The translations under genes were made by a program, and so were the position numbers. From a virus (lineage: Duplodnaviria; Heunggongvirae; Uroviricota; Caudoviricetes): a stretch of 64,000 bases of DNA. The stretch lies in IMG/VR virus record IMGVR_UViG_3300024272_000021. One strand, given 5' to 3'. Positions 1-64,000 of this stretch are shown here, in pieces. Positions within the stretch are counted from its first letter, which is position 1; each line of letters opens with the position of its first letter. The notes beneath the pieces were generated by a model, which saw nothing but the letters and a program-made list of their open reading frames with translations, did no database searches and was not told where the DNA came from.

Positions 1-492
1 GTTAAGCAGCCGACTAAGAGAGTGCCCGCTAAGAGCTCTCGTAAGTATGCACCAGACGACCTAATTACTTGTCGTAGTGTTACTTATGGCGAGCTCTTAC
101 TAACGGGTAAGAAGTCTAAGCTTTTATATTCTTGGGCTAATTATAACGACACTACTGAAGTAGAATTTCAGGACTTGCAGGCTTTAAAGTCTACCAGGTC
201 TAGTTATCTATATAAGCCTAGGTTTGTTATTGAAGACGAGGAGCTTCTAGAACAGTGGAATAGCGATCTTGGCAATATGTATAAAAATATTGTTGATATT
301 GATGTTGAAGATATGTTTAAGCTCCCGCTAAATCAGTTTAAGTCCAGACTAAAGAAAGCGCCGAAGGGTGTTCAGCAGGCAGTGAAGAATATTGCTGGCG
401 AGAAGATTCTGAATGGTTCTCTCGATAGTTTGGCTAAGATTAAGGCAATTGACGAAATCCTCGGAACTGATTTGAAGCTTTATATGAAGTAA
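1..492 (+). CDS. Phage head/neck-region protein, probably 5'-truncated by the window edge
   Basis: Frame is open from base 1 (VKQPTKRVPAKSS...); the ORF track starts at GTG 22. It lies directly upstream of connector-like genes. Confidence 0.55.
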   Translation, partial: VKQPTKRVPAKSSRKYAPDDLITCRSVTYGELLLTGKKSKLLYSWANYNDTTEVEFQDLQALKSTRSSYLYKPRFVIEDEELLEQWNSDLGNMYKNIVDIDVEDMFKLPLNQFKSRLKKAPKGVQQAVKNIAGEKILNGSLDSLAKIKAIDEILGTDLKLYMK

Positions 493-509
493 TTTGGAGG
501 TGACCTTAG

Positions 510-932
510 ATGGCTACCCCATATGAAAAGGTGTATAGTCGTTTTTTAAATCGTACAACTGATTTTAATTTGGCCGATTTAGATGATTATACACTAAATG
601 AAATGCTTAAAGGCTGGTTGTATAGTGCTATTGTGAACGTGCGTACTTCTAGTGACTTGTCTACACGAGATGACGAGAATGAAATATTTGATAATGATTT
701 ATCTGATAGGGATATTGAATTGCTTGCTATGGGTATGACTATGGCATGGTTAGATCAATACTTAAATTCTACCGAAAATGTACTTCAATTTATTGGAGGC
801 AAGGAAGAGAAATATTATAGTCAGGCAAATCATATTGCAGAACTTCGTGCTCTTCGTGAAGATACAAGGCTTGAGATGAAGCGTCTTCACAGTTATGGTA
901 CTTATACAAACAATTCTTACTTTGATGATTAA
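510..932 (+). CDS. Putative head-tail adaptor/connector protein
   Basis: 140-aa ORF with GGAGGTG RBS; MATPYEKVYSRFL start and helical character; position at the start of the neck module in an SPbeta-like gene order. Confidence 0.5.
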   Translation: MATPYEKVYSRFLNRTTDFNLADLDDYTLNEMLKGWLYSAIVNVRTSSDLSTRDDENEIFDNDLSDRDIELLAMGMTMAWLDQYLNSTENVLQFIGGKEEKYYSQANHIAELRALREDTRLEMKRLHSYGTYTNNSYFDD

Positions 933-945
933 GGGGGCGTTTCCA

Positions 946-1251
946 ATGAATTTTTATGAAGAGATACCCTCTAGTCAAATAGCAGCAGAAAAGAAATATT
1001 TTGTTTCTGCCATTTTTAAGCTTTTACCCTACAGACAAGATAATTATGTATATCTTGATAATTATTTCGAATCGGTGCTACAACGGCTAATTGGATTCAA
1101 TAAAATTTCTGGCGGCCAGCCAGAATTAATTACTATTATGAGCCTACTTGAATATGCGCGAGGAGAAAATGATTATGATAAATATCGTAAAGCAATTCTT
1201 GACGCTTGTGGTTTAGTAAAGCTTATTCGGGAGAGTGATCCTAATGCTTGA
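946..1251 (+). CDS. Hypothetical virion morphogenesis protein
   Basis: ATG 946 follows an AAGGGGG RBS; the ORF-track start at 895 overlaps the previous gene. Confidence 0.55.
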   Translation: MNFYEEIPSSQIAAEKKYFVSAIFKLLPYRQDNYVYLDNYFESVLQRLIGFNKISGGQPELITIMSLLEYARGENDYDKYRKAILDACGLVKLIRESDPNA

Positions 1252-2329
1252 CTCTTATAAACTTCGTATGGCCGCGCTTGGTTCATATGAAGGAGAAGCT
1301 AGGCGTAGAAACTCTCAAAAAATTATGGATGTGTCTTGGATGAGAGATGCAGCCACAAAACTTGTTTATGTTAAATGGGTAGATTCTGGCCTACCAGTAG
1401 TTGATGATGATGATATTCCAGTTTACGCTAAATTTAATGTAAAATCATATCATAATATTACTGGTGATGAAGTTGCATATTTATTGCAGTTTAGGTTAGA
1501 AGATATTAAAAATAATCCAAACATTAAAGTTGGATCTTATGTGCAGATTAGAAACGAGATGGACGAGCCTGAATGGTGGTTAATTATTCATTTAGATGAT
1601 CGCACGTCATTTAGGCAGTTTTCGATTCTGAAATGTACTTGGACTTATAAGTGGGTTTCAAAAGTTAATGGGAAACGTGTCATTTATAATTGTTTGGGTG
1701 CTCCAAGAAGTCAGAATTCTTACAACAGTGGTGTTTGGTTGGATTATACGACTCAAACAGTTGAAAATCAGGAAGTTATGTGGCTTCCTACAAATGATGA
1801 TACTAAAACTATTATGTATGATACTAAATTTTTGAAATCTTCTCCTGGCAGATATCCTGCGTTAAAATGGACGATTACAAAAGTTGAAGATACTGCTACT
1901 GATGGAATTTCTAGGTTTACTATGGCCCAAACTCAATTTGATCCCGCAAAAGACAATGTAGATCTTATGATTGCAGATTATTATGAAAGCGCTATAGAAC
2001 CTGAATTGCCTGAAACGGAAGAAATTCCAACACCTAGAGATCTTGATATTGTCTATTCAGGTAAACCTGCGGTTCGCGCAGGTGGAGGTTATAAAAAATT
2101 TACCCTTAAGATGAGAGTCGATGACAAGTGGATCGATACGACAGGTGACGTCGATTGGAGCGTCGATTTCATAGATGGAGACCCGGCAAAGCTTGAATAT
2201 TCTGCGATTGGCAATGTATTTAAGGTTAAGTGTTTGGATGATTACTCTTTGATTGGTAAGACATTTACGATTATCGCAACAAGTGAACATAGTTCAAAAT
2301 CTATCATCGTGGAGGTGATAAGCCTATGA
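1244..2329 (+). CDS. Putative head-closure/tail-completion protein with C-terminal Ig-like segment
   Basis: ~360-aa ORF, beta-rich, in the neck-module position; its end overlaps the next gene (ATGA). Confidence 0.45.
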   Translation: MLDSYKLRMAALGSYEGEARRRNSQKIMDVSWMRDAATKLVYVKWVDSGLPVVDDDDIPVYAKFNVKSYHNITGDEVAYLLQFRLEDIKNNPNIKVGSYVQIRNEMDEPEWWLIIHLDDRTSFRQFSILKCTWTYKWVSKVNGKRVIYNCLGAPRSQNSYNSGVWLDYTTQTVENQEVMWLPTNDDTKTIMYDTKFLKSSPGRYPALKWTITKVEDTATDGISRFTMAQTQFDPAKDNVDLMIADYYESAIEPELPETEEIPTPRDLDIVYSGKPAVRAGGGYKKFTLKMRVDDKWIDTTGDVDWSVDFIDGDPAKLEYSAIGNVFKVKCLDDYSLIGKTFTIIATSEHSSKSIIVEVISL

Positions 2330-2847
2330 AGCGAGATATACAAAAGGTTAACGATGATATCATTGAAATGAAACGCCTTATAAAACAAAAGTTAATAGCC
2401 GACACGGACATACTTGAAGCGTTACATAATCCTGAGATTGATATAGATAGTCCAGATGAATTTTTGGATAATAATATCTTTGGATTTATTAGGATACCAA
2501 CGACACAAGATACTGTTCGAAATTTTATTTGTTTTATAGTAGACGATATCGAAGATCATCGTTTTAATGAAGCTATGAAGGCTCAACATATTCAATTTAC
2601 TGTAATTTGTCATCTTGATGATATGAAAACCGAATATGGAATTGATAGACATGATTTATTAGGATATTTAATTAGAGATACTTTTAATTGGACTAATATT
2701 TTTGGTTTACAATTTAAGTTAATTTATAATAAAGAAAGTACTATTGATTCTGATTACTATTGCAGGACATTAAAGTTTGAGGCTACAAAGCCAAATGCTT
2801 TAAATAGAGCAAGAATGGATAATCTATATGATAAATATGGAAGCTGA
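2326..2847 (+). CDS. Putative tail terminator/neck protein
   Basis: 173-aa ORF with GGAGGTG RBS; RHDLLGYLIRDTFNW motif; lies two genes before the major tail protein. Confidence 0.4.
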   Translation: MKRDIQKVNDDIIEMKRLIKQKLIADTDILEALHNPEIDIDSPDEFLDNNIFGFIRIPTTQDTVRNFICFIVDDIEDHRFNEAMKAQHIQFTVICHLDDMKTEYGIDRHDLLGYLIRDTFNWTNIFGLQFKLIYNKESTIDSDYYCRTLKFEATKPNALNRARMDNLYDKYGS

Positions 2848-3556
2848 TAGCCTCCAGTTGTACTTTGGTGATGATTATGTGATTAATGATCATATTGTCA
2901 TCCATCAACCGACAATAGGAGAAGTAGTTAAATATGGCGAAGCTCAGTATTTTAGTATGATTCATACATTGACGGCTATTCCTAGTGATATGAAAAGTCA
3001 ATTATGGGATATGGGTCTAGACTGGACTGAAGTTGAAGATTTTGAATTATTTATGATGCTTGTACAGACTTTAACTCTAGACAGAACATTGATTTTGTTC
3101 GGGGATTTAGATTTTTCAAAGTTGAAACCATTTAGAAATAATCAAAATGGAGATATTGTTTTAGCCGATAAAGAGACTGGAACTATTATCGACAAAATGA
3201 TATACATAAGGCTTATGGACTATCTTCGGAAGCTGCATAATATTAAACCAAAGGTTGAGAAGGCAGCTAATAAAATGACCAAGAAGGTATTAATCGAAGA
3301 AGATAGACAGAGGTTACTACATGCAAAGGATAAACCTTTTAAATCGTATCTATTACCCTTGATTTCTTCTATTAAAGTTAGACAGGGTTACACAAAGGAT
3401 TATGTGCGCAATATGGGATTCTATGAGTTTTTCGATGACATTAGCAGGAGTCAAGTAATTGTGAATGCTGATGCTTTATTAAAAGGCGCATATTCTGGAA
3501 TGATAGATACAAAGAAGATTAATAAATCTGAATTCAATTGGATGAAGGAGCTGTAA
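2828..3556 (+). CDS. Conserved hypothetical phage protein (tail assembly region)
   Basis: 242-aa ORF overlapping the previous gene, immediately upstream of the major tail gene. Confidence 0.5.
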   Translation: MINMEADSLQLYFGDDYVINDHIVIHQPTIGEVVKYGEAQYFSMIHTLTAIPSDMKSQLWDMGLDWTEVEDFELFMMLVQTLTLDRTLILFGDLDFSKLKPFRNNQNGDIVLADKETGTIIDKMIYIRLMDYLRKLHNIKPKVEKAANKMTKKVLIEEDRQRLLHAKDKPFKSYLLPLISSIKVRQGYTKDYVRNMGFYEFFDDISRSQVIVNADALLKGAYSGMIDTKKINKSEFNWMKEL

Positions 3557-3600
3557 TGGCTCTTTTGTTATATTATTTTATTTTATGGAGGTAAATGATT

Positions 3601-4360
3601 ATGGCTTTTGATATTAATAATTTCGTTATTGATAGAATCGTTCGTGGCGTTGCTCTTTCTCAGAAGGACGATTCCGTACTATTCTCTATTAACCAGATCC
3701 AGAACGCTTCTCTAAACTGTGCTTCTGAGTCTACTGATGCTGTTGACGCTCTAGGCACTCCTATTGCAACTTTCTATCGTGCTAAGACCGCTGAGTTCTC
3801 TGCTGAGAACGCTCTATTCGACATGAACCTAATGGCTACCCAGCTAGGTACTGAGAAGACCGTTGCTTCTGCTGATTCTAAGGTTACTGTTCCTGCTATG
3901 GAAAGCTTTACTGTTGCTGACGGTGGTAAGTATACTCTAAAGCATGCTCCTAAGGCTGCTCCTTCTGAGATTTATGCTATCAATGGCGACAGCACCTTTG
4001 GTGTGAAGTATGTTAAGGCGACTGCTGCTTCCGATGTTGCTTTTGCTTATACTGAGGCTGATTATACTCTAACTCTACCTACTGGCGTAGCTGTTGGTAC
4101 TGAGATGTTCGTTATGTATGAGTATGAGACTGAGAATGCTGTAGAAGTTGTTAACTCTGCTAAGAACTTCCCTGTTGGCTGCAAGTTCATCATGGAAGTA
4201 CTAGGTTGTGACGTATGCGACCAGACCAACCTAATTTATGCTTATGTTATTTTCAATAACTTCAAGCTCAGCCCCGATTTCGACTGGAGCATTGCAACTG
4301 ACGGCGCACATCCCTTCTCTGGCCGTGCACAGCAGGATTACTGCGATAAGGAAAAGAGAT
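3601..4360 (+). CDS. Major tail (tube) protein, exon 1
   Basis: GGAGG RBS; strongly biased codon usage typical of a highly expressed gene. It joins 4762-4796 to give ...DKEKR-L-FSIVIPGDEE* (264 aa spliced). Confidence 0.75.
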
Positions 4361-4761
4361 TAGAAGTAATTGCTGCTTAATAGTAGCATTCTACGAATAG
4401 TTTCCGTATAAAGTAATTTATATGATAAATAACACATTGAAATGCTGGAACACCCTAAAGCTCATATACCAAAGCGGAATGATGAAATAAACATAAACGT
4501 TATGGTTGCGAAAGCAGAAAAAAGTTATGAGATGATACATGGTTAGATCCTAAATATTATTGTAATGGGTAATCAGCAGGGAAGCTCCGAACAGGAGAAC
4601 CCTCAACGACTATTCCCATTAAGGGAAGTACACAATAAGCGATTGATTGTGGAAGTGGTGTGCCCCACATGCGTGGGTGAAGATATAGTCTGTGCTTTAT
4701 CGAAAGATAAAGGGCGCATTTGTGTGCCGGGTAAATGTAGCGGTTTACTCAAACTTAACAG
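4361..4761 (+). mobile_element. Group I intron 1 (ORF-less, 401 nt) in the major tail gene
   Basis: IGS GAAUAGUUUC (4395-4404) pairs with both the exon-1 end GAGAU (U.G) and the exon-2 start UGUUC. P7 is GACUA 4608-4612 / UAGUC 4686-4690, with AAGAUAUAGUC J8/7. The intron ends in G and splicing restores the frame. Confidence 0.9.
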
Positions 4762-4796
4762 TGTTCAGCATCGTGATTCCGGGCGATGAGGAATAA
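4762..4796 (+). CDS. Major tail protein, exon 2
   Basis: 35 nt that complete the split Leu codon and encode FSIVIPGDEE-stop. Confidence 0.8.
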
Positions 4797-4810
4797 TTTT
4801 ATTGTATCAC

Positions 4811-4839
4811 TTGACAATACAAAATTAATGTGATATAAT
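4811..4839 (+). promoter_or_regulatory. Consensus sigma-A/sigma-70 promoter with extended -10
   Basis: TTGACA (4811-4816), 17-nt spacer, TGnTATAAT (4831-4839), upstream of the endonuclease gene. Confidence 0.85.
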
Positions 4840-4958
4840 ATATTTATGAGATAGGTGTGGCGTCATGAACCATATCAACAAGGGCTAGGGCCTCTCACCT
4901 AGCCCTTCTCATATTTGATTATCAATTGAGAGAAGCAAATGATAAGAGAGGTATTTTT

Positions 4959-6065
4959 ATGGGAAAGCCAAAGAAGACTTATGAAGAGTTTGTATGTGAA
5001 ATTCAAGATGTATTTAATAGCAATATTGTTGTGTTAGGACAATATGTTAATCAGAAAACAAAGGTTGAGTTTTATTGTAATATATGTGGCAATAAATGGA
5101 GTACTACGCCGATGAGTATTTTAAAAACAATTGTCGGATGCCCAGAGTGTGCAAAGAAACTTATATCTCAAAAAAATACTATTAGAAATATTAAAACTAG
5201 CGGAAGATTTGTTGAGTTGTATCCAGAACTTGCAAAAAGATTTGATTATGAAAAGAATGAAAATATAAATATTCAAGATCTTTCGCCCCATTCTGGAAAA
5301 CGTATTTGGTGGAAATGCAATATTTGCGGTCATTCATGGCAAAGTAATGTCGCCAGTGTAGTAGACAATAAAGGCAACTGTCCTGAATGTTATCGTAAGA
5401 ATGCGGCAAACAATATTATTATATATAGATTGAACAAAGATGGCTCGTTAGCAGATCATTATCCTGACTTAATCAACGAGTGGGATTATGAGAAAAATAT
5501 TGATTTTAATCCAAATGAGATGCTTGTAAAAAGTAATAAAAGAGTTTGGTGGAAGTGTCAAAAATGTGGTCGAGAATGGCAGACTAAAATCGCCAAACGA
5601 ACCGCAGGAGAAGGATGCCCATATTGTTACAGGTTTGAGAAAAGCAATTTACAGCAAAAGGTTCAGAGATATGTTGAAGATAAATATGATTATGATATTG
5701 TCCATGAATATGATTGTTCTTTGAAGTGTAGAAATCCTGAAACCAATCATATATTACCATATGATAACGAACTTATTATTTCTGATAATGTTAGGATTAT
5801 TATTGAGTGTAACGGAGAGCAGCATTATAAAATTTGCGGACTTACAAATTTGGCTGCGAAAAAATATAAGACAACTCCAGAAGAAGTGCTTAAATATGTT
5901 CAATGGAAAGATGAGTATAAGAAAAATTATGCTTTATCTCAAGGTTATTATTATCTTGAAATTCCATATTTTACTGAGTCTGATGAGTCCTATAAAACTC
6001 TTATCGACGATAAAATTAAAGAAGTGTTAACTCTCAACAACACAAAATTAATGTGCGCCCAATAA
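4959..6065 (+). CDS. Free-standing homing-endonuclease-like protein (Zn-ribbon repeats plus Vsr/DUF559-like nuclease domain)
   Basis: Repeated WWKCxxCGxxW...CPxC motifs; C-terminal IIECNGEQHY and YYYLEIPY; likely ATG 4959 after a GAGG RBS (ORF-track start 4926). Confidence 0.75.
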   Translation: MGKPKKTYEEFVCEIQDVFNSNIVVLGQYVNQKTKVEFYCNICGNKWSTTPMSILKTIVGCPECAKKLISQKNTIRNIKTSGRFVELYPELAKRFDYEKNENINIQDLSPHSGKRIWWKCNICGHSWQSNVASVVDNKGNCPECYRKNAANNIIIYRLNKDGSLADHYPDLINEWDYEKNIDFNPNEMLVKSNKRVWWKCQKCGREWQTKIAKRTAGEGCPYCYRFEKSNLQQKVQRYVEDKYDYDIVHEYDCSLKCRNPETNHILPYDNELIISDNVRIIIECNGEQHYKICGLTNLAAKKYKTTPEEVLKYVQWKDEYKKNYALSQGYYYLEIPYFTESDESYKTLIDDKIKEVLTLNNTKLMCAQ

Positions 6066-6077
6066 GCGCACTTTTTT
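6053..6077 (+). terminator. Rho-independent terminator-like hairpin
   Basis: GTGCGC-loop-GCGCAC followed by T6, overlapping the stop codon of the nuclease gene. Confidence 0.55.
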
Positions 6078-6095
6078 ATTACCTATGAAAGGAGC

Positions 6096-6449
6096 GTGAG
6101 CCAAATGGCAAGGCGTGATAGAAAATGCTATTTATGTAGTACTTCATATAAATATTGTCCCACATGTAGTGATGACAAAAATAAACCCTCCTGGATGGCA
6201 GAGTTCCACGATGAAAACTGTAAAAACATTTTTCAAATTTGCACTAATTTTAACCTAGGTGTGCAGACTAAATCTGAGGCTCAAGCTGCGCTAGAGCAGT
6301 GCGACCTCTCTAATAAAGAAAACTTTAAATCTTACGTCCAGCAAGATCTGGAAAATATCTTCAAGGAAGAGCCCAAGTTTAAGCGCGGCAAGAGAGCCGA
6401 AATGGGCATCTTTGACGATGCAGCACATGAAGTAGTTGAAACCGAATAA
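6096..6449 (+). CDS. Cys-rich (Zn-finger) conserved tail-region protein
   Basis: CYLC...YCPTC motif; GAAAGGAG RBS; follows the tail tube gene. Confidence 0.6.
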   Translation: MSQMARRDRKCYLCSTSYKYCPTCSDDKNKPSWMAEFHDENCKNIFQICTNFNLGVQTKSEAQAALEQCDLSNKENFKSYVQQDLENIFKEEPKFKRGKRAEMGIFDDAAHEVVETE

Positions 6450-6494
6450 GGCACTATAACTTCATGTTCAACGAGGTTTAGTGCCTTATTTTTT
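6445..6494 (+). terminator. Terminator-like hairpin
   Basis: AATAAGGCACTA ... TAGTGCCTTATT followed by a T-run. Confidence 0.55.
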
Positions 6495-6515
6495 ATGCAA
6501 AAAAGGAGAACAAAT

Positions 6516-6749
6516 ATGCTTACATATTCAAAAATATTAAACAAATATTACGATGCAGAAAACGGGAATGTCGTATATGTTACCAATATGTTGCAAGCAC
6601 AACGCTACTTAAATAACGGCGGCGTTGAAGACCTTGTAGACATTTTGTATAGCGGTACGAAACGTGAAGATACACTTGTTTTTGTATTTCTAAAGACACC
6701 TCGTGTTCAGGAGCTATATAAAAAATGGCAGGCTCATGAACTGAATTAA
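6516..6749 (+). CDS. Small protein, possibly DUF5659-like
   Basis: ATG 6516 after an AAGGAG RBS; pattern QAQRYL..G...LVFVF.K...LYKKW. Confidence 0.5.
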   Translation: MLTYSKILNKYYDAENGNVVYVTNMLQAQRYLNNGGVEDLVDILYSGTKREDTLVFVFLKTPRVQELYKKWQAHELN

Positions 6750-6764
6750 ACGGGGGCGATAATT

Positions 6765-7022
6765 ATGATTGATAAAATCTTAGCAAATGCTCGAACTGTT
6801 GACGAAATACTCAGTGATGTTGTGGAACCAATTATTGGTGATACACCCGTATCAGTTCAACTTAATGCGGCGCTCGATAAAATGGCGAGTAAAGAAGATG
6901 TTCAGGCTATACGTATAGATGTTGATATTATAAAAAAAGAAATAGAAAAACTTCTGGCATTAGTTGGAGATGTTTCTGTGTCGGAACAAATAAATATGGT
7001 AATAAATAGGTCTGAAAATTGA
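6765..7022 (+). CDS. Small fibre-associated protein with two VGDxxVSxQ motifs
   Basis: 85-aa ORF containing IGDTPVSVQL and VGDVSVSEQI. Confidence 0.55.
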   Translation: MIDKILANARTVDEILSDVVEPIIGDTPVSVQLNAALDKMASKEDVQAIRIDVDIIKKEIEKLLALVGDVSVSEQINMVINRSEN

Positions 7023-7071
7023 TGACCTGTTTTTTGAATTTGAAAATTGATAATTCAAAGGAGGACTTAAC

Positions 7072-8514
7072 ATGTCCGAAAAAATTTTAAATTCACGTAT
7101 CGTCCATAAGCATGACGTTGAAGCCAATTGGTTGAAAGCGGTTAATTTTATCCCTAAGCAGGGTGAGATTATTGTTTATGATATTGACGATACTTATAAT
7201 TATGAAAGATTTAAGATAGGTGACGGTAAGACTCTTGTCAGTGCATTACCCTTTGCTGATGATGCGTTAAGAGCGTCTCTGTTGGCTGAAATCGGTGCAG
7301 TTGATGATAAAGTTGATGCTGTTAGCTCTCTCGTTGGTGATACTGCTGTTTCAGAGCAAATTACTGCGGCTATAGCTGATAAGGCGGATTCCGATCATGT
7401 ACATGATGTTGCTACTTCTGATGCAAATGGATTTATGAGTTCTGCTGATAAGACATTTATTGACAAGCTAGATGCTTCGATAGCAAGTATAGGTTATTTT
7501 TCTAGTAAAACAGTTGCCGAATTTAGAGAAGCGCTTGTTGCGTGGACCGATACCGTTTGTGGTGTACCCGGTGCAAAAACTTGGTTCAGTTGCGATTTAC
7601 CGAATTTAGTTGAGCTTTGGAATGGCGGAGATACTACTTCGGTTATTGGTGCAGGAACTACAAATGTTATAGAAGTCAATTCCTCTTATAGTACTTCCGA
7701 TTATCTACTATTAAAAATAACTAGCTATTCCGATTCAACTGTTTATTATGTAGCTTGCGCAAATGGTACTTGGGCAAATATTCGCAAGGTAGCTTTTACC
7801 AATAATACTGTTGCGAGTACTCAAAAATTGGCAACAGCAAGAAAAATTAATGGAGTATCATTTGATGGTACGTCTGATATTACAATAACTGCGGATCCAG
7901 CTGCAAACCAGCTTACTGGTGGAGATTTGAACAATGTAAGAACCCCTGGATATTATTTCGCGGGTGGAAGCAGCGGTGTTACAAATATTCCAGATGGTGT
8001 TGATGCATTTGGAGTTGAAGTCTATAGATCTGCTGGAGGATATATTACTCAGGAACTTACTTCAGGAAATCAACTCACTGGCAAGAAGTTTGTCCGTACT
8101 TATAATAATAGTACGTGGAGCGAATGGGAAGTTATTTATACCAGCGCATATCCTCAGGTTCATGTTGGCCCAACTCAGCCCACAGATCCTAATGTACAGG
8201 TATGGATTAATACTTCTGAAGATGGCACTGGTGTTGTTCCTGTATTACCAAGAATTACGACTATCAGTCTGCCTGTGGCTAATTGGACTGGCAGCGCTGC
8301 TCCATATTATCAGACAGTTTCGGTCAACACTGTAACTTCTGCTACAAAGATTGACTTGCAGCCAACCGTTGCACAAATTACATCTTTGCAGAATGATGAT
8401 ATTGCGCTCATGGCAGAGAACACCAACGGAGTTGTTAAGATCTATTCGTTTGGTGGCAAACCTTCCGCTGATATGACCATGCAGGTGCTTCTGACGGAGG
8501 TGTCTTACGTATGA
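7072..8514 (+). CDS. Tail fibre-like protein with Mtd_N/hyaluronidase-type N-terminal domain
   Basis: N-terminal PKQGEIIVY...FKIGDGKT...LPF motif; ARKINGVSFDGTSDIT and DLNNVRTPGYY fibre motifs. Confidence 0.7.
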   Translation: MSEKILNSRIVHKHDVEANWLKAVNFIPKQGEIIVYDIDDTYNYERFKIGDGKTLVSALPFADDALRASLLAEIGAVDDKVDAVSSLVGDTAVSEQITAAIADKADSDHVHDVATSDANGFMSSADKTFIDKLDASIASIGYFSSKTVAEFREALVAWTDTVCGVPGAKTWFSCDLPNLVELWNGGDTTSVIGAGTTNVIEVNSSYSTSDYLLLKITSYSDSTVYYVACANGTWANIRKVAFTNNTVASTQKLATARKINGVSFDGTSDITITADPAANQLTGGDLNNVRTPGYYFAGGSSGVTNIPDGVDAFGVEVYRSAGGYITQELTSGNQLTGKKFVRTYNNSTWSEWEVIYTSAYPQVHVGPTQPTDPNVQVWINTSEDGTGVVPVLPRITTISLPVANWTGSAAPYYQTVSVNTVTSATKIDLQPTVAQITSLQNDDIALMAENTNGVVKIYSFGGKPSADMTMQVLLTEVSYV

Positions 8515-9014
8515 TTAGTGGAAACATGGTAGGCTCTTATAGCCAAATGGGCAAGACGCTGATTTTAGTTGACGAGAATGGAAATGAGGTTATGGGTGTC
8601 GTTGTTGATCAGGAAACAGTGTTTACCGCAGGCGATAATGATGTTAGAGAAGGGTTTGTTTATGCTTCTGATGGTGGTGTGAGTACGGGAACAAAATTTA
8701 TACCAAGTTATCATACCGTATCAGGTCAAACTTTAGTTTTGCCAAATGAGTCTTTTTCTGTTTATTTACCAGAGATGAAGTTGTACGACTACACAAGTTT
8801 ACAATGTATTATTTGTGCATTTAATAATACTATTGATGATAGTGTAGGAGCTGATAAAATTGTTTTAAATCATGCTGTATATCCGGTAAATTCAACTGTT
8901 AAACTGTCCGATGTTACTAAAGATTCAGATCTAAAATCAATCAATTTAAACGTTACTAATAATACTGATAATACTTATTTAATTTATTATTTTACTTATC
9001 GTGAGGAGGTATAA
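8511..9014 (+). CDS. Hypothetical fibre-associated protein
   Basis: 167-aa ORF with GGAGGTG RBS, coupled to the preceding fibre gene. Confidence 0.55.
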   Translation: MISGNMVGSYSQMGKTLILVDENGNEVMGVVVDQETVFTAGDNDVREGFVYASDGGVSTGTKFIPSYHTVSGQTLVLPNESFSVYLPEMKLYDYTSLQCIICAFNNTIDDSVGADKIVLNHAVYPVNSTVKLSDVTKDSDLKSINLNVTNNTDNTYLIYYFTYREEV

Positions 9015-9016
9015 GC

Positions 9017-9259
9017 ATGGGTGTGAATTATGCTTATAAATACGCTCTTGTTCGTCAAAATAATGGCATGTGTTATGATGTTCGTGATAGCTCTGTGTAC
9101 TATTTAGATCCTACATATATTCCTATCCCAGAATATAATGCGAACTATTTAATGAAATATTATTATCCAATTCCTGAAACCGTAGAAAGCTTTGACGATT
9201 TCCAGGGTCAATGGTATAGTGATGCGGCTCATACTATTCCTTGGTCTCCAGAGGCTTAA
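9017..9259 (+). CDS. Small putative fibre assembly/accessory protein
   Basis: 80-aa Tyr-rich ORF with GGAGG RBS. Confidence 0.5.
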   Translation: MGVNYAYKYALVRQNNGMCYDVRDSSVYYLDPTYIPIPEYNANYLMKYYYPIPETVESFDDFQGQWYSDAAHTIPWSPEA

Positions 9260-9311
9260 CAATACAAAATTAATAATAATACAAAACAAAAGATAAAATA
9301 AAGGAGGTTAC

Positions 9312-10274
9312 TTGAACATGGCGGTAACCTATGTAAAAAATGCCAACGGTATCTTCGAACCAGTTAGTTCCGTTGGTTTCGCAACTGATACAACACTTTC
9401 ATTATCCGGCAAACCTGCAGACGCTGCAGCTACTGGTAATGCAATTGCCGCCGCAGCTGCGCTAAAAGTAGATAAAGTTAGTGGAAAAGATTTATCAACC
9501 AACGATTACACTAATTCAGATAAGAACTTTGTTGATGCTCTCAGATATACAGACCTTGGTTATATGAATGGCAAGACAATTACCGATTTGAAGACTGCGC
9601 TTGCTAATTGGATTGATGAGGTTCATAATATACCAGGAGCAAGGGCTGTATTTAGAGGGGCTAATCATGTACAGTTATGGAATGACAATGACACCACAAC
9701 GACTATATCAGCAGGCTCCGCATGGACTGTTGAGATAAAAACATATTATAATTATGGTGAATATGCACAGATTGAAATGTGTAACTATACAGACCGGTGG
9801 GTGTATTATGTTGTTTTGTCTAATAACACATGGGGCAAGATTCGCAGAGTAGCATTTGATGCTGATATAGTAAATAAGACTACCCTAACCAACATTTTTG
9901 GCGCATACCACGATCTAACAACCACCGTAACCCCAGGTCCAAATTACTCATCTGCAAGTGGTTCTACTACACTGGTCGGCAATATGCTTCGTGTAAAATT
10001 TTCCGCTGATCGTTCTACTGCAGCTAATGGAAATATTGACAATGAAGTAGTTGCAAATTTCAGCGTTACTCATGGTGGTAAGATTACGGGCGGATTTGCT
10101 GTGTGTATTGGTAATGGTACTTCTGGTCACCTTGCAAATATGGTTGTTAGCAGCGTAAAGTGTAACGAAACTACTTTAACATTTTCAGTAACATTAACAG
10201 CTACTGCTGGCGATACATCTACACTTAATCCGTTCTTTGCTATGCCAGTACTAATTGATATAACTAAATTTTAA
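9312..10274 (+). CDS. Tail fibre-like protein
   Basis: DTTLSLSGKPADAAATG and KVDKVSGKDLSTNDYT fibre motifs; shares a central module with 7072-8514. Confidence 0.65.
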   Translation: MNMAVTYVKNANGIFEPVSSVGFATDTTLSLSGKPADAAATGNAIAAAAALKVDKVSGKDLSTNDYTNSDKNFVDALRYTDLGYMNGKTITDLKTALANWIDEVHNIPGARAVFRGANHVQLWNDNDTTTTISAGSAWTVEIKTYYNYGEYAQIEMCNYTDRWVYYVVLSNNTWGKIRRVAFDADIVNKTTLTNIFGAYHDLTTTVTPGPNYSSASGSTTLVGNMLRVKFSADRSTAANGNIDNEVVANFSVTHGGKITGGFAVCIGNGTSGHLANMVVSSVKCNETTLTFSVTLTATAGDTSTLNPFFAMPVLIDITKF

Positions 10275-10327
10275 ATTATCTAAATATTTTTAATAATCTT
10301 ACATCAACGCGGCCAGGAGGTGAGAAA

Positions 10328-11023
10328 GTGTCACAGAATATATTTAAAATCTACGATGGACGTACAAATTTCTGGCAATGGGACACTAAGCAAAAACTTG
10401 TTGTTTTAGACGAACGTGTAACCGAAGTACGTTTTTCAAATAGAAATATGGAACATTCTAAAAGAAGACCTGTATATACTGACAAGGATGGCGTAAGAAT
10501 ATGCAATGTTCCTGATTTATTGCTGCAACTTCCAAAGAATCTTATTGCATATGCAATTATGAAGGGCGAAGACGGATGCTGTAGTACCATTAAAGCCGTT
10601 AAGTTTGCAGTGTATCAGCAACCGATTCCTACTGATTATGTATGTGAGCAAGATGCTGTTGTTGAGGATATTCTCATGCGTATTGAGTTGCTCGAAAGTC
10701 TACTTAAGGATGTTGAAATTGGTGCGCAACAACTTACTAAGTTTACAAGTTTGGTTGACGCCGCAAAATGGTCTCTTGAAAACGGACAACCTGGTGATAT
10801 CATTGTGGTTAAACTTGATATCGGCTGGGTGCCTCATGTAGTTGAAGAAGACAAGAGTCTCACCCCTATTTGCAATTGTGATGGTGAGATGGTTACTATT
10901 ACACTTGATGGTGATGATGCGGATGGTATTCCAAAGGATGAAATCGAAGTGTATTATGATGGCAACTATGAGGAAAATGATACAATTCAATATTATGATG
11001 GTGGAGGGGCTGCTGGATTTTAA
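10328..11023 (+). CDS. Hypothetical baseplate/fibre-attachment protein (BppU-like N-terminus, tentative)
   Basis: FWQWDTKQKL start; GGAGGTG RBS; located in the fibre cluster. Confidence 0.45.
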   Translation: MSQNIFKIYDGRTNFWQWDTKQKLVVLDERVTEVRFSNRNMEHSKRRPVYTDKDGVRICNVPDLLLQLPKNLIAYAIMKGEDGCCSTIKAVKFAVYQQPIPTDYVCEQDAVVEDILMRIELLESLLKDVEIGAQQLTKFTSLVDAAKWSLENGQPGDIIVVKLDIGWVPHVVEEDKSLTPICNCDGEMVTITLDGDDADGIPKDEIEVYYDGNYEENDTIQYYDGGGAAGF

Positions 11024-11070
11024 TATTTAGTAGCCTTTTTATATATAACTTTAAGAAAGGATGATTTGGA

Positions 11071-12525
11071 ATGGCATTAATTAAAACGGTATTCCAGTTT
11101 AGACGAGCTACCACAGAAGAATGGCTTGCCAATAGTGGCGTTATTCCTGCCCCTGGCGAACCTTGTTTTGACTTAACTGCTCACACTCTAAAAATTGGCG
11201 ACGGTAATTTGACCTATGCGGAGCTTCCAACTATTGGTGGCGTAGAACTTAAGGTTGAAGGTGACGGCAAGTCCATTGTTTTAAAAGATAACGTTTTTCA
11301 GCTAATGGGCTTCGAGGGTGCTGAAGTTGGCGCTCAACCCCGTAAGAATGCAGATGGAGAACTAGAGTGGGTTGTTCCATCTACAGAAACTGTTGAAGGC
11401 CTCAAGTCTACTGTTGCTGGTTTGCAGTCTGATGTTGAAAGTTTACAGACTAATGTAACTAATATTACAAAGATTGTTATGCCTGCTGAGGGCGAAACTG
11501 GCACTATACTTGATAGAGTTGAGTCCTTGGAAACCAAAATGGACGGCACTGGTGAAGGTACTGTCGATGCAAAGATTGATGCAAAGATTGAAGCTTTTGC
11601 CTCTGCTCTAACTCCCGAGGATGATAAAGTTAATACTCTAATGGAGCTAATCAACTATATCGAGTCTCACGGTAAAGAAGCCCTTGACATGGCTGCTGAA
11701 ATTGATGCTCTTCAGGAGCTAGTTGGTAGCACCTCTGTAGCCGACCAGATTGCTGCGGCTGGCCATATCACTAAGGCAGAAGCCGAGGAGACTTTACTAT
11801 CTAAGGTTGAGGCGGCTGCGGTTCTAAAGCATGTTAAGTATGAGATTTCTCATAAGCCCGTTGGTACTCTTGTTAACTATGGCGACAAAGAAATTAGGAT
11901 TATGGTTCCTGCCGATACTAAGTTCGAGCATCAGAACTCTGGCGAAAATGCTGATAAGAATCAGTATTATATTGGCTTTAAAGCATATGCTCCTGAGGGT
12001 GCTGTCAGCTTCAAGGAAGATCTTGCGGAGATTATTTCTGATAATACTATGTATTATTTCGAAGGCAATGATTTCGCAGGCATTGATGCTTACGGCAGAA
12101 AGTATAGCATTTGTTGGTTAGCCGTTGCATACTATGACGAAGCTACCCAGACCTGGATTCGTTATGCTGACAAATCTAGTAAAGAGAAGTACCTTGGCTA
12201 TTACTATTCTGTTGAGTGGTATGATGCTAATGGTGTTAAGATTGATTCTGATTGCATTCGCATTAATCTAAGCAACGAAGACTGTCACAATACTGCTGAA
12301 CCTTATTATATGGGTAAGGTTGTTAAGGGTGTTAAGCTTGGCGGTACTCTGATGGACACGGTTGATCATCTTGTTGACATCCCTGTTGGTGCAGGTCTCA
12401 AGGCTTCTAAGGAAATCGAGATTGCTGAAGATGGAACAATGTCTGTTGGTGTTATATCTTGGGATAAGATAACCGAGGGTGACGGTGAACTTGTTTTAGA
12501 TGGCGGCGGCGCAGCTGCTAACTAA
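11071..12525 (+). CDS. Fibre-like protein with Mtd_N-type N-terminal domain and coiled coil
   Basis: FQFRRATTEEW...PAPGEPCF...LKIGDG...YAELP motif followed by a heptad-rich region. Confidence 0.65.
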   Translation: MALIKTVFQFRRATTEEWLANSGVIPAPGEPCFDLTAHTLKIGDGNLTYAELPTIGGVELKVEGDGKSIVLKDNVFQLMGFEGAEVGAQPRKNADGELEWVVPSTETVEGLKSTVAGLQSDVESLQTNVTNITKIVMPAEGETGTILDRVESLETKMDGTGEGTVDAKIDAKIEAFASALTPEDDKVNTLMELINYIESHGKEALDMAAEIDALQELVGSTSVADQIAAAGHITKAEAEETLLSKVEAAAVLKHVKYEISHKPVGTLVNYGDKEIRIMVPADTKFEHQNSGENADKNQYYIGFKAYAPEGAVSFKEDLAEIISDNTMYYFEGNDFAGIDAYGRKYSICWLAVAYYDEATQTWIRYADKSSKEKYLGYYYSVEWYDANGVKIDSDCIRINLSNEDCHNTAEPYYMGKVVKGVKLGGTLMDTVDHLVDIPVGAGLKASKEIEIAEDGTMSVGVISWDKITEGDGELVLDGGGAAAN

Positions 12526-12561
12526 TATAACTAATATATTTAATTAATGGAGGAATTTATT

Positions 12562-14802
12562 ATGGCTGAGAAGATTTTAAACACTCGTATTTTGATGAAA
12601 ATTGATACTCTAGAAAATTGGGGCTCTTCTAGTCTTAAGCTTAAGGAAGGAGAACTAGCCTTTGCAACTGTTGCCGCTTCTGCTGGCAATGGTCTTACTG
12701 AACCTGTTGTTATGGTTAAAATCGGTACTGCTGAAGAGAAAACTTTCTCCGAACTGCCCTGGGCTTTCCATGCTAAGGCTTCTGATGTTCTTGCTGCTTG
12801 TAAGTCCGAAGATAGTCTAAAGACTTTCATCAATGGCGTTATTGCTGACGCTGGCATTGCTTCCAATGATTCTATGGAAGCTCTTGCTGGCCGTGTAACC
12901 GGTGTTGAGAACCGTGCTACTGCTCTAGAGAACGAACTAAATACTGCTGAGACTGGCCTAAAGGCTAGAATGACCACTGCTGAAGGCGCTATCGACGCTC
13001 TTGAAACTCTAGTTGGTGAGAAGAACGTTGCTACCCAGATTCAGGAGGCGATTGCCGCTCTAGATCTAGCCAATACTTATGAAATTAAGGGCGAGGCCGC
13101 AAAGGTTCAGACCGCTCTTGATACTTACAAGACTTCTAATGACGCTGTTGTTCAGAAGAATGCAACTGATATCGCTGGTGAGATTTCTCGTGCAAAGGCT
13201 GCTGAGGAAGCCAATGCTGGCGCTATCTCTGCTATTAAGGATGGTACTACCATTGATAGTTTTGCCGATGTCGAAGCTGCTCTAGCTGGCAAGCAGGCAA
13301 CTGGCGACTATGCAACTAAGGCAGAAGCTCAGGCTATGGCAGATGGTAAGGATGCTGCAATTGCCGAGGCAAAGAAGGCTGGCACTGACGCTGGTGCTGC
13401 TGCAGCAGCTGCTCAGGCTGATGTTGATGCTCTAGAGCTTCTTGTTGGTGATACTAAGGTATCCGAGCAGATTTCTGGTGCTATCGAAGATCTAGACCTA
13501 GCTAATACTTATGCTGCTAAGGTCCATACTCATGTTAAGGCCGACATCACTGATTTTGCTCATACTCATGAAATCGCTGAAGTTAATGGCCTACAGGCTG
13601 CACTAGATGGCAAGCAGGCCGTTGGCGATTACGCTACTAAGGATGAGGCTCAGGGCTATGCCGATGCTAAGGACGAGGCTATTGCTGCTGCTAAGGCTGC
13701 TGCTGATAAGGCCCAGGGCGAAGTTGACGATCTAGAGACTTATGTTGGCACCATTCCTGCCGATGAGAAGTATGCTGACATTACTAATGTCGTTGCTTAC
13801 ATTAATAAGAAGGCCGAAGAGACTCTAGCTGCTGCACAGGGTGGTTCTTCTGAAACCGCAGCTTCCGTAAAAGCCGCTCTAGACACTTATAAGGCTGAGA
13901 ATGATCCTAGGGTTCAGGCTAATACTGATGCTATTGCTGCCATCGAAGCTGATTACCTAAAGGCTGCTGATAAGACCGAGCTACAGGATCAGATTGACGT
14001 TATCGATGGTCTAGTTGGTGACGAGTCTGTTTCTAAGCAGATTACTGATGTTACCGATCCTCTTGCTGGCAGAGTTAAGGCTATTGAGGATGATTATCTC
14101 AAGGCGGCTGATAAGACTGAACTGCAGAATCAGATTACTACTAATGCAAATGCTATTGAAAGACTTACCAATGGTGTTAGCGCAGAGGAAGTTGACGGCG
14201 TTAATGATCTAATCCAGTACGTTAAGGATCATGGCACCGAAGTTACCGGCATGAAGGCCGATATTAAGGCTAATTCCGAAGCTATCGATGCTATCGAAGC
14301 CGACTATCTAAAGGCCGCTGACAAGACCGAGCTTTCTGGCCTAATTACTGGTCTAGATACCCGTATGGGCGCTGCCGAGACTGCTATTGGTACTAAGGCT
14401 GCTCAGTCCGATCTAGAAGCTCTTGTTGGTCGCGTTTCTACTGTTGAGGGTGACCTAAACACCGAAACTACTGGTCTAAAGGATAAGATGGCTGCTGCTG
14501 AGGCTGCTATTGAGGCTCTAGAGAGCAAGCACAGCGAGGGCACTGTTGCCGAGCAGATCGCCGCTGTTACTGGTCCTATGGACGAGCGCATTGTAGCTCT
14601 TGAGGCTATTGATCATGAGCATGCCAACAAGACTGTTCTTGACGGCATTTCTGCTGAGCAGGTTACTGCTTGGGATGCAGCTGTTCAGACTGTTACTGCT
14701 GGCACTGGTCTAACTGCTACTAAGACCGGCACCGATGTTGCTATTGGTTTCGATGACAGCGTAACCTTCGTGTTCGACTGCGGAGATAGCACTAACGTCT
14801 AA
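12562..14802 (+). CDS. Long Ala-rich coiled-coil fibre protein with Mtd_N-type N-terminus
   Basis: KILNTRI...LKEGELAF...VKIG...ELPW motif; repeats AIEADYLKAADKTEL (3 copies) and GDYATK.EAQ (2 copies); ATG 12562 after a GGAGG RBS. Confidence 0.7.
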   Translation: MAEKILNTRILMKIDTLENWGSSSLKLKEGELAFATVAASAGNGLTEPVVMVKIGTAEEKTFSELPWAFHAKASDVLAACKSEDSLKTFINGVIADAGIASNDSMEALAGRVTGVENRATALENELNTAETGLKARMTTAEGAIDALETLVGEKNVATQIQEAIAALDLANTYEIKGEAAKVQTALDTYKTSNDAVVQKNATDIAGEISRAKAAEEANAGAISAIKDGTTIDSFADVEAALAGKQATGDYATKAEAQAMADGKDAAIAEAKKAGTDAGAAAAAAQADVDALELLVGDTKVSEQISGAIEDLDLANTYAAKVHTHVKADITDFAHTHEIAEVNGLQAALDGKQAVGDYATKDEAQGYADAKDEAIAAAKAAADKAQGEVDDLETYVGTIPADEKYADITNVVAYINKKAEETLAAAQGGSSETAASVKAALDTYKAENDPRVQANTDAIAAIEADYLKAADKTELQDQIDVIDGLVGDESVSKQITDVTDPLAGRVKAIEDDYLKAADKTELQNQITTNANAIERLTNGVSAEEVDGVNDLIQYVKDHGTEVTGMKADIKANSEAIDAIEADYLKAADKTELSGLITGLDTRMGAAETAIGTKAAQSDLEALVGRVSTVEGDLNTETTGLKDKMAAAEAAIEALESKHSEGTVAEQIAAVTGPMDERIVALEAIDHEHANKTVLDGISAEQVTAWDAAVQTVTAGTGLTATKTGTDVAIGFDDSVTFVFDCGDSTNV

Positions 14803-14822
14803 TTTAATATGAACTAATTATT

Positions 14823-14860
14823 GGGACTGCTCTGTTGATTACAACGGGGCAGTCCTATTT
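14823..14860 (+). terminator. Rho-independent terminator
   Basis: GGGACTGCTCTGTTG-loop-CAACGGGGCAGTCCT stem followed by ATTT. Confidence 0.6.
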
Positions 14861-14880
14861 ATGAAAGGCGATGATTTCAC

Positions 14881-15228
14881 ATGTTTGAGAAGTTATTTCA
14901 ATTAAAATTGAAAAGAATTGAAAAACGTGGTGAACGTCAAAAGGCAAAGCAAGAACTTGAAGCAAAATATGCTGAATATTATCCCAGTAAAAAGCGTAAA
15001 GTTTCTAATATTATGTTGGTTGCAGTTGTTTGCGCCATTGCAATTTACACTATTGCAAATTTATGGATTACGTATACAACTGGAGTAAGCATTGATTCCA
15101 CGCTTACTACTTGTTTTTATGCGTTTTGGGGCAGTGAGTTGGTCGCATTGACAACATTGAAAACGAGTAAAATTATAAAAGGAATCGATAAAGAAAATGC
15201 GCAAGACGATGAAGATAGTGTAGGTTAA
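14881..15228 (+). CDS. Small membrane protein (holin/antiholin-like)
   Basis: Two hydrophobic segments after a basic N-terminus. Confidence 0.5.
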   Translation: MFEKLFQLKLKRIEKRGERQKAKQELEAKYAEYYPSKKRKVSNIMLVAVVCAIAIYTIANLWITYTTGVSIDSTLTTCFYAFWGSELVALTTLKTSKIIKGIDKENAQDDEDSVG

Positions 15229-15241
15229 AGAGGTGTAAAGT

Positions 15242-15580
15242 ATGGATTGGGTTAATGTTGTAGTTAGTATTTTAAGCGGACTTGCTGTGGCAATTCCTCT
15301 TGTAATTGAGCTTGTAAAATATGTTCAGAAAGCTATTAAAGAAAAAAATTGGGCAGATCTATTAGGGCTTATTACTAATCTTATGCAGGAAGCTGAGTCA
15401 AAATTCAGCGATGGTACTGAGAGAAGAGAATGGTGCCTTATGATGGTAAAGGCTAGTGCCGATACTATTAATTATGATATCGATTTAGTACAGGTCGGAA
15501 ATCTGATTGATTCTTTGTGCGCCATGTCTAAGATCGTCAATGCACCCAAAGAAGAGGAAAATGTTGAGGTGGGATCTTAA
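15242..15580 (+). CDS. Putative holin
   Basis: N-terminal transmembrane helix followed by a helical soluble part (EAESKF...ERREW), like LL-H-type holins. Confidence 0.55.
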   Translation: MDWVNVVVSILSGLAVAIPLVIELVKYVQKAIKEKNWADLLGLITNLMQEAESKFSDGTERREWCLMMVKASADTINYDIDLVQVGNLIDSLCAMSKIVNAPKEEENVEVGS

Positions 15581-15661
15581 TGGCCTCACTTTAAAAACAT
15601 GACTGTGAAAATTATGTTAAAAATATTATTTTAATTTTATATATAATTATGAAAATGGGAG

Positions 15662-18460
15662 GTGTCGCCAGTGGGCGTCAGCATTATGGAAGCGCTCAGG
15701 CGAGCTGTGCGCTCAATCTATGTAAAAATTCCTACTGAATTAAGTGTGTCTGGCAATAAATTATTTTTGTCGCACAATGGCACTTTACTAGATGAAGGAA
15801 TTGAATATAATCCCGGTGGTGGTGCGGGTGGCGGCAGTGTGGGTTATGTTACATTGAAGAACTTATTACATTCTTCAAATATTACGGCTGCATATGGTAG
15901 TATCGTTGAATTAAAATTTGCATATTCGACAACTGAAGAAACTGATGATGGTTCCGCTAATATTTATCTTGATGATGTATTAAAAAATACAGTAGCAATT
16001 AAAAGAGGAGAAAACTCGATTGATATCACCAAATATTTAAGAGAAGGAACTAATAATATTAAATTGACCTGTATAGATCCTTACGGTAATGAAAAATCTC
16101 TTAAATATATTGTTAGTGTTGTTTCTTTGACTCTTACAACTAGCTTCAATGATTCGAAACCATATACGGGAGATCATTTTGAAATTCCATATATTTTAAC
16201 AGGCGATGGGGACAAAATAATGCACTTTGAGTTTGATGGAACTGACATTACTGAAACTGTATCTTCGTCTGGAACAAATTCAAAAAAGACAATTTATTTT
16301 GAAACCAGAGGGCATGGAACATATACCTTAAAAATGTATGCAGAAATGGAAATTTCAGGGCAAACTGTTATAAGTGATATTTTTTATTTCGATGTTATGC
16401 GTGTTTTAGGTACTACTCCGCTAATTAGTTCGACCTGCGATGTTGTTAGTGCGAAGCAATATGAAACAATTAATATCCCATTTTCTGTATATCATGCCAC
16501 AGATGATGCGCCCATTGTTGATCTTATCATTAGTCAGGATGGTACGATTTATTCTCAAAAAACAATGGCTGCTAATCGCGGAGAACGAGTTATTTGGCCT
16601 GCGAGAACTACTTTAATTGGCAATGTGAACTTTACTATCTCATATGAAGGCGTTAGCAAGAGTCATACTATTACTATTACAGAGAGCGATATTAATGTGT
16701 CTGTAAGGCAAAATGATATGGCGTTTGAATTAAGAGCCGCTGGTAAATCAAATAATGATACAGATAAGAATGTCTGGGTTAGCAGTATCGGAGATGTCTC
16801 GGTAGATTTTGAAAACGTCGGTTGGAATGTTGAACAAAAAACATTTATATTAACTGGCGCTGACTCTGGCAGTGAAATAAAGAAAAAATATGCGATTGGA
16901 ACTGGTTGGACTACTGATGACAATGGTGACACTGCATTGAGATTATCTGGAGATGCGCGAGCTACTATCAATTTCCAGCCATTTTCTGAAGATTGGACGG
17001 AATCCGGTAAAACGATTGAAATGGAATTTGCTATTCGTGATGTTAACAATCGTGATGCAATTGCTATTTCTTGTATGAATAATAATGTTGGTTTTAAGGT
17101 TACAGCAGATACTGCGTCTTTGATTAGAAATAATGTTCCGATAGTTGAAGCAAAATATGTAGATGACGAAAAAATTCATTTGGCATTTGTGGTTGAAAAA
17201 CAAGTCATGAACGATCATACTGTTCGTTTGGTTACGTCTTATTTGAACGGTGTCTTGTCTAGTGCGGCTACTTTTGCTGAAAGCGATGCGATATTCCAAA
17301 ATCCAGCCGTAAATATATCTGTCGGTTCTTCGGATTGTTCTCTCGACTTGTATATGATGCGTTTTTATGATGTAGCCCTTACTAGTAATGAATTAAGGGA
17401 TAATTATATTGCTGATAGTATGGACGCGGATTTGTTGGCAGATAATGATGTTTATGTTAATGGCGCTATCGAATATAGCAAGTTAGAAAATAAAATTCCA
17501 GTTATGAGAATTACCGGTGAACTTCCTTCTAGAAAAGCAGATTCAAATAAGAAAAAGGGAGGAAGAGATTATCCTGTAGATGTAATTTATACGAATAAAA
17601 CTTCAGTCCCAAGCATTCAAGAGAATGGTGTGTTAATTCATGTGCAGGGTACATCGTCCGAAGGTTATATTCGTAAAAACTGGGATCTTGATTTCGAGAA
17701 TGAATATCAGCATATGGAGAATCAGTTGCCTACGGATTATTTCACTATGAAAGCCGATTATGCTGAGGCAACAGGCACACATAATACAGGTAACGCAAAC
17801 TATGCGCATATTTTTTATACTGCGGATAAGTTTAGTGATGATGCGCCGTTTACTATTGATCCTCTTGCTAGGTCAACAATTGCAGGTTTCCCATGTGTTA
17901 TTTTCCATAGGAAAACCGAAGATGACCCATATACTTTTGCCGGTAAATATAATTTCAACTTCTCGAAGAATTCTGAGAATGTTTTTGGATTTACTGCAAC
18001 AAACGAGAATGGAACTCCCGTATATCCTAAGATTCAGTCATGGGAATTCTGTGAAAATAAATATCTAGCATGTAGATTTAGACAAGATCCTGACGCTTCT
18101 GATATAACGGAAGATGATTGGAGAGAATGGTTTGACGATAGATATCTTTATGATGGTGGAGATTTAGAAGACTTTAAAGTAATGTATCGTTGGGTTTATT
18201 CTACTTGTCAAGATAATGCGACAGGTGAAAATCTTGCAGAAACTTATGTCGATGTTGATGGCGTAACACATACCCAGGACACAAAAGAATATAGGCTTGC
18301 CAAGTTTAAGACAGAATTTAAGGATCACTTTGATTTGGACTTTAGTCTTGTTTATTATCTATATACGTTTGTAATGTTGATGTGTGACCAGAGAGCAAAA
18401 AATATGTTCTTAACTTCATGGGATGGAATCATATGGTCCCCGTGGCTATATGACAACGAT
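15662..18460 (+). CDS. Large multidomain virion protein, exon 1 (beta-sandwich/LamG-like domains plus CotH-kinase-like N-part)
   Basis: 933 codons ending ...PWLYDND, in frame with 18717 (TCLGINNEG); KADY, GKYNFN and DQRAKNMF motifs; ~1,981 aa spliced. Confidence 0.7.
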
Positions 18461-18716
18461 AAAATTTTTATGTCGTTGTAAAACTCTCTCTAATATACGG
18501 CGAAAACCGTGAGAACGGCAACGCCTTGGAAGCGAAAGCACCAACAACGACTGAGCGAGAGAGGCTCTATTAAAGCGGTTTAATAGAGTATGTAACAGTC
18601 TGAACTGCAAATATAATCTAAAAATGAAATTGCAGAGGGAGGGTCGGCGGTAACCAGACCGTCTTGGAAGAACCTTCCCCGCTTGTAGAAATACGAGTCA
18701 TAAAAGTAACAGAATG
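18461..18716 (+). mobile_element. Group I intron 2 (ORF-less, 256 nt)
   Basis: P1: exon ACAACGAU pairs with GUCGUUGU (U.G at the splice site). P3 is CUCUCUC/GAGAGAG. P7 is GACUG 18549-18553 / CAGUC 18596-18600. Terminal G at 18716; in-frame join YDND|TCLG. Confidence 0.9.
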
Positions 18717-21700
18717 ACATGTTTAGGTATCAATAACGAAGGTTATCTTCGTTACGATTATTACCATGAAGATTTAGGACAAAATGATGCCGTTGGCGCA
18801 ACCAATGTATATAACGGTTACGACTCTGTACTATGGAATAATTTCTCAGAAGCCTTCAAAGACGACATTCAAAAAACATATAGCGCATGGAGAAGTGGAG
18901 ATTCGCCTCTATTGAGTTATGATAATGTTATAAAATATTTTATAACTGATCAATCTGATAAATGGTGTATCTCTATTTATAATGAGGATGCTGAATATAA
19001 GTATTTATCTATGTATAGAAACGGAGACGATTCATCTTTCTTATATCAGGTTAAAGGCACTGGTGAGGAACACTTAAAATATTTTATTAAGAATCGTTTA
19101 ATGTATTGCGACTCCAAGTGGCAAGCAGGAGATTTTATTAATAAAGATACAAACACTATATTGTTACGTCTAAATTCTCCTGACGGCATTGAAGATGAAG
19201 AAATTAAACCAAACATGAATATTAAATATAAAACATTCTCTAATATGTATACCGGAGTGCGTTATGGTACGAATGGTGTTTTGATACCTCGTTACACAGA
19301 TAGAGGACAGCTCGTAGAACATCCGATGCCTGAAGGCGAAGATCCGAACAACCTTGATACATATATCTTTGGCGCGAATGAAATTTCTGAGCTTGAAGAT
19401 TTATCTTTGTTATATCCTAACCTAATCAATATTAGTGCCGCAAGTAAATTAACTAAATTAGTAGTTGGCAATAGTCATCCTAATTATAAAAATGATGTTC
19501 TGAAGAGTTTGTCATTTTCTAATAATAGACTATTGAGAGAAGTAAATGTATGTAATTGTACTGGTTTGACAATCACTCTTGACTTCTCATTGTGTCCAGA
19601 TATTCAATATATTTATGCTACTGGTAGTAATATTTCAGGTGTCCAATTGCCTGATTCAGGTTTCTTAAAAGTACTTCAGCTACCTGCAACTATTAGTAGC
19701 TTGTCGCTTGTAAATCAGCATCATATAGAAGAACTTGTTTGCGAAGGTTATGGTAATTTAACAACAATAAAAATAGAAAACTCGGATAATATTCCATTAC
19801 AAGATATTCTTCTTGGTTGTGATTCACAAGTATTGGCATCTGTATCTATTAAGAATATTCATTGGAACGTTGATTCTGAAGAAAACCTACAAACGATTAT
19901 TGATAAGTTAGTGGCGTGCAGTGGTTCTGTAATTGAGGGATCTGTTTATCTGCCTAGTGGAATAACTGTTTCTGATGACTTAAAAGTAATGATTCATCAG
20001 AACTTCCCAAATTTAAATGTTATTGATGACAACCCTGTATTCTATATTGATTATTTTAATTTTGATAATACAATTTGGGATACCGAAATGGTAAACGCCG
20101 GAAATAACGCTGTTGGCCCACAAAAGGGCGACCCTGATGATATTATACAAGAAGCGCAGGGTTTAAGGCATCTATTTGTGCAGTGGAAAACGTTCCCCAC
20201 TAATGTAAATAAAAATTATCAGATTGACGCTACATGGCAGACGCAATATGCGATTAGATATTATGACGAGGATACGTTATTGTATGATTATTGGGCGGAT
20301 CAAGGTAGTATTGCAAAAGACCCGACACTTGATAATTCTATTTCGGTACCGCAAAAGGATGGCACCGATGATTTAAGATATTCATTTAATGGATGGGACA
20401 ATCTACCAATAAACATCCAGAAGTCAGTAAGCATTAACGCTCTTTGGGTAAATCTATATCCTGTTCGTTTCTACGCTACAAAATCTGCAACAACACCTCA
20501 TTATGTACAGTGGATAAAAGACGGAGAAGATGCCTACAATCCAATTGTCGCAAACGAATGCCACACTCCAACGGATATCCTAACCGAAAATGAGGTTAAA
20601 TATGTATTCTCTAATTGGGACAATATTCCAACTAACGTTACAGCTATTTGTAAAGTATATGCAGAATATACCCCTCATTGGGCAGCGAGATTCTGGAATG
20701 AGAATAAATTATATCTCGTAGAGTATGTACCTAATGGCACTAATGTGGTTGAGCCTAAGTATTATTTTGAAAACTATATTAATCCCACAAAAGCAAGCAC
20801 CGCACAATATGATTATCATTTTTCAAAATGGGATGGCAATTTTGCTTCTATTTCTGAAGCCAGGGATTATTATGCCGTGTATACTAGCACAATTCGTAAG
20901 TATAATGTTTACTTCTATAATGAGGACGAATTACTTTATACTGTTGAGAATGTGGAATACGGTTCTAAAACATCTTATGTGGGCAGTACCCCAGTTAAAG
21001 CAGGAGTAGATAATCCAGAAGAATATGTCTTTAAAGGTTGGATGCCTGCGCCAGAGAATATTACTGGAGAAACTAACTGTTATGCACTATTTAAATTTAC
21101 TGGTTATCTATTTGGAAAATTAAGTGATGATAGTGAATATGGAACCGTTGATGATCCGAATTGGGATATGATTAATCCTTATTGGAATACAATTAGCGCA
21201 GATGTGAGCGCCTACCAGAATGGTACGATGAGTAAAGATGAGTTTATGGCAAAATACCCGATTGGTGGACGTATGATTATGCCTGTTAATCTTTCGAGCG
21301 GAACAGTTGTGGCAGACGTTGAAATCATAGGTCATGACCATGATGATTTGGCCGATAACTCTGGCAAAGCGCCGTTAACATTCTTCTGTGTAGATTTGCC
21401 ACAAATTTTACGCTCTATGAATGAGGTAAGCAGCGGTAACAGTGGTTGGGAATCTAGTGAAATGCGCGAATTTGTAAATGGTGAATTATTAAATGCACTC
21501 CCAGATTCATTGAAGGGAATTATTAAACCAGTAAATAAAATTTCCGATGGCGGCGTAGGCAACAAAGTACTAGTTACAACAACTGAAAATTGTTGGCTTG
21601 CATCTTATGATGAAGTAGGTTTTACTACTGGTAGCTATAACTTATCTGGACAGGGTGAATTGTATTCATCTATATTTTCAAGTAATAAAAATAGTCGTAA

Positions 21701-21863
21701 GAAATATATAGTAGACAGTACTGATACTGGTGGTTGGTGGCTACGTTCTTCCTATTATACTACGTCTGGCAATACTATGTTCTGGCGTGTTCAAAAAAGT
21801 GGTGCTTCATATGGCGATATCCAAACTGGTGAGTTTTATGTAGCATTTGGTTTTTGTATTTAA
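18717..21863 (+). CDS. Large multidomain virion protein, exon 2 (CotH-like C-part, LRRs, InlB-B-type repeats, C-terminal DUF6273/CLec-like domain)
   Basis: LRR-like LxxLxL segments; Y.V.F.....L..V..G repeats; terminal WWLRS...FW.V..SG...VAFGFCI motif. Confidence 0.7.
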   Translation, partial: TCLGINNEGYLRYDYYHEDLGQNDAVGATNVYNGYDSVLWNNFSEAFKDDIQKTYSAWRSGDSPLLSYDNVIKYFITDQSDKWCISIYNEDAEYKYLSMYRNGDDSSFLYQVKGTGEEHLKYFIKNRLMYCDSKWQAGDFINKDTNTILLRLNSPDGIEDEEIKPNMNIKYKTFSNMYTGVRYGTNGVLIPRYTDRGQLVEHPMPEGEDPNNLDTYIFGANEISELEDLSLLYPNLINISAASKLTKLVVGNSHPNYKNDVLKSLSFSNNRLLREVNVCNCTGLTITLDFSLCPDIQYIYATGSNISGVQLPDSGFLKVLQLPATISSLSLVNQHHIEELVCEGYGNLTTIKIENSDNIPLQDILLGCDSQVLASVSIKNIHWNVDSEENLQTIIDKLVACSGSVIEGSVYLPSGITVSDDLKVMIHQNFPNLNVIDDNPVFYIDYFNFDNTIWDTEMVNAGNNAVGPQKGDPDDIIQEAQGLRHLFVQWKTFPTNVNKNYQIDATWQTQYAIRYYDEDTLLYDYWADQGSIAKDPTLDNSISVPQKDGTDDLRYSFNGWDNLPINIQKSVSINALWVNLYPVRFYATKSATTPHYVQWIKDGEDAYNPIVANECHTPTDILTENEVKYVFSNWDNIPTNVTAICKVYAEYTPHWAARFWNENKLYLVEYVPNGTNVVEPKYYFENYINPTKASTAQYDYHFSKWDGNFASISEARDYYAVYTSTIRKYNVYFYNEDELLYTVENVEYGSKTSYVGSTPVKAGVDNPEEYVFKGWMPAPENITGETNCYALFKFTGYLFGKLSDDSEYGTVDDPNWDMINPYWNTISADVSAYQNGTMSKDEFMAKYPIGGRMIMPVNLSSGTVVADVEIIGHDHDDLADNSGKAPLTFFCVDLPQILRSMNEVSSGNSGWESSEMREFVNGELLNALPDSLKGIIKPVNKISDGGVGNKVLVTTTENCWLASYDEVGFTTGSYNLSGQGELYSSIFSSNKNSRKKYIVDSTDTGGWWLRSSYYTTSGNTMFWRVQKSGASYGDIQTGEFYVAFGFCI

Positions 21864-21866
21864 TAT

Positions 21867-21895
21867 AAAAGGTGGGGAACTTTCCTCCACCTTTT
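21867..21895 (+). terminator. Hairpin/terminator after the large gene
   Basis: AAAAGGTGGGGAA-loop-TTCCTCCACCTTTT. Confidence 0.55.
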
Positions 21896-21924
21896 AAAAT
21901 TTTAAATTAAAGGAGGAGTGCATA

Positions 21925-22296
21925 ATGTCAACGAAAAAACTGCAAATTCTTGGTAGTTTTATAGATGAGACTCTTACTCAATCTGGACAAGCCGCCGATG
22001 CAAAAGTTGCCGGTGAAAAAATTAGTGACATTGAAACTCGAATTGACAATATTGGTGGTCTTGTAGGAGACGAATCTGTTGCTACTCAGATTGATGCGGC
22101 AATAAATGACAATGTAAAACAACCCGATTGGGAACAAACTGATGAAACCGCAATGGATTTCATTAAAAACAAACCCTACGAAGAAACCGCAGATGATGCC
22201 CTAGAAATGCTAAATGAAATGGGTGTTATTGAAGCAACTACCAATGAAGAAGGGTTTGTTCTAACCGATGAAAATGGTAATATTCTAACTGTTTAA
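21925..22296 (+). CDS. Small fibre-associated protein
   Basis: DETLTQSGQAADAK, VGDESVATQI and QPDWEQTD...FIKNKP fibre motifs. Confidence 0.6.
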   Translation: MSTKKLQILGSFIDETLTQSGQAADAKVAGEKISDIETRIDNIGGLVGDESVATQIDAAINDNVKQPDWEQTDETAMDFIKNKPYEETADDALEMLNEMGVIEATTNEEGFVLTDENGNILTV

Positions 22297-22308
22297 GGAG
22301 GAATTATT

Positions 22309-22875
22309 ATGTCTTATAATTTTAAAAGTTTAGCAGACGTTGAGCTTCTCAACGCAATGCCCGAAAACGCAAATATAATCGTTGAAGTAGATGGCGCGAC
22401 AAGGCGCGCGCCAAAGGAAGATGGAATTGGCAAGCTTGTTAGTGTTGAGACACTTGATGAAGTACCTGAAAATGCTACCGTACTTGTTGAAGTTGATGGT
22501 GAGATTAAGAGGGTTCCTGGTAAGGGATTGGGCGGAGGAACTGTGCTTGAGATTTGGCAGACTGTACCCGAAGAAGTAGCATCCCCCGCTTCCCTAGATG
22601 AAACTGAAACAGCAGTTACTTCTGGTGATTTTAAAGCTAATATGACTTATGCAGAAGTGCTAGAGGCACTTGAGAATAATAAGTTGACTGGTGCTTATTT
22701 TAATTATGATAATACAGCAAATGGTAATCCCATTTATAGACAGGTTATTGGTGGAATTGTATATATATTAGAAGGCAATATAGAGTATATAATCCTCGAA
22801 GCGTGGAATTCTTCTTTTTATTATTGGTCAGACAACACAATTTCTTTTGACCCTCCTGTCTCCGGTGAGTCCTAA
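22309..22875 (+). CDS. Hypothetical protein with duplicated N-terminal VEVDG module
   Basis: PENANIIVEVDGATRRAP and PENATVLVEVDGEIKRVP; paralog of 23077-23553. Confidence 0.6.
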   Translation: MSYNFKSLADVELLNAMPENANIIVEVDGATRRAPKEDGIGKLVSVETLDEVPENATVLVEVDGEIKRVPGKGLGGGTVLEIWQTVPEEVASPASLDETETAVTSGDFKANMTYAEVLEALENNKLTGAYFNYDNTANGNPIYRQVIGGIVYILEGNIEYIILEAWNSSFYYWSDNTISFDPPVSGES

Positions 22876-22881
22876 TACGAG

Positions 22882-23070
22882 GTGACTACTATGGTAACTA
22901 AAAATTTTGTTAAAACTATAGTGGCAGGTTTGCTAGAAAGAATTAAAAAGCATGAAATTTCCGAAGAAGAGCTTCTTGCTCTTCTTTCTGAGATGGATGT
23001 AGTTCAACCTTTAGCGAACAATGAAGACGCCGTATATACAAATACTGACGGCAAAGTTTATATTTTATAA
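22882..23070 (+). CDS. Small protein similar to the C-terminus of 21925-22296
   Basis: LLALLSEMDVV...VYTNTDGKVYIL aligns with ALEMLNEMGVI...VLTDENGNILTV. Confidence 0.55.
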   Translation: MTTMVTKNFVKTIVAGLLERIKKHEISEEELLALLSEMDVVQPLANNEDAVYTNTDGKVYIL

Positions 23071-23076
23071 AAGGAT

Positions 23077-23553
23077 GTGATTTTTATGGCAAAAGATTTT
23101 GTAAAATTAAGTGAAGTAACTGTTCTTGAAGAAGTTACTGATTCTGCAAGCGTTCTTGTAGAACAGAATGGAGAAATTTATCGTGCACCTAAAACTCAGG
23201 TTGGCGGCGCAGGCGGTATTAAGACTGCTATTATTCGTGATAGCGAGTATTTGAATATGATTGCTGGAGTACAATCAACACAAACAGCAGGAATTACTTT
23301 TGAATGTATTAATATGACATTTGAAGAAGCATATGAGACTATGGCAAATGGTGAACCTTTGAATGTAGTTGGTATGTTATCTGCTGAAGGAGGGGCAAAT
23401 GTACATGGTTTAGTCGCATTTGTGGGAAATGCGATAGCTGGAATTCCTTGTATTATAATATCATTCTTCGCTATGTCAAAAATGATCGTTCAATTATTCT
23501 GGACTGCCGATGGACTATCCACAGAACCACTCGGTGGCAATCCCCCCGTATAA
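23077..23553 (+). CDS. Hypothetical protein, paralog of 22309-22875
   Basis: VLVEQNGEIYRAPK...GG and NMTFEEAYE.M motifs shared with 22309-22875. Confidence 0.6.
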   Translation: MIFMAKDFVKLSEVTVLEEVTDSASVLVEQNGEIYRAPKTQVGGAGGIKTAIIRDSEYLNMIAGVQSTQTAGITFECINMTFEEAYETMANGEPLNVVGMLSAEGGANVHGLVAFVGNAIAGIPCIIISFFAMSKMIVQLFWTADGLSTEPLGGNPPV

Positions 23554-23570
23554 GAGGAGGTTGATACTCC

Positions 23571-24857
23571 ATGCTCACAATACGTGAATTGATTAAAACA
23601 TTAAACAATGCTTTTAATCAAAAATTAAAAAAACACCGCGGCAATTGGGAACAGAATGACCCAACTGCCGACGATTATATTAGGAATAGACCGTTTTATA
23701 CGGATAGCTCAACTAAAGTAGTTATTGTCCCAGAACAGAAAGTAACAATGACCGATGGGCCATTCGCTGAACTTGTACTACCTGAATTAATAGAATTTAT
23801 TATAGGACAGGTATATGAAGTTGAATGGGACGGCACAAATTATGTTTGTACCGCATTTGATATTGAAGGCGTTGGTGGTATTGGAAATCCCAATATAATG
23901 CCAGGCAATACCACTGGTGAACCATTTCTTATAGCTATTTCTAAAAGTGAAGGATATGGAATGGTTTTGGGAAATTCAGTAGGGACTCATACAGTCTCCG
24001 TAAAAGGCGATAAGATTGTTAAACTTGATAAAAAGTATCTCCCTGATTTAGGTTTGGCAGACGTTGCGTATAGCGGTAGTTATTATGACCTTTATGATAC
24101 TCCTACTATTTATTCTGATGTCGTTCGTTATGGCACAACTCAAAGTTTGTCAACTACTCAAAAAACTACTGCAAAAACCAATATTGGTGCAGTAGGTTAT
24201 GACGTACAGACTTTAACCGATGCTCAGAAAACTCAGGCCAGAGCTAATATCGGGGCTGTGTCTTCAGAAGATATAACTGGCGTAGTTAAATATAGTACCG
24301 AACAGAGTTTGACAGACGAACAGAAAAGTGTTGCGAGGGATAATATTGGTGCAGCAGATGAAGTTAAAGTTGAAGAATTAATTACTTCAGCAAAAGAGAG
24401 TATATTATTAACCGATGGGGTTAATGGCTATAAGTATATTGTTTGCATGAGAGATGGCAACTTAGTCACTTATTGTGCCGTGAATTCCATTGAAGTAACA
24501 ACTATGCCTACAAAAGTTGAGTATATGGCTGGTGAATATTTTGATCCTACCGGTATGATAGTTACTACAACAACTTATGATGGAGTAACTAAAGAAATTA
24601 CAGATTTCTCTTATTCTTCTACTTATATTACAGAAAGTACAACTGCCGTAGAAATTACATATGTAGAATGCGGAATTATTCATACTACAACTGTTCCTGT
24701 AACAGTAGTTCCTTTTGATGCCGCAACTGTTCTTGTGGACTATGAGTACACCGATAACGGCGACGGAACCTACACTCTTACTGGCTGGAAGGGAACTCAT
24801 AATGGCGAAGCAAGTACTGAAATAATTATACCCAACAATGGATTAATTATTGTATAA
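23571..24857 (+). CDS. Fibre/adhesin-like protein with QxLTDxQKxxARxNIGA repeats and a bacterial Ig-like domain
   Basis: Three QSL...A.NIGA repeats; PTKVEYMAGEYFDPTGMIVT (Big_3-like). Confidence 0.65.
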   Translation: MLTIRELIKTLNNAFNQKLKKHRGNWEQNDPTADDYIRNRPFYTDSSTKVVIVPEQKVTMTDGPFAELVLPELIEFIIGQVYEVEWDGTNYVCTAFDIEGVGGIGNPNIMPGNTTGEPFLIAISKSEGYGMVLGNSVGTHTVSVKGDKIVKLDKKYLPDLGLADVAYSGSYYDLYDTPTIYSDVVRYGTTQSLSTTQKTTAKTNIGAVGYDVQTLTDAQKTQARANIGAVSSEDITGVVKYSTEQSLTDEQKSVARDNIGAADEVKVEELITSAKESILLTDGVNGYKYIVCMRDGNLVTYCAVNSIEVTTMPTKVEYMAGEYFDPTGMIVTTTTYDGVTKEITDFSYSSTYITESTTAVEITYVECGIIHTTTVPVTVVPFDAATVLVDYEYTDNGDGTYTLTGWKGTHNGEASTEIIIPNNGLIIV

Positions 24858-24870
24858 GGAGGTGGATGGT

Positions 24871-25974
24871 ATGATTAATTTTAAACAGTATAATAACGTT
24901 ACTAAAATTATTATTCCAAATGGAGTAAGATTAAGTAATAGTAATTTTTCACAAGCATTTACAAATATGCAAGCTCTTATAAATTCACAAATTCCAAATA
25001 GCATTACTAATATGTATAATATTTATGGTAATTGCTGTAATCTTACTAGTTCTCCTATATGTGGCAATAACGTTTTAAATATGGTATATGCCTATCGGTT
25101 TTGTAAAAATTTAACTGGTTCACCTGTTTGTGGTGATAAAGTTACTAATATGGCAGGCGCATATTATAATTGTCATAACCTAACGGGTTCACCCGTATGT
25201 GGTAATAATGTTACCAATATGATATCTACATATATGCATTGCCATAACCTAACAGGCTCTCCTGTATGCGGAGATAAAGTTACTAATATGACAGGCGCAT
25301 ATTATAATTGTCATAACCTAACGGGTTCACCCGTATGTGGTGAGAGGGTTACAAGTATGTATGATACTTATAAATCTTGTTCCAACTTAACGGGTTCACC
25401 TGTGTGTGGTAATAATGTTACAGAGATGTCAGGTGCATATGATTGTTGTTATAACTTAACAGGCTCTCCTGTATGTGGTAATAATGTTATAAATATGTTT
25501 TATACATATCATTCTTGTATAAATTTAACCGGCTCTCCAGTCTGTGGGAAAAATGTCACTGATATGGCGGGAGCGTATAGTAACTGCCAGAATCTAACAG
25601 GTTCACCTATTTGTGGAAAGAAAGTTACAAACGTAAGGAGTACTTATCATAGTTGTTTCAATTTAGCCTCAAATGGATATTTTTATTCTAATAAAATAAG
25701 GACTATGGAGTCTTGTTTTGCTAATCGTAATACCTCCACACGCCTCACTCTCTATCTCCCAGCCAATTCTACAACCTTAACAGCTGCTCTTGTTAATAGT
25801 CCTAATTATGAAACTATCGTTGGCAAAAGCATAACTTGGACAAATGACATGGCAGCTAATAACCGTTACTACAACACTTACTATAACATCTACATTTACC
25901 CCGTAGAAAACGTAGCCGCTGCAGCAATCGCCAACGGAGACGAAGAGGCAAACGCTAACGCAGGAATCGTTTAA
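24871..25974 (+). CDS. Cys-rich leucine-rich-repeat (BspA-like) solenoid protein
   Basis: ATG 24871 after a GGAGGTG RBS; nine 23-aa repeats CxNLTGSPVCGxxVTNMxxAYxx. Confidence 0.7.
   Translation: MINFKQYNNVTKIIIPNGVRLSNSNFSQAFTNMQALINSQIPNSITNMYNIYGNCCNLTSSPICGNNVLNMVYAYRFCKNLTGSPVCGDKVTNMAGAYYNCHNLTGSPVCGNNVTNMISTYMHCHNLTGSPVCGDKVTNMTGAYYNCHNLTGSPVCGERVTSMYDTYKSCSNLTGSPVCGNNVTEMSGAYDCCYNLTGSPVCGNNVINMFYTYHSCINLTGSPVCGKNVTDMAGAYSNCQNLTGSPICGKKVTNVRSTYHSCFNLASNGYFYSNKIRTMESCFANRNTSTRLTLYLPANSTTLTAALVNSPNYETIVGKSITWTNDMAANNRYYNTYYNIYIYPVENVAAAAIANGDEEANANAGIV
25033..25653 (+). repeat. Nine tandem 69-bp coding repeats
   Basis: Unit spacing of 69 nt verified (25033, 25102, ... 25654); all units are in frame. 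Confidence 0.9.
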
Positions 25975-26004
25975 TCTTACATAATGGAGTAAAAGGAGAA
26001 AACT

Positions 26005-27054
26005 ATGAAAAAATATAATCGTAAAATTGATGTAATTATTCCGGCATACAACGTACCCGACCATATCCTATTCCGCTGCTTAGCCAGCATCGCGCATCAA
26101 GACATCGCGCCTGACCTTGAAGTCACCATCGTAGACGATGCCTCTACCACTCAAAACTATGCTGAAGTAATTAAGCATTTTGAAACTATTCTCAAAATCA
26201 ATCTTTTACGATACGAAACCAATGGTGGCCCCGGCGTGGCACGTCAATATGGCATTGACCACACCAAGAACGGCTACATGACCTTCATCGATGCGGACGA
26301 CACCTTTAATGGTGCGTTCGCGCTGAAGGCGCTTCGTAATGGTATTGAACAAGGAGATGGCATTTTCCAAATGTGTGTTGGTATTTTTGATGAAGTACAT
26401 GAAGAAGGTTTAAAGCCCGGAGAAGGCCCAATTCTTATGGCTCACGAACAAGATCTTGTATGGATGTTTGGCAAGTTATATCGTAGAAGTTTTATCGACA
26501 AGTACAACATCCACTTCCATGAAAGTTCTCGTGCCAATGAAGATAATGGCTTCAATCGTCTCTTCCAACTTTGTACAAGCGATCAAGAACAAATTAATTT
26601 CATTCCTGCTCACGTATATTATTGGCACGAAAATCCAAATAGCATTACTCGCGCAAATGATTGCCAGTACAGTTATGGAAGTTCCATCCGTGATAGTTTC
26701 TATGGATATGTAGAAAATATGATTTTCGCAGTTAAAGAAGCTAAAAAGCGTAATCCATATAATGGCTTCATTACAATGTGGTCTGTAATGTGTATGCTGA
26801 ACATTTATGAGTATTATATCGAATGCTATGCTCGCGCAAGAGAACACGCGGAAACAAATTGGAAATGGTGTAAGCGCTACTATGATGAAGTCTATAGCCT
26901 TATTGAGAAAGATATTTCCGAAGAAATTCTCGTGCAGCACTATAACGATGTTATGAGGAATGCCTATATGGGAGATAAGCTTGCTGGTATTATTCCTTGT
27001 ATGGGCATTCATGAATTTTTAGATAAACTAAAGGAATCAAATATGAGTGAATAA
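26005..27054 (+). CDS. Glycosyltransferase family 2 (GT-A fold)
   Basis: IDVIIPAYN, TIVDDAS, NGGPGVARQYG, FIDADD (DXD) and NEDNGF motifs. Confidence 0.9.
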   Translation: MKKYNRKIDVIIPAYNVPDHILFRCLASIAHQDIAPDLEVTIVDDASTTQNYAEVIKHFETILKINLLRYETNGGPGVARQYGIDHTKNGYMTFIDADDTFNGAFALKALRNGIEQGDGIFQMCVGIFDEVHEEGLKPGEGPILMAHEQDLVWMFGKLYRRSFIDKYNIHFHESSRANEDNGFNRLFQLCTSDQEQINFIPAHVYYWHENPNSITRANDCQYSYGSSIRDSFYGYVENMIFAVKEAKKRNPYNGFITMWSVMCMLNIYEYYIECYARAREHAETNWKWCKRYYDEVYSLIEKDISEEILVQHYNDVMRNAYMGDKLAGIIPCMGIHEFLDKLKESNMSE

Positions 27055-27096
27055 TTCACATAAATATATCAAAAATATTGAAAAAGGAGGTATAAT

Positions 27097-29562
27097 ATGG
27101 AATCGACAATAAAAATTTATGCTTCACAAGATTATGTAAATGCTAAGATTTCCGAATTGGCTGAGAATCAAGATCTATCTAATTATTATACCAAAGAGGA
27201 AATAGATACTGAGATTGCCGAACGGGTAGGCGATACTCCTGTTTCCGAACAGATTTCAAATGCCGTTTCTACTAAAGCTGACGCAAGTCATACTCATACT
27301 GCATCCGATGTTGGTGCGGATGCGAGTGGATCTGCCGCGAGCGCCTTGTCTGATGCCAAATCTTATACCGATACCAAGATCGCCGATTTAATAAATAGTG
27401 CGCCGACTACACTCGATACTCTTGGTGAAATTGCAACCGCTATGGAGGAAAATTCTGATGTTGTAGAAGCACTTGAAGCGGCTATTGGTTCTAAAGCGAG
27501 TACGACTGATGTTGAGAACGTGCAGGGACAAATAGATGATTTATCTGATTTAGTTGGAGATACTGCTGTAGCAACTCAAATTGGTAACGCTATCAGCGAA
27601 GTGCAAACTCAGGTTGATGGCAGAATTCCATTTGATAATACAAACATTGTTACCATTGAAAGCGGCGATGATTTAAATAATTATAAAACTCCCGGTATTT
27701 ATGTTTCAAATGATTCTACAAAGAGTGCAAGTTTGTCTAACACGCCGTTAACTACTACTGGTTTTAAATTGTTTGTAATAGATGGATATGTTAATGGTAG
27801 AGTTACACAATTTATCACTGGTAATAATAATAGAATATACAATAGAATATATAATGGTACTGATTGGTCAAATTGGGTTGTTCCCTATACGGCAGATAAT
27901 CCTCAGCCAGTATCTTTAGGCGATCTGGGAGTTACGGCAACAGCTACAGAATTAAATTATGTAGATGGTGTTACTAGCAGTATTCAGACTCAGTTAGATG
28001 GTAAAGCTGCAAGCTCTCATACACATAATTATGCAGGATCTTCTTCTGCCGGTGGAGCAGCTACTTCTGCAACTAAAGTAAATAAGAATCTTGTTGTAAA
28101 ACTGAATGGTGGTTCAACAGAAGGAACAGACCTATTTACTTTTAATGGTTCTTCCGCAAAAACAATAAATGTTACTCCGTCTGCAATTGGTGCGCTGCCT
28201 ACAAGTGGTGGCAGTATCACCGGATCAATATATATTAATAATAAACCCACTGCGCCTAATATACAGTTTAAGCCTGTCAGCTATGATGATGCAACCACTT
28301 ATGCCACTATACAGGCCAATGCCGAAGCGGATAGTACAAAAAATAGGTTCCAGTTTTTGGAGTATAGCCGTTCTTCAACTGATTACGGTAGGTTAGAAAA
28401 ATTTGCATCATTTTCACTACCCAACCCGGACGCTGATATGACTGCAGACGTACATTATCAAATTCTGACCAGCAAATCTCCTGTAACCATTGAACAGGGT
28501 GGTACGGGAGCTACGGATGCATCGACTGCAAGAACAAAGCTGGGTATAACTCCTGCTAATATAGGTGCAGCTACAAGCGGTCATACACATGCATTGACTG
28601 CAAGTACTATTACTGGTGAACTCCCTGTGACAAAAGGCGGTACTGGTGCTACAGATGCGCCGACTGCGCGTACTAATCTTGGTATTACTCCCGCGAATAT
28701 TGGCGCAGTTCCCACTTCCAGAATGGTAAATGGTAAAGCTTTATCTGCCAATATATCTTTAACTGCTTCTGATGTTAGTGCTGTGTCTACATCTGCTACA
28801 GATACTCAAGTTCTAAATTCTTCTCTGGCTGTTCGAGGCACTGCTACAACCGAAGATAGTTGGAAATATCTGGGAGTTACTCGTTATATTACAGAAGCTG
28901 CTAAATCTTATAGCATTCGAATGGGTATCAATTCTGATGGTTCTGCTAATTTCTTATTGTATGATAATTCAAATTCTTCTACTTCTGTAAATATGCTTTC
29001 TTTAGGTCTTGAAGAGACTTCCTTTAAGAAACCTGTAAATCTTGAATCTGGTGGAACAGGAGCTACTACTGCCTCAGAAGCGAGAACTAAACTAGGAATA
29101 ACACCGGCGAATATTGGCGCTTTATCCACAAGTGGTGGCACTATTACTGGCAACTTAACTATAGAAGGTGCGCCAATTATTGCTAATTCAAATTATTATG
29201 GTTCTATATGGTTTAATCCTACAATAGCAGGGGGCGAAAGAATCGCTTGTCTTTATGCTTATGCTTCGGACGCAAATTCATCTGTAATAAATACTAGCCA
29301 AGTAAAATTGCGCCAGTATAGCTATACGACAAATTCAACAACTGCTTTAACACATTATGACGAATTTAAATTTCCTGAAACTGCTGCGGACAAGACTAAG
29401 TCAAATAGCTATAACATCTTAACTACTAAATCCGCAGTAACAGTTGAACAAGGCGGTACAGGCGCAACTAAAGCGGCGGATGCTTTGACAAATCTCGGTA
29501 TTATATATAGTTCTACAGAACCTGATTATGTCGCAGGACGTATTTGGCTGAAACCAGTTTAA
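27097..29562 (+). CDS. Tail fibre protein
   Basis: APTTLDTLGEIATAM, DLNNYKTPGIY and four GGTGAT.A..AR..LG repeats; ends ...GRIWLKPV. Confidence 0.8.
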   Translation: MESTIKIYASQDYVNAKISELAENQDLSNYYTKEEIDTEIAERVGDTPVSEQISNAVSTKADASHTHTASDVGADASGSAASALSDAKSYTDTKIADLINSAPTTLDTLGEIATAMEENSDVVEALEAAIGSKASTTDVENVQGQIDDLSDLVGDTAVATQIGNAISEVQTQVDGRIPFDNTNIVTIESGDDLNNYKTPGIYVSNDSTKSASLSNTPLTTTGFKLFVIDGYVNGRVTQFITGNNNRIYNRIYNGTDWSNWVVPYTADNPQPVSLGDLGVTATATELNYVDGVTSSIQTQLDGKAASSHTHNYAGSSSAGGAATSATKVNKNLVVKLNGGSTEGTDLFTFNGSSAKTINVTPSAIGALPTSGGSITGSIYINNKPTAPNIQFKPVSYDDATTYATIQANAEADSTKNRFQFLEYSRSSTDYGRLEKFASFSLPNPDADMTADVHYQILTSKSPVTIEQGGTGATDASTARTKLGITPANIGAATSGHTHALTASTITGELPVTKGGTGATDAPTARTNLGITPANIGAVPTSRMVNGKALSANISLTASDVSAVSTSATDTQVLNSSLAVRGTATTEDSWKYLGVTRYITEAAKSYSIRMGINSDGSANFLLYDNSNSSTSVNMLSLGLEETSFKKPVNLESGGTGATTASEARTKLGITPANIGALSTSGGTITGNLTIEGAPIIANSNYYGSIWFNPTIAGGERIACLYAYASDANSSVINTSQVKLRQYSYTTNSTTALTHYDEFKFPETAADKTKSNSYNILTTKSAVTVEQGGTGATKAADALTNLGIIYSSTEPDYVAGRIWLKPV

Positions 29563-29577
29563 TAGGAGGTAGTTGAT

Positions 29578-30237
29578 ATGGCAGAAACACTAAGCTTTAC
29601 TGGCACTTGCGATTCTGTTTCTTATCTTAGTGCCTCAAACTGGAGTGCGTGGGATGCTTGCTTCCAAGGTACTTACGGTAGTAGTGGTTCTCCTAGACTT
29701 GGAGCTATGCTTTTTTCTACATTGCGAAGTTCTACGACTTGGAGTTCTAAAGATATTTCTGAAATAACTCTTACTTTAACCTTTGGTGAAGCAGGCCATG
29801 GCTCTAATGAAAAAACTCTTTATTTATATCAAGGAACTCAAACCAGTCTTACTGGAACAGGAACTGCGATGAAAGGTACAGCGATTGGTTCTGTACCGAC
29901 TAATGGCAAAGCCTATGGTACTACTAATACAATAACTTTTAATTCTAGCACCAACTCTTCCGCTTTCACAAATTTAGTTTCTTGGCTAAAAAATACTTCT
30001 TCTACAACTCTATGTTTATATACAACTGAAGCTTATGATTCAGGTTATGGATATTCTCCAAACTACCTACAAATTAACGCAGTTACTTTGTCCGTGACCT
30101 TCGGCGGTGGAGGAACTGTAAGGTATGCAACGGGAAATACTTTTGTAGAGTGCGAAGTTTATTATGCTACTGGTGGAAGTTTTGTAAAAGTTCAGCCCTA
30201 TTATGCAACAGGTAATTCGTTTGTTGAAATTGGCTGA
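29578..30237 (+). CDS. Fibre-associated beta-sandwich protein
   Basis: 219-aa Ser/Thr-rich ORF following the fibre gene, with GGAGG RBS. Confidence 0.55.
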   Translation: MAETLSFTGTCDSVSYLSASNWSAWDACFQGTYGSSGSPRLGAMLFSTLRSSTTWSSKDISEITLTLTFGEAGHGSNEKTLYLYQGTQTSLTGTGTAMKGTAIGSVPTNGKAYGTTNTITFNSSTNSSAFTNLVSWLKNTSSTTLCLYTTEAYDSGYGYSPNYLQINAVTLSVTFGGGGTVRYATGNTFVECEVYYATGGSFVKVQPYYATGNSFVEIG

Positions 30238-30239
30238 TA

Positions 30240-30277
30240 AAAAGGATGCTTACAATAAGTAGGCATCCTTTTATTTT
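30240..30277 (+). terminator. Rho-independent terminator
   Basis: AAAAGGATGCTTA-loop-TAGGCATCCTTTT followed by ATTTT. Confidence 0.6.
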
Positions 30278-30302
30278 AAAATTAATAAAAGGAGGAATAA
30301 CA

Positions 30303-30443
30303 ATGAAAATTTCAAATTTAATTAACAAAATTAAAGGTATAGCAATTGAAGCAAATGGCGACGAAAATAATTGTGAAACTATCATTGTTGTGAAAAATGA
30401 AGATGGTACTTATACGGAGGTGACATCTGATGAAGACAATTAG
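30303..30443 (+). CDS. Small acidic hypothetical protein overlapping the endolysin start
   Basis: ATG 30303 after AAGGAGG; 46 aa. Confidence 0.4.
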   Translation: MKISNLINKIKGIAIEANGDENNCETIIVVKNEDGTYTEVTSDEDN

Positions 30444-31206
30444 AAAAGGTTCTAAGGGTGATGAAGTAAAAGTTCTTCAACTTATTCTCGGTGTTGCTGA
30501 CGATGGTATCTTCGGTAATAAAACACAAACTGCTTTAAAAACTTGGCAGGCTAAATATGGCCTTACTGTCGATGGTATTGCAGGATCAAAAACTTGGAAT
30601 AAAATCGTAGAAAAAGCACCAACACTAAAGACTGGCGCAACAGGTGCTTGGGTCAAAGTTCTTGAGGTGTTGCTCGAAACCATGACTGATGATGGTAGAT
30701 ATCTTACTGCAGAAAAACAGGCTGTCAAGGCTTATCAGACTGCCAAAAAGTTATCTGTTGATGGTATTGTTGGTCCTAAGACTTGGGCCGCTTTATTTGG
30801 AGTGTCTACTACTGTAACTACTAACAATGGTGTAAACAGTGTTAAACCTGTCGATTATAAACAGTATGATTCTCGTTGGGGTAGCATTGTGTATACTAAG
30901 AATAATACTTACAATCGTAGACAAACCATTAAGAGCGGTGGTTGTGGTCCAACTTCTGCGGCTGATATAGTGGCTACTTGGTGGGACAAGTCTATTACTC
31001 CTAAGGAGCTCTGTGAGTTGGCGGTGAAATATGGTTATAGGACAGAAAATAGTGGTACAGCTTGGAGTTACTTCAAGTTTATTGCTAATAGATATGGCGC
31101 AAGTAAGTTTGTGCAGACTAGCTCTTTTGCAACTATGCAGGGATGCTTAGCTGATGGTGGTTATGTGGTGGTTTCATTTAGACCATCCAAATGGACCAGC
31201 GGAGGT
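30430..31206 (+). CDS. Endolysin, exon 1 (two peptidoglycan-binding domains plus C39-like peptidase N-part)
   Basis: DGIFGNKT/DGIVGPKTW PGBD motifs; YKQYD..W and GCGPTSAA catalytic Cys motif; joins exon 2 as WTSGG|HY. Confidence 0.85.
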
Positions 31207-31466
31207 TAACAAAATGGCCTCCTAACACGGTGAACCGATACATGTCGGGTGTCGTTCTTTATTGAACGGCTAACGGGGAACGCTAAACGTAATAACGCAT
31301 GCCAATCCCGTGCCAGTTTTTGATTTTCAAATAAGGGTGTAGAGACTATTCCGAGAGGAAGTACATTGCAGGTGAAACTCCTGCTTTGGAAGCGCCGTGC
31401 TTTGATGATAAATATATTGTCAAATGAAGATATAGTCCATCTCCATGGAAACATGGTAGGTTAATG
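31207..31466 (+). mobile_element. Group I intron 3 (ORF-less, 260 nt) in the endolysin
   Basis: P1 GGAGGU/GCCUCC; P10 AAUG/CAUU; P3 CACGGUG/CGCCGUG; P7 GACUA 31344-31348 / UAGUC 31433-31437; terminal G at 31466. Confidence 0.92.
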
Positions 31467-31604
31467 CATTATTGTGTGTTATGGAAAGATGATGGGAAAA
31501 CAATTTACGTAAATGATCCTGCATCTTCAAGCTCCAGTAGAGCAAAAGGTACATATTCAGAAGTTAAAGCTGCTGCAAAGCAGTATTTTTGTTTTTGGAA
31601 GTAA
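31467..31604 (+). CDS. Endolysin, exon 2 (catalytic His and Asp of the C39-like peptidase)
   Basis: HYCVLWKDDGKTIYVNDPAS...YFCFWK*; 304 aa spliced; too short to appear in the ORF track. Confidence 0.85.
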   Translation, partial: HYCVLWKDDGKTIYVNDPASSSSSRAKGTYSEVKAAAKQYFCFWK

Positions 31605-31636
31605 TACATGGAGCAGTTTTAATTTAATATAGTATG

Positions 31637-31676
31637 TAAGGCTCTGTGTTTAACAACGCAGGGCCTTATTTTTTTT
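31637..31676 (+). terminator. Rho-independent terminator
   Basis: TAAGGCTCTGTGTT-loop-AACGCAGGGCCTTA followed by a T-run. Confidence 0.65.
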
Positions 31677-31690
31677 AGGAGTGTATAGTT

Positions 31691-32161
31691 ATGAGGATTA
31701 TAGCATTTGATCAAAGCACAAAAATTTCGGCATATTCCTTATTTGTTGATGGAGTATATGTTGAAAGTGGTGTTATTGATTTGCATAAAATGAAAGATAC
31801 GTCTGAGCGCATTCGTGCTATGGGAGTTGAGCTAGGTAAAACAATTGAAAGATATTCACCAGATAAGGTTGTAATTGAAGAAGTAGCTCAGCAAAGCAAT
31901 CCCCTGACACTTAAGCTACTAGCGCGAATTCAAGGGGTTGTTATAGGATTTTGTGCGGCTCACAATATTGAAACATATATTATCGAACCAAGTAAATGGC
32001 GCTCTACTTTGATGTTCAAACAGGGTTCAGGAGTTAAGCGTCAGGAACTAAAACAGCAGAGTATTGATTATGTAAAAAATACATACGGTCTTGAATTATT
32101 AGAAGATATTTGCGAAGCTATATGCATTAATGAGGCTGCGCATAAGATATATGGATTTTAA
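31691..32161 (+). CDS. RuvC-like Holliday junction resolvase
   Basis: IIAFDQST, VVIEEV, W...L...K and D..EAI motifs of the RNase H/RuvC fold. Confidence 0.8.
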   Translation: MRIIAFDQSTKISAYSLFVDGVYVESGVIDLHKMKDTSERIRAMGVELGKTIERYSPDKVVIEEVAQQSNPLTLKLLARIQGVVIGFCAAHNIETYIIEPSKWRSTLMFKQGSGVKRQELKQQSIDYVKNTYGLELLEDICEAICINEAAHKIYGF

Positions 32162-32183
32162 GTATTAAAAGGAGAGTGTAATT

Positions 32184-32747
32184 ATGAAGGTTAATCAGTT
32201 TATTGAATATATGCAGAAGAGTATTAACAGGACTATGAAGGACGATCAGATTTCTAAGATGGTACAAAAGGTGCTTGAGGTTAAGAAATATATAAGTATT
32301 AAAGACAAGAAAGATCTTATTGAAAGCATCGTGGACGATTGTATCCTTTATGAAGATGGTGTTTTTAAGTTTGACGAGATTGAAAAGTATGTTTGTTTTA
32401 CCATGAGGACAATAGCAGCTTATACCAACCTTGAGGTATCTGATGATATTGAGGATGATTATGATTTACTATGTGAATCTGATCTTTTAAATACTATCGT
32501 GAATGCTTTTAAGGATGAGTATGATAGCGTAAATATTCTACTACAAATGAGATGTGATTATATTTTAAGCGGCAATACCATAGAGGCACAGCTTGGAAAG
32601 TTCCTTGATGAAACTTCTGATAAGATTGATACACTTGTCGGAGCTTTAACCTCTAAAGTTGGAGAACTTAATCTTAGTGAGCTACTAAGTAATGTTAATC
32701 CTGAAAACATTACTAAGTTACTTTCTATTGTTAAATCTGTAAATTAA
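32184..32747 (+). CDS. Hypothetical protein (tail assembly chaperone position)
   Basis: 187-aa acidic helical ORF two genes upstream of the TMP. Confidence 0.5.
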   Translation: MKVNQFIEYMQKSINRTMKDDQISKMVQKVLEVKKYISIKDKKDLIESIVDDCILYEDGVFKFDEIEKYVCFTMRTIAAYTNLEVSDDIEDDYDLLCESDLLNTIVNAFKDEYDSVNILLQMRCDYILSGNTIEAQLGKFLDETSDKIDTLVGALTSKVGELNLSELLSNVNPENITKLLSIVKSVN

Positions 32748-32752
32748 TTTAG

Positions 32753-33358
32753 GTGGTGCATTTTATGGCGAAGGATTTTAATAAAATATTTGATGATATT
32801 TTGAATGATGCCACAAGCGTAGCTGTTGCCGCTATTAAAAATGCAAGTAAGCAAGTTCAAAAAGAAGTATGTGAACAAGCTGAAAAAAACTTACAGAATT
32901 ATTATAAGAGTTATTCTCCTAAACGTTATAAGCGTACCAATAGTTTACGTCGTGCGATTTTGCCATATTATGCAGACAGATCGAATTCCAAAAATATTTG
33001 TATTGAAGTTGGTGTGCAATATAAATCTAGTGCGCTTGTTGGAGCATATAGGAGTAACTCCTGGTATCACCAGGGTGGTGACGACTGGATAAGTAGAGAT
33101 GATGAAGGTTTTGATTGGAATAGTCGTAATAATGGTATTCCTCAGCCCGATTGGATTTTAGAAAACTTTTTAGAGGGTATCCACCCTGTAACAAAAGTTG
33201 GAAAAGAAGTAGATGAATATGACTATATTTATAGCCCTGTTAAAACCAAATCTCAATCTAGTTTGATGGAGAAATTTTTCAATAAAGTTCTGATTCATAA
33301 AATTGATGGTTATGTGAGCGCTGCTATAGAAAGCGCGATTCTCAGTAAATTTAATTAA
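32753..33358 (+). CDS. Hypothetical tail-completion protein
   Basis: Y.P..Y.RT..L motif, as seen in pre-TMP genes; directly upstream of the TMP. Confidence 0.5.
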   Translation: MVHFMAKDFNKIFDDILNDATSVAVAAIKNASKQVQKEVCEQAEKNLQNYYKSYSPKRYKRTNSLRRAILPYYADRSNSKNICIEVGVQYKSSALVGAYRSNSWYHQGGDDWISRDDEGFDWNSRNNGIPQPDWILENFLEGIHPVTKVGKEVDEYDYIYSPVKTKSQSSLMEKFFNKVLIHKIDGYVSAAIESAILSKFN

Positions 33359-33375
33359 AGTGGTGGTGAGCTAAA

Positions 33376-36300
33376 ATGGCTGGTAATGTAACTAAAAAGT
33401 ATACGGTAGGACTTAATCTTGATGTAAAAACTGCTGATGCGCAAGTTAAAAAGCTTGCCACAAACATTAATAATATGTGGGCAGATATGGGTAGCGCAGG
33501 AAATAAGTTTGCCGTTTTGAAGGATTTAGCAGATTATCTTGATCAAATAGATAAGAAAATTGCTGGTTTAAAAGGTAAAGATTTAGATCTTTTTAATAAG
33601 ATATTTGGTGCGGAAGGCGTTAATATTGATAAGGCTTTAAAGCAGGCAATGGAGCCTATTTTAAAGTCTCCTGAATTAATTGCTGATGCGATGAATGATG
33701 TTCAGACAAGATTAGCGGCAGTACAAACCGACCCAAAGGCAAAGGGCACTGCGGCAAGTCTTAGAGAAGTTGGTAAATCTATCAACGAAATGTATAAGCT
33801 TATTGGTCAGGCACCACCTATTGATATCGAAAAACAGCTAACGGGTGGCGGCAAGATTAAAGAAAAGCTTGCTATGTTAACTAAGCATTTTGAAGCTTTT
33901 GAGGTTAAATGGAAAGATGTTATGACAACCGCTGGTTCAGAAGGTGCACAGAGAACAGTAGAAGGTATTCAAGCAGAATTAGATAAGTTAGAACAACAAA
34001 TGAATAGACTTGGAGAAATTCAGAAGAAAATTAGTAATGTTAATAAGAACATGCAAAAATACAATGCGGAAGGAAGTATCTTTTCGCCTCAAACAAAATT
34101 TACTATAGAGGATGTAACAACGGCTATTCAAGAACTTGACACAGCGACAAAAAACTTTAAAAATTTCAAGGGAGACAAGAGTTCTCTTGAATATTTTGCC
34201 ATGTTATCGGACTACATTGAGCAGACTATTAAAGTAAGCAGTATGTATCTATCCATAGGTGCGAGTGGTGTCAATAAAGATTTATATGCACAATTAAAAA
34301 CAACAATTCTTGATGGTAAAACAGAATCACTTGCTGATATAATTGCGCACACAAATGGACAAATGGAAAGTAATTCGTTTAAGGCGCACGTTAAGTCTTT
34401 TTCTGAATATTCGAACTCTATTGATGGTCAAATTGAAACAATTGACTATCAAATGACAACTTTAGAAGATGAGTTAGAAAGACTTGGATCTGCTGCGGAA
34501 AATGCGGGAGCAGGTGTGTTAAAAGTTGGAGAACATGCGGTTAAAACCGCCGAGTATATTCGAGGAATGACCATAGCAATCAAAGAAATGTTTGATGTAT
34601 TATCTCAAACTTCTGACATTGGATATAAAGCATTGATTGATGGTCAAGGCATTGCAGTAAAACCCGGTCAATATAAAGAAATTTCTGCGAAAACTACCGC
34701 AGAAACATTTCTTGCAAACTTAATGCGGGATACCGATGTTGAAGTACATAGTCATCAAGGATTAAGTTCCAGTATTAATGTCCCAAATTTTAGACAGGCT
34801 ATGAAACATCAATATGAAGGTCTAACAAAAATTAGTGCGGTAATTGGTAAGAATGATATTGTCACTTTGGATTTGGCTAAAGTAAAAGCAGAAGACGCAG
34901 CTATTGCTTTAGAAAAGTTAAAAGAAGTAACAAGGGGAGATAATCTTAAAGAAATTTCGGTAGAAAAATTTAATAAAATTTTTACTGATATTAATCCTGA
35001 ATATACAAATATTGCTCAGAGATGGAATCCTTCACAGTTTGGTGATTTAGCGCAAAAAATATTTGATGTTAAACAAAATACACAACAAGCACTTGCTCCT
35101 GTAGAAAGGTTAAAAAATCTTTTAGTTGCGCTTGCTAACAAGAGTATTGATTTCTCTAATTATGAAGATTTATTAAAAACACTTTCTGCTGATAATGTCG
35201 GCGATATTTTTAATCAAATAGCACAAGCAGAAGGGATCAAAGAAGACGGACGAATATTACAGGTTGAAGATATATCTGTTGGAACTGTTCAGGATATTGC
35301 TGCGGATATTCAACGTCAAAAAGAATCGTTTATTGAATTAAGACAGACTGCGGGTGTAACATATAGCGAAATTGCAAAAGCCGCAAAAGAATATTCTGAG
35401 ACATACCATACAGCACAAGGTCAAAACAATGAATTTTTTAAAAAATATTTTCATGCTTCTGAAATAGAAGAAATTCAGAAAAAGTTTATGGACCTTGGGG
35501 ATGGTTTTCGTGATTTAAATGGTATAACAAGAGAATTAGCCGTAGACTTTGGTATAGATCCCGAAGACATCGAGTCTTTTGAACGTACAGAAAATGCTGC
35601 GCAACAAGCAGCGGTTAAATTAAAAGAACTTGATGAAATTGGGGAGTCTATTGATTCTCTATATTATGGTCACGAAATGACAGATGTTCGTATTGGTAAA
35701 TATACCGAACAATTAGATGCCGCAGAAAAGGCAATTAAGTCTTTAGGTGAGCAAGAGGTATTAACCGCACAACAAATAGAACATGCTAATGAAGTTATTG
35801 CAAATTCTAGAAAAATATTACAAATGGCGACAAATGACAATGAAGATGCACGTAAGGAAGCTGAAGGTAAATATGATTATACTTACGAACCAGAATTAGC
35901 AGTGGCTGAAGCTGAAAATAAGACTCTTCGTGCAGAGAATAATGATTTAAGACAACAACTTGCAGATGGGAAGGCAAAACAAGCTGCTGTTGAACAAAAT
36001 GGTGAAGTTACAACACAATCCGAAGCAGATCTAAATCATGAAGTTGCCGAAACAGCACAAGTTCAAGAACAATTGGAAACCGAACGTCAGATTACTGCAG
36101 AAAAACAAAAACAGTCTGATATAGTTTACCATGCAGGCGATTTAAGTAAGATAGATAAAACAGCAAAATCTTTCCCCTTGGGCCATGTAATTCCCAGTGC
36201 AAGTGATGTTATTTTTAATGGTGCAACAGGTTTATATACAACCGAAGATGTTAGACAATTTATAGGTAATGAATGGGATGGCGCTCCAGTAAGCTCTATC

Positions 36301-39300
36301 GATTTGTCCCAATATAAAATGTTCGATGCAAGAGTAGGCGAACTTGCTGCAAAGGCGAATGAATTTTTTACCAACTTAAATGGTGTTATATATGGTTATT
36401 TAATGGACTTCTCAGGTGAAGAGGTAGCTAAAATAACAAATACTATGAGCGTAGAAGATCTATACGCACAGTTCCAAGAAGTATTTAAAGGTATCAATAT
36501 GGATTTTGAAACCTTTAAAAATTTTGTTGAAAAGTCCCAGGCAATTGTTGAAGGACATGATTTCGCGGAATTTAAGCAACCTGCTATAGATCAAGGCATT
36601 GCAAAAGCAGGAGTAGCCCATAAACTACAGGGTGTTTCAGAGGAAATATTTAATTCCGATAGCTTCCAGACTCAGTTGATGAAGATGCTTGGATTTGAGG
36701 GCATCGATTTACGTGGAACCAAATTTAATGGCACATATAGCGGCGGCACAGTTGTATTCGATATTAAACCCGAAAGTTTAACGGCTGTTAATGAGAGAAT
36801 GTCCGATGTTATAACTCGTGAGATTCCGAAGGAAGAGTTTGAGATTACACCAGACTATTTAGAGCGTGAAGAAAAGCGTAGGCAGTTAGCTTTTGAGACG
36901 GCTGATGCAAATAGTAAACAGGCTGAAGGAGCTACGGTTGCGGTTAGAGAAGAAACGGCTGCACACCAAGCAAATACGGAAGCTATACAAAGAGAAACAG
37001 AAGCCAAGCGTGAACTTGCGGCGACTACAGGGGCAGATTATAGCGAAGATGACAGAATGGTTATAGAGCAAGCCGAAGCTAGAGCGAAAGCCGCAGAACA
37101 GGTTGTTCAACAAGTTAGCGCGAGAGTAAAAGCTGCAGAACAAGCCTCAAAAGAAGCTGGACTTCAAAGAGATCAAAAAGGGTTTGTCGTAGATAAAGCT
37201 AAAGAGACTCTTCGTGGTAAGCAGGCTAAACTAGAAATGGCAGAGCAAGCTAAGACTCAGGCCGAGAATCGACAGCAGTATGTAGAACGGATTAAGGCTG
37301 AGATTGAGGAGGCGCAGCAAGCCGCAGAGCAAGCTAAAGCTGAAGCTGAGGAAGCGCAACGGGCTGCAGGACAGGCTAAAGCAAACGCTGAGATATGGGA
37401 AAATAATATAAGAGAAGCAGAAGCTGCAAAGCGGGATGCGGAAAAGAATTTGGGACAAACTAAGGCAACATCAGAGGTGAAAGCCAAAAGAGCAGAAAAG
37501 GCCAAAGAAAATATACAAACCGCCCAAGACGCCGTTGTTGCATTAGATACTGAATTTCAACGTTACGTGAACCAACTTGAAATAGATGGCAAAATTGATT
37601 TAACAGAAATGATCAATTATGAGGATTATCAAGCCGTTTTAAAATCTATTCATGATGGGACTCATACTACGGTAGAGGCCTGCATTAGTGAATTTGAGAA
37701 ATTAAGTGCGCAACATGATATTTTGCCTCAGCATCAAGAATTAACCGAGAAAGAAAAGAAAATATCCCAAAAACAAACAAAAAAAATAAATGAAAAAAAA
37801 ACTGATTTTCAAATTGCGACACTCGAAGATTTTTCCAACGTTGTTAAACGCAATCAATTCGCAAAGACACAAAACCGACTTCGTCATTCTGATTCATTGC
37901 AACAAGAGATCGATGATACGTCGAGGTCTATGGAGGAATTCCAAAAACAATATGGCAAGATAATTGTTACGATGCGAGATGGCTTAAAACAAGAATCGGA
38001 AACTATGAGCGACCAAATTAGAGAATTTTTATCGAAGGTTTTATATGATAAAGCCGAAATCCAAGATATCGAATTTATATCTACAGCGGAACTTCAAGCT
38101 GAAGCTGAAAAGATTAAAGAGCGCAGAAAAGCTAGAGGTTCTGAAATGGCTCAAATACCCGATTCTGAAAGAGAAGCCAAGATGATTGAAGCGGCTCAAA
38201 CTAGAGCAACAGAGTCTCCTGTTGTAAAAAATGCAGTTAAAATAGCCGAAGAAAAAATAAAAGATGCGAATAGGGCTGCAGAGGAAATTCAAATAGCTGA
38301 AATGGCGTTAAGGGCCGCAGAAGATAAACTTGCAGAGCAGCAAGCCGTTTCTCCTTCTAATATGGCAAGGCGAGCCGAGGAAGCGACTAGAGCAGCTGCA
38401 GCACAAAAATGGATGGCAGAACAAAAGGCTTCGCTTATTGGCAATGATTCTAGCGATTCTGATGTGGCTGAGAAATCTAAAGCAGTTGAAGCGGCTCGGC
38501 TTGAAGTAGAAAATGCGGAAAAGGAATTAGCTCAAGCTCAAAAAGATTTGGAAACAGCAGAGCAAACATATCAAAAAGCGCAAGAAACGGTTCGTGTTGA
38601 AAAGGATGATTTAGTTAAAGCTCAACGCGATAAAGAAGAGGCATATGGCGTTTTATTTGATGCTGAAAAGCAAACTAAATCTGCTCCTGCTGAACCAGCA
38701 CAATTTGATCATGCGGAAAGTATCGAGCAAGAAGCCCAGGCTCATCGTGATAACGCTATCGCTATCGAAGCTGAAACTGCTGCTACTCAAGATCTTGTAA
38801 ATGTTCAAAACCAAGCAGAAGATAGTTCTAATGTAGAAGAAGTTTCTGAATCGTTGCCCGAACCTGAAAAGGTTTTCGATACTGAAAGTGGTCAATTAGC
38901 CATGTTTGAAGGAATGTCCGAGAGTGCTCAAAAGGCAAAGGATGATGTTTCTCAATTAAACGAAGAAGTTAAAGCTATCGAGGGACAGATTGGAATAGAT
39001 GAAATCCAAGAAGAGTTATCTCCCGTTCAAGAGCAACCCGAACCTCAAAATGTTGAAGTTTCTACTGAAAGTATAAATAGGTTAGCTGAAAGTGCCGAAA
39101 AAGCGAAGGCGAATGTTGTAGAATTGAGTAACGCCGTTGAGGAAGTAGACAAAGCAGATGATACACCTGCCGAATCCACTCCCGTAGAAAATATTTCCGA
39201 AGAATTGTCTGAATCCGCAGGCGTCGATCAATTGACTGGCAATGTTAACGAGGCAACAGACGCTCTCATCAGAATGGGCGATGAAGCAAAAACTGTTGAT

Positions 39301-40880
39301 GCCCAAATTGAAAATCTAGGAGATCAATCTACTCAGCCGCTTGTTGAGGTGCCAGAGACTAAAGAGGAACCGCCAATTCAAGTTAACGAAGTAGAAAAGG
39401 TAAACGATGCCCTTAAAGAACAGGAAAATATTGTTCAAGGCATTGCTGATGCTCAAACTCCTGTTGTTAATGACGTCCCTGTTATCGAGGCAGAGAATCA
39501 GGGGTTAAAAGAACAGAAGACTCTTACTGAGGACATTGCAAATGTTCCACAGCCTCCTGTTGAAGAACCAAAGAAAAAGACTAGAAAAAAGAAAATCAAA
39601 GAAGAACCTAAAAAAGATGATACTCCTCAGGAGCACAAGGAAAATGCACAGGCTATTGAAGCTGAAGCTGCGGCTACAGATAAGTTAGCCGATGCAACTA
39701 AAAGGGCAAATGCTGAGAAGAAAAAGGCCGAAGATGTGAAAACATCTTCTCGTAAAAAGGCAACAGTTTCTGACGAGGAAAGAGAAGAAAGAAAGGCTCG
39801 TAAGGCCACTATTGACAGTACGGAGAAAAAGCTGCGCGGAAAATTTAATACTCTTGACTTTAAAGTTGATACACAGAATCTAACTGACGAACAACAAAAA
39901 CTTGCTGATGAATATAAGAAACTTAATGATATTCTTGAGCAGTACGGAAGAGATGCTTCAAAAGTTAGTCAGCAGGAATTGGCCGATACACTACAAAGAG
40001 TTAATGCACTACAGCAAGAAATAGATGCATATAAGACAAAGTATAATATTGTTGATGGTCGTGGTGGCACTAAAAATGCATATGGTAAGACTGCTGTAGT
40101 TAATGCGCGGGCTAAGTACAATTCTATTGAAGGCAGGGCACAAGCATATGCTGGTTCTACTGTTGTCGATCCGAAATTAAAAGAATATAAAGCATCTTTA
40201 GAAGAATTAATAAAACTGCAAGCCCAATACAAGAGTGGACAGGAATTAACTCCTGAACAAGAGACTCAGTTTATAGAGCTAAAAAATAAATGTAATGACT
40301 ATTATAGATCTCTAAAGAAGGTTATTGATGCTTCCGATGAATTAAAAAATAATGGTTCCGAAGTCATGCCTATAATGGATGATATAGCTCTTGATGAATT
40401 TCCTGATAGAGCCCAAGCTTTAAAGAATTATGTTAATGAAATTCATGGATCTCGCGCCGCTATTGGTAAATTAAACGGCGACGCCACCAAGCTGGCATTT
40501 ACTATTAAAAACGGTGACGGAACTATTACCAAGATGACTGCGTCCTTGAATGCGGCGAGAACAGCAATTGTTTCTACCGCTGGAGATACTGAAAAGGCAA
40601 CTACCAAGCTTGGGCAGTTCTTTAGTGGTGTTTGGAGTAAATTTGGAGATTTATGGACATACGCTACTGCAAGATTTGGTGTAGATGAGGTTATTCAGCA
40701 AGTCAGACAGGGTATCCAGTACGTTAGAGATATAGATAGTGCTCTTACTGAACTTAAAAAGGTTACAGATGAAACGGATGCGTCTTATGACAAATTCCTG
40801 CAGACAATGTCTAAATCTGCAAAAGTAGTGGGTAGTACCGTTGCAGATTTAACAAATTCAGCTGCAGATTGGGCAAGGCT
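33376..40880 (+). CDS. Tape measure protein, exon 1 (long N-terminal extension plus start of the PhageMin_Tail-type core)
   Basis: Coiled-coil rich; ends LTELKKVTDETDASY...AADWAR-L, continuing as GYSLEEA at 41201. Confidence 0.85.
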
Positions 40881-41200
40881 TAATATTTAGGTCCCCTATA
40901 TGGCAACATATAGGTAAACACCCATCTCAAAACGGAGAAACTCCTGAGAAGGACAACCCCGTGGGTAATGTTAAATTTTAATATTTCATTTTAAAAAACT
41001 TCATTTTTATAATAATGAAATATTAAATATTTTACGTCCCGTAACGATCACAGCGTAATTGGCAACAATTATGCGTATGGTGGGGCTCTCTACGAGAGCA
41101 AGGTATGATCTGATCTGCACATATAATCTAATAATGAAAGTGCAGAGATAGGCAGAAATGACCTATCCCTTTTTATTTAAATAAAAAGAGTAACAAAATG
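40881..41200 (+). mobile_element. Group I intron 4 (ORF-less, 320 nt) in the TMP gene
   Basis: 8-bp P10 AAUAUUUA with exon-2 UGGAUAUU; P1 GGCU/GGUC; covaried P7 GAUCA 41046-41050 / UGAUC 41111-41115; terminal G at 41200; the frame is restored. Confidence 0.88.
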
Positions 41201-41722
41201 TGGATATTCATTAGAAGAAGCGGGACAGCTTGCGGAAACTACAGCAAAACTTCTTAATGTATCAGAGTTTACTTCTGTAGATGAAGCAACTTCCGCACTC
41301 GTGTCTGCGCTACAAGCATTTACCCAAGAAGGACAAGATGTTGCACAAAGCGCGGAAGAGATTGTTGACATTTTAAATAACATCGGTAATAAATATCCCG
41401 TAGCCACAAATGAATTAGCAGAAGGTTTGGCGGATTCTGGTGCCGCGTTAATAGCTGCTAATAATACAATTGAAGAACAAGTAGCATTGCTGGCTGCTGG
41501 TAACGCTACTATGCAGGATGTCTCCACTGTGGCAGCGGCTTTGAAGATTGTTGCAGCTAGATTGAGAGGCACTACTATTGAGGCAGATGATGATGCTGAT
41601 TCAGCAATTACCAACGTATCAAAGCTGCAGGCGAAAATTAAGGCATTAACTGCCGAAGCTAATGGCGGCGAGGGTATCGATATCATTAATGAAAAAGGCG
41701 AATATAAGTCAACGTATGAGAT
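41201..41722 (+). CDS. Tape measure protein, exon 2
   Basis: 522 nt: GYSLEEAGQLAETTAKLLNVSEF...NIGNKYPV...GEYKSTYEI, a typical TMP core sequence. Confidence 0.85.
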
Positions 41723-41854
41723 AAAATTATTGTCTCCATATAGAGAAATCTATATGCTATGTGCGTAAACATAGACAACAACTATATTGGTTAAAGGCCA
41801 GAAGTGGTTCAGACCAAGGTAAGACTTGTAATATTATAAATTAGGAGAAAAGAT

Positions 41855-42037
41855 ATGAATAAATATAGATGTGAATCTGTAAGGTTGTGTAGGTTTTTAT
41901 ATGGTCTTGGATTTGATAAAGAGTCTATTCAATATAAAGGAAAAGAAGCATGGTTATTTGAAAAAAGCGAAGAACTTCAGGAAAGCCTGGACTTCTTTTT
42001 TTATATGCGGAAAAAGATAAAAAATATTAATTTATGA
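41855..42037 (+). CDS. Intron-encoded small protein (DUF5659-like, tentative)
   Basis: Own AGGAG RBS; YRCESVRLCRFL...WLFEKS motif, homologous to 53078-53266. Confidence 0.65.
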   Translation: MNKYRCESVRLCRFLYGLGFDKESIQYKGKEAWLFEKSEELQESLDFFFYMRKKIKNINL

Positions 42038-42064
42038 TTGTAATTTTAAAGGAGCGAATGAAAT

Positions 42065-43588
42065 ATGGGATTTAGTTTTTATGATTGGTGTATAGAAAAC
42101 AATCGGAGTGATTTATTAGATAGATGGAATTATGAGTTAAACCATTGTTCTCCAAGGGATGTAAAATATAGATCGGGTAAAGATATGTATTTTAATTGTA
42201 TGAATAATAATCATCATGTGCCAGAGAAATTTCGAATTGATCATATTACCTTAAATACAGTAAAAGCAACATGTAGGCAGTGTAATTCTTTTTATCAATG
42301 GTGTCTTGATAATGGCGAACAAGAGCTAATTGATACATGGGATTATAATTTAAATGTGGATGATATTCATTTTGTCGCATATGCAAGCGGCAAGCGATGT
42401 TTTTTTAAGATATTAGATAAATATCCTAGCATTAGTTATCGTTTATCAGACATTACTAGTTCTAAGCATCTTAGTCCGATTAAAAAATTTTATAATTCGT
42501 TTGGATATTATTTAATACATACATATGGAGAAGATGCAATAGCAAAATATTGGTCTGATAAAAATAATAAAACACCTTGGAATTATGATAAAGGAAGTGG
42601 TAAGAAGGTTTGGTTTAAATGCCCGGACAAAAATTATCATGATGATTATCTTACTGAAATTTATTCTTTTACGATGGGGAGTAGATGCCCTTGGTGTGCG
42701 GGTAAAAAAGTTCATCCCAAAGATTCTTTTGCTCAATATAATATAGATAAATTTGGCATGGATTTTTTAGAAAAATATTGGCATAAAGAAAATATTATAG
42801 ACCCATGGACTATTCGTCCGTTTGCAAATAATATAAAAGTAATTATTCAATGTCAGCATAAAACGTATCATCAGTATGATGTTGTAGCAAGCGATTTTTC
42901 AACTGGGATCGATTGTCCGTATTGTAATAAAAAAAGATTACATATTTTAGATAGTTTCGGTATGCGTTTTCCAGAAGTTTTTGAAATTTGGTCTGATAAA
43001 AACGCGCAAACTCCCTTTGAATATCGTGTGGCTAGTCATGAAAAAGTATGGTTTAAGTGCAAAGATGGAAAACATGAAGATTATTCGCGACGGATATCAG
43101 ATTATTCATATAAACATTTTACCAGATGCCCATATTGCGTGCAGGAATGTGGCGAATCATCTTTTCAAAATCAAGTTAGAGTGTTTTTAAATGAATTACC
43201 CTATCAAATTTTACATGAATATAACTGTACTATCATTCCGATTAATTCAAAAACAAATCGTAAAATGCCATTCGATAATGAAGTATGTAATATTAATGGA
43301 ATAAATTTAATTATAGAAGTTCATGGTATTCAGCATTATGAACTATGTGGATGGCATATTACACAGGCAAAAAATAGTGGACGAACTCCCGTAGAAGAAT
43401 TTGAATATCAAAAATGGAAAGATAATTTTAAGAAGAATTATGCAATCGCACATCAATATGAATATTTGGAAATTCCATATTATAGAATTATAGACGATAC
43501 ATATAAAGATTTAATCATGTCTAAAATTAATTTAATAAATAATATAATATTACAAGAAACCCTAGAGACTGCAGGCGGTATGTGGTAA
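42065..43588 (+). CDS. Intron-encoded homing endonuclease-like protein (Zn-ribbon repeats plus Vsr-like domain)
   Basis: Repeated VWFKC...CPYC motifs; IIEVHGIQHY and YEYLEIPY; the 3' end overlaps the intron P7 element; paralog of 4959-6065. Confidence 0.8.
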   Translation: MGFSFYDWCIENNRSDLLDRWNYELNHCSPRDVKYRSGKDMYFNCMNNNHHVPEKFRIDHITLNTVKATCRQCNSFYQWCLDNGEQELIDTWDYNLNVDDIHFVAYASGKRCFFKILDKYPSISYRLSDITSSKHLSPIKKFYNSFGYYLIHTYGEDAIAKYWSDKNNKTPWNYDKGSGKKVWFKCPDKNYHDDYLTEIYSFTMGSRCPWCAGKKVHPKDSFAQYNIDKFGMDFLEKYWHKENIIDPWTIRPFANNIKVIIQCQHKTYHQYDVVASDFSTGIDCPYCNKKRLHILDSFGMRFPEVFEIWSDKNAQTPFEYRVASHEKVWFKCKDGKHEDYSRRISDYSYKHFTRCPYCVQECGESSFQNQVRVFLNELPYQILHEYNCTIIPINSKTNRKMPFDNEVCNINGINLIIEVHGIQHYELCGWHITQAKNSGRTPVEEFEYQKWKDNFKKNYAIAHQYEYLEIPYYRIIDDTYKDLIMSKINLINNIILQETLETAGGMW

Positions 43589-43760
43589 CATGTGCCGTGA
43601 AGTTGTTCTCCCTGTCAACAATTGTTGACGAGAGTAATATCCAGTCCGACCTCACACTATAACTAATTATATATAAAATGTGAGATGTAGGTCGAAAGTC
43701 CTACACGCCGCAATAACATATTGCGGTCAGTACCATCATAGATGGGAAAGTAACAGAGTG

Positions 43761-46700
43761 ATTATCAGAAATTTCAAAAATATTTGACAAAATGGACGAC
43801 CTATCGGCAGCTAACCTTTTGGAACTTGTAGCTGGTAAGAATAGAAGCTCGGTAGTTGCAGCCATTCTTCAAAATGGAGATATTTTAGACGAAGCATATA
43901 CCGACGCTTTTGATAGTGCCGGAAGTGCGGCTAATGAATTAGACACCTACTTAAATTCTATCGAAGGTAGGATTACCCTCTTTAACACAGCCGTCCAAAC
44001 CATGTGGACCAACTTCCTCGATGATGACGTAATAAAGTGGTTCGTTGATCTTGGAACATGGTTAGTTAAAGCTGCCGATGATGTAGGTCTATTACGTATA
44101 GCATTCGTAGGCTTAATGGGCGTTATGACGGTAAAAAACACCGATAAATTTGATATTGTTGGTTGGTTTGGCAAACTAGCCGAAAGTACTAAAAAAATAT
44201 CCGATATAAAAACTAATGGAATAGCTGAAACCGTAAAAGTTATTGCCTCTCTACCCGATATGCTGTCTGCCGTACAAGGTGTCGAAATATCTATGGATGG
44301 CATAGATGATTTGGCAGTAAAATTAGATGGCGCAACTGCTGCGGCGGCAACGGGACAAGAAGCATTGCAAAAATATGCATCGGGTTTAGGTGATTCCGAC
44401 AAAGCCTTAAAAGCATATATTGCATCTGTTGATGATGGGCAGTATAGCATGGCTGGCTTTAATAAGTTCTGCGATGCACATAATGCCCAGTTACAGACCA
44501 CTAGCGTTAAGACTAAACTTGCAGCTGCTGGTCATGCCGCGTTGAACGCTGCAATAACTATGGGAATTAGCCTGTTAGTAAGTTATGTACTCCCAAAAGT
44601 TATTAATTTCCTTGATGATCTGATACTTACTGCCGAAGAAGCAGCTGAAGCGGCAAAAGAACTAACCGACGCATATAAGACTGCAAAGAAAGAGTTTGAA
44701 GATGATATCGAACTCCTTACTATATCTAGTGACTCCGAATCTTATGAAACACTTTTGGATGAATTCAAGGAATTAACCATGGGTGTAAATAAGTATGGTG
44801 AAAATATATCTTTAACAGCTGACGAATATTCTCGTTATAAGGAAATCTGTGAAGCTATCGTAGGAATTCAGCCTTCTATCGCCAAAGGTTATGATAGCGC
44901 CACCGAGGCTATTGGTAGGAATGCGGGTATACTAGAAAAAGTCATTGGCTTAAAAAAGGAAGAAGCTAGACTGAATGCCGCAGAATTTGTCAGTTATGGT
45001 TTATATTCTGATAATGGTAATTTTGAAACACTAGCAACAAATGCCATCGAAAGTCGTAAAAAGGCGGCTGAAAATGCTTATTTAATGGCAATGGGGTCAA
45101 AGGAAAAAACGGGACTAATTATGGACACCGGATTGGTTAATACTTTGTATGGTCTATATGGCGGATATGACTATGATTATGATGCTGGTGAGTTTATTAC
45201 AGACAGACCATTTGATTCGGATGGAGACCGTCTGGCTACAAATCTTATGAGGATAATAGGATATTCTCCGAAAGAAATTGGTAAGGTATTGCAGACATAT
45301 TATAACGAATCTGGCAACTTTGAACTTGATCGCTGGGCGCTAGACTATCTAGATGAAATTGTAGAAAACAAAACTTTAATTGCAGAAGACGCAAAGAGGA
45401 TGGGGCTAGAGGGTACTGATGAATGGATTAGCACTATGTATGCGGAAGCAGATGCATATGAAAGTGCTTCTAATAATCTTAAAGCCGCAGCAGATAACAT
45501 GATCGATGTGTATCTGCAAATTCCTTATGCCTTAGAAGATTATGACGCTTTGTCTTCCGGTGAACAATCACTTCTTAATGCGTGGATCCAAAACGATGAT
45601 ATGTTTAAAATCGATGAGGAAACAACAGAGGAAGACATCTTAAAGGCAAAACAAACTATCATCGATATGGTTCGTCTGCTTGCCAACGAAGATTATTTCA
45701 CTGAGATTGATGGAAAAAAGGTTAGTGCCGACCTCATTCTTGATAGCATATTCAATCTTGATCCTTCCGAACTTGATTATGCACAATACAAAGAAGATAT
45801 GCAAACATTAGTAGACCATCTATGGAATGCAATTGGTGGAGAAAATAATGAGTTTGGAATTAAGGACAAACAACAATTAATGGTGATGTTCGGAGTCGAG
45901 TTTGTACCAGAAGAAGATGAACAAGCTCTTATAGATGACATCGTAAGAATCACTGGTATGGCACCAGAAGAGGCGCAGAAATGGATAGATGAACAACCTG
46001 CTATAGTTATCACTCGTATGCTTGAGTATGATTACGATGAAATTGGCAATACAGAAGGTTATGACGTAGATGACCTAGCAGAAATGGCAGTTCCGAATTA
46101 CAACTATATCGAGCCTAGAACTGTTAAAACTTATACTGCACTATCCGAAGAAGCATCTAATTATAATGATATCTTAGCGCAAACTAACGAACTTACTGGG
46201 TACAATGTAGAAGTTACTCAAGAATACAAAGACTCCTTAAAAGAGCTAGGAATCACAGATGAAGAACTCAATGAGTGCTTTGATGAAAATAATGGCTTAA
46301 TTGTCACCAACACAAGAAAATTAAGAGAACTCGTTGCAGAAAAAGAAAAAGCTCTTACTACTGATGTTAAAATGGCAAAGGCCCAGTCTCAATTAGATTA
46401 CTATGAATTAGTTAAAGAATTAGATGCTACTCTAGACGGTGTCACAAGTCTTGATGATGAAACTAAAGATTTAACGGATTCAATTTTGGAACAGATTGAT
46501 ATAGTACGAAAAGCCATTAATAATTACCAGCGTCTAGAAGATAGTCTCCTTGGCGTTACGAATGGTTTTGAAAAGTTCCACGAAGCTCAAGAAATAGACA
46601 GTCAAAATACTTATGGTGATGACTATGTTGATATGGCCCAAACCATGTATGATGCTTTCTATGTAAGTGGAGAAGTCGGAACGGAAGCTAATTGGGCTGC

Positions 46701-49700
46701 AATTGAAGCTTTAGTACCTGATTGGGTATATGAAGGTTTAGAGACTGATGGCGAAAGAATGAGGGCAATTTATGAGTATTTCAACAAAGAAATACTTCCT
46801 ACATTAACTCTTGAAGATGGTCAGTTATCTCTTGGATTTGAAAATGTTGAAGATTTCATTGAGCATGGACTTGCCTCTGGCGTTTTTGAGGGAGATCTTA
46901 GCAATTTCAGTCTTGTTGAAGGTTTAGATCTTGAAGAAGCTGCTGAATTAATGGGTATGACGACAACTCAGGCATATGCATTCTTTGCCACCCTTGATGA
47001 CTATACTACGGGAGATGGAATGTCTTTCTTGGCGCAGCTCGATGATAGTTTTTCTGGCAACATCATGAAAACCACTGATGAAATGCAGAGACTCAACGAA
47101 GAGAAATTAGCATTACTTAGTGGCGGTGAAGATGGCATTATTAGTCCCGAAGAGCAAGCACGTATCGACGAGATTAATAATGTAGATTTACCAGCTTGTG
47201 AGGAGAATTTACGGAAAATAGGTGAAACGGCCTATCAAACCTGGGATGAGTTTAAACACAATGAGATAGCCCTTGCCGCTTTAGGTGAAGTAGAAAATAA
47301 AGCTCAAAAAGTATCCGATGTGTTCTCGAAAGAGTTTATTGCTGAATTTGGTCTCAATGGCGACGACACAATCCAAGAAGCATATGATGACCTATTATTA
47401 ATACAATCAGGAATTGAAAATATTGATGCAACATCTGCTGCTGCGGCAATTGACGTAATTGATGAGGAAATTGCAAAGCTTGAAGAGCGGAAACGACGCA
47501 TTAATGAAGACACAACAATGACCCCTGAAATCAAAGCCGCAGAAACCGCAGAGCTTGATGCACAAATAGAAGCATACAAAAGTGATAAAGTTGAAATTGC
47601 AACTGAATTTGGAATTGAATTAACTGAAGAAGAAGAAAAAGATTTAGAAGAACAGTTAGAAGCAATCAAAGAATTTGAAATTGGCAATAAATCATTTATT
47701 GTTACTGACGATGGTACCATAAAGCAAACTATAGAGGCTCTTGACGAACTTAATAAAGTAGAAATAGATGATAAAACCTTTACAACTACGAATGTTATCG
47801 AAGAGAAACATACCAACGGAGGAATACTTGGCTGGATAACTGGAACAGATACATACAAAAAGGCCACTGGCTATCCCGTCAGAGTAGATGGAACTGCTCA
47901 TGCTGAAGGTACTGCTTTTAAAACAGGCTCATGGGGTGCTCCAAAGACCGAAGAAGCATTAGTAGGAGAACTTGGCCCCGAACTACTGGTTCGCGATGGC
48001 AAGTGGACTACTATTGGTGATGAAGGTGCGGAATTTGAACATATTGAAAAGGGTGACATTATCTTCAATCATAAGCAAACCGAAGAATTATTATCCAACG
48101 GACATGTAACTGGACGCGGTAAAGCTTATGCTGAGGGTACTGCTTATAATGATGTCACCGGTGTGTTTAAACCACAGGAAGAAAAATCTGAACCTATTAA
48201 ATATACTACAGTCTTCGATGAAATGTCTGACTATAACGACATTCTAGCTGAAACAAATGAACTTACCGTAGATAATATTGAGGTTACCGAAGAGTATAGA
48301 GAAGCTTTGGAGAAACTTGGTTTTACCGAAGACGAATTGAATACATACTTCGATGATGAGAACAAACTTCTTGTCAAAAATGTTAAAGGGCTTAAAATGC
48401 TCGTTGCATCAAAGAAAAAAGAAAAAGTAGCTACAGTCCAAGAAGTAAAAGCCCGAAATCAATTGGATTATGTTGCCAGTATTAAAGAAATTGGTAAATT
48501 AGTTGACGTCATGGAAGGTGCGTCCCAAACTCAGGAGGGTATTTCTAAAGCAACACTTGAAGCTTCTGATGTTTTACATTCTCACGTAGATGCTCTAGAG
48601 CAAACCATACAAGGTTATGCCCTTCTAGAATTAAAAATGTCTGATGCAGCAGCCGCTTATGATGACTTCGAGATTGCACAGCAACAAGATGCGGAATTGT
48701 CTTGGGGCGGTACCATGATCGATATGCTAGAGGCCATTGACGAAGGTTTTAGAACAGGTCAAGTTGGTTCCGAAGCATTCCAGGCGGCAGTAGCAGCTCT
48801 TGTTCCCGATTGGGTATATAAAGACCTTGATACTGTCGAAGAACAAATGCATGCCATTCACGATTATATTGACAGCAATCCTATTTTTGCAGATTGGTTT
48901 ACTGTCGATGACAATGGTAATTTCTCTATTGAATTTCAGAATATGCAGGCGTTTGTCCAAGATGGTATAGATGGAGTGACCGAATTTGGCGCGGTATTCG
49001 AGGGAACGGTAGATAACTTTACCCTAGCCGAGGGAGTTGATTCCCTAGAAGAATTCGCTAAGAGAATGGGAGTTACTGAGTCTGTTGCTTTAGCAATGCT
49101 TGGCGAACTTGAAAAATATGATGCGCGTTGGGGAAATGTTATTACCGATTTAACTACTAGTCCTTTAGATAGAGAAATTTTAAATGCAACAGAAGCATTA
49201 GAAGATGCTTATACGGCGCAAGAAGAGTTTATACGTAATGGCGGAGATTTAAACAGCGAGGAATATAAACAATTAGTCCAAGATGTTGAAGATGCGGAAG
49301 CTGCATTAGATAGTGCTACGGAAGCGGCAGGAGATTATGCAAGCACCTATTCTCAAGCCGAAGCCGTACTCAAGGGCGTAGATGGACAGATGACTTTTAC
49401 ACAAGAAACAGCAGATGCTTTAGCTAGATCACTTGGTTTAGTAAATGAAAATGGAGAATGTACTATTACTATTGATGATAATGGCAAGCTCTTGCTTACG
49501 GAAAGTCAAGCTGCAAGACTGCAACAAATACTGCAAGTGCTAGGAGAAGAGCCATCTATTATCGATGTGCAGCTTGCATATGATACAGCCGATGCACAGA
49601 TACAAAAACTAGAAAAAATATTAGACGACGGCGTAGTAGATGAAGCCGAAGCAACATTCCTAGTTGAACTAGACATTGATCCAGAGTCCGATAATCTAGC

Positions 49701-52700
49701 ACAAGAAATACAAAATGAGATTGACGAACTTGAAACAACCAAAACCGTTATTAACTTAACATATGGTATTACACAAACATCCGAAGGACAAGATAGCGGT
49801 ATTGAACAGTTATCTACATGGGAAACTAATGGAGTTACTATTCCTATACATGTTGATATTACTTCTTATCAGGAAGAAGCAGCTACCATAAATGAAAGTA
49901 CCCTTGATAATAAAGAAGTTGCCTTCACAGCTGATGCAACAGAAGCAAATGAAGAAATTGATTCCGTAGATAATAATCAAATTAACGACAAAAACGTAAA
50001 GATAAACGTAGATAATACATCTGCTCTAACTAATATAAGCACCGTTCAGACTGCTCTAAATAACCTTAAAGATAAAGAGATCAATATTAAAGTTAAGGTT
50101 AGCGGAGGCAATCCGATAAATGTTGGCGGCAGTGTAGACGTTGATGGTACGGCTCATGCATCTGGCACTGCTTTCAAGAGTGGTACATGGGGTGCCGAAC
50201 AAAATGAAACCGCTCTTGTTGGAGAACTTGGTCCAGAGTTATTAGTGCGTAATGGTAGATGGACTACTGTTGGTGAAAACGGTGCGGAATTTACTGATGT
50301 ACGTAAGGGCGACATCATCTTTAATCACAGACAGACTGAAGAGCTGTTGTCTAAGGGATATGTTACTGGACGAGGAAAAGCATTTGCAGAAGGCAACGCT
50401 TATGGATATGGATTGTTTGGTGATTATATTACCGACAAAGGCTCCACATTCAAAAATGGTTCTGATAAAACATGGTCGAAAACGGCGGATAAAGTATCTC
50501 AAGCTGCGAAAGATATAGGTAGTTCAGCTGAGGATGCAGCTGATGAATTCCGCGAAGTTTTCGATTGGATCGAAGTTCGTTTAGAAGAAATCAACAAAGA
50601 AATAAGCCTTAAGGGTGCCCAGCTCGAAAATGCTGTTGGTTTTACTAAACAAAATGCCATCATTGATGACATGATAGAGCTTAACCAGAAACTGTATACC
50701 AATCTAACAGCTGGTGCTTCTAAATATTATTCATATGCTCGAAATTTGCTTGCTAAAGTTCCTGCCGAATATCGCAAAGCAGCTCAAGATGGTACTATTG
50801 CAATCGAATCCTTTACAGGTAAAGTGGGAGAAGATACACTTGAGGCAATTAAAGAGTATCGCGAATGGGTACAAAAGGGTGACGATGCAACACAGCAAGC
50901 CGAGGAAACCTTAAAAGAAATTTCTACTCTCGCAAAGCAAGCTATTGATAATATTGCAGCCCAATATGACAATAAAGCTTCTTTAAGAGATAGTAAAATT
51001 GAACAATACGAGGCTTATAATGAGTATATAGAAACAGACCAAGGATTCTCGTCTGAAAAGGTCTATAAAGCAATAATAGATCAAAACAATAAAAAGATCA
51101 AAGACAATCAGAACAAACGTGATGACATGCAAGCCGAACTCGATGAAAAGGTTAAGTCTGGAGAAATCAAAAAATATTCTCAAGATTGGTATGACGCAGT
51201 TAATGATATTGCTGCAGTTGATGCTGAAATTATACAACTGCAAACAGATAATGAAAATCTGCAGGACGACATTAATGAACTTCACTGGGATAAGTTTGAT
51301 AGTCTTTTAACTCGAATTGATGCTATTACCGAGGAAACCGAGGGCTTGCTTAAACTTCTTGAGAATGAAGACGCCTTTGACGAAAGTGGTAATTGGACCG
51401 ATGAAGGTATTACTTCACTGGGATTATATGCTCAGCAAATGGAAGCTGCAGAATTTAAGGCAAAACAATTCGAAGAAGAGATTGATTATCTAAATAAGAA
51501 TTGGAAAAAGCTTGGCTATACAGAACAAGAATATATTGAAAAGCTTGCTGAATTGAAAGAGGGACAACAAGATGCTATTGATGCATATCATGACAGCAAA
51601 AAGGCTATAGTGGATCTCAATAAGGAAAGAGTCGAAGCTATTAAAGAAGGCATCCAAAAAGAAATCGAGGCTTACGATGAGCTCATCGAAAAGAAAAAAG
51701 AAGAATTGAGCGCCGAAAAAGACTTATATGACTTCCAAAAAAATGTTAAAAATCAGCAAAAAGATATAGCAGATATAGAACGTCAACTTGCTGCGCTGTC
51801 TGGAGATAATTCTGCATCGGCAAGAGCAAAACGTGCGCAATTAGAAGCGGAACTGGCAGAAGCAAAAGAATCTTTAGAAGATACATATTACGACCGTTCC
51901 ATCTCTAAACAACAAGAAGCGTTGGATGAAGAACAAGAAAATTTCCACGATGCCAAAGAAAAAGAAATTGAGGGCTGGGAAAAATATCTCGAAGACGTTG
52001 AGAAGGTTGTTGCCGATAGTTTAACTACTGTTCAAGCAAATACTGAAACGGTTTATTCAACCTTGCAAGAAATGGGTAACGAATATGGATTATCCATAAG
52101 TGAATCTATAACAACCCCATGGAAAAATGGTGAAACTGCGATTCAGTCTTTCTCTGAGAAATTCGGATTGGCTATGAGCTCAACAGTGGAAGAACTAAAA
52201 GAACTTGAAACAGTATTTAATGAAACTATAAAGGACATTGAACAATCTGGCAAGACGGCTGTTGAGACCGTAAATGAAAGTCATTCAAATTATACAGGAG
52301 CGAGCAAAGAAGAAGCAACGTCGGATAAAGGTAGCGGCGGCTCAAGTGGTGGTTCTAAAGATTCTGGTAATAGTTCTGGCGAAACTTATCCTTACGGCAA
52401 AGCTTCTGCAACTAGTGGAAATATCAAACAAGGTGCAAAGGGCAAAGATGTTAAAGCAATACAATATGCCCTGAATCAACTTGGATATGGCAATTCTGGT
52501 ACTAAGAGCGTCGATGGTATTTTTGGTTCTGGTACTACTAAAGCGGTCAAATCTTTCCAGAAATCAATGGGAATTTCTGCAGATGGTATCGTTGGCGTTA
52601 AAACCAGGCAAAAGTTTAAGGCTAAAGGATATGCTGTTGGTACTACCGGCGTTGATGAAGATCAGTGGGCCTGGATTGATGAAATGGGACTTGAGGAAAT

Positions 52701-53022
52701 TGTTTTACATGCTCAGGATGGTAAGCTTACTTATCTAAGCAAAGGCAGTGCAGTGTTGCCTCATGATATTTCAGAAAATCTAATGAAATTAGGACAGTTG
52801 GATCCTTCACTAATATTAGAACAGAACAAACCATCTGTCGGTCTAGGTTCGAACATTATTAACAATACTATGCAGATCAATGTAGATGCGAGTGTCGGAA
52901 CATTGCTGCATGTTGATGAATTTAATGGAGACGATCCTGCCGAGGTTGTTAAAATTGTTAATAAAGCTCTTGAACAACATACTAAAAATCTCAATTCCGC
53001 GCTTCGTAAATACACTCGTTAA
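43761..53022 (+). CDS. Tape measure protein, exon 3 (internal duplication, C-terminal peptidoglycan-binding domain)
   Basis: Acidic coiled coil; two GELGPEL modules; VDGIFGSGT...ADGIVG PGBD at ~52420-52620; YAVGTTGV...EIV and GSAVLP terminal TMP motifs. Confidence 0.85.
46120..50403 (+). repeat. Tandem internal duplication of a ~2.0-2.2 kb TMP module
   Basis: Copy 1 at ~46120-48147 and copy 2 at ~48196-50403; e.g. YNDILAQTNELT vs YNDILAETNELT, and LVGELGPELLVRDGKWTT vs LVGELGPELLVRNGRWTT. Confidence 0.8.
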
Positions 53023-53030
53023 TCATACTT

Positions 53031-53061
53031 GGGGAGAGGGTCGAAAGACTCTCTCCTATTT
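53031..53061 (+). terminator. GAAA-tetraloop hairpin after the TMP gene
   Basis: GGGGAGAGGGTC-GAAA-GACTCTCTCCT followed by ATTT. Confidence 0.55.
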
Positions 53062-53077
53062 ATATGGAGGAAAAGGC

Positions 53078-53266
53078 ATGGTACAAAATACAGATATTTA
53101 TAGATGCTATAGTGTAAATCTTATGCAGTTTTTATCTCAAAATAATGAAAGATATATATTAATTGCAAAAGATATTAAATCTGATCGTCAATTTTGGGCG
53201 TATGTAAAAACTGATAGATTTAATAATTTGTTACAAAAGTGGATTAATAACAATCCAAAAAAATAA
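53078..53266 (+). CDS. Small protein (DUF5659-like, tentative), homolog of 41855-42037
   Basis: ATG 53078 after GGAGG; YRCYSVNLMQFL...FWAYVKT motif; the ORF-track extension to 52886 is spurious. Confidence 0.7.
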   Translation: MVQNTDIYRCYSVNLMQFLSQNNERYILIAKDIKSDRQFWAYVKTDRFNNLLQKWINNNPKK

Positions 53267-53291
53267 TTTATATATTAGGAAGGTAGATATT

Positions 53292-54596
53292 ATGAGGAAA
53301 TATGAAAAAGTAGATAAATGGATTGATTTGAGCGTATTACCTACAATAAGTAATACTAATAGAATTGATTGGGGTAATTCTATTGGCATTATGATGCAAT
53401 TTAAATACAATAAATACAATGGCATATTAAAAATAGTAAATAAAATTACTAAAGATAAATACAAGGTTGTTCTCTATATAAATAATGAAAGTATAGAATA
53501 CGTGTTAAATTCTAATGGAATTAAAAAATGCGAATTGGGCGGAGCATTTAAAATACCAATTGCAATTACGAATCCAGAGTTTATTAAATATTTTGTTAAT
53601 CAACAGGATGCATATACATACTCAATACAGAGCAATAAAAAGGTTGAAATGATATGTCCGTTGTGTGGTACTAAAAAAGAACAATATGTTAGAGTGTTAG
53701 CTAAGTATGGGCTTGCATGCCCAATGTGTTCAGATGGAATTAGCTATCCAAATAAATTTATGTTTAATGTTTTAACGCAACTTGATATTAATTTTAAGAA
53801 TGAAGTAACAAAAGCGACCCCAGGCTTTGAATGGATTGTAGGAAATTATAGATATGATTTTTATGTTGAATATAACCACACCAAAGTATTTATAGAAATG
53901 GATGGTAAATTTCATTTAGGGAATAAATGGCAAACTTACGAAAAGGCGCAAAAGACTGATCAATTAAAAGATAAACTAGCTTTACAACATGGCATAAAAG
54001 TAATTCGAATAAATTGTATGTATTCGAAAATTCAAAATCGTTATAAGTATATAAAAGACAATATTGTAACTAGCGAACTTAATTCAATTTTTAATTTAAG
54101 TAATATAAATTGGGATGTAGCAAATAGTTTTGCTGTAAGCAGTAATATAGCATTGGCGGCGGAATTATGGAACGATAAAGATTATTGCGTTATAGATATT
54201 GGTAATAAATTAGGAGTGTCGCGTGACACCGCTAGAGGTTATTTAAAAATTGCTTCAAAACTTGGCCTATGTGCTTATAATGATAACGAGGTTGAAATAA
54301 GAATGATAAACAAAATTAAAGAGAATAACAAGAAAAAATCAAAGCCAATAGCATTGTATCAAAATGGAAATATAATCAATGTGTTTCCTGGCGTAGTCGA
54401 TTTAGATCGTAAATCTCAGGAATTATACGGAACACATATAGATTTTAGAAATGCTTATGCTGTCTGTAAAGGGGATAAAAAACAAGCTTACGGTTATACT
54501 ATGAAATTTATTACTCGCGAAGAATATGAACAACTTTATCCGCAATTTAATCAACAATACAACATTAATGAGAATAATTTACAGGAGGTGAGCTAA
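53292..54596 (+). CDS. Free-standing homing-endonuclease-like protein (Zn ribbon, DUF559/Vsr-like nuclease, HTH, NUMOD1-like tail)
   Basis: CPLCG...CPMC; RYDF...IEMDGKFH...KVIRI; C-terminal SKPIALY...CKG.KKQAYGY; the stop codon abuts the Dit ATG. Confidence 0.75.
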   Translation: MRKYEKVDKWIDLSVLPTISNTNRIDWGNSIGIMMQFKYNKYNGILKIVNKITKDKYKVVLYINNESIEYVLNSNGIKKCELGGAFKIPIAITNPEFIKYFVNQQDAYTYSIQSNKKVEMICPLCGTKKEQYVRVLAKYGLACPMCSDGISYPNKFMFNVLTQLDINFKNEVTKATPGFEWIVGNYRYDFYVEYNHTKVFIEMDGKFHLGNKWQTYEKAQKTDQLKDKLALQHGIKVIRINCMYSKIQNRYKYIKDNIVTSELNSIFNLSNINWDVANSFAVSSNIALAAELWNDKDYCVIDIGNKLGVSRDTARGYLKIASKLGLCAYNDNEVEIRMINKIKENNKKKSKPIALYQNGNIINVFPGVVDLDRKSQELYGTHIDFRNAYAVCKGDKKQAYGYTMKFITREEYEQLYPQFNQQYNINENNLQEVS

Positions 54597-56486
54597 ATGA
54601 GTTCATACTATCCTTCATTTAATTATTTAGGTGAAAATTCCAGAGAGAGAAGTCTTGTCATTTCACATTTTGATGCTGACAGTGGAGAAGCTGATACTTT
54701 TTTAGGCATGGAGCCGATTTATACCGAAAGCGCAGATGGATCACGGCGATTAGATTATGGTGCAAAGTATAATAACGTCGCTTCTTTTAGAATTACTACA
54801 ATAAAGCCTGATGGGAGTGATTTATCTGTTGATGAAATTCGCGAACACTTAAAATGGCTAACGGGTTCAAAAAGAAATGGTCCGTTCGAATTAGTAGAGC
54901 ATTTCTCAGAAGAATTTATTTGTGATGGTAAAAAAACTAGTTTTCAACTTAGTGAAACCGGTGCAGGGAAAAACTTATTAGACTTTGGAAAAATATATGC
55001 AAGTAATTCATCCACGGTATGTGAATTTCCAGATGATGATGTACTTCGAATATATACTATTAAAGACAGAGAATATGCAGGTGTTAAGTCGCAAACTTTA
55101 ACACTTAAGGCAGGTGTCACATATACTTTTTCACTTGACGTTACTGAGATTCGATCTGGTGATATACGATTTGGATTTAGATATGGACCACTCCATGAGG
55201 ATAAAGAAAATGATTTTGCAGTATCAGCTACCGTTGCAACATCTACGGGTCATTTTGTAAATCGTATTACACCAAAAACAGATATTGAAGTCTATCCTTC
55301 TGTGCTCGTAACATGGTCAACGGCAGCAGAGGGTGATGCGACTTTTAAAAATCTGCAAGTCGAAGTTGGTTCAATAGATACCGCTTATACGCCACATGAA
55401 TTAAATGGAACCGCAAACACCATTCGTATTTTCTCTGTTAGTGTTAATGGGGATATATTAAAAAACTACGGATATTCTCCTAGCGGTGGAATATTGAGTT
55501 TATATAATACACCAATCCCAAGCAAAGGGGCCGTTATAAAAGTTTCTTATGGACGTATCAAATGCAGTTTTACTGGACGCATAACGAATGCTTGGCAATA
55601 CAAAATGGATGCAAGAACTATAGGGTTAATATTTGAATTTACTAGTATATCACCATGGGCTTATTCTTCGTTACAACTAAAAAACGCAATTGTTAATGAT
55701 CTGCGCTATATAACAATTTTTAATAAAACTGACGATTTATACGGATATACTTTAATGAATACCGTATTTACAAATACAACAGGAACATCTGTAACAATTG
55801 TCAATGAGAACACGGGAGAAAGAACAATTGTAACAAATCTTGCTAAAAACGAAACCATTACTATTAGCGATAATATGATGATTACATCGGATAAAGCCTC
55901 GAAGGTGTTTGGCAATTCATTTAATTATGTTTTTCCACGTCTTGTTGCAGGGGAAAATAGATTAACAATATATGGAACAGGAAATATCCAATTTCAATAT
56001 TATTATTGTATAAAAATTGGTGACTGTGCTATGGATATTAATGTTATTTCTGATCCTATATATGATGATGATGGCAATATACAATTAGATGTTTTACCAT
56101 GGAGTCGCATTACCGACACGCCTACAACTTATCAAGGATATGGAATCACAAATGTATATTCTAAGGTTGAAACTGATCAATTGGTTGCTCCTGTGGCAGC
56201 GCAGATTTCTAATATGTATTCTAAAGCTGAAGTAAACAATATGTATTTAAGTTTAAAATCAGATCTTTCTAAGATTTATACTAAATCTGAAGTGGATAAG
56301 CTATTGTCTAATATAACGGCTCGACTTGCCAAAATTTATACTAAATCGGAAGTTGATGCTTTATTTGATGATGTTTATTCTAAGGCTGAAGTTAATCATA
56401 TGTATTTAAGCTTAAAAGAGGAATTAAATAATATACAAATCGATGAAAAGGAGCTTGCGTCAATGTTGGCAACCGAGCTTAATTAA
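54597..56486 (+). CDS. Distal tail protein (evolved Dit) with inserted carbohydrate-binding module and C-terminal repeats
   Basis: Follows the TMP; SFNYLGENS...WLT...SPWAYS...L.AGEN.L motifs; GKNLLD...LQVEVGSIDTAYTP CBM; five Y[ST]KxEV repeats. Confidence 0.75.
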   Translation: MSSYYPSFNYLGENSRERSLVISHFDADSGEADTFLGMEPIYTESADGSRRLDYGAKYNNVASFRITTIKPDGSDLSVDEIREHLKWLTGSKRNGPFELVEHFSEEFICDGKKTSFQLSETGAGKNLLDFGKIYASNSSTVCEFPDDDVLRIYTIKDREYAGVKSQTLTLKAGVTYTFSLDVTEIRSGDIRFGFRYGPLHEDKENDFAVSATVATSTGHFVNRITPKTDIEVYPSVLVTWSTAAEGDATFKNLQVEVGSIDTAYTPHELNGTANTIRIFSVSVNGDILKNYGYSPSGGILSLYNTPIPSKGAVIKVSYGRIKCSFTGRITNAWQYKMDARTIGLIFEFTSISPWAYSSLQLKNAIVNDLRYITIFNKTDDLYGYTLMNTVFTNTTGTSVTIVNENTGERTIVTNLAKNETITISDNMMITSDKASKVFGNSFNYVFPRLVAGENRLTIYGTGNIQFQYYYCIKIGDCAMDINVISDPIYDDDGNIQLDVLPWSRITDTPTTYQGYGITNVYSKVETDQLVAPVAAQISNMYSKAEVNNMYLSLKSDLSKIYTKSEVDKLLSNITARLAKIYTKSEVDALFDDVYSKAEVNHMYLSLKEELNNIQIDEKELASMLATELN

Positions 56487-56507
56487 CAATGGAGGTGTAA
56501 AAGGAAT

Positions 56508-59500
56508 ATGTTATTACCCAAAGATGTTCTTTCGGGTACGTATAGAAAACCACGCATATTTTTATGCGAACCCGATAAAACAAAAATATGTCAGCTAGAA
56601 ACATCTAATTTAAAAGGTTCATTTAAATTTAATTCGTATTCAACTTTAAATTTCGATGTGTCTCGTGTGTATAATAAAATAGGAGGCAGAACAAAAGAGA
56701 ATCCTTATTACAATAAAGTTGAAGCTATTAGATTGGTTGAACTAGAAGGTTTCGGATTTTTTGAAATACAAGATCCAGAAATAGACGGAGATGGCATTAA
56801 AGAAATTAAATCTATCACAGCAAATTCATTAGAGTATACATTGTCTCAAAAATATTTAGAAATGTTTTATATTAATACCGGTAAGATAGATTCTATTGAG
56901 GTTATGTACGCTGAAGAAAATAATAATGGAACAATAATTCCTATTACTTTATATAATCCAAAGAGACCAGAGTTGAGTTTATTACATTTGATTTTAGAGA
57001 AAGTACATGGTTGGACAATTGGTCGTGTTGATGCGTCTCTGCAAACTATGAGTCGTCAGTTCGAAGTTAGCAGGGAATCTGTATATGATTTTATTATGAA
57101 TGAAATTTGCGATAAATTTAATTGTTATGCCGTGTTTGATACATATGAGAATACAATTAATTTTTACGCTGAGGCATTAACTAATAAATTCATTGGAGAT
57201 GGTAAAACAAAATCTTTTACAGTTTCTCCTATTTTCTATGAGATTGACAGTGTATCCGTTGATGGATACAAAACTACTGGTTATACCTACAATTCTTCTA
57301 CAGGATTATTAACATTGGATAGTGCACCGTTATCAGGAGAGATTATCGAAGTAGTTGATGGTTCATTAACTGGATGGGAGACGGATGTATTTGTTACTTT
57401 TGACAATTTGGCTCAACAGATGAATATCAGTTATTCAGCAGATGATATTAAAACTGTATTAACTGTTAAAGGTGCGGATGAATTGGATATACGCGAAGTT
57501 AATAGTGGATTGCCATACATAGTAGACTTATCTTATTTTCATACTGTAGACTGGATGGGTCAGAAATTATACAATAAGTACAATGAATACGTTGCGAAAT
57601 GTACGTCTAGTCAAGCAGAATATAAAACTAATTCACAAGAAATTATAAAGCTTTCAAATAAAATTTGGTATGAAAATAACAGAGTGTCTTTAGGGTATGC
57701 TAGGGCGTCCGTGTCTCCTGATACGGTTGGTTCTTACTATGTGCAAGGCGGAGACGCTGATACGGGGTATTATTATACTGAAGTTTCATTACCCAAGGAT
57801 TATATTGTTGATACTACTTACTATTCTGTCAATACCGCTAACTTAGATGAAGAAAAATTCGCAAAGCTTTATGAGGCATTGAAAACCTACTATCATACTG
57901 GAGAGGTTACTGGCTTTGATGATAATTTAATAGAAAATTTCGAATTTACAAAAGCTTCTCATCCTAATGGATATACTCTTGAAAGTGTTAAAGAGACATT
58001 GTTATCTGACGAAAGCGATTCTGTTAAAGATCAGAGGGTCACTAATTTTCTTGTTCAGATATGGGAGCAACTCGGCTTAACGCCTCTTAAAACTTTATAT
58101 CTCGCTCCATATAAAGAAGTTCAAACCACTAATGTAAGTGCAGGATTGGCAGAAAAGGATAATAAGGATTACGGATTATATTATCCTGTAGTTTTAGTTA
58201 TTAATTCTTTGAATACCGCGATTAAAGCTCGACAAACTAGCATTGATGAATTAACAAAATCAAAAGACGCTCTTTCTAAGGCAAATGTTGACATAGGTAA
58301 TTTGTTATTATTAGAAAAGAATTTTAGTAAACAAGAAATGACTACATTGAGTGCTTTCCTCAGAGAAGACGAATATACCGATGATACTTTTGTAGCAACA
58401 GGCAATGAGACAACAGAGGAATTATTTAAATTAAAACAACAATTAAAAGAATGCGGACATATAGAATTATCTAAACTATGTGAACCGAGCTTAAAGTTTT
58501 CCATGTCTCTCGGCAATATTTACGCTTTGCCTGAATTTGAACCAATAGTAAATCAATTTCAGCTTGGTAAGTTAATTAAAGTCGCATTAAGACCAGATTA
58601 TATTAAGAATACAAGATTAATGCAGGTTGATTTAAATTTTGAGGATTTCTCAGATTTCTCATGTGAATTTGGAGATTTAATGTCTATTAGATCTCAAACC
58701 GATCTTCATGCCGATTTATTATCACAAGCGGTAAGTGCTGGTAAGACCGTAGCAAGTAATGCAAGTTATTGGGATAAAGGCACAGACACGGCGACTTCAA
58801 TTGATTTAAAAGTACAACAAGGATTGCTTAATGCTGCAACGGAAATTAAAAGCATTGATGGTACTCAAGGTGTACTTATTGATAATTATGGCATACATCT
58901 TCAAAAAATAAACCCCGAGACCGGTGAGGTTGATCCCGAGCAAGGCTGGATAGTTAATAATAAATTTTTATATTCTGACGATGCTTTTACGACAACAAAA
59001 TCGGTATTTGGTGAATTTAATATACCAGTGGGAACCAACGAAAATGGCGAAACTGTATATGAAACAAGATGGGGCCTCCTTGCCGATGCAGTAGTAGCTG
59101 GCTATATTGAAGGTAGCCAAATTGTCGGTAGCCAAATTGTCGGAGGCACGATTCAAATTGGTGAACGCGCAGATGGTTCATATAATTTTAAGGTAGACGA
59201 AGATGGATACATTACAATGGTTGGCGGTAAAGGCATGAGTAGCAGTGGCGAAACCATTGATCTTGATGATTATAATACTACGGTTGAGATTGAAGCAAGC
59301 GGCGCGACTTTAAATTCAAGTACACAAAGCATAACATTAACTTGCAAAATTTATAGTTATGGCGTAGATGTTACAGGAGATCATGATCGATCAGTATTCC
59401 ATTGGACGAGATCTAGTGGAGATGCTGAGGCAGATCAAGATTGGAACGCATCGCATTATAATAACACAAGCAACAATGTATTAACTGTAACTATAAACGA

Positions 59501-60698
59501 TGTGGAGGATGTTGCATTTTTCCAATGTGAGGTTCATTTATCTAGTATTAAACACACTGATTCTATTGCGATTACATTAGATAATACCGATATGCATGTT
59601 TTTACTTCAAAGCCAGATGCAGTACAAACAAATGGGTATTGTTATAATAGTGGAGATTTATGGGTTGTAGGTGATGATTATCAGCCATATATTTATAAAA
59701 ATAGTCGCCCAGAAGGTTTAAAATATGAATGGTATTATAAAAATGTCGAATCAAGTTCGTTCTTGTTGACCAATGCTTTTACAGAAAATACATACGAAGT
59801 GCCTATGACCGAAGCACGAGCAGGTCGTCAAATATATTGTGTTGTAACAGACTCAAGTGGTAATAGTATAACCTCTAAAACTATTACCTTAAATATGATA
59901 AAACAAGAAGGTAAATTAAAAATTAATAGGAACATTACCGATCAAGAAGCGGCAAATGGTGAAAATGTAGCCGTAACATTTGACGTTGAAGGCGAAAATT
60001 TGACTTATGCTTGGTATTATAAAGATAGTGGTATGTCTGCTTTTGTTAAGACTGATACTTTTACCAATAATTATTACGGTGTTATAATGAATTCTAATCG
60101 CGCAGGTCGCCAGATTTATTGCGTAGTAAGCGATGCAGAAGGTAATTCGGTAACTAGCAATACTATTACATTGAGTATGACAGGTAAAGAAAACACAAAA
60201 TGGTATATTAAGAGTAATGTTTCAGATCAAGAAGTAGCGGAAGGAGAATATGTGACTGTTGTTTTTGATGTATTAAGTGAAGATTTTAAGTATCCACAAA
60301 ATACTATATTGGTTAGCATTAATAGCAATACGTCGTATTCTGATAGCGATTGGGATGAGTCTGTTTATTATAGTGCAACATTTAATGATTTAAATGAAAG
60401 AACAGAAAAATTAGAGCAACATGTAATAATTGATACAGACGGATTGCATTTGCGAGCATCTTCTCAAGACGATATAACATTCGAGTCTTTACTTACATCT
60501 GAGGAACTATCTTTTGGTACGTGGAGTAATAATGAACATAATAAAGTTGTTTGGTTAGGAAGGGACGAAATGAATGCGCGAAATGTTACTGTTGAGAATT
60601 ATGTAAATATAAAAGCAGTAGATGATAATACTCCATATTTTACGCTTGGTAATTTTAAATTTCAAGTTGAAGACAATGGAAGTTTATCTATTGTGTAA
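56508..60698 (+). CDS. Tail-associated baseplate hub/Tal-like protein with Ig-like insertions
   Basis: Follows Dit; LELSK.CEP...F, LGKLIKV and ADAVVAGYI motifs; two WYYK...GRQIYCVV Ig-like repeats. Confidence 0.7.
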   Translation: MLLPKDVLSGTYRKPRIFLCEPDKTKICQLETSNLKGSFKFNSYSTLNFDVSRVYNKIGGRTKENPYYNKVEAIRLVELEGFGFFEIQDPEIDGDGIKEIKSITANSLEYTLSQKYLEMFYINTGKIDSIEVMYAEENNNGTIIPITLYNPKRPELSLLHLILEKVHGWTIGRVDASLQTMSRQFEVSRESVYDFIMNEICDKFNCYAVFDTYENTINFYAEALTNKFIGDGKTKSFTVSPIFYEIDSVSVDGYKTTGYTYNSSTGLLTLDSAPLSGEIIEVVDGSLTGWETDVFVTFDNLAQQMNISYSADDIKTVLTVKGADELDIREVNSGLPYIVDLSYFHTVDWMGQKLYNKYNEYVAKCTSSQAEYKTNSQEIIKLSNKIWYENNRVSLGYARASVSPDTVGSYYVQGGDADTGYYYTEVSLPKDYIVDTTYYSVNTANLDEEKFAKLYEALKTYYHTGEVTGFDDNLIENFEFTKASHPNGYTLESVKETLLSDESDSVKDQRVTNFLVQIWEQLGLTPLKTLYLAPYKEVQTTNVSAGLAEKDNKDYGLYYPVVLVINSLNTAIKARQTSIDELTKSKDALSKANVDIGNLLLLEKNFSKQEMTTLSAFLREDEYTDDTFVATGNETTEELFKLKQQLKECGHIELSKLCEPSLKFSMSLGNIYALPEFEPIVNQFQLGKLIKVALRPDYIKNTRLMQVDLNFEDFSDFSCEFGDLMSIRSQTDLHADLLSQAVSAGKTVASNASYWDKGTDTATSIDLKVQQGLLNAATEIKSIDGTQGVLIDNYGIHLQKINPETGEVDPEQGWIVNNKFLYSDDAFTTTKSVFGEFNIPVGTNENGETVYETRWGLLADAVVAGYIEGSQIVGSQIVGGTIQIGERADGSYNFKVDEDGYITMVGGKGMSSSGETIDLDDYNTTVEIEASGATLNSSTQSITLTCKIYSYGVDVTGDHDRSVFHWTRSSGDAEADQDWNASHYNNTSNNVLTVTINDVEDVAFFQCEVHLSSIKHTDSIAITLDNTDMHVFTSKPDAVQTNGYCYNSGDLWVVGDDYQPYIYKNSRPEGLKYEWYYKNVESSSFLLTNAFTENTYEVPMTEARAGRQIYCVVTDSSGNSITSKTITLNMIKQEGKLKINRNITDQEAANGENVAVTFDVEGENLTYAWYYKDSGMSAFVKTDTFTNNYYGVIMNSNRAGRQIYCVVSDAEGNSVTSNTITLSMTGKENTKWYIKSNVSDQEVAEGEYVTVVFDVLSEDFKYPQNTILVSINSNTSYSDSDWDESVYYSATFNDLNERTEKLEQHVIIDTDGLHLRASSQDDITFESLLTSEELSFGTWSNNEHNKVVWLGRDEMNARNVTVENYVNIKAVDDNTPYFTLGNFKFQVEDNGSLSIV

Positions 60699-60715
60699 CA
60701 AAGAGGTGAAAATTT

Positions 60716-63073
60716 ATGGCATCAGGAACGATTACAGGAACGACTTCAAATGAATATATTACTGCGCGTATTACATGGACTAGTACACCAAACACAACAA
60801 ATAATACATCCACAGTAAAAGCAACTTTAGCTTACAAAAAAAATTCTACATATGGTAATGCCACTTATAGTCGTGAGTTTGATGGAAGTATAACAATAAA
60901 TGGTAATAAAATGACTATTGATATTGATAGGTCGGCTTCGAATAGAATTTATTTATATAGTGACGCTGGTTGGGTTACAATGGGAACTCATACTGTAACA
61001 GTTGCGCACACTAGTGATGGCTCTAAAAGTATTACGATATCCGCAACAGGAGGAATGAGCGGAACATCTTTTACTTCTACATCGTGTTCGGGAAAAGTTG
61101 AATTGGATACTATCCCAAGGGCTTCTTCGATTACATCTGCAAGTGCCGTTACATTAGGTAACAAGTGCAGTATAAAATGGACACCTTTATCATCGAGTTT
61201 TGTTTATAAAGTGAAGCTTTCATGTGGAGGTGTGACATATACTTCTGACTATATTACTCCTGGAAGTACATCTGCATATACTTATTCTGCCACAATGAGT
61301 GTGTCATATTGGGCAAAAGCTATGCCAAAGGCGTATTCAGGTACATGTACGGCCACCTTGTATACCTATCAAAGTAGTTCATCAAGTACCGCAATTGGTA
61401 GTAGTTCAAAAACATTCACATTGACATTGCCGAGTACTGTAAAGCCAACTGTTAGTTTTGCAGAACCTGAAATAGTTAATGGTTGGAATGGATATTACAT
61501 ACAAGGAAAAAGTAAATGTAAATTATCTGCTACATTTGCTGCAGGTACGGGAAGTTCAATTAGCTCTTGTTCAATTTCTGGCACAGAACTAACAAAGACA
61601 GGATCTGGTACTTCATTGTCTGGAACAACTAGCGTTTTAACTAAATCTGGAACTTTTACTTATACAGCAAAGGTTACAGATGGAAGAAAAACTGTAAGTG
61701 CGACAAAATCAATATATGTTTATCCGTATGCAAATCCAACTCTTTCAATATCTGCAGTGCGTACATCAACTAGTGGCTCTGTAAAGATTACTTACAAGGC
61801 GGCATGCTCTTCTGTCAACTCTAAAAATAGCCTTAAGACTCTTAAAATATATCAAAAACTATCCACCGATTCTACATGGCCATCATCACCAACAGAAGAA
61901 CTTACATTGAGTTCGACATCGGCTAATAGTAGTAAAACTCTAACTGGACTTAGTACAACCGATTCTTATGATTTTAAGGCCGTAGTTACTGATACTTATG
62001 GCAGTTCAAGTGCTGAGGCTACCGCTTCGGTATCATCTGAGTTTAGGTTGCTTAACATTAATGATAACAAAAAGGGTTTAGCACTTGGTAAAATGTCGGA
62101 AGATAATACTTTTGACTGCAATTTACCTATGAAAATTTCAAGCACAACTACAACTCAATCCGAGGCGAGTTTTCATATTAATAGTTCGGCTGCTAAATCT
62201 TTTACTATTACTAGAACGGGATTAACAGATGATATTGACCAAGACGATACGAAAGAACCAGTTGATATTAGAGGGCAATTTTATGTTAATGATGATGGCA
62301 ATGTAACGCTTAGTAGAAGATACTCAACTGATAATGGCGCTAATTATACAACTCAAGGGTTTATACAATTGAGAGATGATCGAATTTATGCAGGTAATAC
62401 TTTCGAGGCTCCTCGTGGCAGATTTACTGCTACAGATGATGCAGCTGGTGATACTCAAAATAATGTTGCTTTAAGAATAGGAAGTGCATCTGGAGAGCAT
62501 ATTGATATTGATAACAATGAGATTATTGCCAAAGATAATACTACAACTATGGGCGTACTTGCTTTAAGCGGAAAGCGAGTGGATTTATATGGTGGTACTA
62601 ATGCTATATTGCAGGTTGGGTTGAATTCGAATGACGAACCAATTGTGTATTCAGTGCCTGTTTATAATCGTACATACGATTCGTCTTCTAATATGTGTAT
62701 AACATCTAATGGTGTATTTGGTCGAAGCACTTCATCTTCTAAAAGATATAAAACAGAAATTGAAGATGTGCGATGTGACGAATTAAATCCGTATCAAATT
62801 TTAGACATTCCAATTAGGCAATATAAATATAAGGAAGATTATATTCCGGTTGGGAAGCAGGCAGATGATATATATCTAGGCTTTATCGCAGAAGAAGTTG
62901 AAGAAGTTTTCCCTGCTGCAACAGAATACGATGAAGATGGACAAGCGGAAATGTGGAACATCAAAGTCTTGTTTCCAGCATTATTAAAAGTAGTACAAGA
63001 TCAACAAAAGGAAATTCAAGAATTAAAAAAAATGATTATGGACGGCAACACCAGTTCAAATAATATGGAATAA
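60716..63073 (+). CDS. Tail spike/fibre (DUF859-like N-terminus) with C-terminal peptidase S74 intramolecular chaperone
   Basis: LDTIPRAS and GLALGKMSE motifs; SSKRYKTEI...Y.YK...GFIAEEVEEVFP...QQKEIQELK. Confidence 0.8.
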   Translation: MASGTITGTTSNEYITARITWTSTPNTTNNTSTVKATLAYKKNSTYGNATYSREFDGSITINGNKMTIDIDRSASNRIYLYSDAGWVTMGTHTVTVAHTSDGSKSITISATGGMSGTSFTSTSCSGKVELDTIPRASSITSASAVTLGNKCSIKWTPLSSSFVYKVKLSCGGVTYTSDYITPGSTSAYTYSATMSVSYWAKAMPKAYSGTCTATLYTYQSSSSSTAIGSSSKTFTLTLPSTVKPTVSFAEPEIVNGWNGYYIQGKSKCKLSATFAAGTGSSISSCSISGTELTKTGSGTSLSGTTSVLTKSGTFTYTAKVTDGRKTVSATKSIYVYPYANPTLSISAVRTSTSGSVKITYKAACSSVNSKNSLKTLKIYQKLSTDSTWPSSPTEELTLSSTSANSSKTLTGLSTTDSYDFKAVVTDTYGSSSAEATASVSSEFRLLNINDNKKGLALGKMSEDNTFDCNLPMKISSTTTTQSEASFHINSSAAKSFTITRTGLTDDIDQDDTKEPVDIRGQFYVNDDGNVTLSRRYSTDNGANYTTQGFIQLRDDRIYAGNTFEAPRGRFTATDDAAGDTQNNVALRIGSASGEHIDIDNNEIIAKDNTTTMGVLALSGKRVDLYGGTNAILQVGLNSNDEPIVYSVPVYNRTYDSSSNMCITSNGVFGRSTSSSKRYKTEIEDVRCDELNPYQILDIPIRQYKYKEDYIPVGKQADDIYLGFIAEEVEEVFPAATEYDEDGQAEMWNIKVLFPALLKVVQDQQKEIQELKKMIMDGNTSSNNME

Positions 63074-63108
63074 AAGGGAAAATATTTGAAAGTTGGGGTT
63101 GATTAAAT

Positions 63109-63723
63109 ATGATAAATTATATAGAATACTTAAATCTGCCAACCAAGGTGGCAATTGCTTTGGTTGGCGTATTTTTATGTTTGCAAATTATAGGTGAATT
63201 ACTAGAATTTAAGGGGAAAGTCGTTCCTGAGTTTATTAAGATCAGAAAGTACTTTCGTCGTAAAAAACAAGAAAAGAAACAAGAAATTGAAACATTAAAA
63301 CAAGTGCAAACATTATTAAACGAAGTGAATCAACATTATAGTAAAGATAATATTACAAAACGCAACAAATGGATGGAATGGGTTAACTCTCGCGCCAAGA
63401 TTTATGATGAATCCGTTGCAGAATTAACGGAATTAAAAGATGCATTGGCAGCAAATAATAAACTTACTTTAGATTTATATATAAACGTCAATAGAAATCG
63501 AATTATTGATTTTGCTAGACTTGTTGCTGATGATAGCGCATTAACATCAAGAGAGGAATTTAATCGTATTTATAAGATAAATAAAGAATATCATGCAATT
63601 CTTGATAAATATAATAAGGAGAATGGTGAAGTTGATATTGCGATGAGACTTATAGATGAAGCATATGATTATAGAATGAAGAATCATACATTTATAGAGG
63701 ATGTTCGAGGATATAATAAATAA
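63109..63723 (+). CDS. Membrane-anchored protein (holin-like/hypothetical)
   Basis: N-terminal TM helix IALVGVFLCLQII followed by a coiled coil; NG.V..A...I...Y C-terminal motif. Confidence 0.5.
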   Translation: MINYIEYLNLPTKVAIALVGVFLCLQIIGELLEFKGKVVPEFIKIRKYFRRKKQEKKQEIETLKQVQTLLNEVNQHYSKDNITKRNKWMEWVNSRAKIYDESVAELTELKDALAANNKLTLDLYINVNRNRIIDFARLVADDSALTSREEFNRIYKINKEYHAILDKYNKENGEVDIAMRLIDEAYDYRMKNHTFIEDVRGYNK

Positions 63724-63726
63724 ATT

Positions 63727-63761
63727 TAGGGGTTACACATAAAGTGTAACCCCTATTTTTT
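63727..63761. terminator. Bidirectional terminator between convergent genes
   Basis: TAGGGGTTACAC-ATAAA-GTGTAACCCCTA followed by a T-run. Confidence 0.75.
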
Positions 63762-63908
63762 TACGTCGTATTCTTCTAGATAATCCATAATAATTTTATT
63801 GCACAGAGAATTAAGTGTTCTACTTTCTTTATTTGCAATGATTTCTAGCCTTAATTTCTTTGAGATCGGCAATCTAAGTGTAAGCGTGTCAGTCTCTTCT
63901 TTCTTCAT
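63753..63908 (-). CDS. Ribbon-helix-helix (Arc/CopG-like) DNA-binding protein, 51 aa
   Basis: Read by hand: MKKEETDTLTLRLPISKKLRLEIIANKESRTLNSLCNKIIMDYLEEYDVKK; GAGGTG RBS; below the ORF-track size cutoff. Confidence 0.7.
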   Translation of the reverse strand: MKKEETDTLTLRLPISKKLRLEIIANKESRTLNSLCNKIIMDYLEEYDVKK

Positions 63909-64000
63909 AAAACACCTCGTTTTTTATTGTAGTATAATAGATTTTGAACACAAATGCAACTCTTCTTCGATAGGGGAGTATAAAATTAAAATCAATGGCA

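Follow-up and report, generated by a model that had tools for sequence, protein, structure and literature searches.

A phage tape-measure gene interrupted by two IA-type group I introns and predicted to encode a 5,762-residue protein

Spliced tape-measure protein (TMP) genes have already been published, for Bacillus cereus-group prophages in 2008 and for phage ICP1 in 2023. In the prophages the gene carries the group I introns TMP-IVS1, 2, 3a, and 3b (Tourasse and Kolsto 2008, PMC2504315, where L. delbrueckii phage JCL1032 is also cited), and in Vibrio phage ICP1 it is split by an intron bearing an HNH-3 homing endonuclease gene (HEG), splicing having been established by RNA-seq and RT-PCR (Barth et al. 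2023, PMC10448857). Very large products are known from the Thermus phages P23-45 and P74-26, whose TMP has 5,002 aa and whose tails measure about 0.8-1 µm (PMC10770324, PMC10034513). Measured tails are also available for Bacillus phage Tsamsa (TMP of 3,123 aa, tail of 440 nm) and Lactococcus phage phiL47 (3,275 aa, 480 nm), giving 1.41 and 1.47 Å per residue, respectively. The TMP of Tsamsa migrates as two bands, at 280 and 100 kDa. Both the split structure and the giant size of the gene described here have precedents.

The analyzed window is a 64,000-nt stretch of the IMG/VR virus record IMGVR_UViG_3300024272_000021, a genome of 170,431 bp that is complete and has terminal repeats. A search of the whole genome revealed no sheath gene, and the phage is a member of a previously undescribed family of sheath-less phages of ~150-170 kb, whose hosts are probably Clostridia. 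The locus is very probably one TMP gene with two mobile IA-type group I introns inside the PhageMin_Tail domain, spliced to yield a tail-length protein of 5,762 residues. The original prediction of three exons with exact junctions and a single 5,762-aa TMP is backed by comparative and RNA-structure evidence, from which we infer splicing of the exons.

All features considered lie on the plus strand. Exon 1 (33376..40880; codons 1-2501 plus 2 nt) encodes an N-terminal extension together with the beginning of the conserved core of the TMP, exon 2 (41201..41722; 522 nt, 174 codons) the core of the PhageMin_Tail (PF10145) domain, and exon 3 (43761..53022) contributes 1 nt, 3,086 codons, and the stop. 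The codon frames are 1, 0, and 1, respectively, and the joined exons form 17,289 nt, a multiple of three whose sole stop is terminal, that is, 5,762 codons in one frame, just as had been proposed. Neither insert (320 nt and 2,038 nt) has a length divisible by three, and the exon 1 frame reaches a stop three codons inside the first (ORF 33376-40890), so read-through and an intein are ruled out.

The three exons match the tape measure profile phrog_4211 collinearly, the end of exon 1 at profile positions 499-663 (E 1.5e-11), exon 2 at 665-784 (2e-16), and exon 3 from 815 (1.1e-22), and PF10145 scores 42.6 bits in exon 2 against a cut-off of 33.2. A single HSP of the Brevibacillus phage Sundance TMP with the joined protein (q2426-2859, E 5e-57) spans both joints. 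Both are gap-free relative to nine uninterrupted homologues of 2,528-6,026 aa, for instance DWAR|LGYS at one joint and KSTYE|ILSEISKIFDKMDD at the other. The joined protein is collinear over its full length, N- to C-terminus, with dozens of single-ORF homologues of 3.9-6.0 kaa. Homologues start at q1-10 and finish at q5762, which confirms both gene ends. In tblastn, the hits of exon 2 fall within the TMPs annotated in Sundance, TR-TP1, Tsamsa, and phiL47. The gene sits in the tail module, ahead of genes for the distal tail and the tail tip; it is followed by a Dit-like gene (DUF6558_C) and by genes for a minor tail protein (phrog_6211) and another tail protein (phrog_372), and no chaperone genes were identified upstream. 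A third intron at the 3' end was considered and rejected, since the C-termini of homologues coincide with the stop at 53022; the small ORF and nuclease gene that follow are a free-standing pair.

Both inserts are IA-type group I introns, and guanosine-dependent self-splicing is predicted for them from their structure. In each, a U•G pair marks the 5' splice site and the last nucleotide is a G; both contain a P3/P7 pseudoknot and a P7.1 with a GNRA cap, and the conserved core (P3-P7 pseudoknot, P4-P6, and P8) is present with covariation. All eight introns that were aligned have P7.1, an additional hairpin located between P7 and P3' and characteristic of the IA subclass; 3 and 7 of its pairs are compensatory in the two types. 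Within a type the P7 sequence does not vary, but it is not the same from one type to another (GAUCA/UGAUC, GACUG/CAGUC, GAGUA/UACUC), and the long-range P3 has compensatory changes in four of six pairs (type I) and five of seven (type II). For intron 1, 72 pairs are formed in 99% of cells, 19 of them compensatory versus 0-2 in slid controls, and for intron 2, 62 pairs in 96% of cells, 28 compensatory versus 0-1, counts that are favored because the small alignments used for counting (3 and 5 sequences) had also yielded the consensus structures.

Intron 1 (40881..41200) is a 320-nt intron devoid of ORFs, with a folding z of -6.05. In its P1 the exon end GGCU| pairs with GGUC, leaving U•G at the 5' splice site, and the terminal G is at 41200. 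A homologous HEG-bearing intron occupies the same site in relative L012 and 10 near-identical contigs, and in intron 1, which has lost its own HEG, an AT-rich hairpin takes the place of the relatives' gene.

The 2,038-nt intron 2 (41723..43760) carries two ORFs in its P6 region. Its P1 pairs GAGAU| with GUCUC, again with U•G at the splice site, and it ends in a G at 43760. The core aligns with insert B of phage TR-TP1 and with introns of the relatives L008, L012, and L013, and its paired set includes the long-range P3 across the ORFs and the invariant P7 pseudoknot. The first ORF (41855..42037) encodes a 60-aa DUF5659-like protein (PF18903, E 6.5e-4, under its cut-off) and has its own SD (-7.3 kcal/mol). 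The second (42065..43588; SD of -8.0 kcal/mol), whose final codons overlap the J6/7-P7 core, encodes a 507-aa homing-endonuclease-like protein with three DUF4379 zinc-finger stretches (E 3e-26) and matches to phrog_559 'HNH endonuclease' and phrog_9084 'homing endonuclease'. Counts of promoters and terminators within the inserts do not exceed those in shuffled sequences.

Relatives contain further introns at no fewer than four other sites within ~175 codons, and in some the reading frame changes from one exon to the next. In L010, L008, and L012 the P1 guides differ in keeping with the exons that they pair with. Among eight introns of relatives whose 3' ends were read, seven end in AACA followed by 3-4 nt and G, and L012_C ends in AAUAGAUCG. 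Intron 1 scores 13.2 bits with Rfam RF00028, under the gathering score of 50, which is a detection test and not a defining trait; neither intron 2 nor six related loci gave an Rfam intron match, and permissive thresholds brought no usable result for the inserts. In the endolysin gene of this window, 9.4 kb upstream, Rfam does call a bona fide group I intron, at 53.1 bits. Comparison of the inserts with phage genomes by blastn gave three short matches only, in the HEG or the intron core, a scan with a core 19-mer returned only near-identical copies of one relative's intron and no added diversity, and a first IMG/VR protein scan with a low-complexity query found no relatives. The picture is of a conserved PhageMin_Tail domain densely targeted by group I introns that the Rfam model misses, which bears on automated phage annotation.

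Under the proposed mechanism, the late transcript would run through all five segments and each intron would fold, its guide pairing with the last exon bases and leaving U•G at the cleavage site. In a guanosine-initiated transesterification the intron would then be released, the cut falling after its terminal G. Translation of the joined mRNA would begin from a single ribosome-binding site at 33376, and the product, 5,762 residues long and mostly helical, would set tail length in a sheath-less (siphovirus-like) virion.

The predicted protein is among the largest of its kind, yet not exceptional in its own family, where single-ORF TMPs have 4,000-6,026 aa. TMPs of 4,000-6,000 residues are the norm across this whole family of gut-type phages, so that P23-45, with 5,002 aa, has neither the only giant TMP nor the largest one. 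A tandem duplication in exon 3 accounts for about 700 aa of the protein (copy 1, 46054..48147, q3441-4138; copy 2, 48133..50403, q4134-4890), the copies being 33% identical over 781 columns (E 1e-113); most homologues have a single copy, and two are also present in P0090, P0085, and P0087. The sole hydrophobic transmembrane-like segment in a Kyte-Doolittle scan is at 44536..44604 (q2935-2957), and a PG_binding_1 domain (PF01471, E 1.3e-18) is encoded near the C-terminus (52441..52614). The N-terminal extension comprises 2,457 aa here and ranges from 1,095 to 2,990 aa within the family.

Scaled from distant relatives at 1.4-1.5 Å per residue, the tail is predicted to be roughly 0.8-0.86 µm long, an estimate to which we give about an even chance. 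In Tsamsa and phiL47 the scaling fits the whole TMP, ~730-aa N-terminal extensions included, and by this analogy a ruler role of the extension would be favored. More tentatively, this phage and its uncultured relatives may use the whole TMP as a ruler, building tails of 0.8-0.9 µm that would equal or exceed the record of P74-26, and the tail-length gene would then also require self-splicing of its RNA, at a hot spot with at least five alternative intron sites. The family TMP sizes give a prediction of tails near 0.8-0.9 µm that is testable by EM.

The main alternative keeps the gene model and assigns the N-terminal 2,100-2,400 residues to a head-proximal or ejected module outside the ruler, so that only ~3,300-3,600 residues would measure and the tail would be roughly 0.5 µm. 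We consider it rather unlikely, the measured tails of Tsamsa and phiL47 fitting the whole protein. It draws on P23-45, whose gp96 bears an N-terminal ejected RNAP (PMC10770324), on a small alpha/beta domain predicted at residues 417-550, and on the conservation of residues 1-900 and of a module (q897-1184) that is placed differently among relatives. The nearly threefold range of extension lengths also favors it: were the entire extension to measure length, tails would have to vary greatly. Against it, the DxDxD motif (D.D.D) is absent from residues 1-2630, and no RNA-polymerase-like or other enzyme fold was detected in the N-terminal 2,400 aa. Low-confidence models predict 66-68% helix, at most 2% strand, and disordered linkers for residues 1-2400; a check of these models for the two double-psi beta-barrels of a gp96-type RNAP found almost no strand and no PDB match. 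Searches of the N-terminal region for cargo with Pfam on sub-fragments and against PDB sequences were negative or generic, as was the ESM Atlas (scores 0.77). Foldseek gave nothing beyond generic helical bundles, and VIA only three-helix-bundle look-alikes (Z ~10, below the meaningful level for helical folds).

Alternatively, the inserts could stay unspliced, with the TMP assembling from two or three polypeptides made separately. The nrdA gene of phage Aeh1, split by an HEG, is a precedent for genes in pieces. As anticipated, annotation does give separate genes, the ORFs of exon 1 (2,504 aa) and exon 3 (3,076 aa) being distinct in public calls on 14-16 contigs. This reading is highly improbable. 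An SD-like GGUGGUGAG precedes exon 1, whereas ribosome-binding sites are lacking on exons 2 and 3: the first in-frame start of exon 2 lies 34 codons in (-0.6 kcal/mol), and the first in-frame ATG of exon 3 (43792) 11 codons in (+0.7 kcal/mol), neither with an SD, against a gene median of -8.8. Exon 2 would be lost from the product, the joints fall without gaps inside one conserved domain, and the inserts are strongly structured, showing all the hallmarks of group I introns and abundant covariation. As a point against splicing, searches with the spliced 28-nt junction words gave zero hits for junction 1 in JGI metagenome records and for junction 2 in IMG/VR and JGI metagenome records, and thus no intron-less allele or cDNA among these records.

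Still less credible is a TMP gene broken in a defective phage or a mis-assembled contig: nothing specific points to it beyond the fact that metagenome assemblies can be chimeric, and against it stand the complete genome with its terminal repeats, the identical exon ORFs on 14-16 contigs from three sources, the openness of all exons, and the preserved intron structure.

Taking the locus as one spliced TMP gene puts right how an essential virion gene is annotated. At present both large pieces are called 'hypothetical protein', and the 174-codon exon 2 with the domain core is lost.

Among known systems, the locus shares with P23-45 and P74-26 a TMP of more than 5,000 aa, a siphovirus-like phage, and a long N-terminal region before the ruler part. 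It differs from them in the PF10145-core TMP family, the low-GC gut organism as host, and the intron-split gene, and no RNAP signature was found in its sequence, nor a double-psi barrel in its low-confidence models. Tsamsa and phiL47 are likewise large siphoviruses (129-169 kb) with the exon 2 domain (31-34% identity), but their TMPs are uninterrupted and have 54-57% of the size seen here, the domain lying ~730 aa from the N-terminus as compared with an extension of 2,457 aa in our phage. As in ICP1, an HEG-bearing intron resides in the essential TMP gene and HEG content is variable (in ICP1, between isolates), whereas the two systems differ in host phylum, in the family of the HEG, and in TMP size, and the splicing seen in ICP1 is predicted here. 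In Thomasclavelia phage TR-TP1 (PQ571309) the TMP is annotated as three CDS with two 'HNH endonuclease' CDS between them and without annotated introns. Its insert B has the core of intron 2 (~70% identity over the 3' half, with covarying helices). TR-TP1 has a genome of 89 kb, and its TMP is much smaller, the three CDS adding up to ~1,560 aa. Finally, Rfam and the blastn comparison with phage genomes revealed no similarity of the intron cores to those of the B. cereus-group prophages, whose TMPs have ~1,200 aa where the gene described here has 5,762 codons. As in those prophages, IA-class introns interrupt a PF10145-type TMP gene at several sites, related introns fit their P1 guides to different sites, and the HEG is kept or lost.

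The tape measure protein (TMP) gene lies in pieces on the plus strand. Its 2,504-aa ORF at 33376-40890 and its 3,076-aa ORF at 43792-53022 are separated by 2.9 kb containing one 155-aa and one 507-aa ORF. The original prediction held that exons 33376-40880, 41201-41722, and 43761-53022 share one frame, total 17,289 nt, and encode a 5,762-aa protein; this is borne out, as the exon join yields 5,762 codons with a sole, terminal stop. Neither read-through nor an intein could join the pieces, given exon codon frames of 1, 0, and 1 and insert lengths of 320 and 2,038 nt. Separate translation is countered by the predicted Shine-Dalgarno pairing, which is strong at gene starts of the window, including both ORFs of the second insert (median -8.8 kcal/mol), and scores -0.6 and +0.7 kcal/mol at the earliest in-frame start codon of exon 2 and exon 3, respectively. 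Promoter-like and terminator-like sites showed no surplus over shuffled sequences. The PHROG tape-measure profile phrog_4211 continues across the exons, with the end of exon 1 at 499-663, exon 2 at 665-784, and exon 3 from 815, and the Pfam family PF10145 (PhageMin_Tail) exceeds its threshold in exon 2 on its own.

Proof, at the level of sequence comparison, that the three exons constitute one gene comes from uninterrupted homologues. The 2,528-aa TMP of Brevibacillus phage Sundance matches the joined protein in one HSP that spans both joints (residues 2426-2859, E 5e-57). In a collection of 5.8 billion proteins, relatives number 62 at 1.4-4.4 kaa and 19 at 4.4-4.95 kaa, and a library of 1.84 billion representatives adds further single ORFs of 5,029 to 6,026 aa; many relatives match the joined model collinearly, starting at residues 1-10 and extending to 5762. 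The 6,026-aa ORF is present in five assemblies from two sources, thus TMP sizes of that order are not assembly artefacts. Both joints are gap-free in alignments to nine uninterrupted homologues, for instance, DWAR|LGYS versus EWAR|LGYS at joint 1 and KSTYE|ILSEISKIFDKMDD versus KSTYK|ILTEISKIFDKMDD at joint 2. Exon-exon junction words gave zero matches in the searched collections (metagenome records for junction 1, IMG/VR and metagenome records for junction 2).

By their sequence and predicted folding, both inserts, intron 1 (40881-41200) and intron 2 (41723-43760), are group I introns, and we infer that the exons are joined by splicing. Each intron is preceded by U and terminates in G, and the P1 helices, formed by exon GGCU with GGUC a few bases inside intron 1 and by exon GAGAU with GUCUC in intron 2, each leave the characteristic U•G pair at the point of cleavage. 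Intron 1 folds far more stably than its shuffles (z = -6.05). Its homologue occupies the identical codon in the IMG/VR locus L012 and ten near-identical IMG/VR contigs, carrying a homing endonuclease gene in place of the AT-rich hairpin, and the related locus L010 has an intron of this type at a different site with the guide altered to fit. In RNAalifold runs on alignments stripped of ORFs, P2, P3, P4-P6, a GNRA-capped P7.1, P8, and P9-P9.2 were predicted, with the long-range P3 bridging up to 1.7 kb of ORF. After addition of the P7 pseudoknot, the intron 1 type had 72 pairs (99% of cells paired), 19 of them compensatory against 0-2 in slid controls, and the intron 2 type 62 pairs (96%), 28 of them compensatory against 0-1, counts that come from small alignments of three and five sequences, respectively, and from structures derived from those same alignments. 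The P7 sequence varies by type (GAUCA/UGAUC, GACUG/CAGUC, and GAGUA/UACUC). Rfam model RF00028 called neither intron, nor those of the relatives. It does call one at 31207-31460 (53.1 bits), 9.4 kb upstream, in an endolysin-like gene (30430-31604) with two PG_binding_1 domains and Peptidase_C39_2; exon 1 is 30430-31206, and exon 2 (31461-31604, 47 aa) continues the peptidase with ...HYCVLW....

Judged by the break sites in relatives, the PF10145 region of TMP genes is an intron hot spot. ORF ends or exon breaks fall at residues ~2502, 2503/4, ~2567, ~2612, ~2629, and 2675 of the joined TMP, all within ~175 codons of this region, and in some relatives the frame shifts from exon to exon. Four IMG/VR loci (L008, L010, L012, and L013) have introns at five or more distinct sites there, some of ~300 nt without an ORF and others of ~1.2 kb with a homing endonuclease gene, with no Rfam calls. 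The intron 2 core is common to L008, L012, L013, and insert B of Thomasclavelia phage TR-TP1 (PQ571309). The GenBank record of the latter divides the TMP (11248-19077) into three CDSs with two "HNH endonuclease" CDSs between them; because insert B has a group I core identical in kind to that of intron 2, this record most likely contains two unannotated introns. A free-standing cassette (53078-54596) directly follows the TMP stop and precedes a Dit-like gene (DUF6558_C) starting at 54597. It encodes a 62-aa ORF (phrog_21297) and a 434-aa homing-endonuclease-like ORF (phrog_4538/9084), the same layout as within intron 2. Elsewhere, ORFs 15662-18481 and 18714-21863 match consecutive stretches of phrog_14959 (584-1158 and 1538-2023) and are probably one gene split by an intron near 18480-18715.

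The window (GC ~36%) corresponds to bases 92731-156730, minus strand, of a complete 170,431-bp IMG/VR genome with direct terminal repeats, in which the tail-sheath family PF04984 has no match anywhere; control genomes were positive. The closest isolates by TMP similarity, Sundance, Bacillus phage Tsamsa, Lactococcus phages phiL47/WRP3, and TR-TP1, are all large siphoviruses of Firmicutes, and a MAG labelled uncultured Eubacteriales contains one relative. A GtrB-like GT2 glycosyltransferase gene (phrog_22739, 26005-27054) lies amid tail fibre genes, and a RuvC-like Holliday junction resolvase gene (31691-32161), unusual within a tail module, lies between the endolysin and the genes immediately upstream of the TMP.

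For 61 relatives with a single ORF of 3,800 aa or more, divided at the LTELKKVT anchor, the part before the anchor spans 1,095-2,990 aa (median 1,979; 2,457 here) and the part after it 2,182-4,183 aa (median 2,580; 3,305 here). In the joined TMP, the latter part contains a diverged tandem duplication (residues 3441-4138 and 4134-4890, 33% identity, E 1e-113), each copy closed by a GELGPE-type motif; a single copy is present in most relatives, and two are likewise found in the largest. Calibration on the distant relatives Tsamsa (3,123 aa, 440 nm, 1.41 Å per residue) and phiL47 (3,275 aa, 480 nm, 1.47 Å per residue), where the shared domain lies ~730 aa from the N-terminus, would give the 5,762-aa TMP a tail of 0.81-0.86 µm.

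On the question of ruler versus cargo, the TMP of P23-45 carries a virion RNA polymerase at its N-terminus (PMC10770324). No DxDxD motif occurs in residues 1-2630 here, and the N-terminal region yielded no Pfam domain besides coiled-coil noise and no match in a PDB sequence search. AlphaFold predicted mainly helix for residues 1-1200 (21-sequence alignment, pLDDT 57.6, 68% helix) and 1201-2400 (single sequence, pLDDT 48, 66% helix), with a single small alpha/beta domain at 417-550 and long disordered P/E/K-rich linkers; Foldseek gave no matches at E <= 0.001, and VIA-align only generic three-helix bundles. A conserved ~290-aa module (36046-36927; residues 891-1184, or 897-1184) is 50-60% identical in several relatives, where its place within the N-terminal extension differs; it has a low-confidence model and neither a family nor a fold match.

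A split TMP gene is of a known kind, since precedents have been published. Prophages of the Bacillus cereus group have group I introns of classes IA1 and IA2 at three sites in TMP genes, and phage JCL1032 is among the cases given in the same study (PMC2504315). In ICP1, splicing of the TMP gene was demonstrated by RNA-seq and RT-PCR (PMC10448857). What is new here is the scale of the TMP gene and of its uncultured family.

Follow-up and report, generated by a model that had tools for sequence, protein, structure and literature searches.

The stretch of DNA analysed here, referred to below as the window, is 64,000 nucleotides long and lies in a complete 170-kb phage genome. Its tape-measure protein (TMP) gene is split by an empty group I intron and by a second, larger group I intron that carries two open reading frames, a 60-residue gene (s1) and a 507-residue putative homing endonuclease (n1), each preceded by its own Shine-Dalgarno sequence (SD). 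Removing both introns restores a single TMP reading frame of 5,762 residues, implying a very long tail, with the exon junction of the second intron reading TATGAGAT followed by ATTATCAG; alleles of this junction without the intron are present in three other loci (L008, L034 and L068; numbers with the prefix L denote the genomic loci compared in this study). In the second intron, helices P1, P2, P2.1, P3, P4, P7 and P9 pair fully, P1 has the U-G pair at the 5′ splice site, the intron ends in a G, and a perfect 14-bp P6a helix clamps the 1.7-kb cargo so that both genes lie in loop L6a, with the last codons of the nuclease running through P7. The Rfam model RF00028 does not detect this intron with its cargo in place, so its assignment rests on these pairings and on the restored frame, from which splicing is inferred. 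The coordinates of these and of other features in the window are given in Table 1. The original prediction, that a group I intron here carries two separately translated genes and that a similar pair recurs outside any intron, is confirmed by these observations.

Table 1. Features of the window discussed in the text
Feature	Coordinates	Strand	Description and support
Upstream group I intron	ending at 4763 (region 4370-6065)		Apparently empty; cuts off the last 10 codons of the gene starting at 3595
Promoter	4811-4839		Perfect sigma-70 promoter
Hairpin	4880-4910		Follows the promoter at 4811-4839
Free-standing relative of n1	4926-6065		Follows the hairpin at 4880-4910
Third DUF5659-like gene	6495-6749		Conserved subfamily with no nuclease, hairpin or box behind it
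Group I intron	31197-31460		Empty; Rfam RF00028, E 1e-10; splits the peptidoglycan-binding/peptidase gene starting at 30430
TMP gene	33376-53022		Split by the two introns that follow
Group I intron in TMP	40881-41200		Empty
Group I intron in TMP	41723-43760	+	Cargo in L6a; 5′ splice site after U41722, terminal G43760; same intron at the same site in L005, L121, L126, L127 and L129
P6a, 5′ arm	41825-41838	+	14/14 bp with 43543-43556
SD of s1	41843-41847
s1	41855-42037	+	60 aa, DUF5659-like; Pfam PF18903 E 6.5e-4, below cut-off; TM 0.84-0.90 to DUF5659 models
Terminator-like hairpin and U-tract	41969-42004	+	Inside s1; arms 41969-41981 and 41986-41997; U-tract from the Phe-Phe-Phe codons
SD of n1	42051-42054
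11-nt box	42051-42061	+	GGAGYKRAYGA over the SD of n1; candidate operator
n1	42065-43588	+	507 aa, putative homing endonuclease; DUF4379 zinc-finger repeats, C-terminal Vsr-like PD-(D/E)XK domain (E364, D404, E418, H424, D453)
P6a, 3′ arm	43543-43556	+	Inside the n1 coding sequence
P7	43567-43646	+	43567-43571 with 43642-43646; overlapped by the last codons and stop of n1
Terminator-like hairpin	53032-53061		Follows the TMP stop
s2	53078-53266	+	62 aa, DUF5659-like gene of another subfamily, free-standing after the TMP stop; 109 homologue clusters
n2	53292-54596	+	434 aa, free-standing PD-(D/E)XK nuclease; PHROG 9084 homing endonuclease E 2e-16; PD profile E 2e-19

The nuclease n1 contains DUF4379 treble-clef repeats (E 3e-26) and a C-terminal domain in which D404, E418, H424 and D453 are invariant in 81 homologues, a set that, by analogy, would map onto residues of I-Bth0305I. 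It matches PHROG 559 (E 5e-22), a family that has been assigned to the Vsr fold in Bastillevirinae terminase introns (PMC11878797). A search of the PDB with the nuclease domain, by sequence alone, returned no hit. These features make n1 a plausible Vsr/EDxHD-like homing enzyme, with its activity inferred from sequence.

To understand whether s1 is a genuine gene, we examined its conservation and predicted fold. It has 172 homologue clusters, the best 120 at 70-94% identity, and across 48 loci synonymous sites are saturated (pS 0.73) while pN is 0.28; in comparison with L005 alone these values are 0.76 and 0.08. Thus, s1 is under purifying selection. AlphaFold predicts with confidence (pLDDT 96) a beta-alpha-beta-beta-alpha fold that resembles predicted structures of DUF5659 proteins (TM 0.80-0.84 to members in BFVD, and 0.90 to an Atlas cluster with 11% DUF5659 members). 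The s1 score lies below the Pfam gathering cut-off (19.9 versus 23.6 bits), although some close homologues carry the Pfam label, and we therefore refer to it as DUF5659-like. Fold searches found no solved relative (best Z 4.7, to UreE, Tfb5 and RPB11-like structures) and no known nucleic-acid-binding motif, a natural tandem DUF5659 protein folded poorly in prediction (pLDDT 47), and searches of cultured phage records with s1 or with a distant member returned no match.

The second pair in the window, s2 and n2, is real and lies outside any intron, but it differs from the first. The s2 protein is only 21% identical to s1 (HH probability 95%), n2 is not a close relative of n1 (phmmer E 1.4-4), and the pair has neither the hairpin nor the box described below. 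In the relatives checked (L089 and L091-L093), the s2 family precedes a PD nuclease after the TMP stop.

We next asked which genes accompany s1 elsewhere. Three scans gave 84 loci, of which 51 are non-redundant, including the window. In 47 of the 49 that could be assessed, s1 lies directly upstream of a nuclease gene or its remnant; the comparison set came from these same loci, but the nuclease families were checked by motif, Pfam and PHROG. In the two exceptions (L022 and L082), s1 is itself truncated or frameshifted and the nuclease is deleted. In L059 and L082 the nuclease is almost wholly deleted with its start, stop and box left, with s1 intact in the former and frameshifted in the latter. 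Enrichment upstream of nucleases had been named beforehand as a test of the pairing, and the linkage is far beyond chance. However, the partners belong to three unrelated kinds of enzyme, Vsr/PD-(D/E)XK, HNH and GIY-YIG, and near-identical small proteins precede all three. On the s1 tree the nuclease label requires 14 changes, compared to 15.3 for shuffled labels, and AU tests reject both an HNH-linked clade (p 2e-4) and a PD-linked clade (p 1.5e-7). The tree is short (171 columns), but its starred branches alone force at least 4 changes. These results indicate that nucleases are exchanged behind s1 and do not co-evolve with it.

The cassettes also differ in where they reside. Most are not in the intron type seen in the window; in 33 of 51 loci the whole intron core, with a covarying P7, lies upstream and the genes sit near the 3′ end, whereas others have a downstream core. 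Counted from exon ends, the cassettes occupy at least 12 TMP positions, and they are also found in introns of a gene that looks like a terminase (L077 and L080) and at intergenic sites (L078 and L079). In L066 (5571-8300) the s1 cassette lies in an intervening sequence 3′ of the TMP core that resembles neither layout. In seven loci (L009, L010, L015, L019, L048, L050 and L084) a hairpin 20-50 nt upstream of s1 has the loop YUGAUUA; this first looked like an operator, but by eye its loop is complementary to UAAUCAR just after the nuclease stop, and it is probably a long-range intron clamp that excludes the cargo.

Examination of the reverse neighbourhood shows that the companion is optional. 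Of 51 non-redundant relatives of n1, 9 have a DUF5659-like gene directly upstream and 42 have none. Close relatives of n1 (48-57% identity) in the same intron at the same TMP junction carry a small gene of a different subfamily, s3, which is about 25% identical to s1; the s3 cassette also occurs in phages that read TAG as Gln (L130 and L133). Two DUF5659-like genes in tandem (L094, 3576-4962) or one set further upstream (L151, 1782-3571) also occur before a DUF4379 nuclease. Within the window, the free-standing relative of n1 that follows an apparently empty intron, a promoter and a hairpin (4370-6065) looks like collaborative homing, although the 5′ splice site of that intron is not fixed. 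A broad profile search of 44 phage records found related genes, here called CYS, before GIY-YIG and PD nucleases, and other subfamilies before replication-type genes, a cysteine desulfurase and structural genes. In 401 bacterial genomes, Pfam hits mostly head mobile-element operons, and 1 of 13 preceded a nuclease; in five of these loci (L109, L111, L112, L116 and L118) the DUF5659 gene heads an operon of helicase, ParB-like or DUF3102-like genes next to a divergent HTH gene, the position of AlpA/Xis-type regulators in satellites. The link to nucleases therefore holds for particular subfamilies, not for the whole family.

Two features at the RNA level point to expression control. The first is a conserved 11-nt box, GGAGYKRAYGA, which covers the nuclease SD in 39/49 cassettes. 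With the same loose pattern used for all, it is found at 2/184 starts in this genome (one being this site) and at 6/218 background starts in the loci, that is, 1-3%. In the reverse set it appears once in 51, in the one locus with an s1-type gene, and it appears again in a second s1 cassette of L126. It thus follows the s1 subfamily rather than the nuclease, and is absent at the same intron site when another subfamily fills the slot. The box is fixed to the SD and lies 5-11 nt before the true start in all frames, which rules out its ATG as the nuclease start or its TGA as the s1 stop as the reason for its conservation. Pairing with the Ser-Leu-Asp-Phe-Phe codons of s1 does not explain it either, as there is no covariation and the pairing is no better than with background SDs. 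Because synonymous sites beside it are saturated, the box is under selection; a protein-binding site is the simplest reading, but this is inference. In a search for covarying residues, Ser8 of s1 ranked first with the box (Fisher 2e-4), but with one supported independent pair, and box loss goes with loss of Ser8 in only about 3 events.

The second feature is a terminator-like hairpin inside s1. A terminator scan of the window flagged a hairpin plus U-run at 41976-41991, and across the family codons ~35-49 fold into a long stem ending in the U-tract of the Phe-Phe/Tyr-Phe codons. This stem is at or below -5 kcal/mol in 44/47 loci (mean -12.7), compared to 9/53 control gene junctions, and is terminator-like at or below -8 kcal/mol in 39/47 s1 loci, compared to 2/26 DUF5659 genes with no nuclease downstream. 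Synonymous recoding halves the energy, from -13.1 to -6.5 kcal/mol (z -19); a control segment of s1 is also more structured than its recodings (z -7.6), so part of this effect is bias. Swapping arms between loci raises the energy to -7.9 kcal/mol (p<5e-5). Pair counts show 45 two-sided changes against 20 expected from shuffling (0/500), and slid partners pair far less, although relatedness inflates this test. The s3/CYS genes build a terminator differently, from their last codons and the bases after the stop (12 of 17 at or below -8 kcal/mol). In addition, 10/26 nucleases without a companion have their own upstream terminator-like hairpins, so the protein is not needed for that layer. The same scan found no promoter above chance before either gene of the intron.

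Taken together, our analysis establishes the linkage of s1 to nucleases, selection on the protein and on the hairpin, the presence of the box, and free exchange of the downstream nuclease at its start codon; how these parts act is inferred. We favor, as somewhat more likely than not, a model in which an ordinary group I intron and homing endonuclease carry, in front of the nuclease, a portable expression-control module composed of the small gene, the hairpin with its U-tract and the box, working like restriction-modification controller proteins or Arc of IS605 elements but belonging to neither. In this view, the hairpin would end part of the transcripts before the nuclease gene, or all transcripts outside the late, read-through phase, so that s1 is made earlier or in excess. 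The s1 protein would bind the cassette’s own nucleic acid, most simply the box as RNA, and lower nuclease translation. The benefit would be less cutting of the phage’s own DNA and less ribosome traffic into the ribozyme core, protecting splicing of the essential TMP mRNA. The direction could also be the opposite, with s1 as an antiterminator or activator. Binding, termination and an effect on expression are all inferred from sequence and predicted structure, the loci are not independent, and the hairpin and box sit next to s1 and may partly hitch-hike with it. Because the downstream TMP exons must be co-transcribed, a working terminator in this intron must be weak or be read through late in infection; the terminator-like hairpin after the TMP stop suggests that late transcription tolerates such signals. 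Several carriers are prophages, in which silencing a nuclease would matter. There is precedent in T4, where endonucleases are down-regulated by hairpins at the ribosome-binding site (RBS), autorepression and terminators, unregulated I-TevI translation impairs td splicing, and the mobE terminator stops about 30% of transcripts (PMC2988022).

Among alternatives, the one we consider least unlikely is leader-type control acting only in cis, in which translating s1 melts the hairpin or delivers ribosomes to the nuclease start and the protein is conserved for a separate phage function. The hairpin does lie in coding sequence, the nuclease start is within -70 to +65 nt of the s1 stop in nearly all intact cassettes, s1 reads through the box in 14/39 loci, and blocking the 5′ arm in silico lowers SD accessibility from 0.64 to 0.43 (p 2e-4). 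However, the 3′ arm pairs no better with its own box than with background SDs (-5.8 versus -6.2) and shows no covariation with it, the window itself shows no switch, and this model does not explain why a folded DUF5659 protein of several subfamilies fills the slot. In Bacillus, RNA polymerase outruns ribosomes (PMC13323073), which weakens ribosome-coupled attenuation if the host behaves alike. It is more doubtful that s1 is a general homing helper that improves repair or recombination at the cut. Strict linkage to three nuclease families and the optional nature of s1 are consistent with this, and broken s1 was seen only where the nuclease is also broken or deleted (L022, L034 and L082), but the order of loss is weak evidence because s1 is an eight-fold smaller target, and such a role does not predict the hairpin, the box or the fixed upstream position.

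The original interpretation, that the small protein is a dedicated partner of this nuclease acting as inhibitor or antitoxin, specificity factor, regulator or maturase, is partly supported: the gene is selected and its pairing with nucleases is real, but it is not dedicated to this nuclease, and of the roles proposed inhibitor, specificity factor and maturase are disfavored, whereas that of a regulator fits best, with the new evidence for it at the RNA level. A maturase-like splicing cofactor is improbable. Most copies are in group I introns, s1 is mildly basic (12 K/R versus 9 D/E), and it stays intact in some introns whose nuclease has decayed (L008, L041 and L059); yet free-standing cassettes exist (L072, L078, L079 and the second pair of the window), related introns without cargo or with a nuclease alone are common in the same phages, and the ribozyme is complete without cargo. 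Also improbable is that s1 binds and inhibits or retargets its nuclease, despite its position directly upstream of a toxic gene and its exposed aromatic C-terminal helix, because s1 proteins of 75-86% identity precede unrelated catalytic folds with no co-evolution, while 50%-identical nucleases take a 25%-identical companion or none. Complex prediction of s1 with n1 gave no answer (score 0.00) and was used neither for nor against binding.

Comparison with characterized systems shows partial parallels. The T4 endonucleases I-TevI/II/III, SegB and MobE share a nuclease gene in an intron loop whose 3′ end runs into the core, as well as layered down-regulation by RBS-sequestering hairpins, an operator and, for mobE and segF, an intrinsic terminator (PMC2988022). 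There, the nuclease represses itself and the controls are non-coding, whereas here a separate conserved protein gene carries the hairpin and moves between nuclease families. Controller proteins of type II restriction-modification systems, such as C.PvuII, are likewise encoded by a small gene co-transcribed directly upstream of an endonuclease gene, with a conserved box, and set endonuclease timing (PMC2175313). C proteins are HTH proteins acting at paired C-boxes upstream of their own gene; s1 has another predicted fold, no shared motif was seen by eye upstream of s1, the box is non-palindromic and lies on the nuclease RBS, and there is no methyltransferase. Arc of IS605-family transposons is also an optional small accessory protein that restrains expression of a selfish nuclease element, but it is a ribbon-helix-helix protein that binds promoter DNA, in a transposon with TnpB (bioRxiv 10.64898/2026.09.24.754181). 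The T4 RegB site GGAGRAYARAA and RegA operators offer an 11-nt signal that starts at the SD GGAG and is read by a small phage protein to shut off translation (PMC3014915), with a different consensus and with no sequence or fold match of s1 to RegA or RegB. Group I introns in tape-measure and terminase genes, homologous introns with unrelated nucleases and PHROG 559 Vsr-fold nucleases have been described in Bacillus cereus-group prophages (TMP-IVS1 to 3; PMC2504315) and Bastillevirinae (PMC11878797); those introns carry one nuclease gene or none, and we found no companion gene described there. Our literature searches, which mostly did not cover subscription journals, found no report of a companion gene for phage homing nucleases and no paper naming DUF5659 (no hit in 8.4 million papers).

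A broader reading, which we offer only tentatively, is that DUF5659 proteins are a family of small sequence-specific regulators of mobile elements, several subfamilies of which have been recruited as universal controllers of phage homing endonucleases. Each would recognize its own box at the nuclease start and work with an attenuator written into its own gene, so that any nuclease dropped in behind the module is tamed and the module-nuclease pair moves between introns, sites and intergenic positions. The arrangement gives the first testable function, with a predicted 11-nt target and a predicted terminator, for DUF5659, which recurs in phages and integrative elements. Phage group I introns are taken to carry one gene, the nuclease, with control by non-coding signals or self-repression. 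A dedicated second gene conserved across HNH, GIY-YIG and Vsr-like enzymes, as seen here in large gut and rumen phages, would be a new layer in homing biology and could help explain how tape-measure genes tolerate so many nuclease-bearing introns.

Follow-up and report, generated by a model that had tools for sequence, protein, structure and literature searches.

A putatively mobile nuclease cassette between the TMP and Dit genes of a large phage and the small DUF5659-type gene that precedes its nuclease

To our knowledge, no selfish elements are commoner in large phages than homing nuclease genes, which influence both where recombination has its boundaries and how phages compete with one another. 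All described controls of such genes that we know of are cis elements or the nuclease itself. In phage T4 the homing nucleases are held down by terminators, by hairpins that hide the ribosome binding site (RBS) and by late promoters, and mobE and segF carry internal terminators (PMC2988022). The Vsr-like EDxHD homing endonucleases, including I-Bth0305I, have also been described (PMC3239194; PDB 3R3P). Our literature search returned neither a description of one partner gene standing before three unrelated kinds of nuclease nor the term DUF5659, the family to which the partner considered here is related.

The window, i.e., the whole stretch of 64,000 nucleotides that was analysed, is contained in a phage record of 170,431 bp with direct terminal repeats. 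The phage that hosts the cassette is large and of the gut type. The first-pass annotation of this DNA had proposed two open reading frames between the TMP and Dit genes, the second of them ending directly at the Dit start; both frames and the abutting codons are present as described. The features of the region are as follows.

43792-53022, open reading frame of 3,076 aa, the last part of TMP
53032-53057, plus strand, hairpin 3' of the TMP stop, 11 bp with a GAAA loop; a terminator-like site
53067-54596, plus strand, inserted cassette of two genes, about 1,530 bp, delimited by the alignment of occupied and empty junctions and by GC content
53078-53266, plus strand, small leader gene; 62 aa, basic (pI 9.7), DUF5659-type
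53240-53257, plus strand, short hairpin TGGATT-AATAAC-AATCCA with a 6-bp stem, starting on the conserved Trp codon and followed by A7
53292-54596, plus strand, nuclease gene; 434 aa, homing-endonuclease-like
54584-54599, plus strand, Dit RBS within the nuclease 3' end: GGAGG at 54584-54588, then TAA and ATG back to back
54597-56486, Dit-like gene with a match to DUF6558_C

The small gene has its own RBS (GGAGG, 53066-53070), 8 nt before the ATG at 53078. Between its end at 53266 and the nuclease ATG at 53292 lie 25 nt that include AGGAAGG, and the nuclease TAA (54594-54596) directly adjoins the Dit ATG (54597). The GC content is 23-31% over the gene pair versus 35-42% on either side; overall it is 28% for the cassette, 39% for the TMP 3' end and 34% for Dit.

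The claim that the cassette interrupts an otherwise contiguous TMP-Dit junction can be verified in relatives with an empty site. In five viral contigs (L008-L012) that carry Dit relatives the cassette is missing: the TMP stop is followed by the same hairpin and, after about 70 bp, by the Dit ATG. The hairpin at 53032-53057 is a backbone element of the phage, and the insertion is bordered by it on the left. In the alignment of occupied and empty sites the left edge falls just past this hairpin, at about 53066, and the right edge is the Dit ATG, so that about 30 bp of the ancestral spacer between the hairpin and Dit has been replaced by the cassette. The upstream RBS position is taken over by the first gene of the cassette, and Dit is given a new RBS from the nuclease 3' end.

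The comparison with relatives proposed in the first-pass annotation shows a cassette that is not fixed. For the TMP C-terminus, Dit and the hub protein, identity to the window is 40-65% in the empty contigs, while in L005 it is only 27-40% and a cassette is present at the same TMP-Dit junction (69% identity for the small protein and 34% for the nuclease). Further cassettes at the TMP-Dit junction are found in the metagenome contigs L014 and L016-L019; in the metagenome contig L013 the cassette lies at the Dit-hub junction, and one phage (L015) has two cassettes, which flank Dit on both sides. More distant members of the family (L003, L006, L022-L026) have the cassette between the portal and scaffold genes. 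The presence is thus patchy, and other junctions are used, rather than vertical in all relatives. The nuclease stop overlaps the Dit start in L005 and L015-L017. A blastn search with 51500-56500 against GenBank phages and a scan of viral contigs with a single protein gave no match.

Patchy distribution, the dip in GC content and precise boundaries together form the pattern of a free-standing homing endonuclease gene, and we take 53067-54596 to be a cassette of this kind, placed between the post-TMP hairpin and the Dit start. The cassette would spread by homing: the nuclease would cut the cassette-free TMP-Dit junctions of co-infecting relatives, and the repair would copy both genes in.

The 434-aa nuclease consists of an N-terminal domain (aa 1-95), a CPLCG/CPMCS zinc ribbon of the form CxxC...CxxC (aa 122-147, 53655-53732), a Vsr-like PD-(D/E)xK core at about 53739-54080 (S151, D189, E202, H208, D223, K226), which includes RYDF at aa 187-190 and IEMDGKFH at aa 201-208, an HTH-like stretch at about aa 268-330 (about 54095-54280) and, last, a C-terminal tail. 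The single zinc ribbon and both motifs had been noted in the first-pass annotation and stand. The HTH that it named is seen in weak matches only (CadC, E 0.39); the homologous nuclease of L005 matches HTH_23 at E 0.0045 and I-HmuI_NUMOD-like only at E 0.058. For the NUMOD1-like tail, also named there, the 434-aa nuclease has no Pfam match. Among PHROGs the protein matches phrog_4538 (4e-46) and phrog_9084, 'homing endonuclease' (2e-16); the Pfam matches, to DUF559 and DUF4379, are weak.

An alignment of 29 catalytic regions, in which all three nucleases of the window (4926, 42065 and 53292) are included, has as invariant positions a Ser, the Asp of RYDF, the Glu-x-x-Gly-x-x-His of IEMDGKFH and an Asp-x-x-Lys, i.e., S151, D189, E202, H208, D223 and K226, placed after the CxxC...CxxC ribbon. 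The AF2 model of the catalytic region (pLDDT 92.5) was compared with solved structures by VIA. The best match was a RAP-domain protein (Z 8.9), followed by Vsr (1cw0; Z 8.5, rmsd 3.8, 108 residues aligned), the catalytic domain of I-Bth0305I (3r3p; Z 8.3, rmsd 3.5, 97 of 98 residues aligned) and the DUF559-like 3hrl (Z 7.3). Foldseek with the same model gave general PD-(D/E)xK nucleases only, at E 2.5e-3 or weaker. At the sequence level, a single-sequence search of the catalytic core against solved structures found none, and the nuclease profile found only zinc-ribbon proteins and 3HRL (E 0.012), with no match to 3R3P. The nuclease is accordingly modelled as a Vsr-like enzyme (I-Bth0305I/EDxHD-like) with all invariant residues of the catalytic core and a tail with a putative HTH. 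From the PHROG matches, the invariant residues, the AF2 model and the structural matches, we predict that it works in the way of the Vsr-like 'EDxHD' homing nucleases (PMC3239194).

The 62-aa protein encoded at 53078 matches phrog_21297 (E 5e-14) and has 109 homologues at 57-90% identity. Among 1.84 billion representatives its family comprises 877 clusters (50% identity) at E <=1e-3. The best 150 of these 877 clusters are nearly all stand-alone proteins of 55-90 aa; apart from a few tandem doublets and one repetitive protein of 1,724 aa, no fused forms are found among these 150, nor did a search of longer proteins find any, although this is weak evidence. The family signature can be written as [YF]xC[YF]S..L..[FY]L...G..Y....T.K.FW.F....L..L..W, in which Cys10 is invariant, and the median pI of the family is 9.2.

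PF18903 (DUF5659) is matched by 20 of 26 close homologues (best E 4.9e-6), while the window protein itself has no PF18903 match at E up to 1 (the gathering threshold is 23.6 bits). We consider it a divergent relative of DUF5659 and not a curated member. Its AF2 model (pLDDT 86.7) has the order beta-alpha-beta-beta-alpha, DUF5659 models in BFVD match this fold (TM 0.78-0.82, E 2.6e-4 to 3.1e-4), and the nearest clusters of the ESM Atlas carry PF18903. Among solved structures no relative of the fold was found (best E 0.3 with Foldseek against PDB, Z at most 4.9 with VIA), and no recognisable DNA- or RNA-binding motif was found in the protein. Bacterial genomes seldom hold members of the family, which is almost restricted to phages: a match is present in 4 of 399 Clostridia genomes, and of two bacterial genomes that hold relatives neither has a match to PF18903 itself. 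In the subfamily of the window dN/dS is 0.07-0.3, with synonymous sites near saturation; such values mean that selection acts on the protein and not on the DNA alone.

The first-pass annotation had related the 62-aa protein to a 60-aa protein encoded elsewhere in the window and, less closely, to a third one. For a test free of the window's own sequences, a profile was built solely from 81 family members of other phages and scored against all 881 open reading frames of the window. The E-values are 1.8e-26 for the 53078 protein, 1.3e-6 for the 41855 protein and 0.0084 for 6516-6749; the next frame has 0.2. The two further features are as follows.

41855-43588, plus strand, copy of the module inside the TMP gene: 60-aa small gene and 507-aa nuclease (42065) with four zinc ribbons
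6516-6749, plus strand, candidate third small protein, the third-best frame of the window with the profile

Pairwise BLASTP between the 53078 and 41855 proteins is weak (12 residues aligned, E 5e-4), and the 41855 protein matches DUF5659 at E 6.5e-4 (19.9 bits). The scores of the window-free profile are the reason why we regard the two proteins as homologous; with 1.3e-6 for the 60-aa protein, the similarity claimed for the pair is significant at the family level. For 6516-6749, the claimed position near the first nuclease is right, except that the frame lies downstream of this nuclease (4926-6065), with the frame 6096-6449 in between, and the claimed similarity is suggestive only: besides the E-value of 0.0084, the hhalign probability is 8-21%, and membership in the family is marginal.

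The pair at 41855-43588 had been described as intronic. Positions of the PHROG TMP profile continue across 33376-40887, about 41200-41720 and 43792 onward, and in whole-record searches the equivalent of exon 2 was found in three relatives inside single open TMP frames of 5,493-5,669 aa. Because the TMP frames of relatives are uninterrupted, the TMP gene of the window has an intervening sequence here, and the pair is contained in it, in line with the description. Rfam, and with it the group I covariance model, has no match in 40500-44200 (E up to 1), and a scan of viral contigs with the exon-2 peptide gave no match. The partner occurs in the window in both an intronic (41855) and a free-standing (53078) context, as had been stated.

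The three nucleases of the window belong to one catalytic family and differ in their DNA-binding modules only: the nuclease at 4926 has three zinc ribbons, that at 42065 has four, and that at 53292 has one plus an N-terminal domain and an HTH-like tail. A 'different type' of nuclease within the window therefore refers to the DNA-binding modules only. In the genome, three Vsr-like and two GIY-YIG nuclease genes were found, and only two clear small genes. As the partner is present at two, perhaps three, of these five nuclease genes, it is not required for such genes.

Over a wider range of phages the partner goes beyond what had been claimed. Two sequence-pattern searches of viral contigs together with earlier loci gave 168 loci with 176 small genes; these loci are derived from patterns and are related to one another. 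For 165 of the 176 small genes an open reading frame of at least 100 aa lies within 200 bp downstream on the same strand, the usual gap being 10-60 nt. Among the 129 distinct downstream proteins, GIY-YIG was matched in 52, NUMOD1 in 49, DUF4379 in 29 and CapR in 18, and PHROG homing-endonuclease families dominate. By iterative HMM searches GIY-YIG nucleases were assigned at 78 loci and Vsr-like ones at 48, and the remaining loci include HNH enzymes (L021, L044, L104, L113, L133). The downstream gene is not always a nuclease: at L027-L033 it encodes a zinc-ribbon protein, phrog_3314, and at L174-L176 the small gene runs directly into the next phage gene. No domain common to all downstream proteins was found.

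The class of the nuclease changes at least 15 times on the tree of small proteins, versus 22-29 times with shuffled labels in the draws printed. Small proteins that are 85-91% identical are followed by a Vsr-like nuclease in one phage and by a GIY-YIG nuclease in another, and in 93% of 400 pairs of the same class the small protein is better conserved than the nuclease. In five pairs of different classes the DNA similarity extends from about 15-25 nt before the small gene to the nuclease start codon or just past it. At L165 the small gene is intact and the GIY-YIG gene behind it is internally deleted; L174 is a deletion remnant of both genes. The small gene with its downstream spacer is a discrete module that travels with at least three unrelated catalytic classes; purifying selection maintains it, while the nuclease that follows may diverge, be exchanged or decay. 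That the locus is a mobile nuclease cassette, and that the small gene accompanies nucleases of this kind regardless of their class, we consider highly probable.

Many of these loci have in addition a hairpin at the end of the small gene. When the stem was required to be perfect, to have 5 bp or more, to span the small-gene stop codon and to lead into a U tract, a terminator-like hairpin was found at 77 of 114 unique loci (68%), compared with 18 of 98 nuclease stops and 9 of 103 stops of upstream genes as controls. The 5' arm coincides with the conserved Trp codon, and the loop usually contains the stop codon. Fixed positions after UGG form A-U, U-A, G-C or C-G pairs depending on the lineage; since the scan demanded perfect stems, this variety of pair types is partly built in and is supportive rather than a formal test of covariation. 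The subfamily of the window (the window, L005 and L013-L019) is without a terminator-like hairpin. All ten of its members have the short hairpin at 53240-53257, which is invariant, with no covariation, and it is not terminator-like, because A7 and not a U tract follows it.

The nucleases concerned share a need for sparing, late expression within essential operons or introns, and for this reason we favour a portable control module as the explanation of the partner. The gene, the hairpin and the spacer would together constitute the module and would let a nuclease gene sit inside an essential late operon or an intron. Read-through into the nuclease gene would be restricted by the hairpin or made dependent on translation of the small frame, and the basic protein, which probably binds nucleic acid, would tune the read-through step. 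One possible route is that terminator read-through depends on translation or on the protein binding its own RNA; the controller would in this way set the timing and the amount of nuclease made. The combined explanation by a mobile cassette, a partner and a portable control module has, in our judgement, an even chance of being right. The specific mechanism of control is more tentative and rather less likely than not, and that the DUF5659-type protein with the stop-spanning hairpin is a dedicated portable controller, exchangeable between GIY-YIG, Vsr-like and HNH genes, is a still more doubtful proposal.

The model of control rests on other subfamilies, because that of the window has no terminator-like hairpin. 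This tail-operon subfamily would have lost the U tract, perhaps since termination would starve Dit and the baseplate genes. The same consideration speaks against the model in general: a terminator in a late operon would also hit the essential genes downstream, barring a promoter of their own or antitermination.

It is this retention of the protein without the terminator in the window's subfamily that makes a helper acting after cleavage the main rival. The small protein would protect broken DNA ends or channel them into recombination, e.g., by binding the ends or by blocking a host exonuclease; such help would be useful to a nuclease of any class, which agrees with a class-independent partner, and the protein is basic and under strong purifying selection. 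However, the fold searches gave no Gam-like or other end-binding similarity, and the fixed upstream position and the spacer conserved with the gene are left unexplained, so that we hold this explanation to be improbable. The protein might instead be a direct partner of the nuclease that forms part of the enzyme, guides it to its target or binds it as an inhibitor or immunity protein: the order of the two genes never varies, the spacing is tight (10-60 nt), and a small gene before a toxic enzyme recalls antitoxin-toxin and restriction-modification controller layouts. Nevertheless, small proteins with 85-91% identity precede nucleases of unrelated folds, the downstream proteins have no domain in common, and fused forms are missing from the best 150 of the 877 clusters and from the longer proteins (weak evidence), so that specific binding to enzymes of three unrelated folds is hard to envisage. 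We think a direct partner slightly less probable than a helper.

No more probable than a direct partner is the proposal that the small gene matters as DNA, as a landing pad or a homology arm, and that its protein is incidental. The swaps of nucleases exactly at the 3' border of the small gene, which is the sole stretch common to otherwise unrelated loci, would be expected in this case; yet the small gene is also missing from the empty sites, a small gene that lacks a nuclease is a rare finding and has the look of a deletion remnant, and the protein, whose fold is confidently predicted, is kept while synonymous positions have almost reached saturation. Selection on the protein and the missing gene at empty sites are why we do not regard the small gene as mere DNA. 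A phage-beneficial cargo hitch-hiking with nucleases, such as an anti-defence or host-takeover factor, would suit a small basic protein nearly confined to phages (4 of 399 Clostridia genomes), for such roles are frequent among small basic phage proteins, but it would need neither the fixed upstream position and orientation nor conservation of the hairpin and the spacer that precede the nuclease gene, and we consider it very unlikely. Least probable of all, and close to negligible, is the reading that the pair is immobile and descends vertically as an ordinary component of the tail module. It would explain why the same junction is occupied in several phages; against it stand the absence of the cassette from closer relatives and its presence in more distant ones, the dip in GC content, the use of other junctions and the copy in an intervening sequence, and the empty sites of L008-L012 contradict vertical inheritance.

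If the partner is indeed a portable control module, as we favour, a separate conserved leader gene would add a new layer to the ways in which homing nucleases are tamed and kept. Its family, with 877 clusters, is found with nucleases of three unrelated classes and survives longer than the nucleases that it precedes, and DUF5659 would gain its first functional context. Natural empty and occupied alleles exist, and the question is therefore accessible to ordinary phage genetics.

Compared with the described systems, the nuclease resembles I-Bth0305I and the EDxHD family in its Vsr-like catalytic fold; Asp, Glu, His and Asp are invariant within its own alignment, and like the EDxHD enzymes, its kind is phage-borne and occurs in intervening sequences and beside modular DNA-binding domains. 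It differs from I-Bth0305I in having a zinc ribbon of the DUF4379 type before the core and in the placement of further modules, the HTH-like modules being C-terminal here and the NUMOD modules N-terminal in I-Bth0305I. The cassette resembles the free-standing seg and mob genes of T4 in being intergenic between conserved genes, patchy and tightly coupled to the downstream gene, while T4 relies for control on cis elements or on a nuclease that represses itself, and no class-shared protein-coding leader gene is described there (PMC2988022). The small protein is akin to Pfam PF18903 (DUF5659) in that its close homologues match this family and its fold matches the BFVD models, and it differs from PF18903 members in scoring below the reportable threshold. 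Controller (C) proteins of restriction-modification systems are helix-turn-helix dimers, unlike the small protein, which has no HTH and is predicted to be beta-alpha-beta-beta-alpha; they serve here as a working analogy for nuclease expression that is delayed or limited, and the likeness lies solely in the layout, with a small gene standing immediately before nuclease genes of different folds.

Outside the window, the cassette of a DUF5659-type small gene and a homing-endonuclease-like gene is found duplicated, at stages of decay, or accompanied by a further small-gene copy, as in the following loci of other phages:

L015, 3950-8184: two small-gene-plus-nuclease cassettes in one phage, flanking the tail gene Dit on both sides.
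L165, 3465-4012: a stage of cassette decay; behind an intact small gene, the GIY-YIG gene has lost about 1 kb from its interior.
L174, 3468-3709: a stage of cassette decay; a truncated small gene is fused to the final 41 codons of a nuclease.
L006, 5546-5943 (likewise L023, L024, L122 and L164): an additional copy of the small gene, more divergent in sequence, together with an ORF of 60-64 aa, 3' of the portal gene.

In all the loci of the last line the extra copy and the ORF precede the usual small gene and nuclease. The pairing of the two genes can also be considered where one partner is not recognised:

L027-L033, about 3700-4800: a zinc-ribbon protein of about 335 aa, assigned to phrog_3314 (a PHROG without assigned function), 3' of the small gene.
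Window, 4926-6065: the first Vsr-like nuclease, the first gene of a region (4926-6749) that ends with a marginal small-protein candidate.
Window, 6096-6449: a Cys-rich ORF of 117 aa, between this nuclease and the candidate.

The phrog_3314 protein of L027-L033 contains no recognisable nuclease domain, and a leader gene is absent upstream of the window nuclease at 4926-6065. The search with the small-protein profile also returned P0204, a protein of 1,724 aa in which ten stretches match (E 3e-11); it may be a repetitive or low-complexity protein.

The spacer between the small gene and the nuclease carries the motif TGT[AG][GA]AAA (for example, TATGTAGAAATATTGGAGG) in 33 of the 114 unique loci, where the expected frequency is 2%. 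Seen in spacers of L034-L101 and of further loci, the motif lies 10-30 nt 3' of the small-gene stop codon, after the hairpin and before the RBS of the nuclease; it may be a promoter or operator, or may simply reflect common ancestry. Another hairpin, with a GAAA loop, is located 3' of the stop codon of the tape measure protein gene (TMP; window 53032-53057) and is kept, with compensating changes, in the relatives with an empty TMP-Dit site (in L008, GGAGAGGGTC-GAAA-GATCCTCTCC); it may mark where an RNA ends, act as a processing signal or belong to the nuclease's target.

TMP itself is an unbroken frame of 5,493-5,669 aa in the relatives L188-L190. The window TMP (33376-53022) is the same gene in three pieces separated by two intervening sequences, neither of which is recognised by Rfam. 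In the distant cassette-bearing relative L005 (record L191, 75002-76492), an interruption of about 970 bp lies within the counterpart of TMP exon 2; its position differs from that in the window, and it is probably another intervening sequence.
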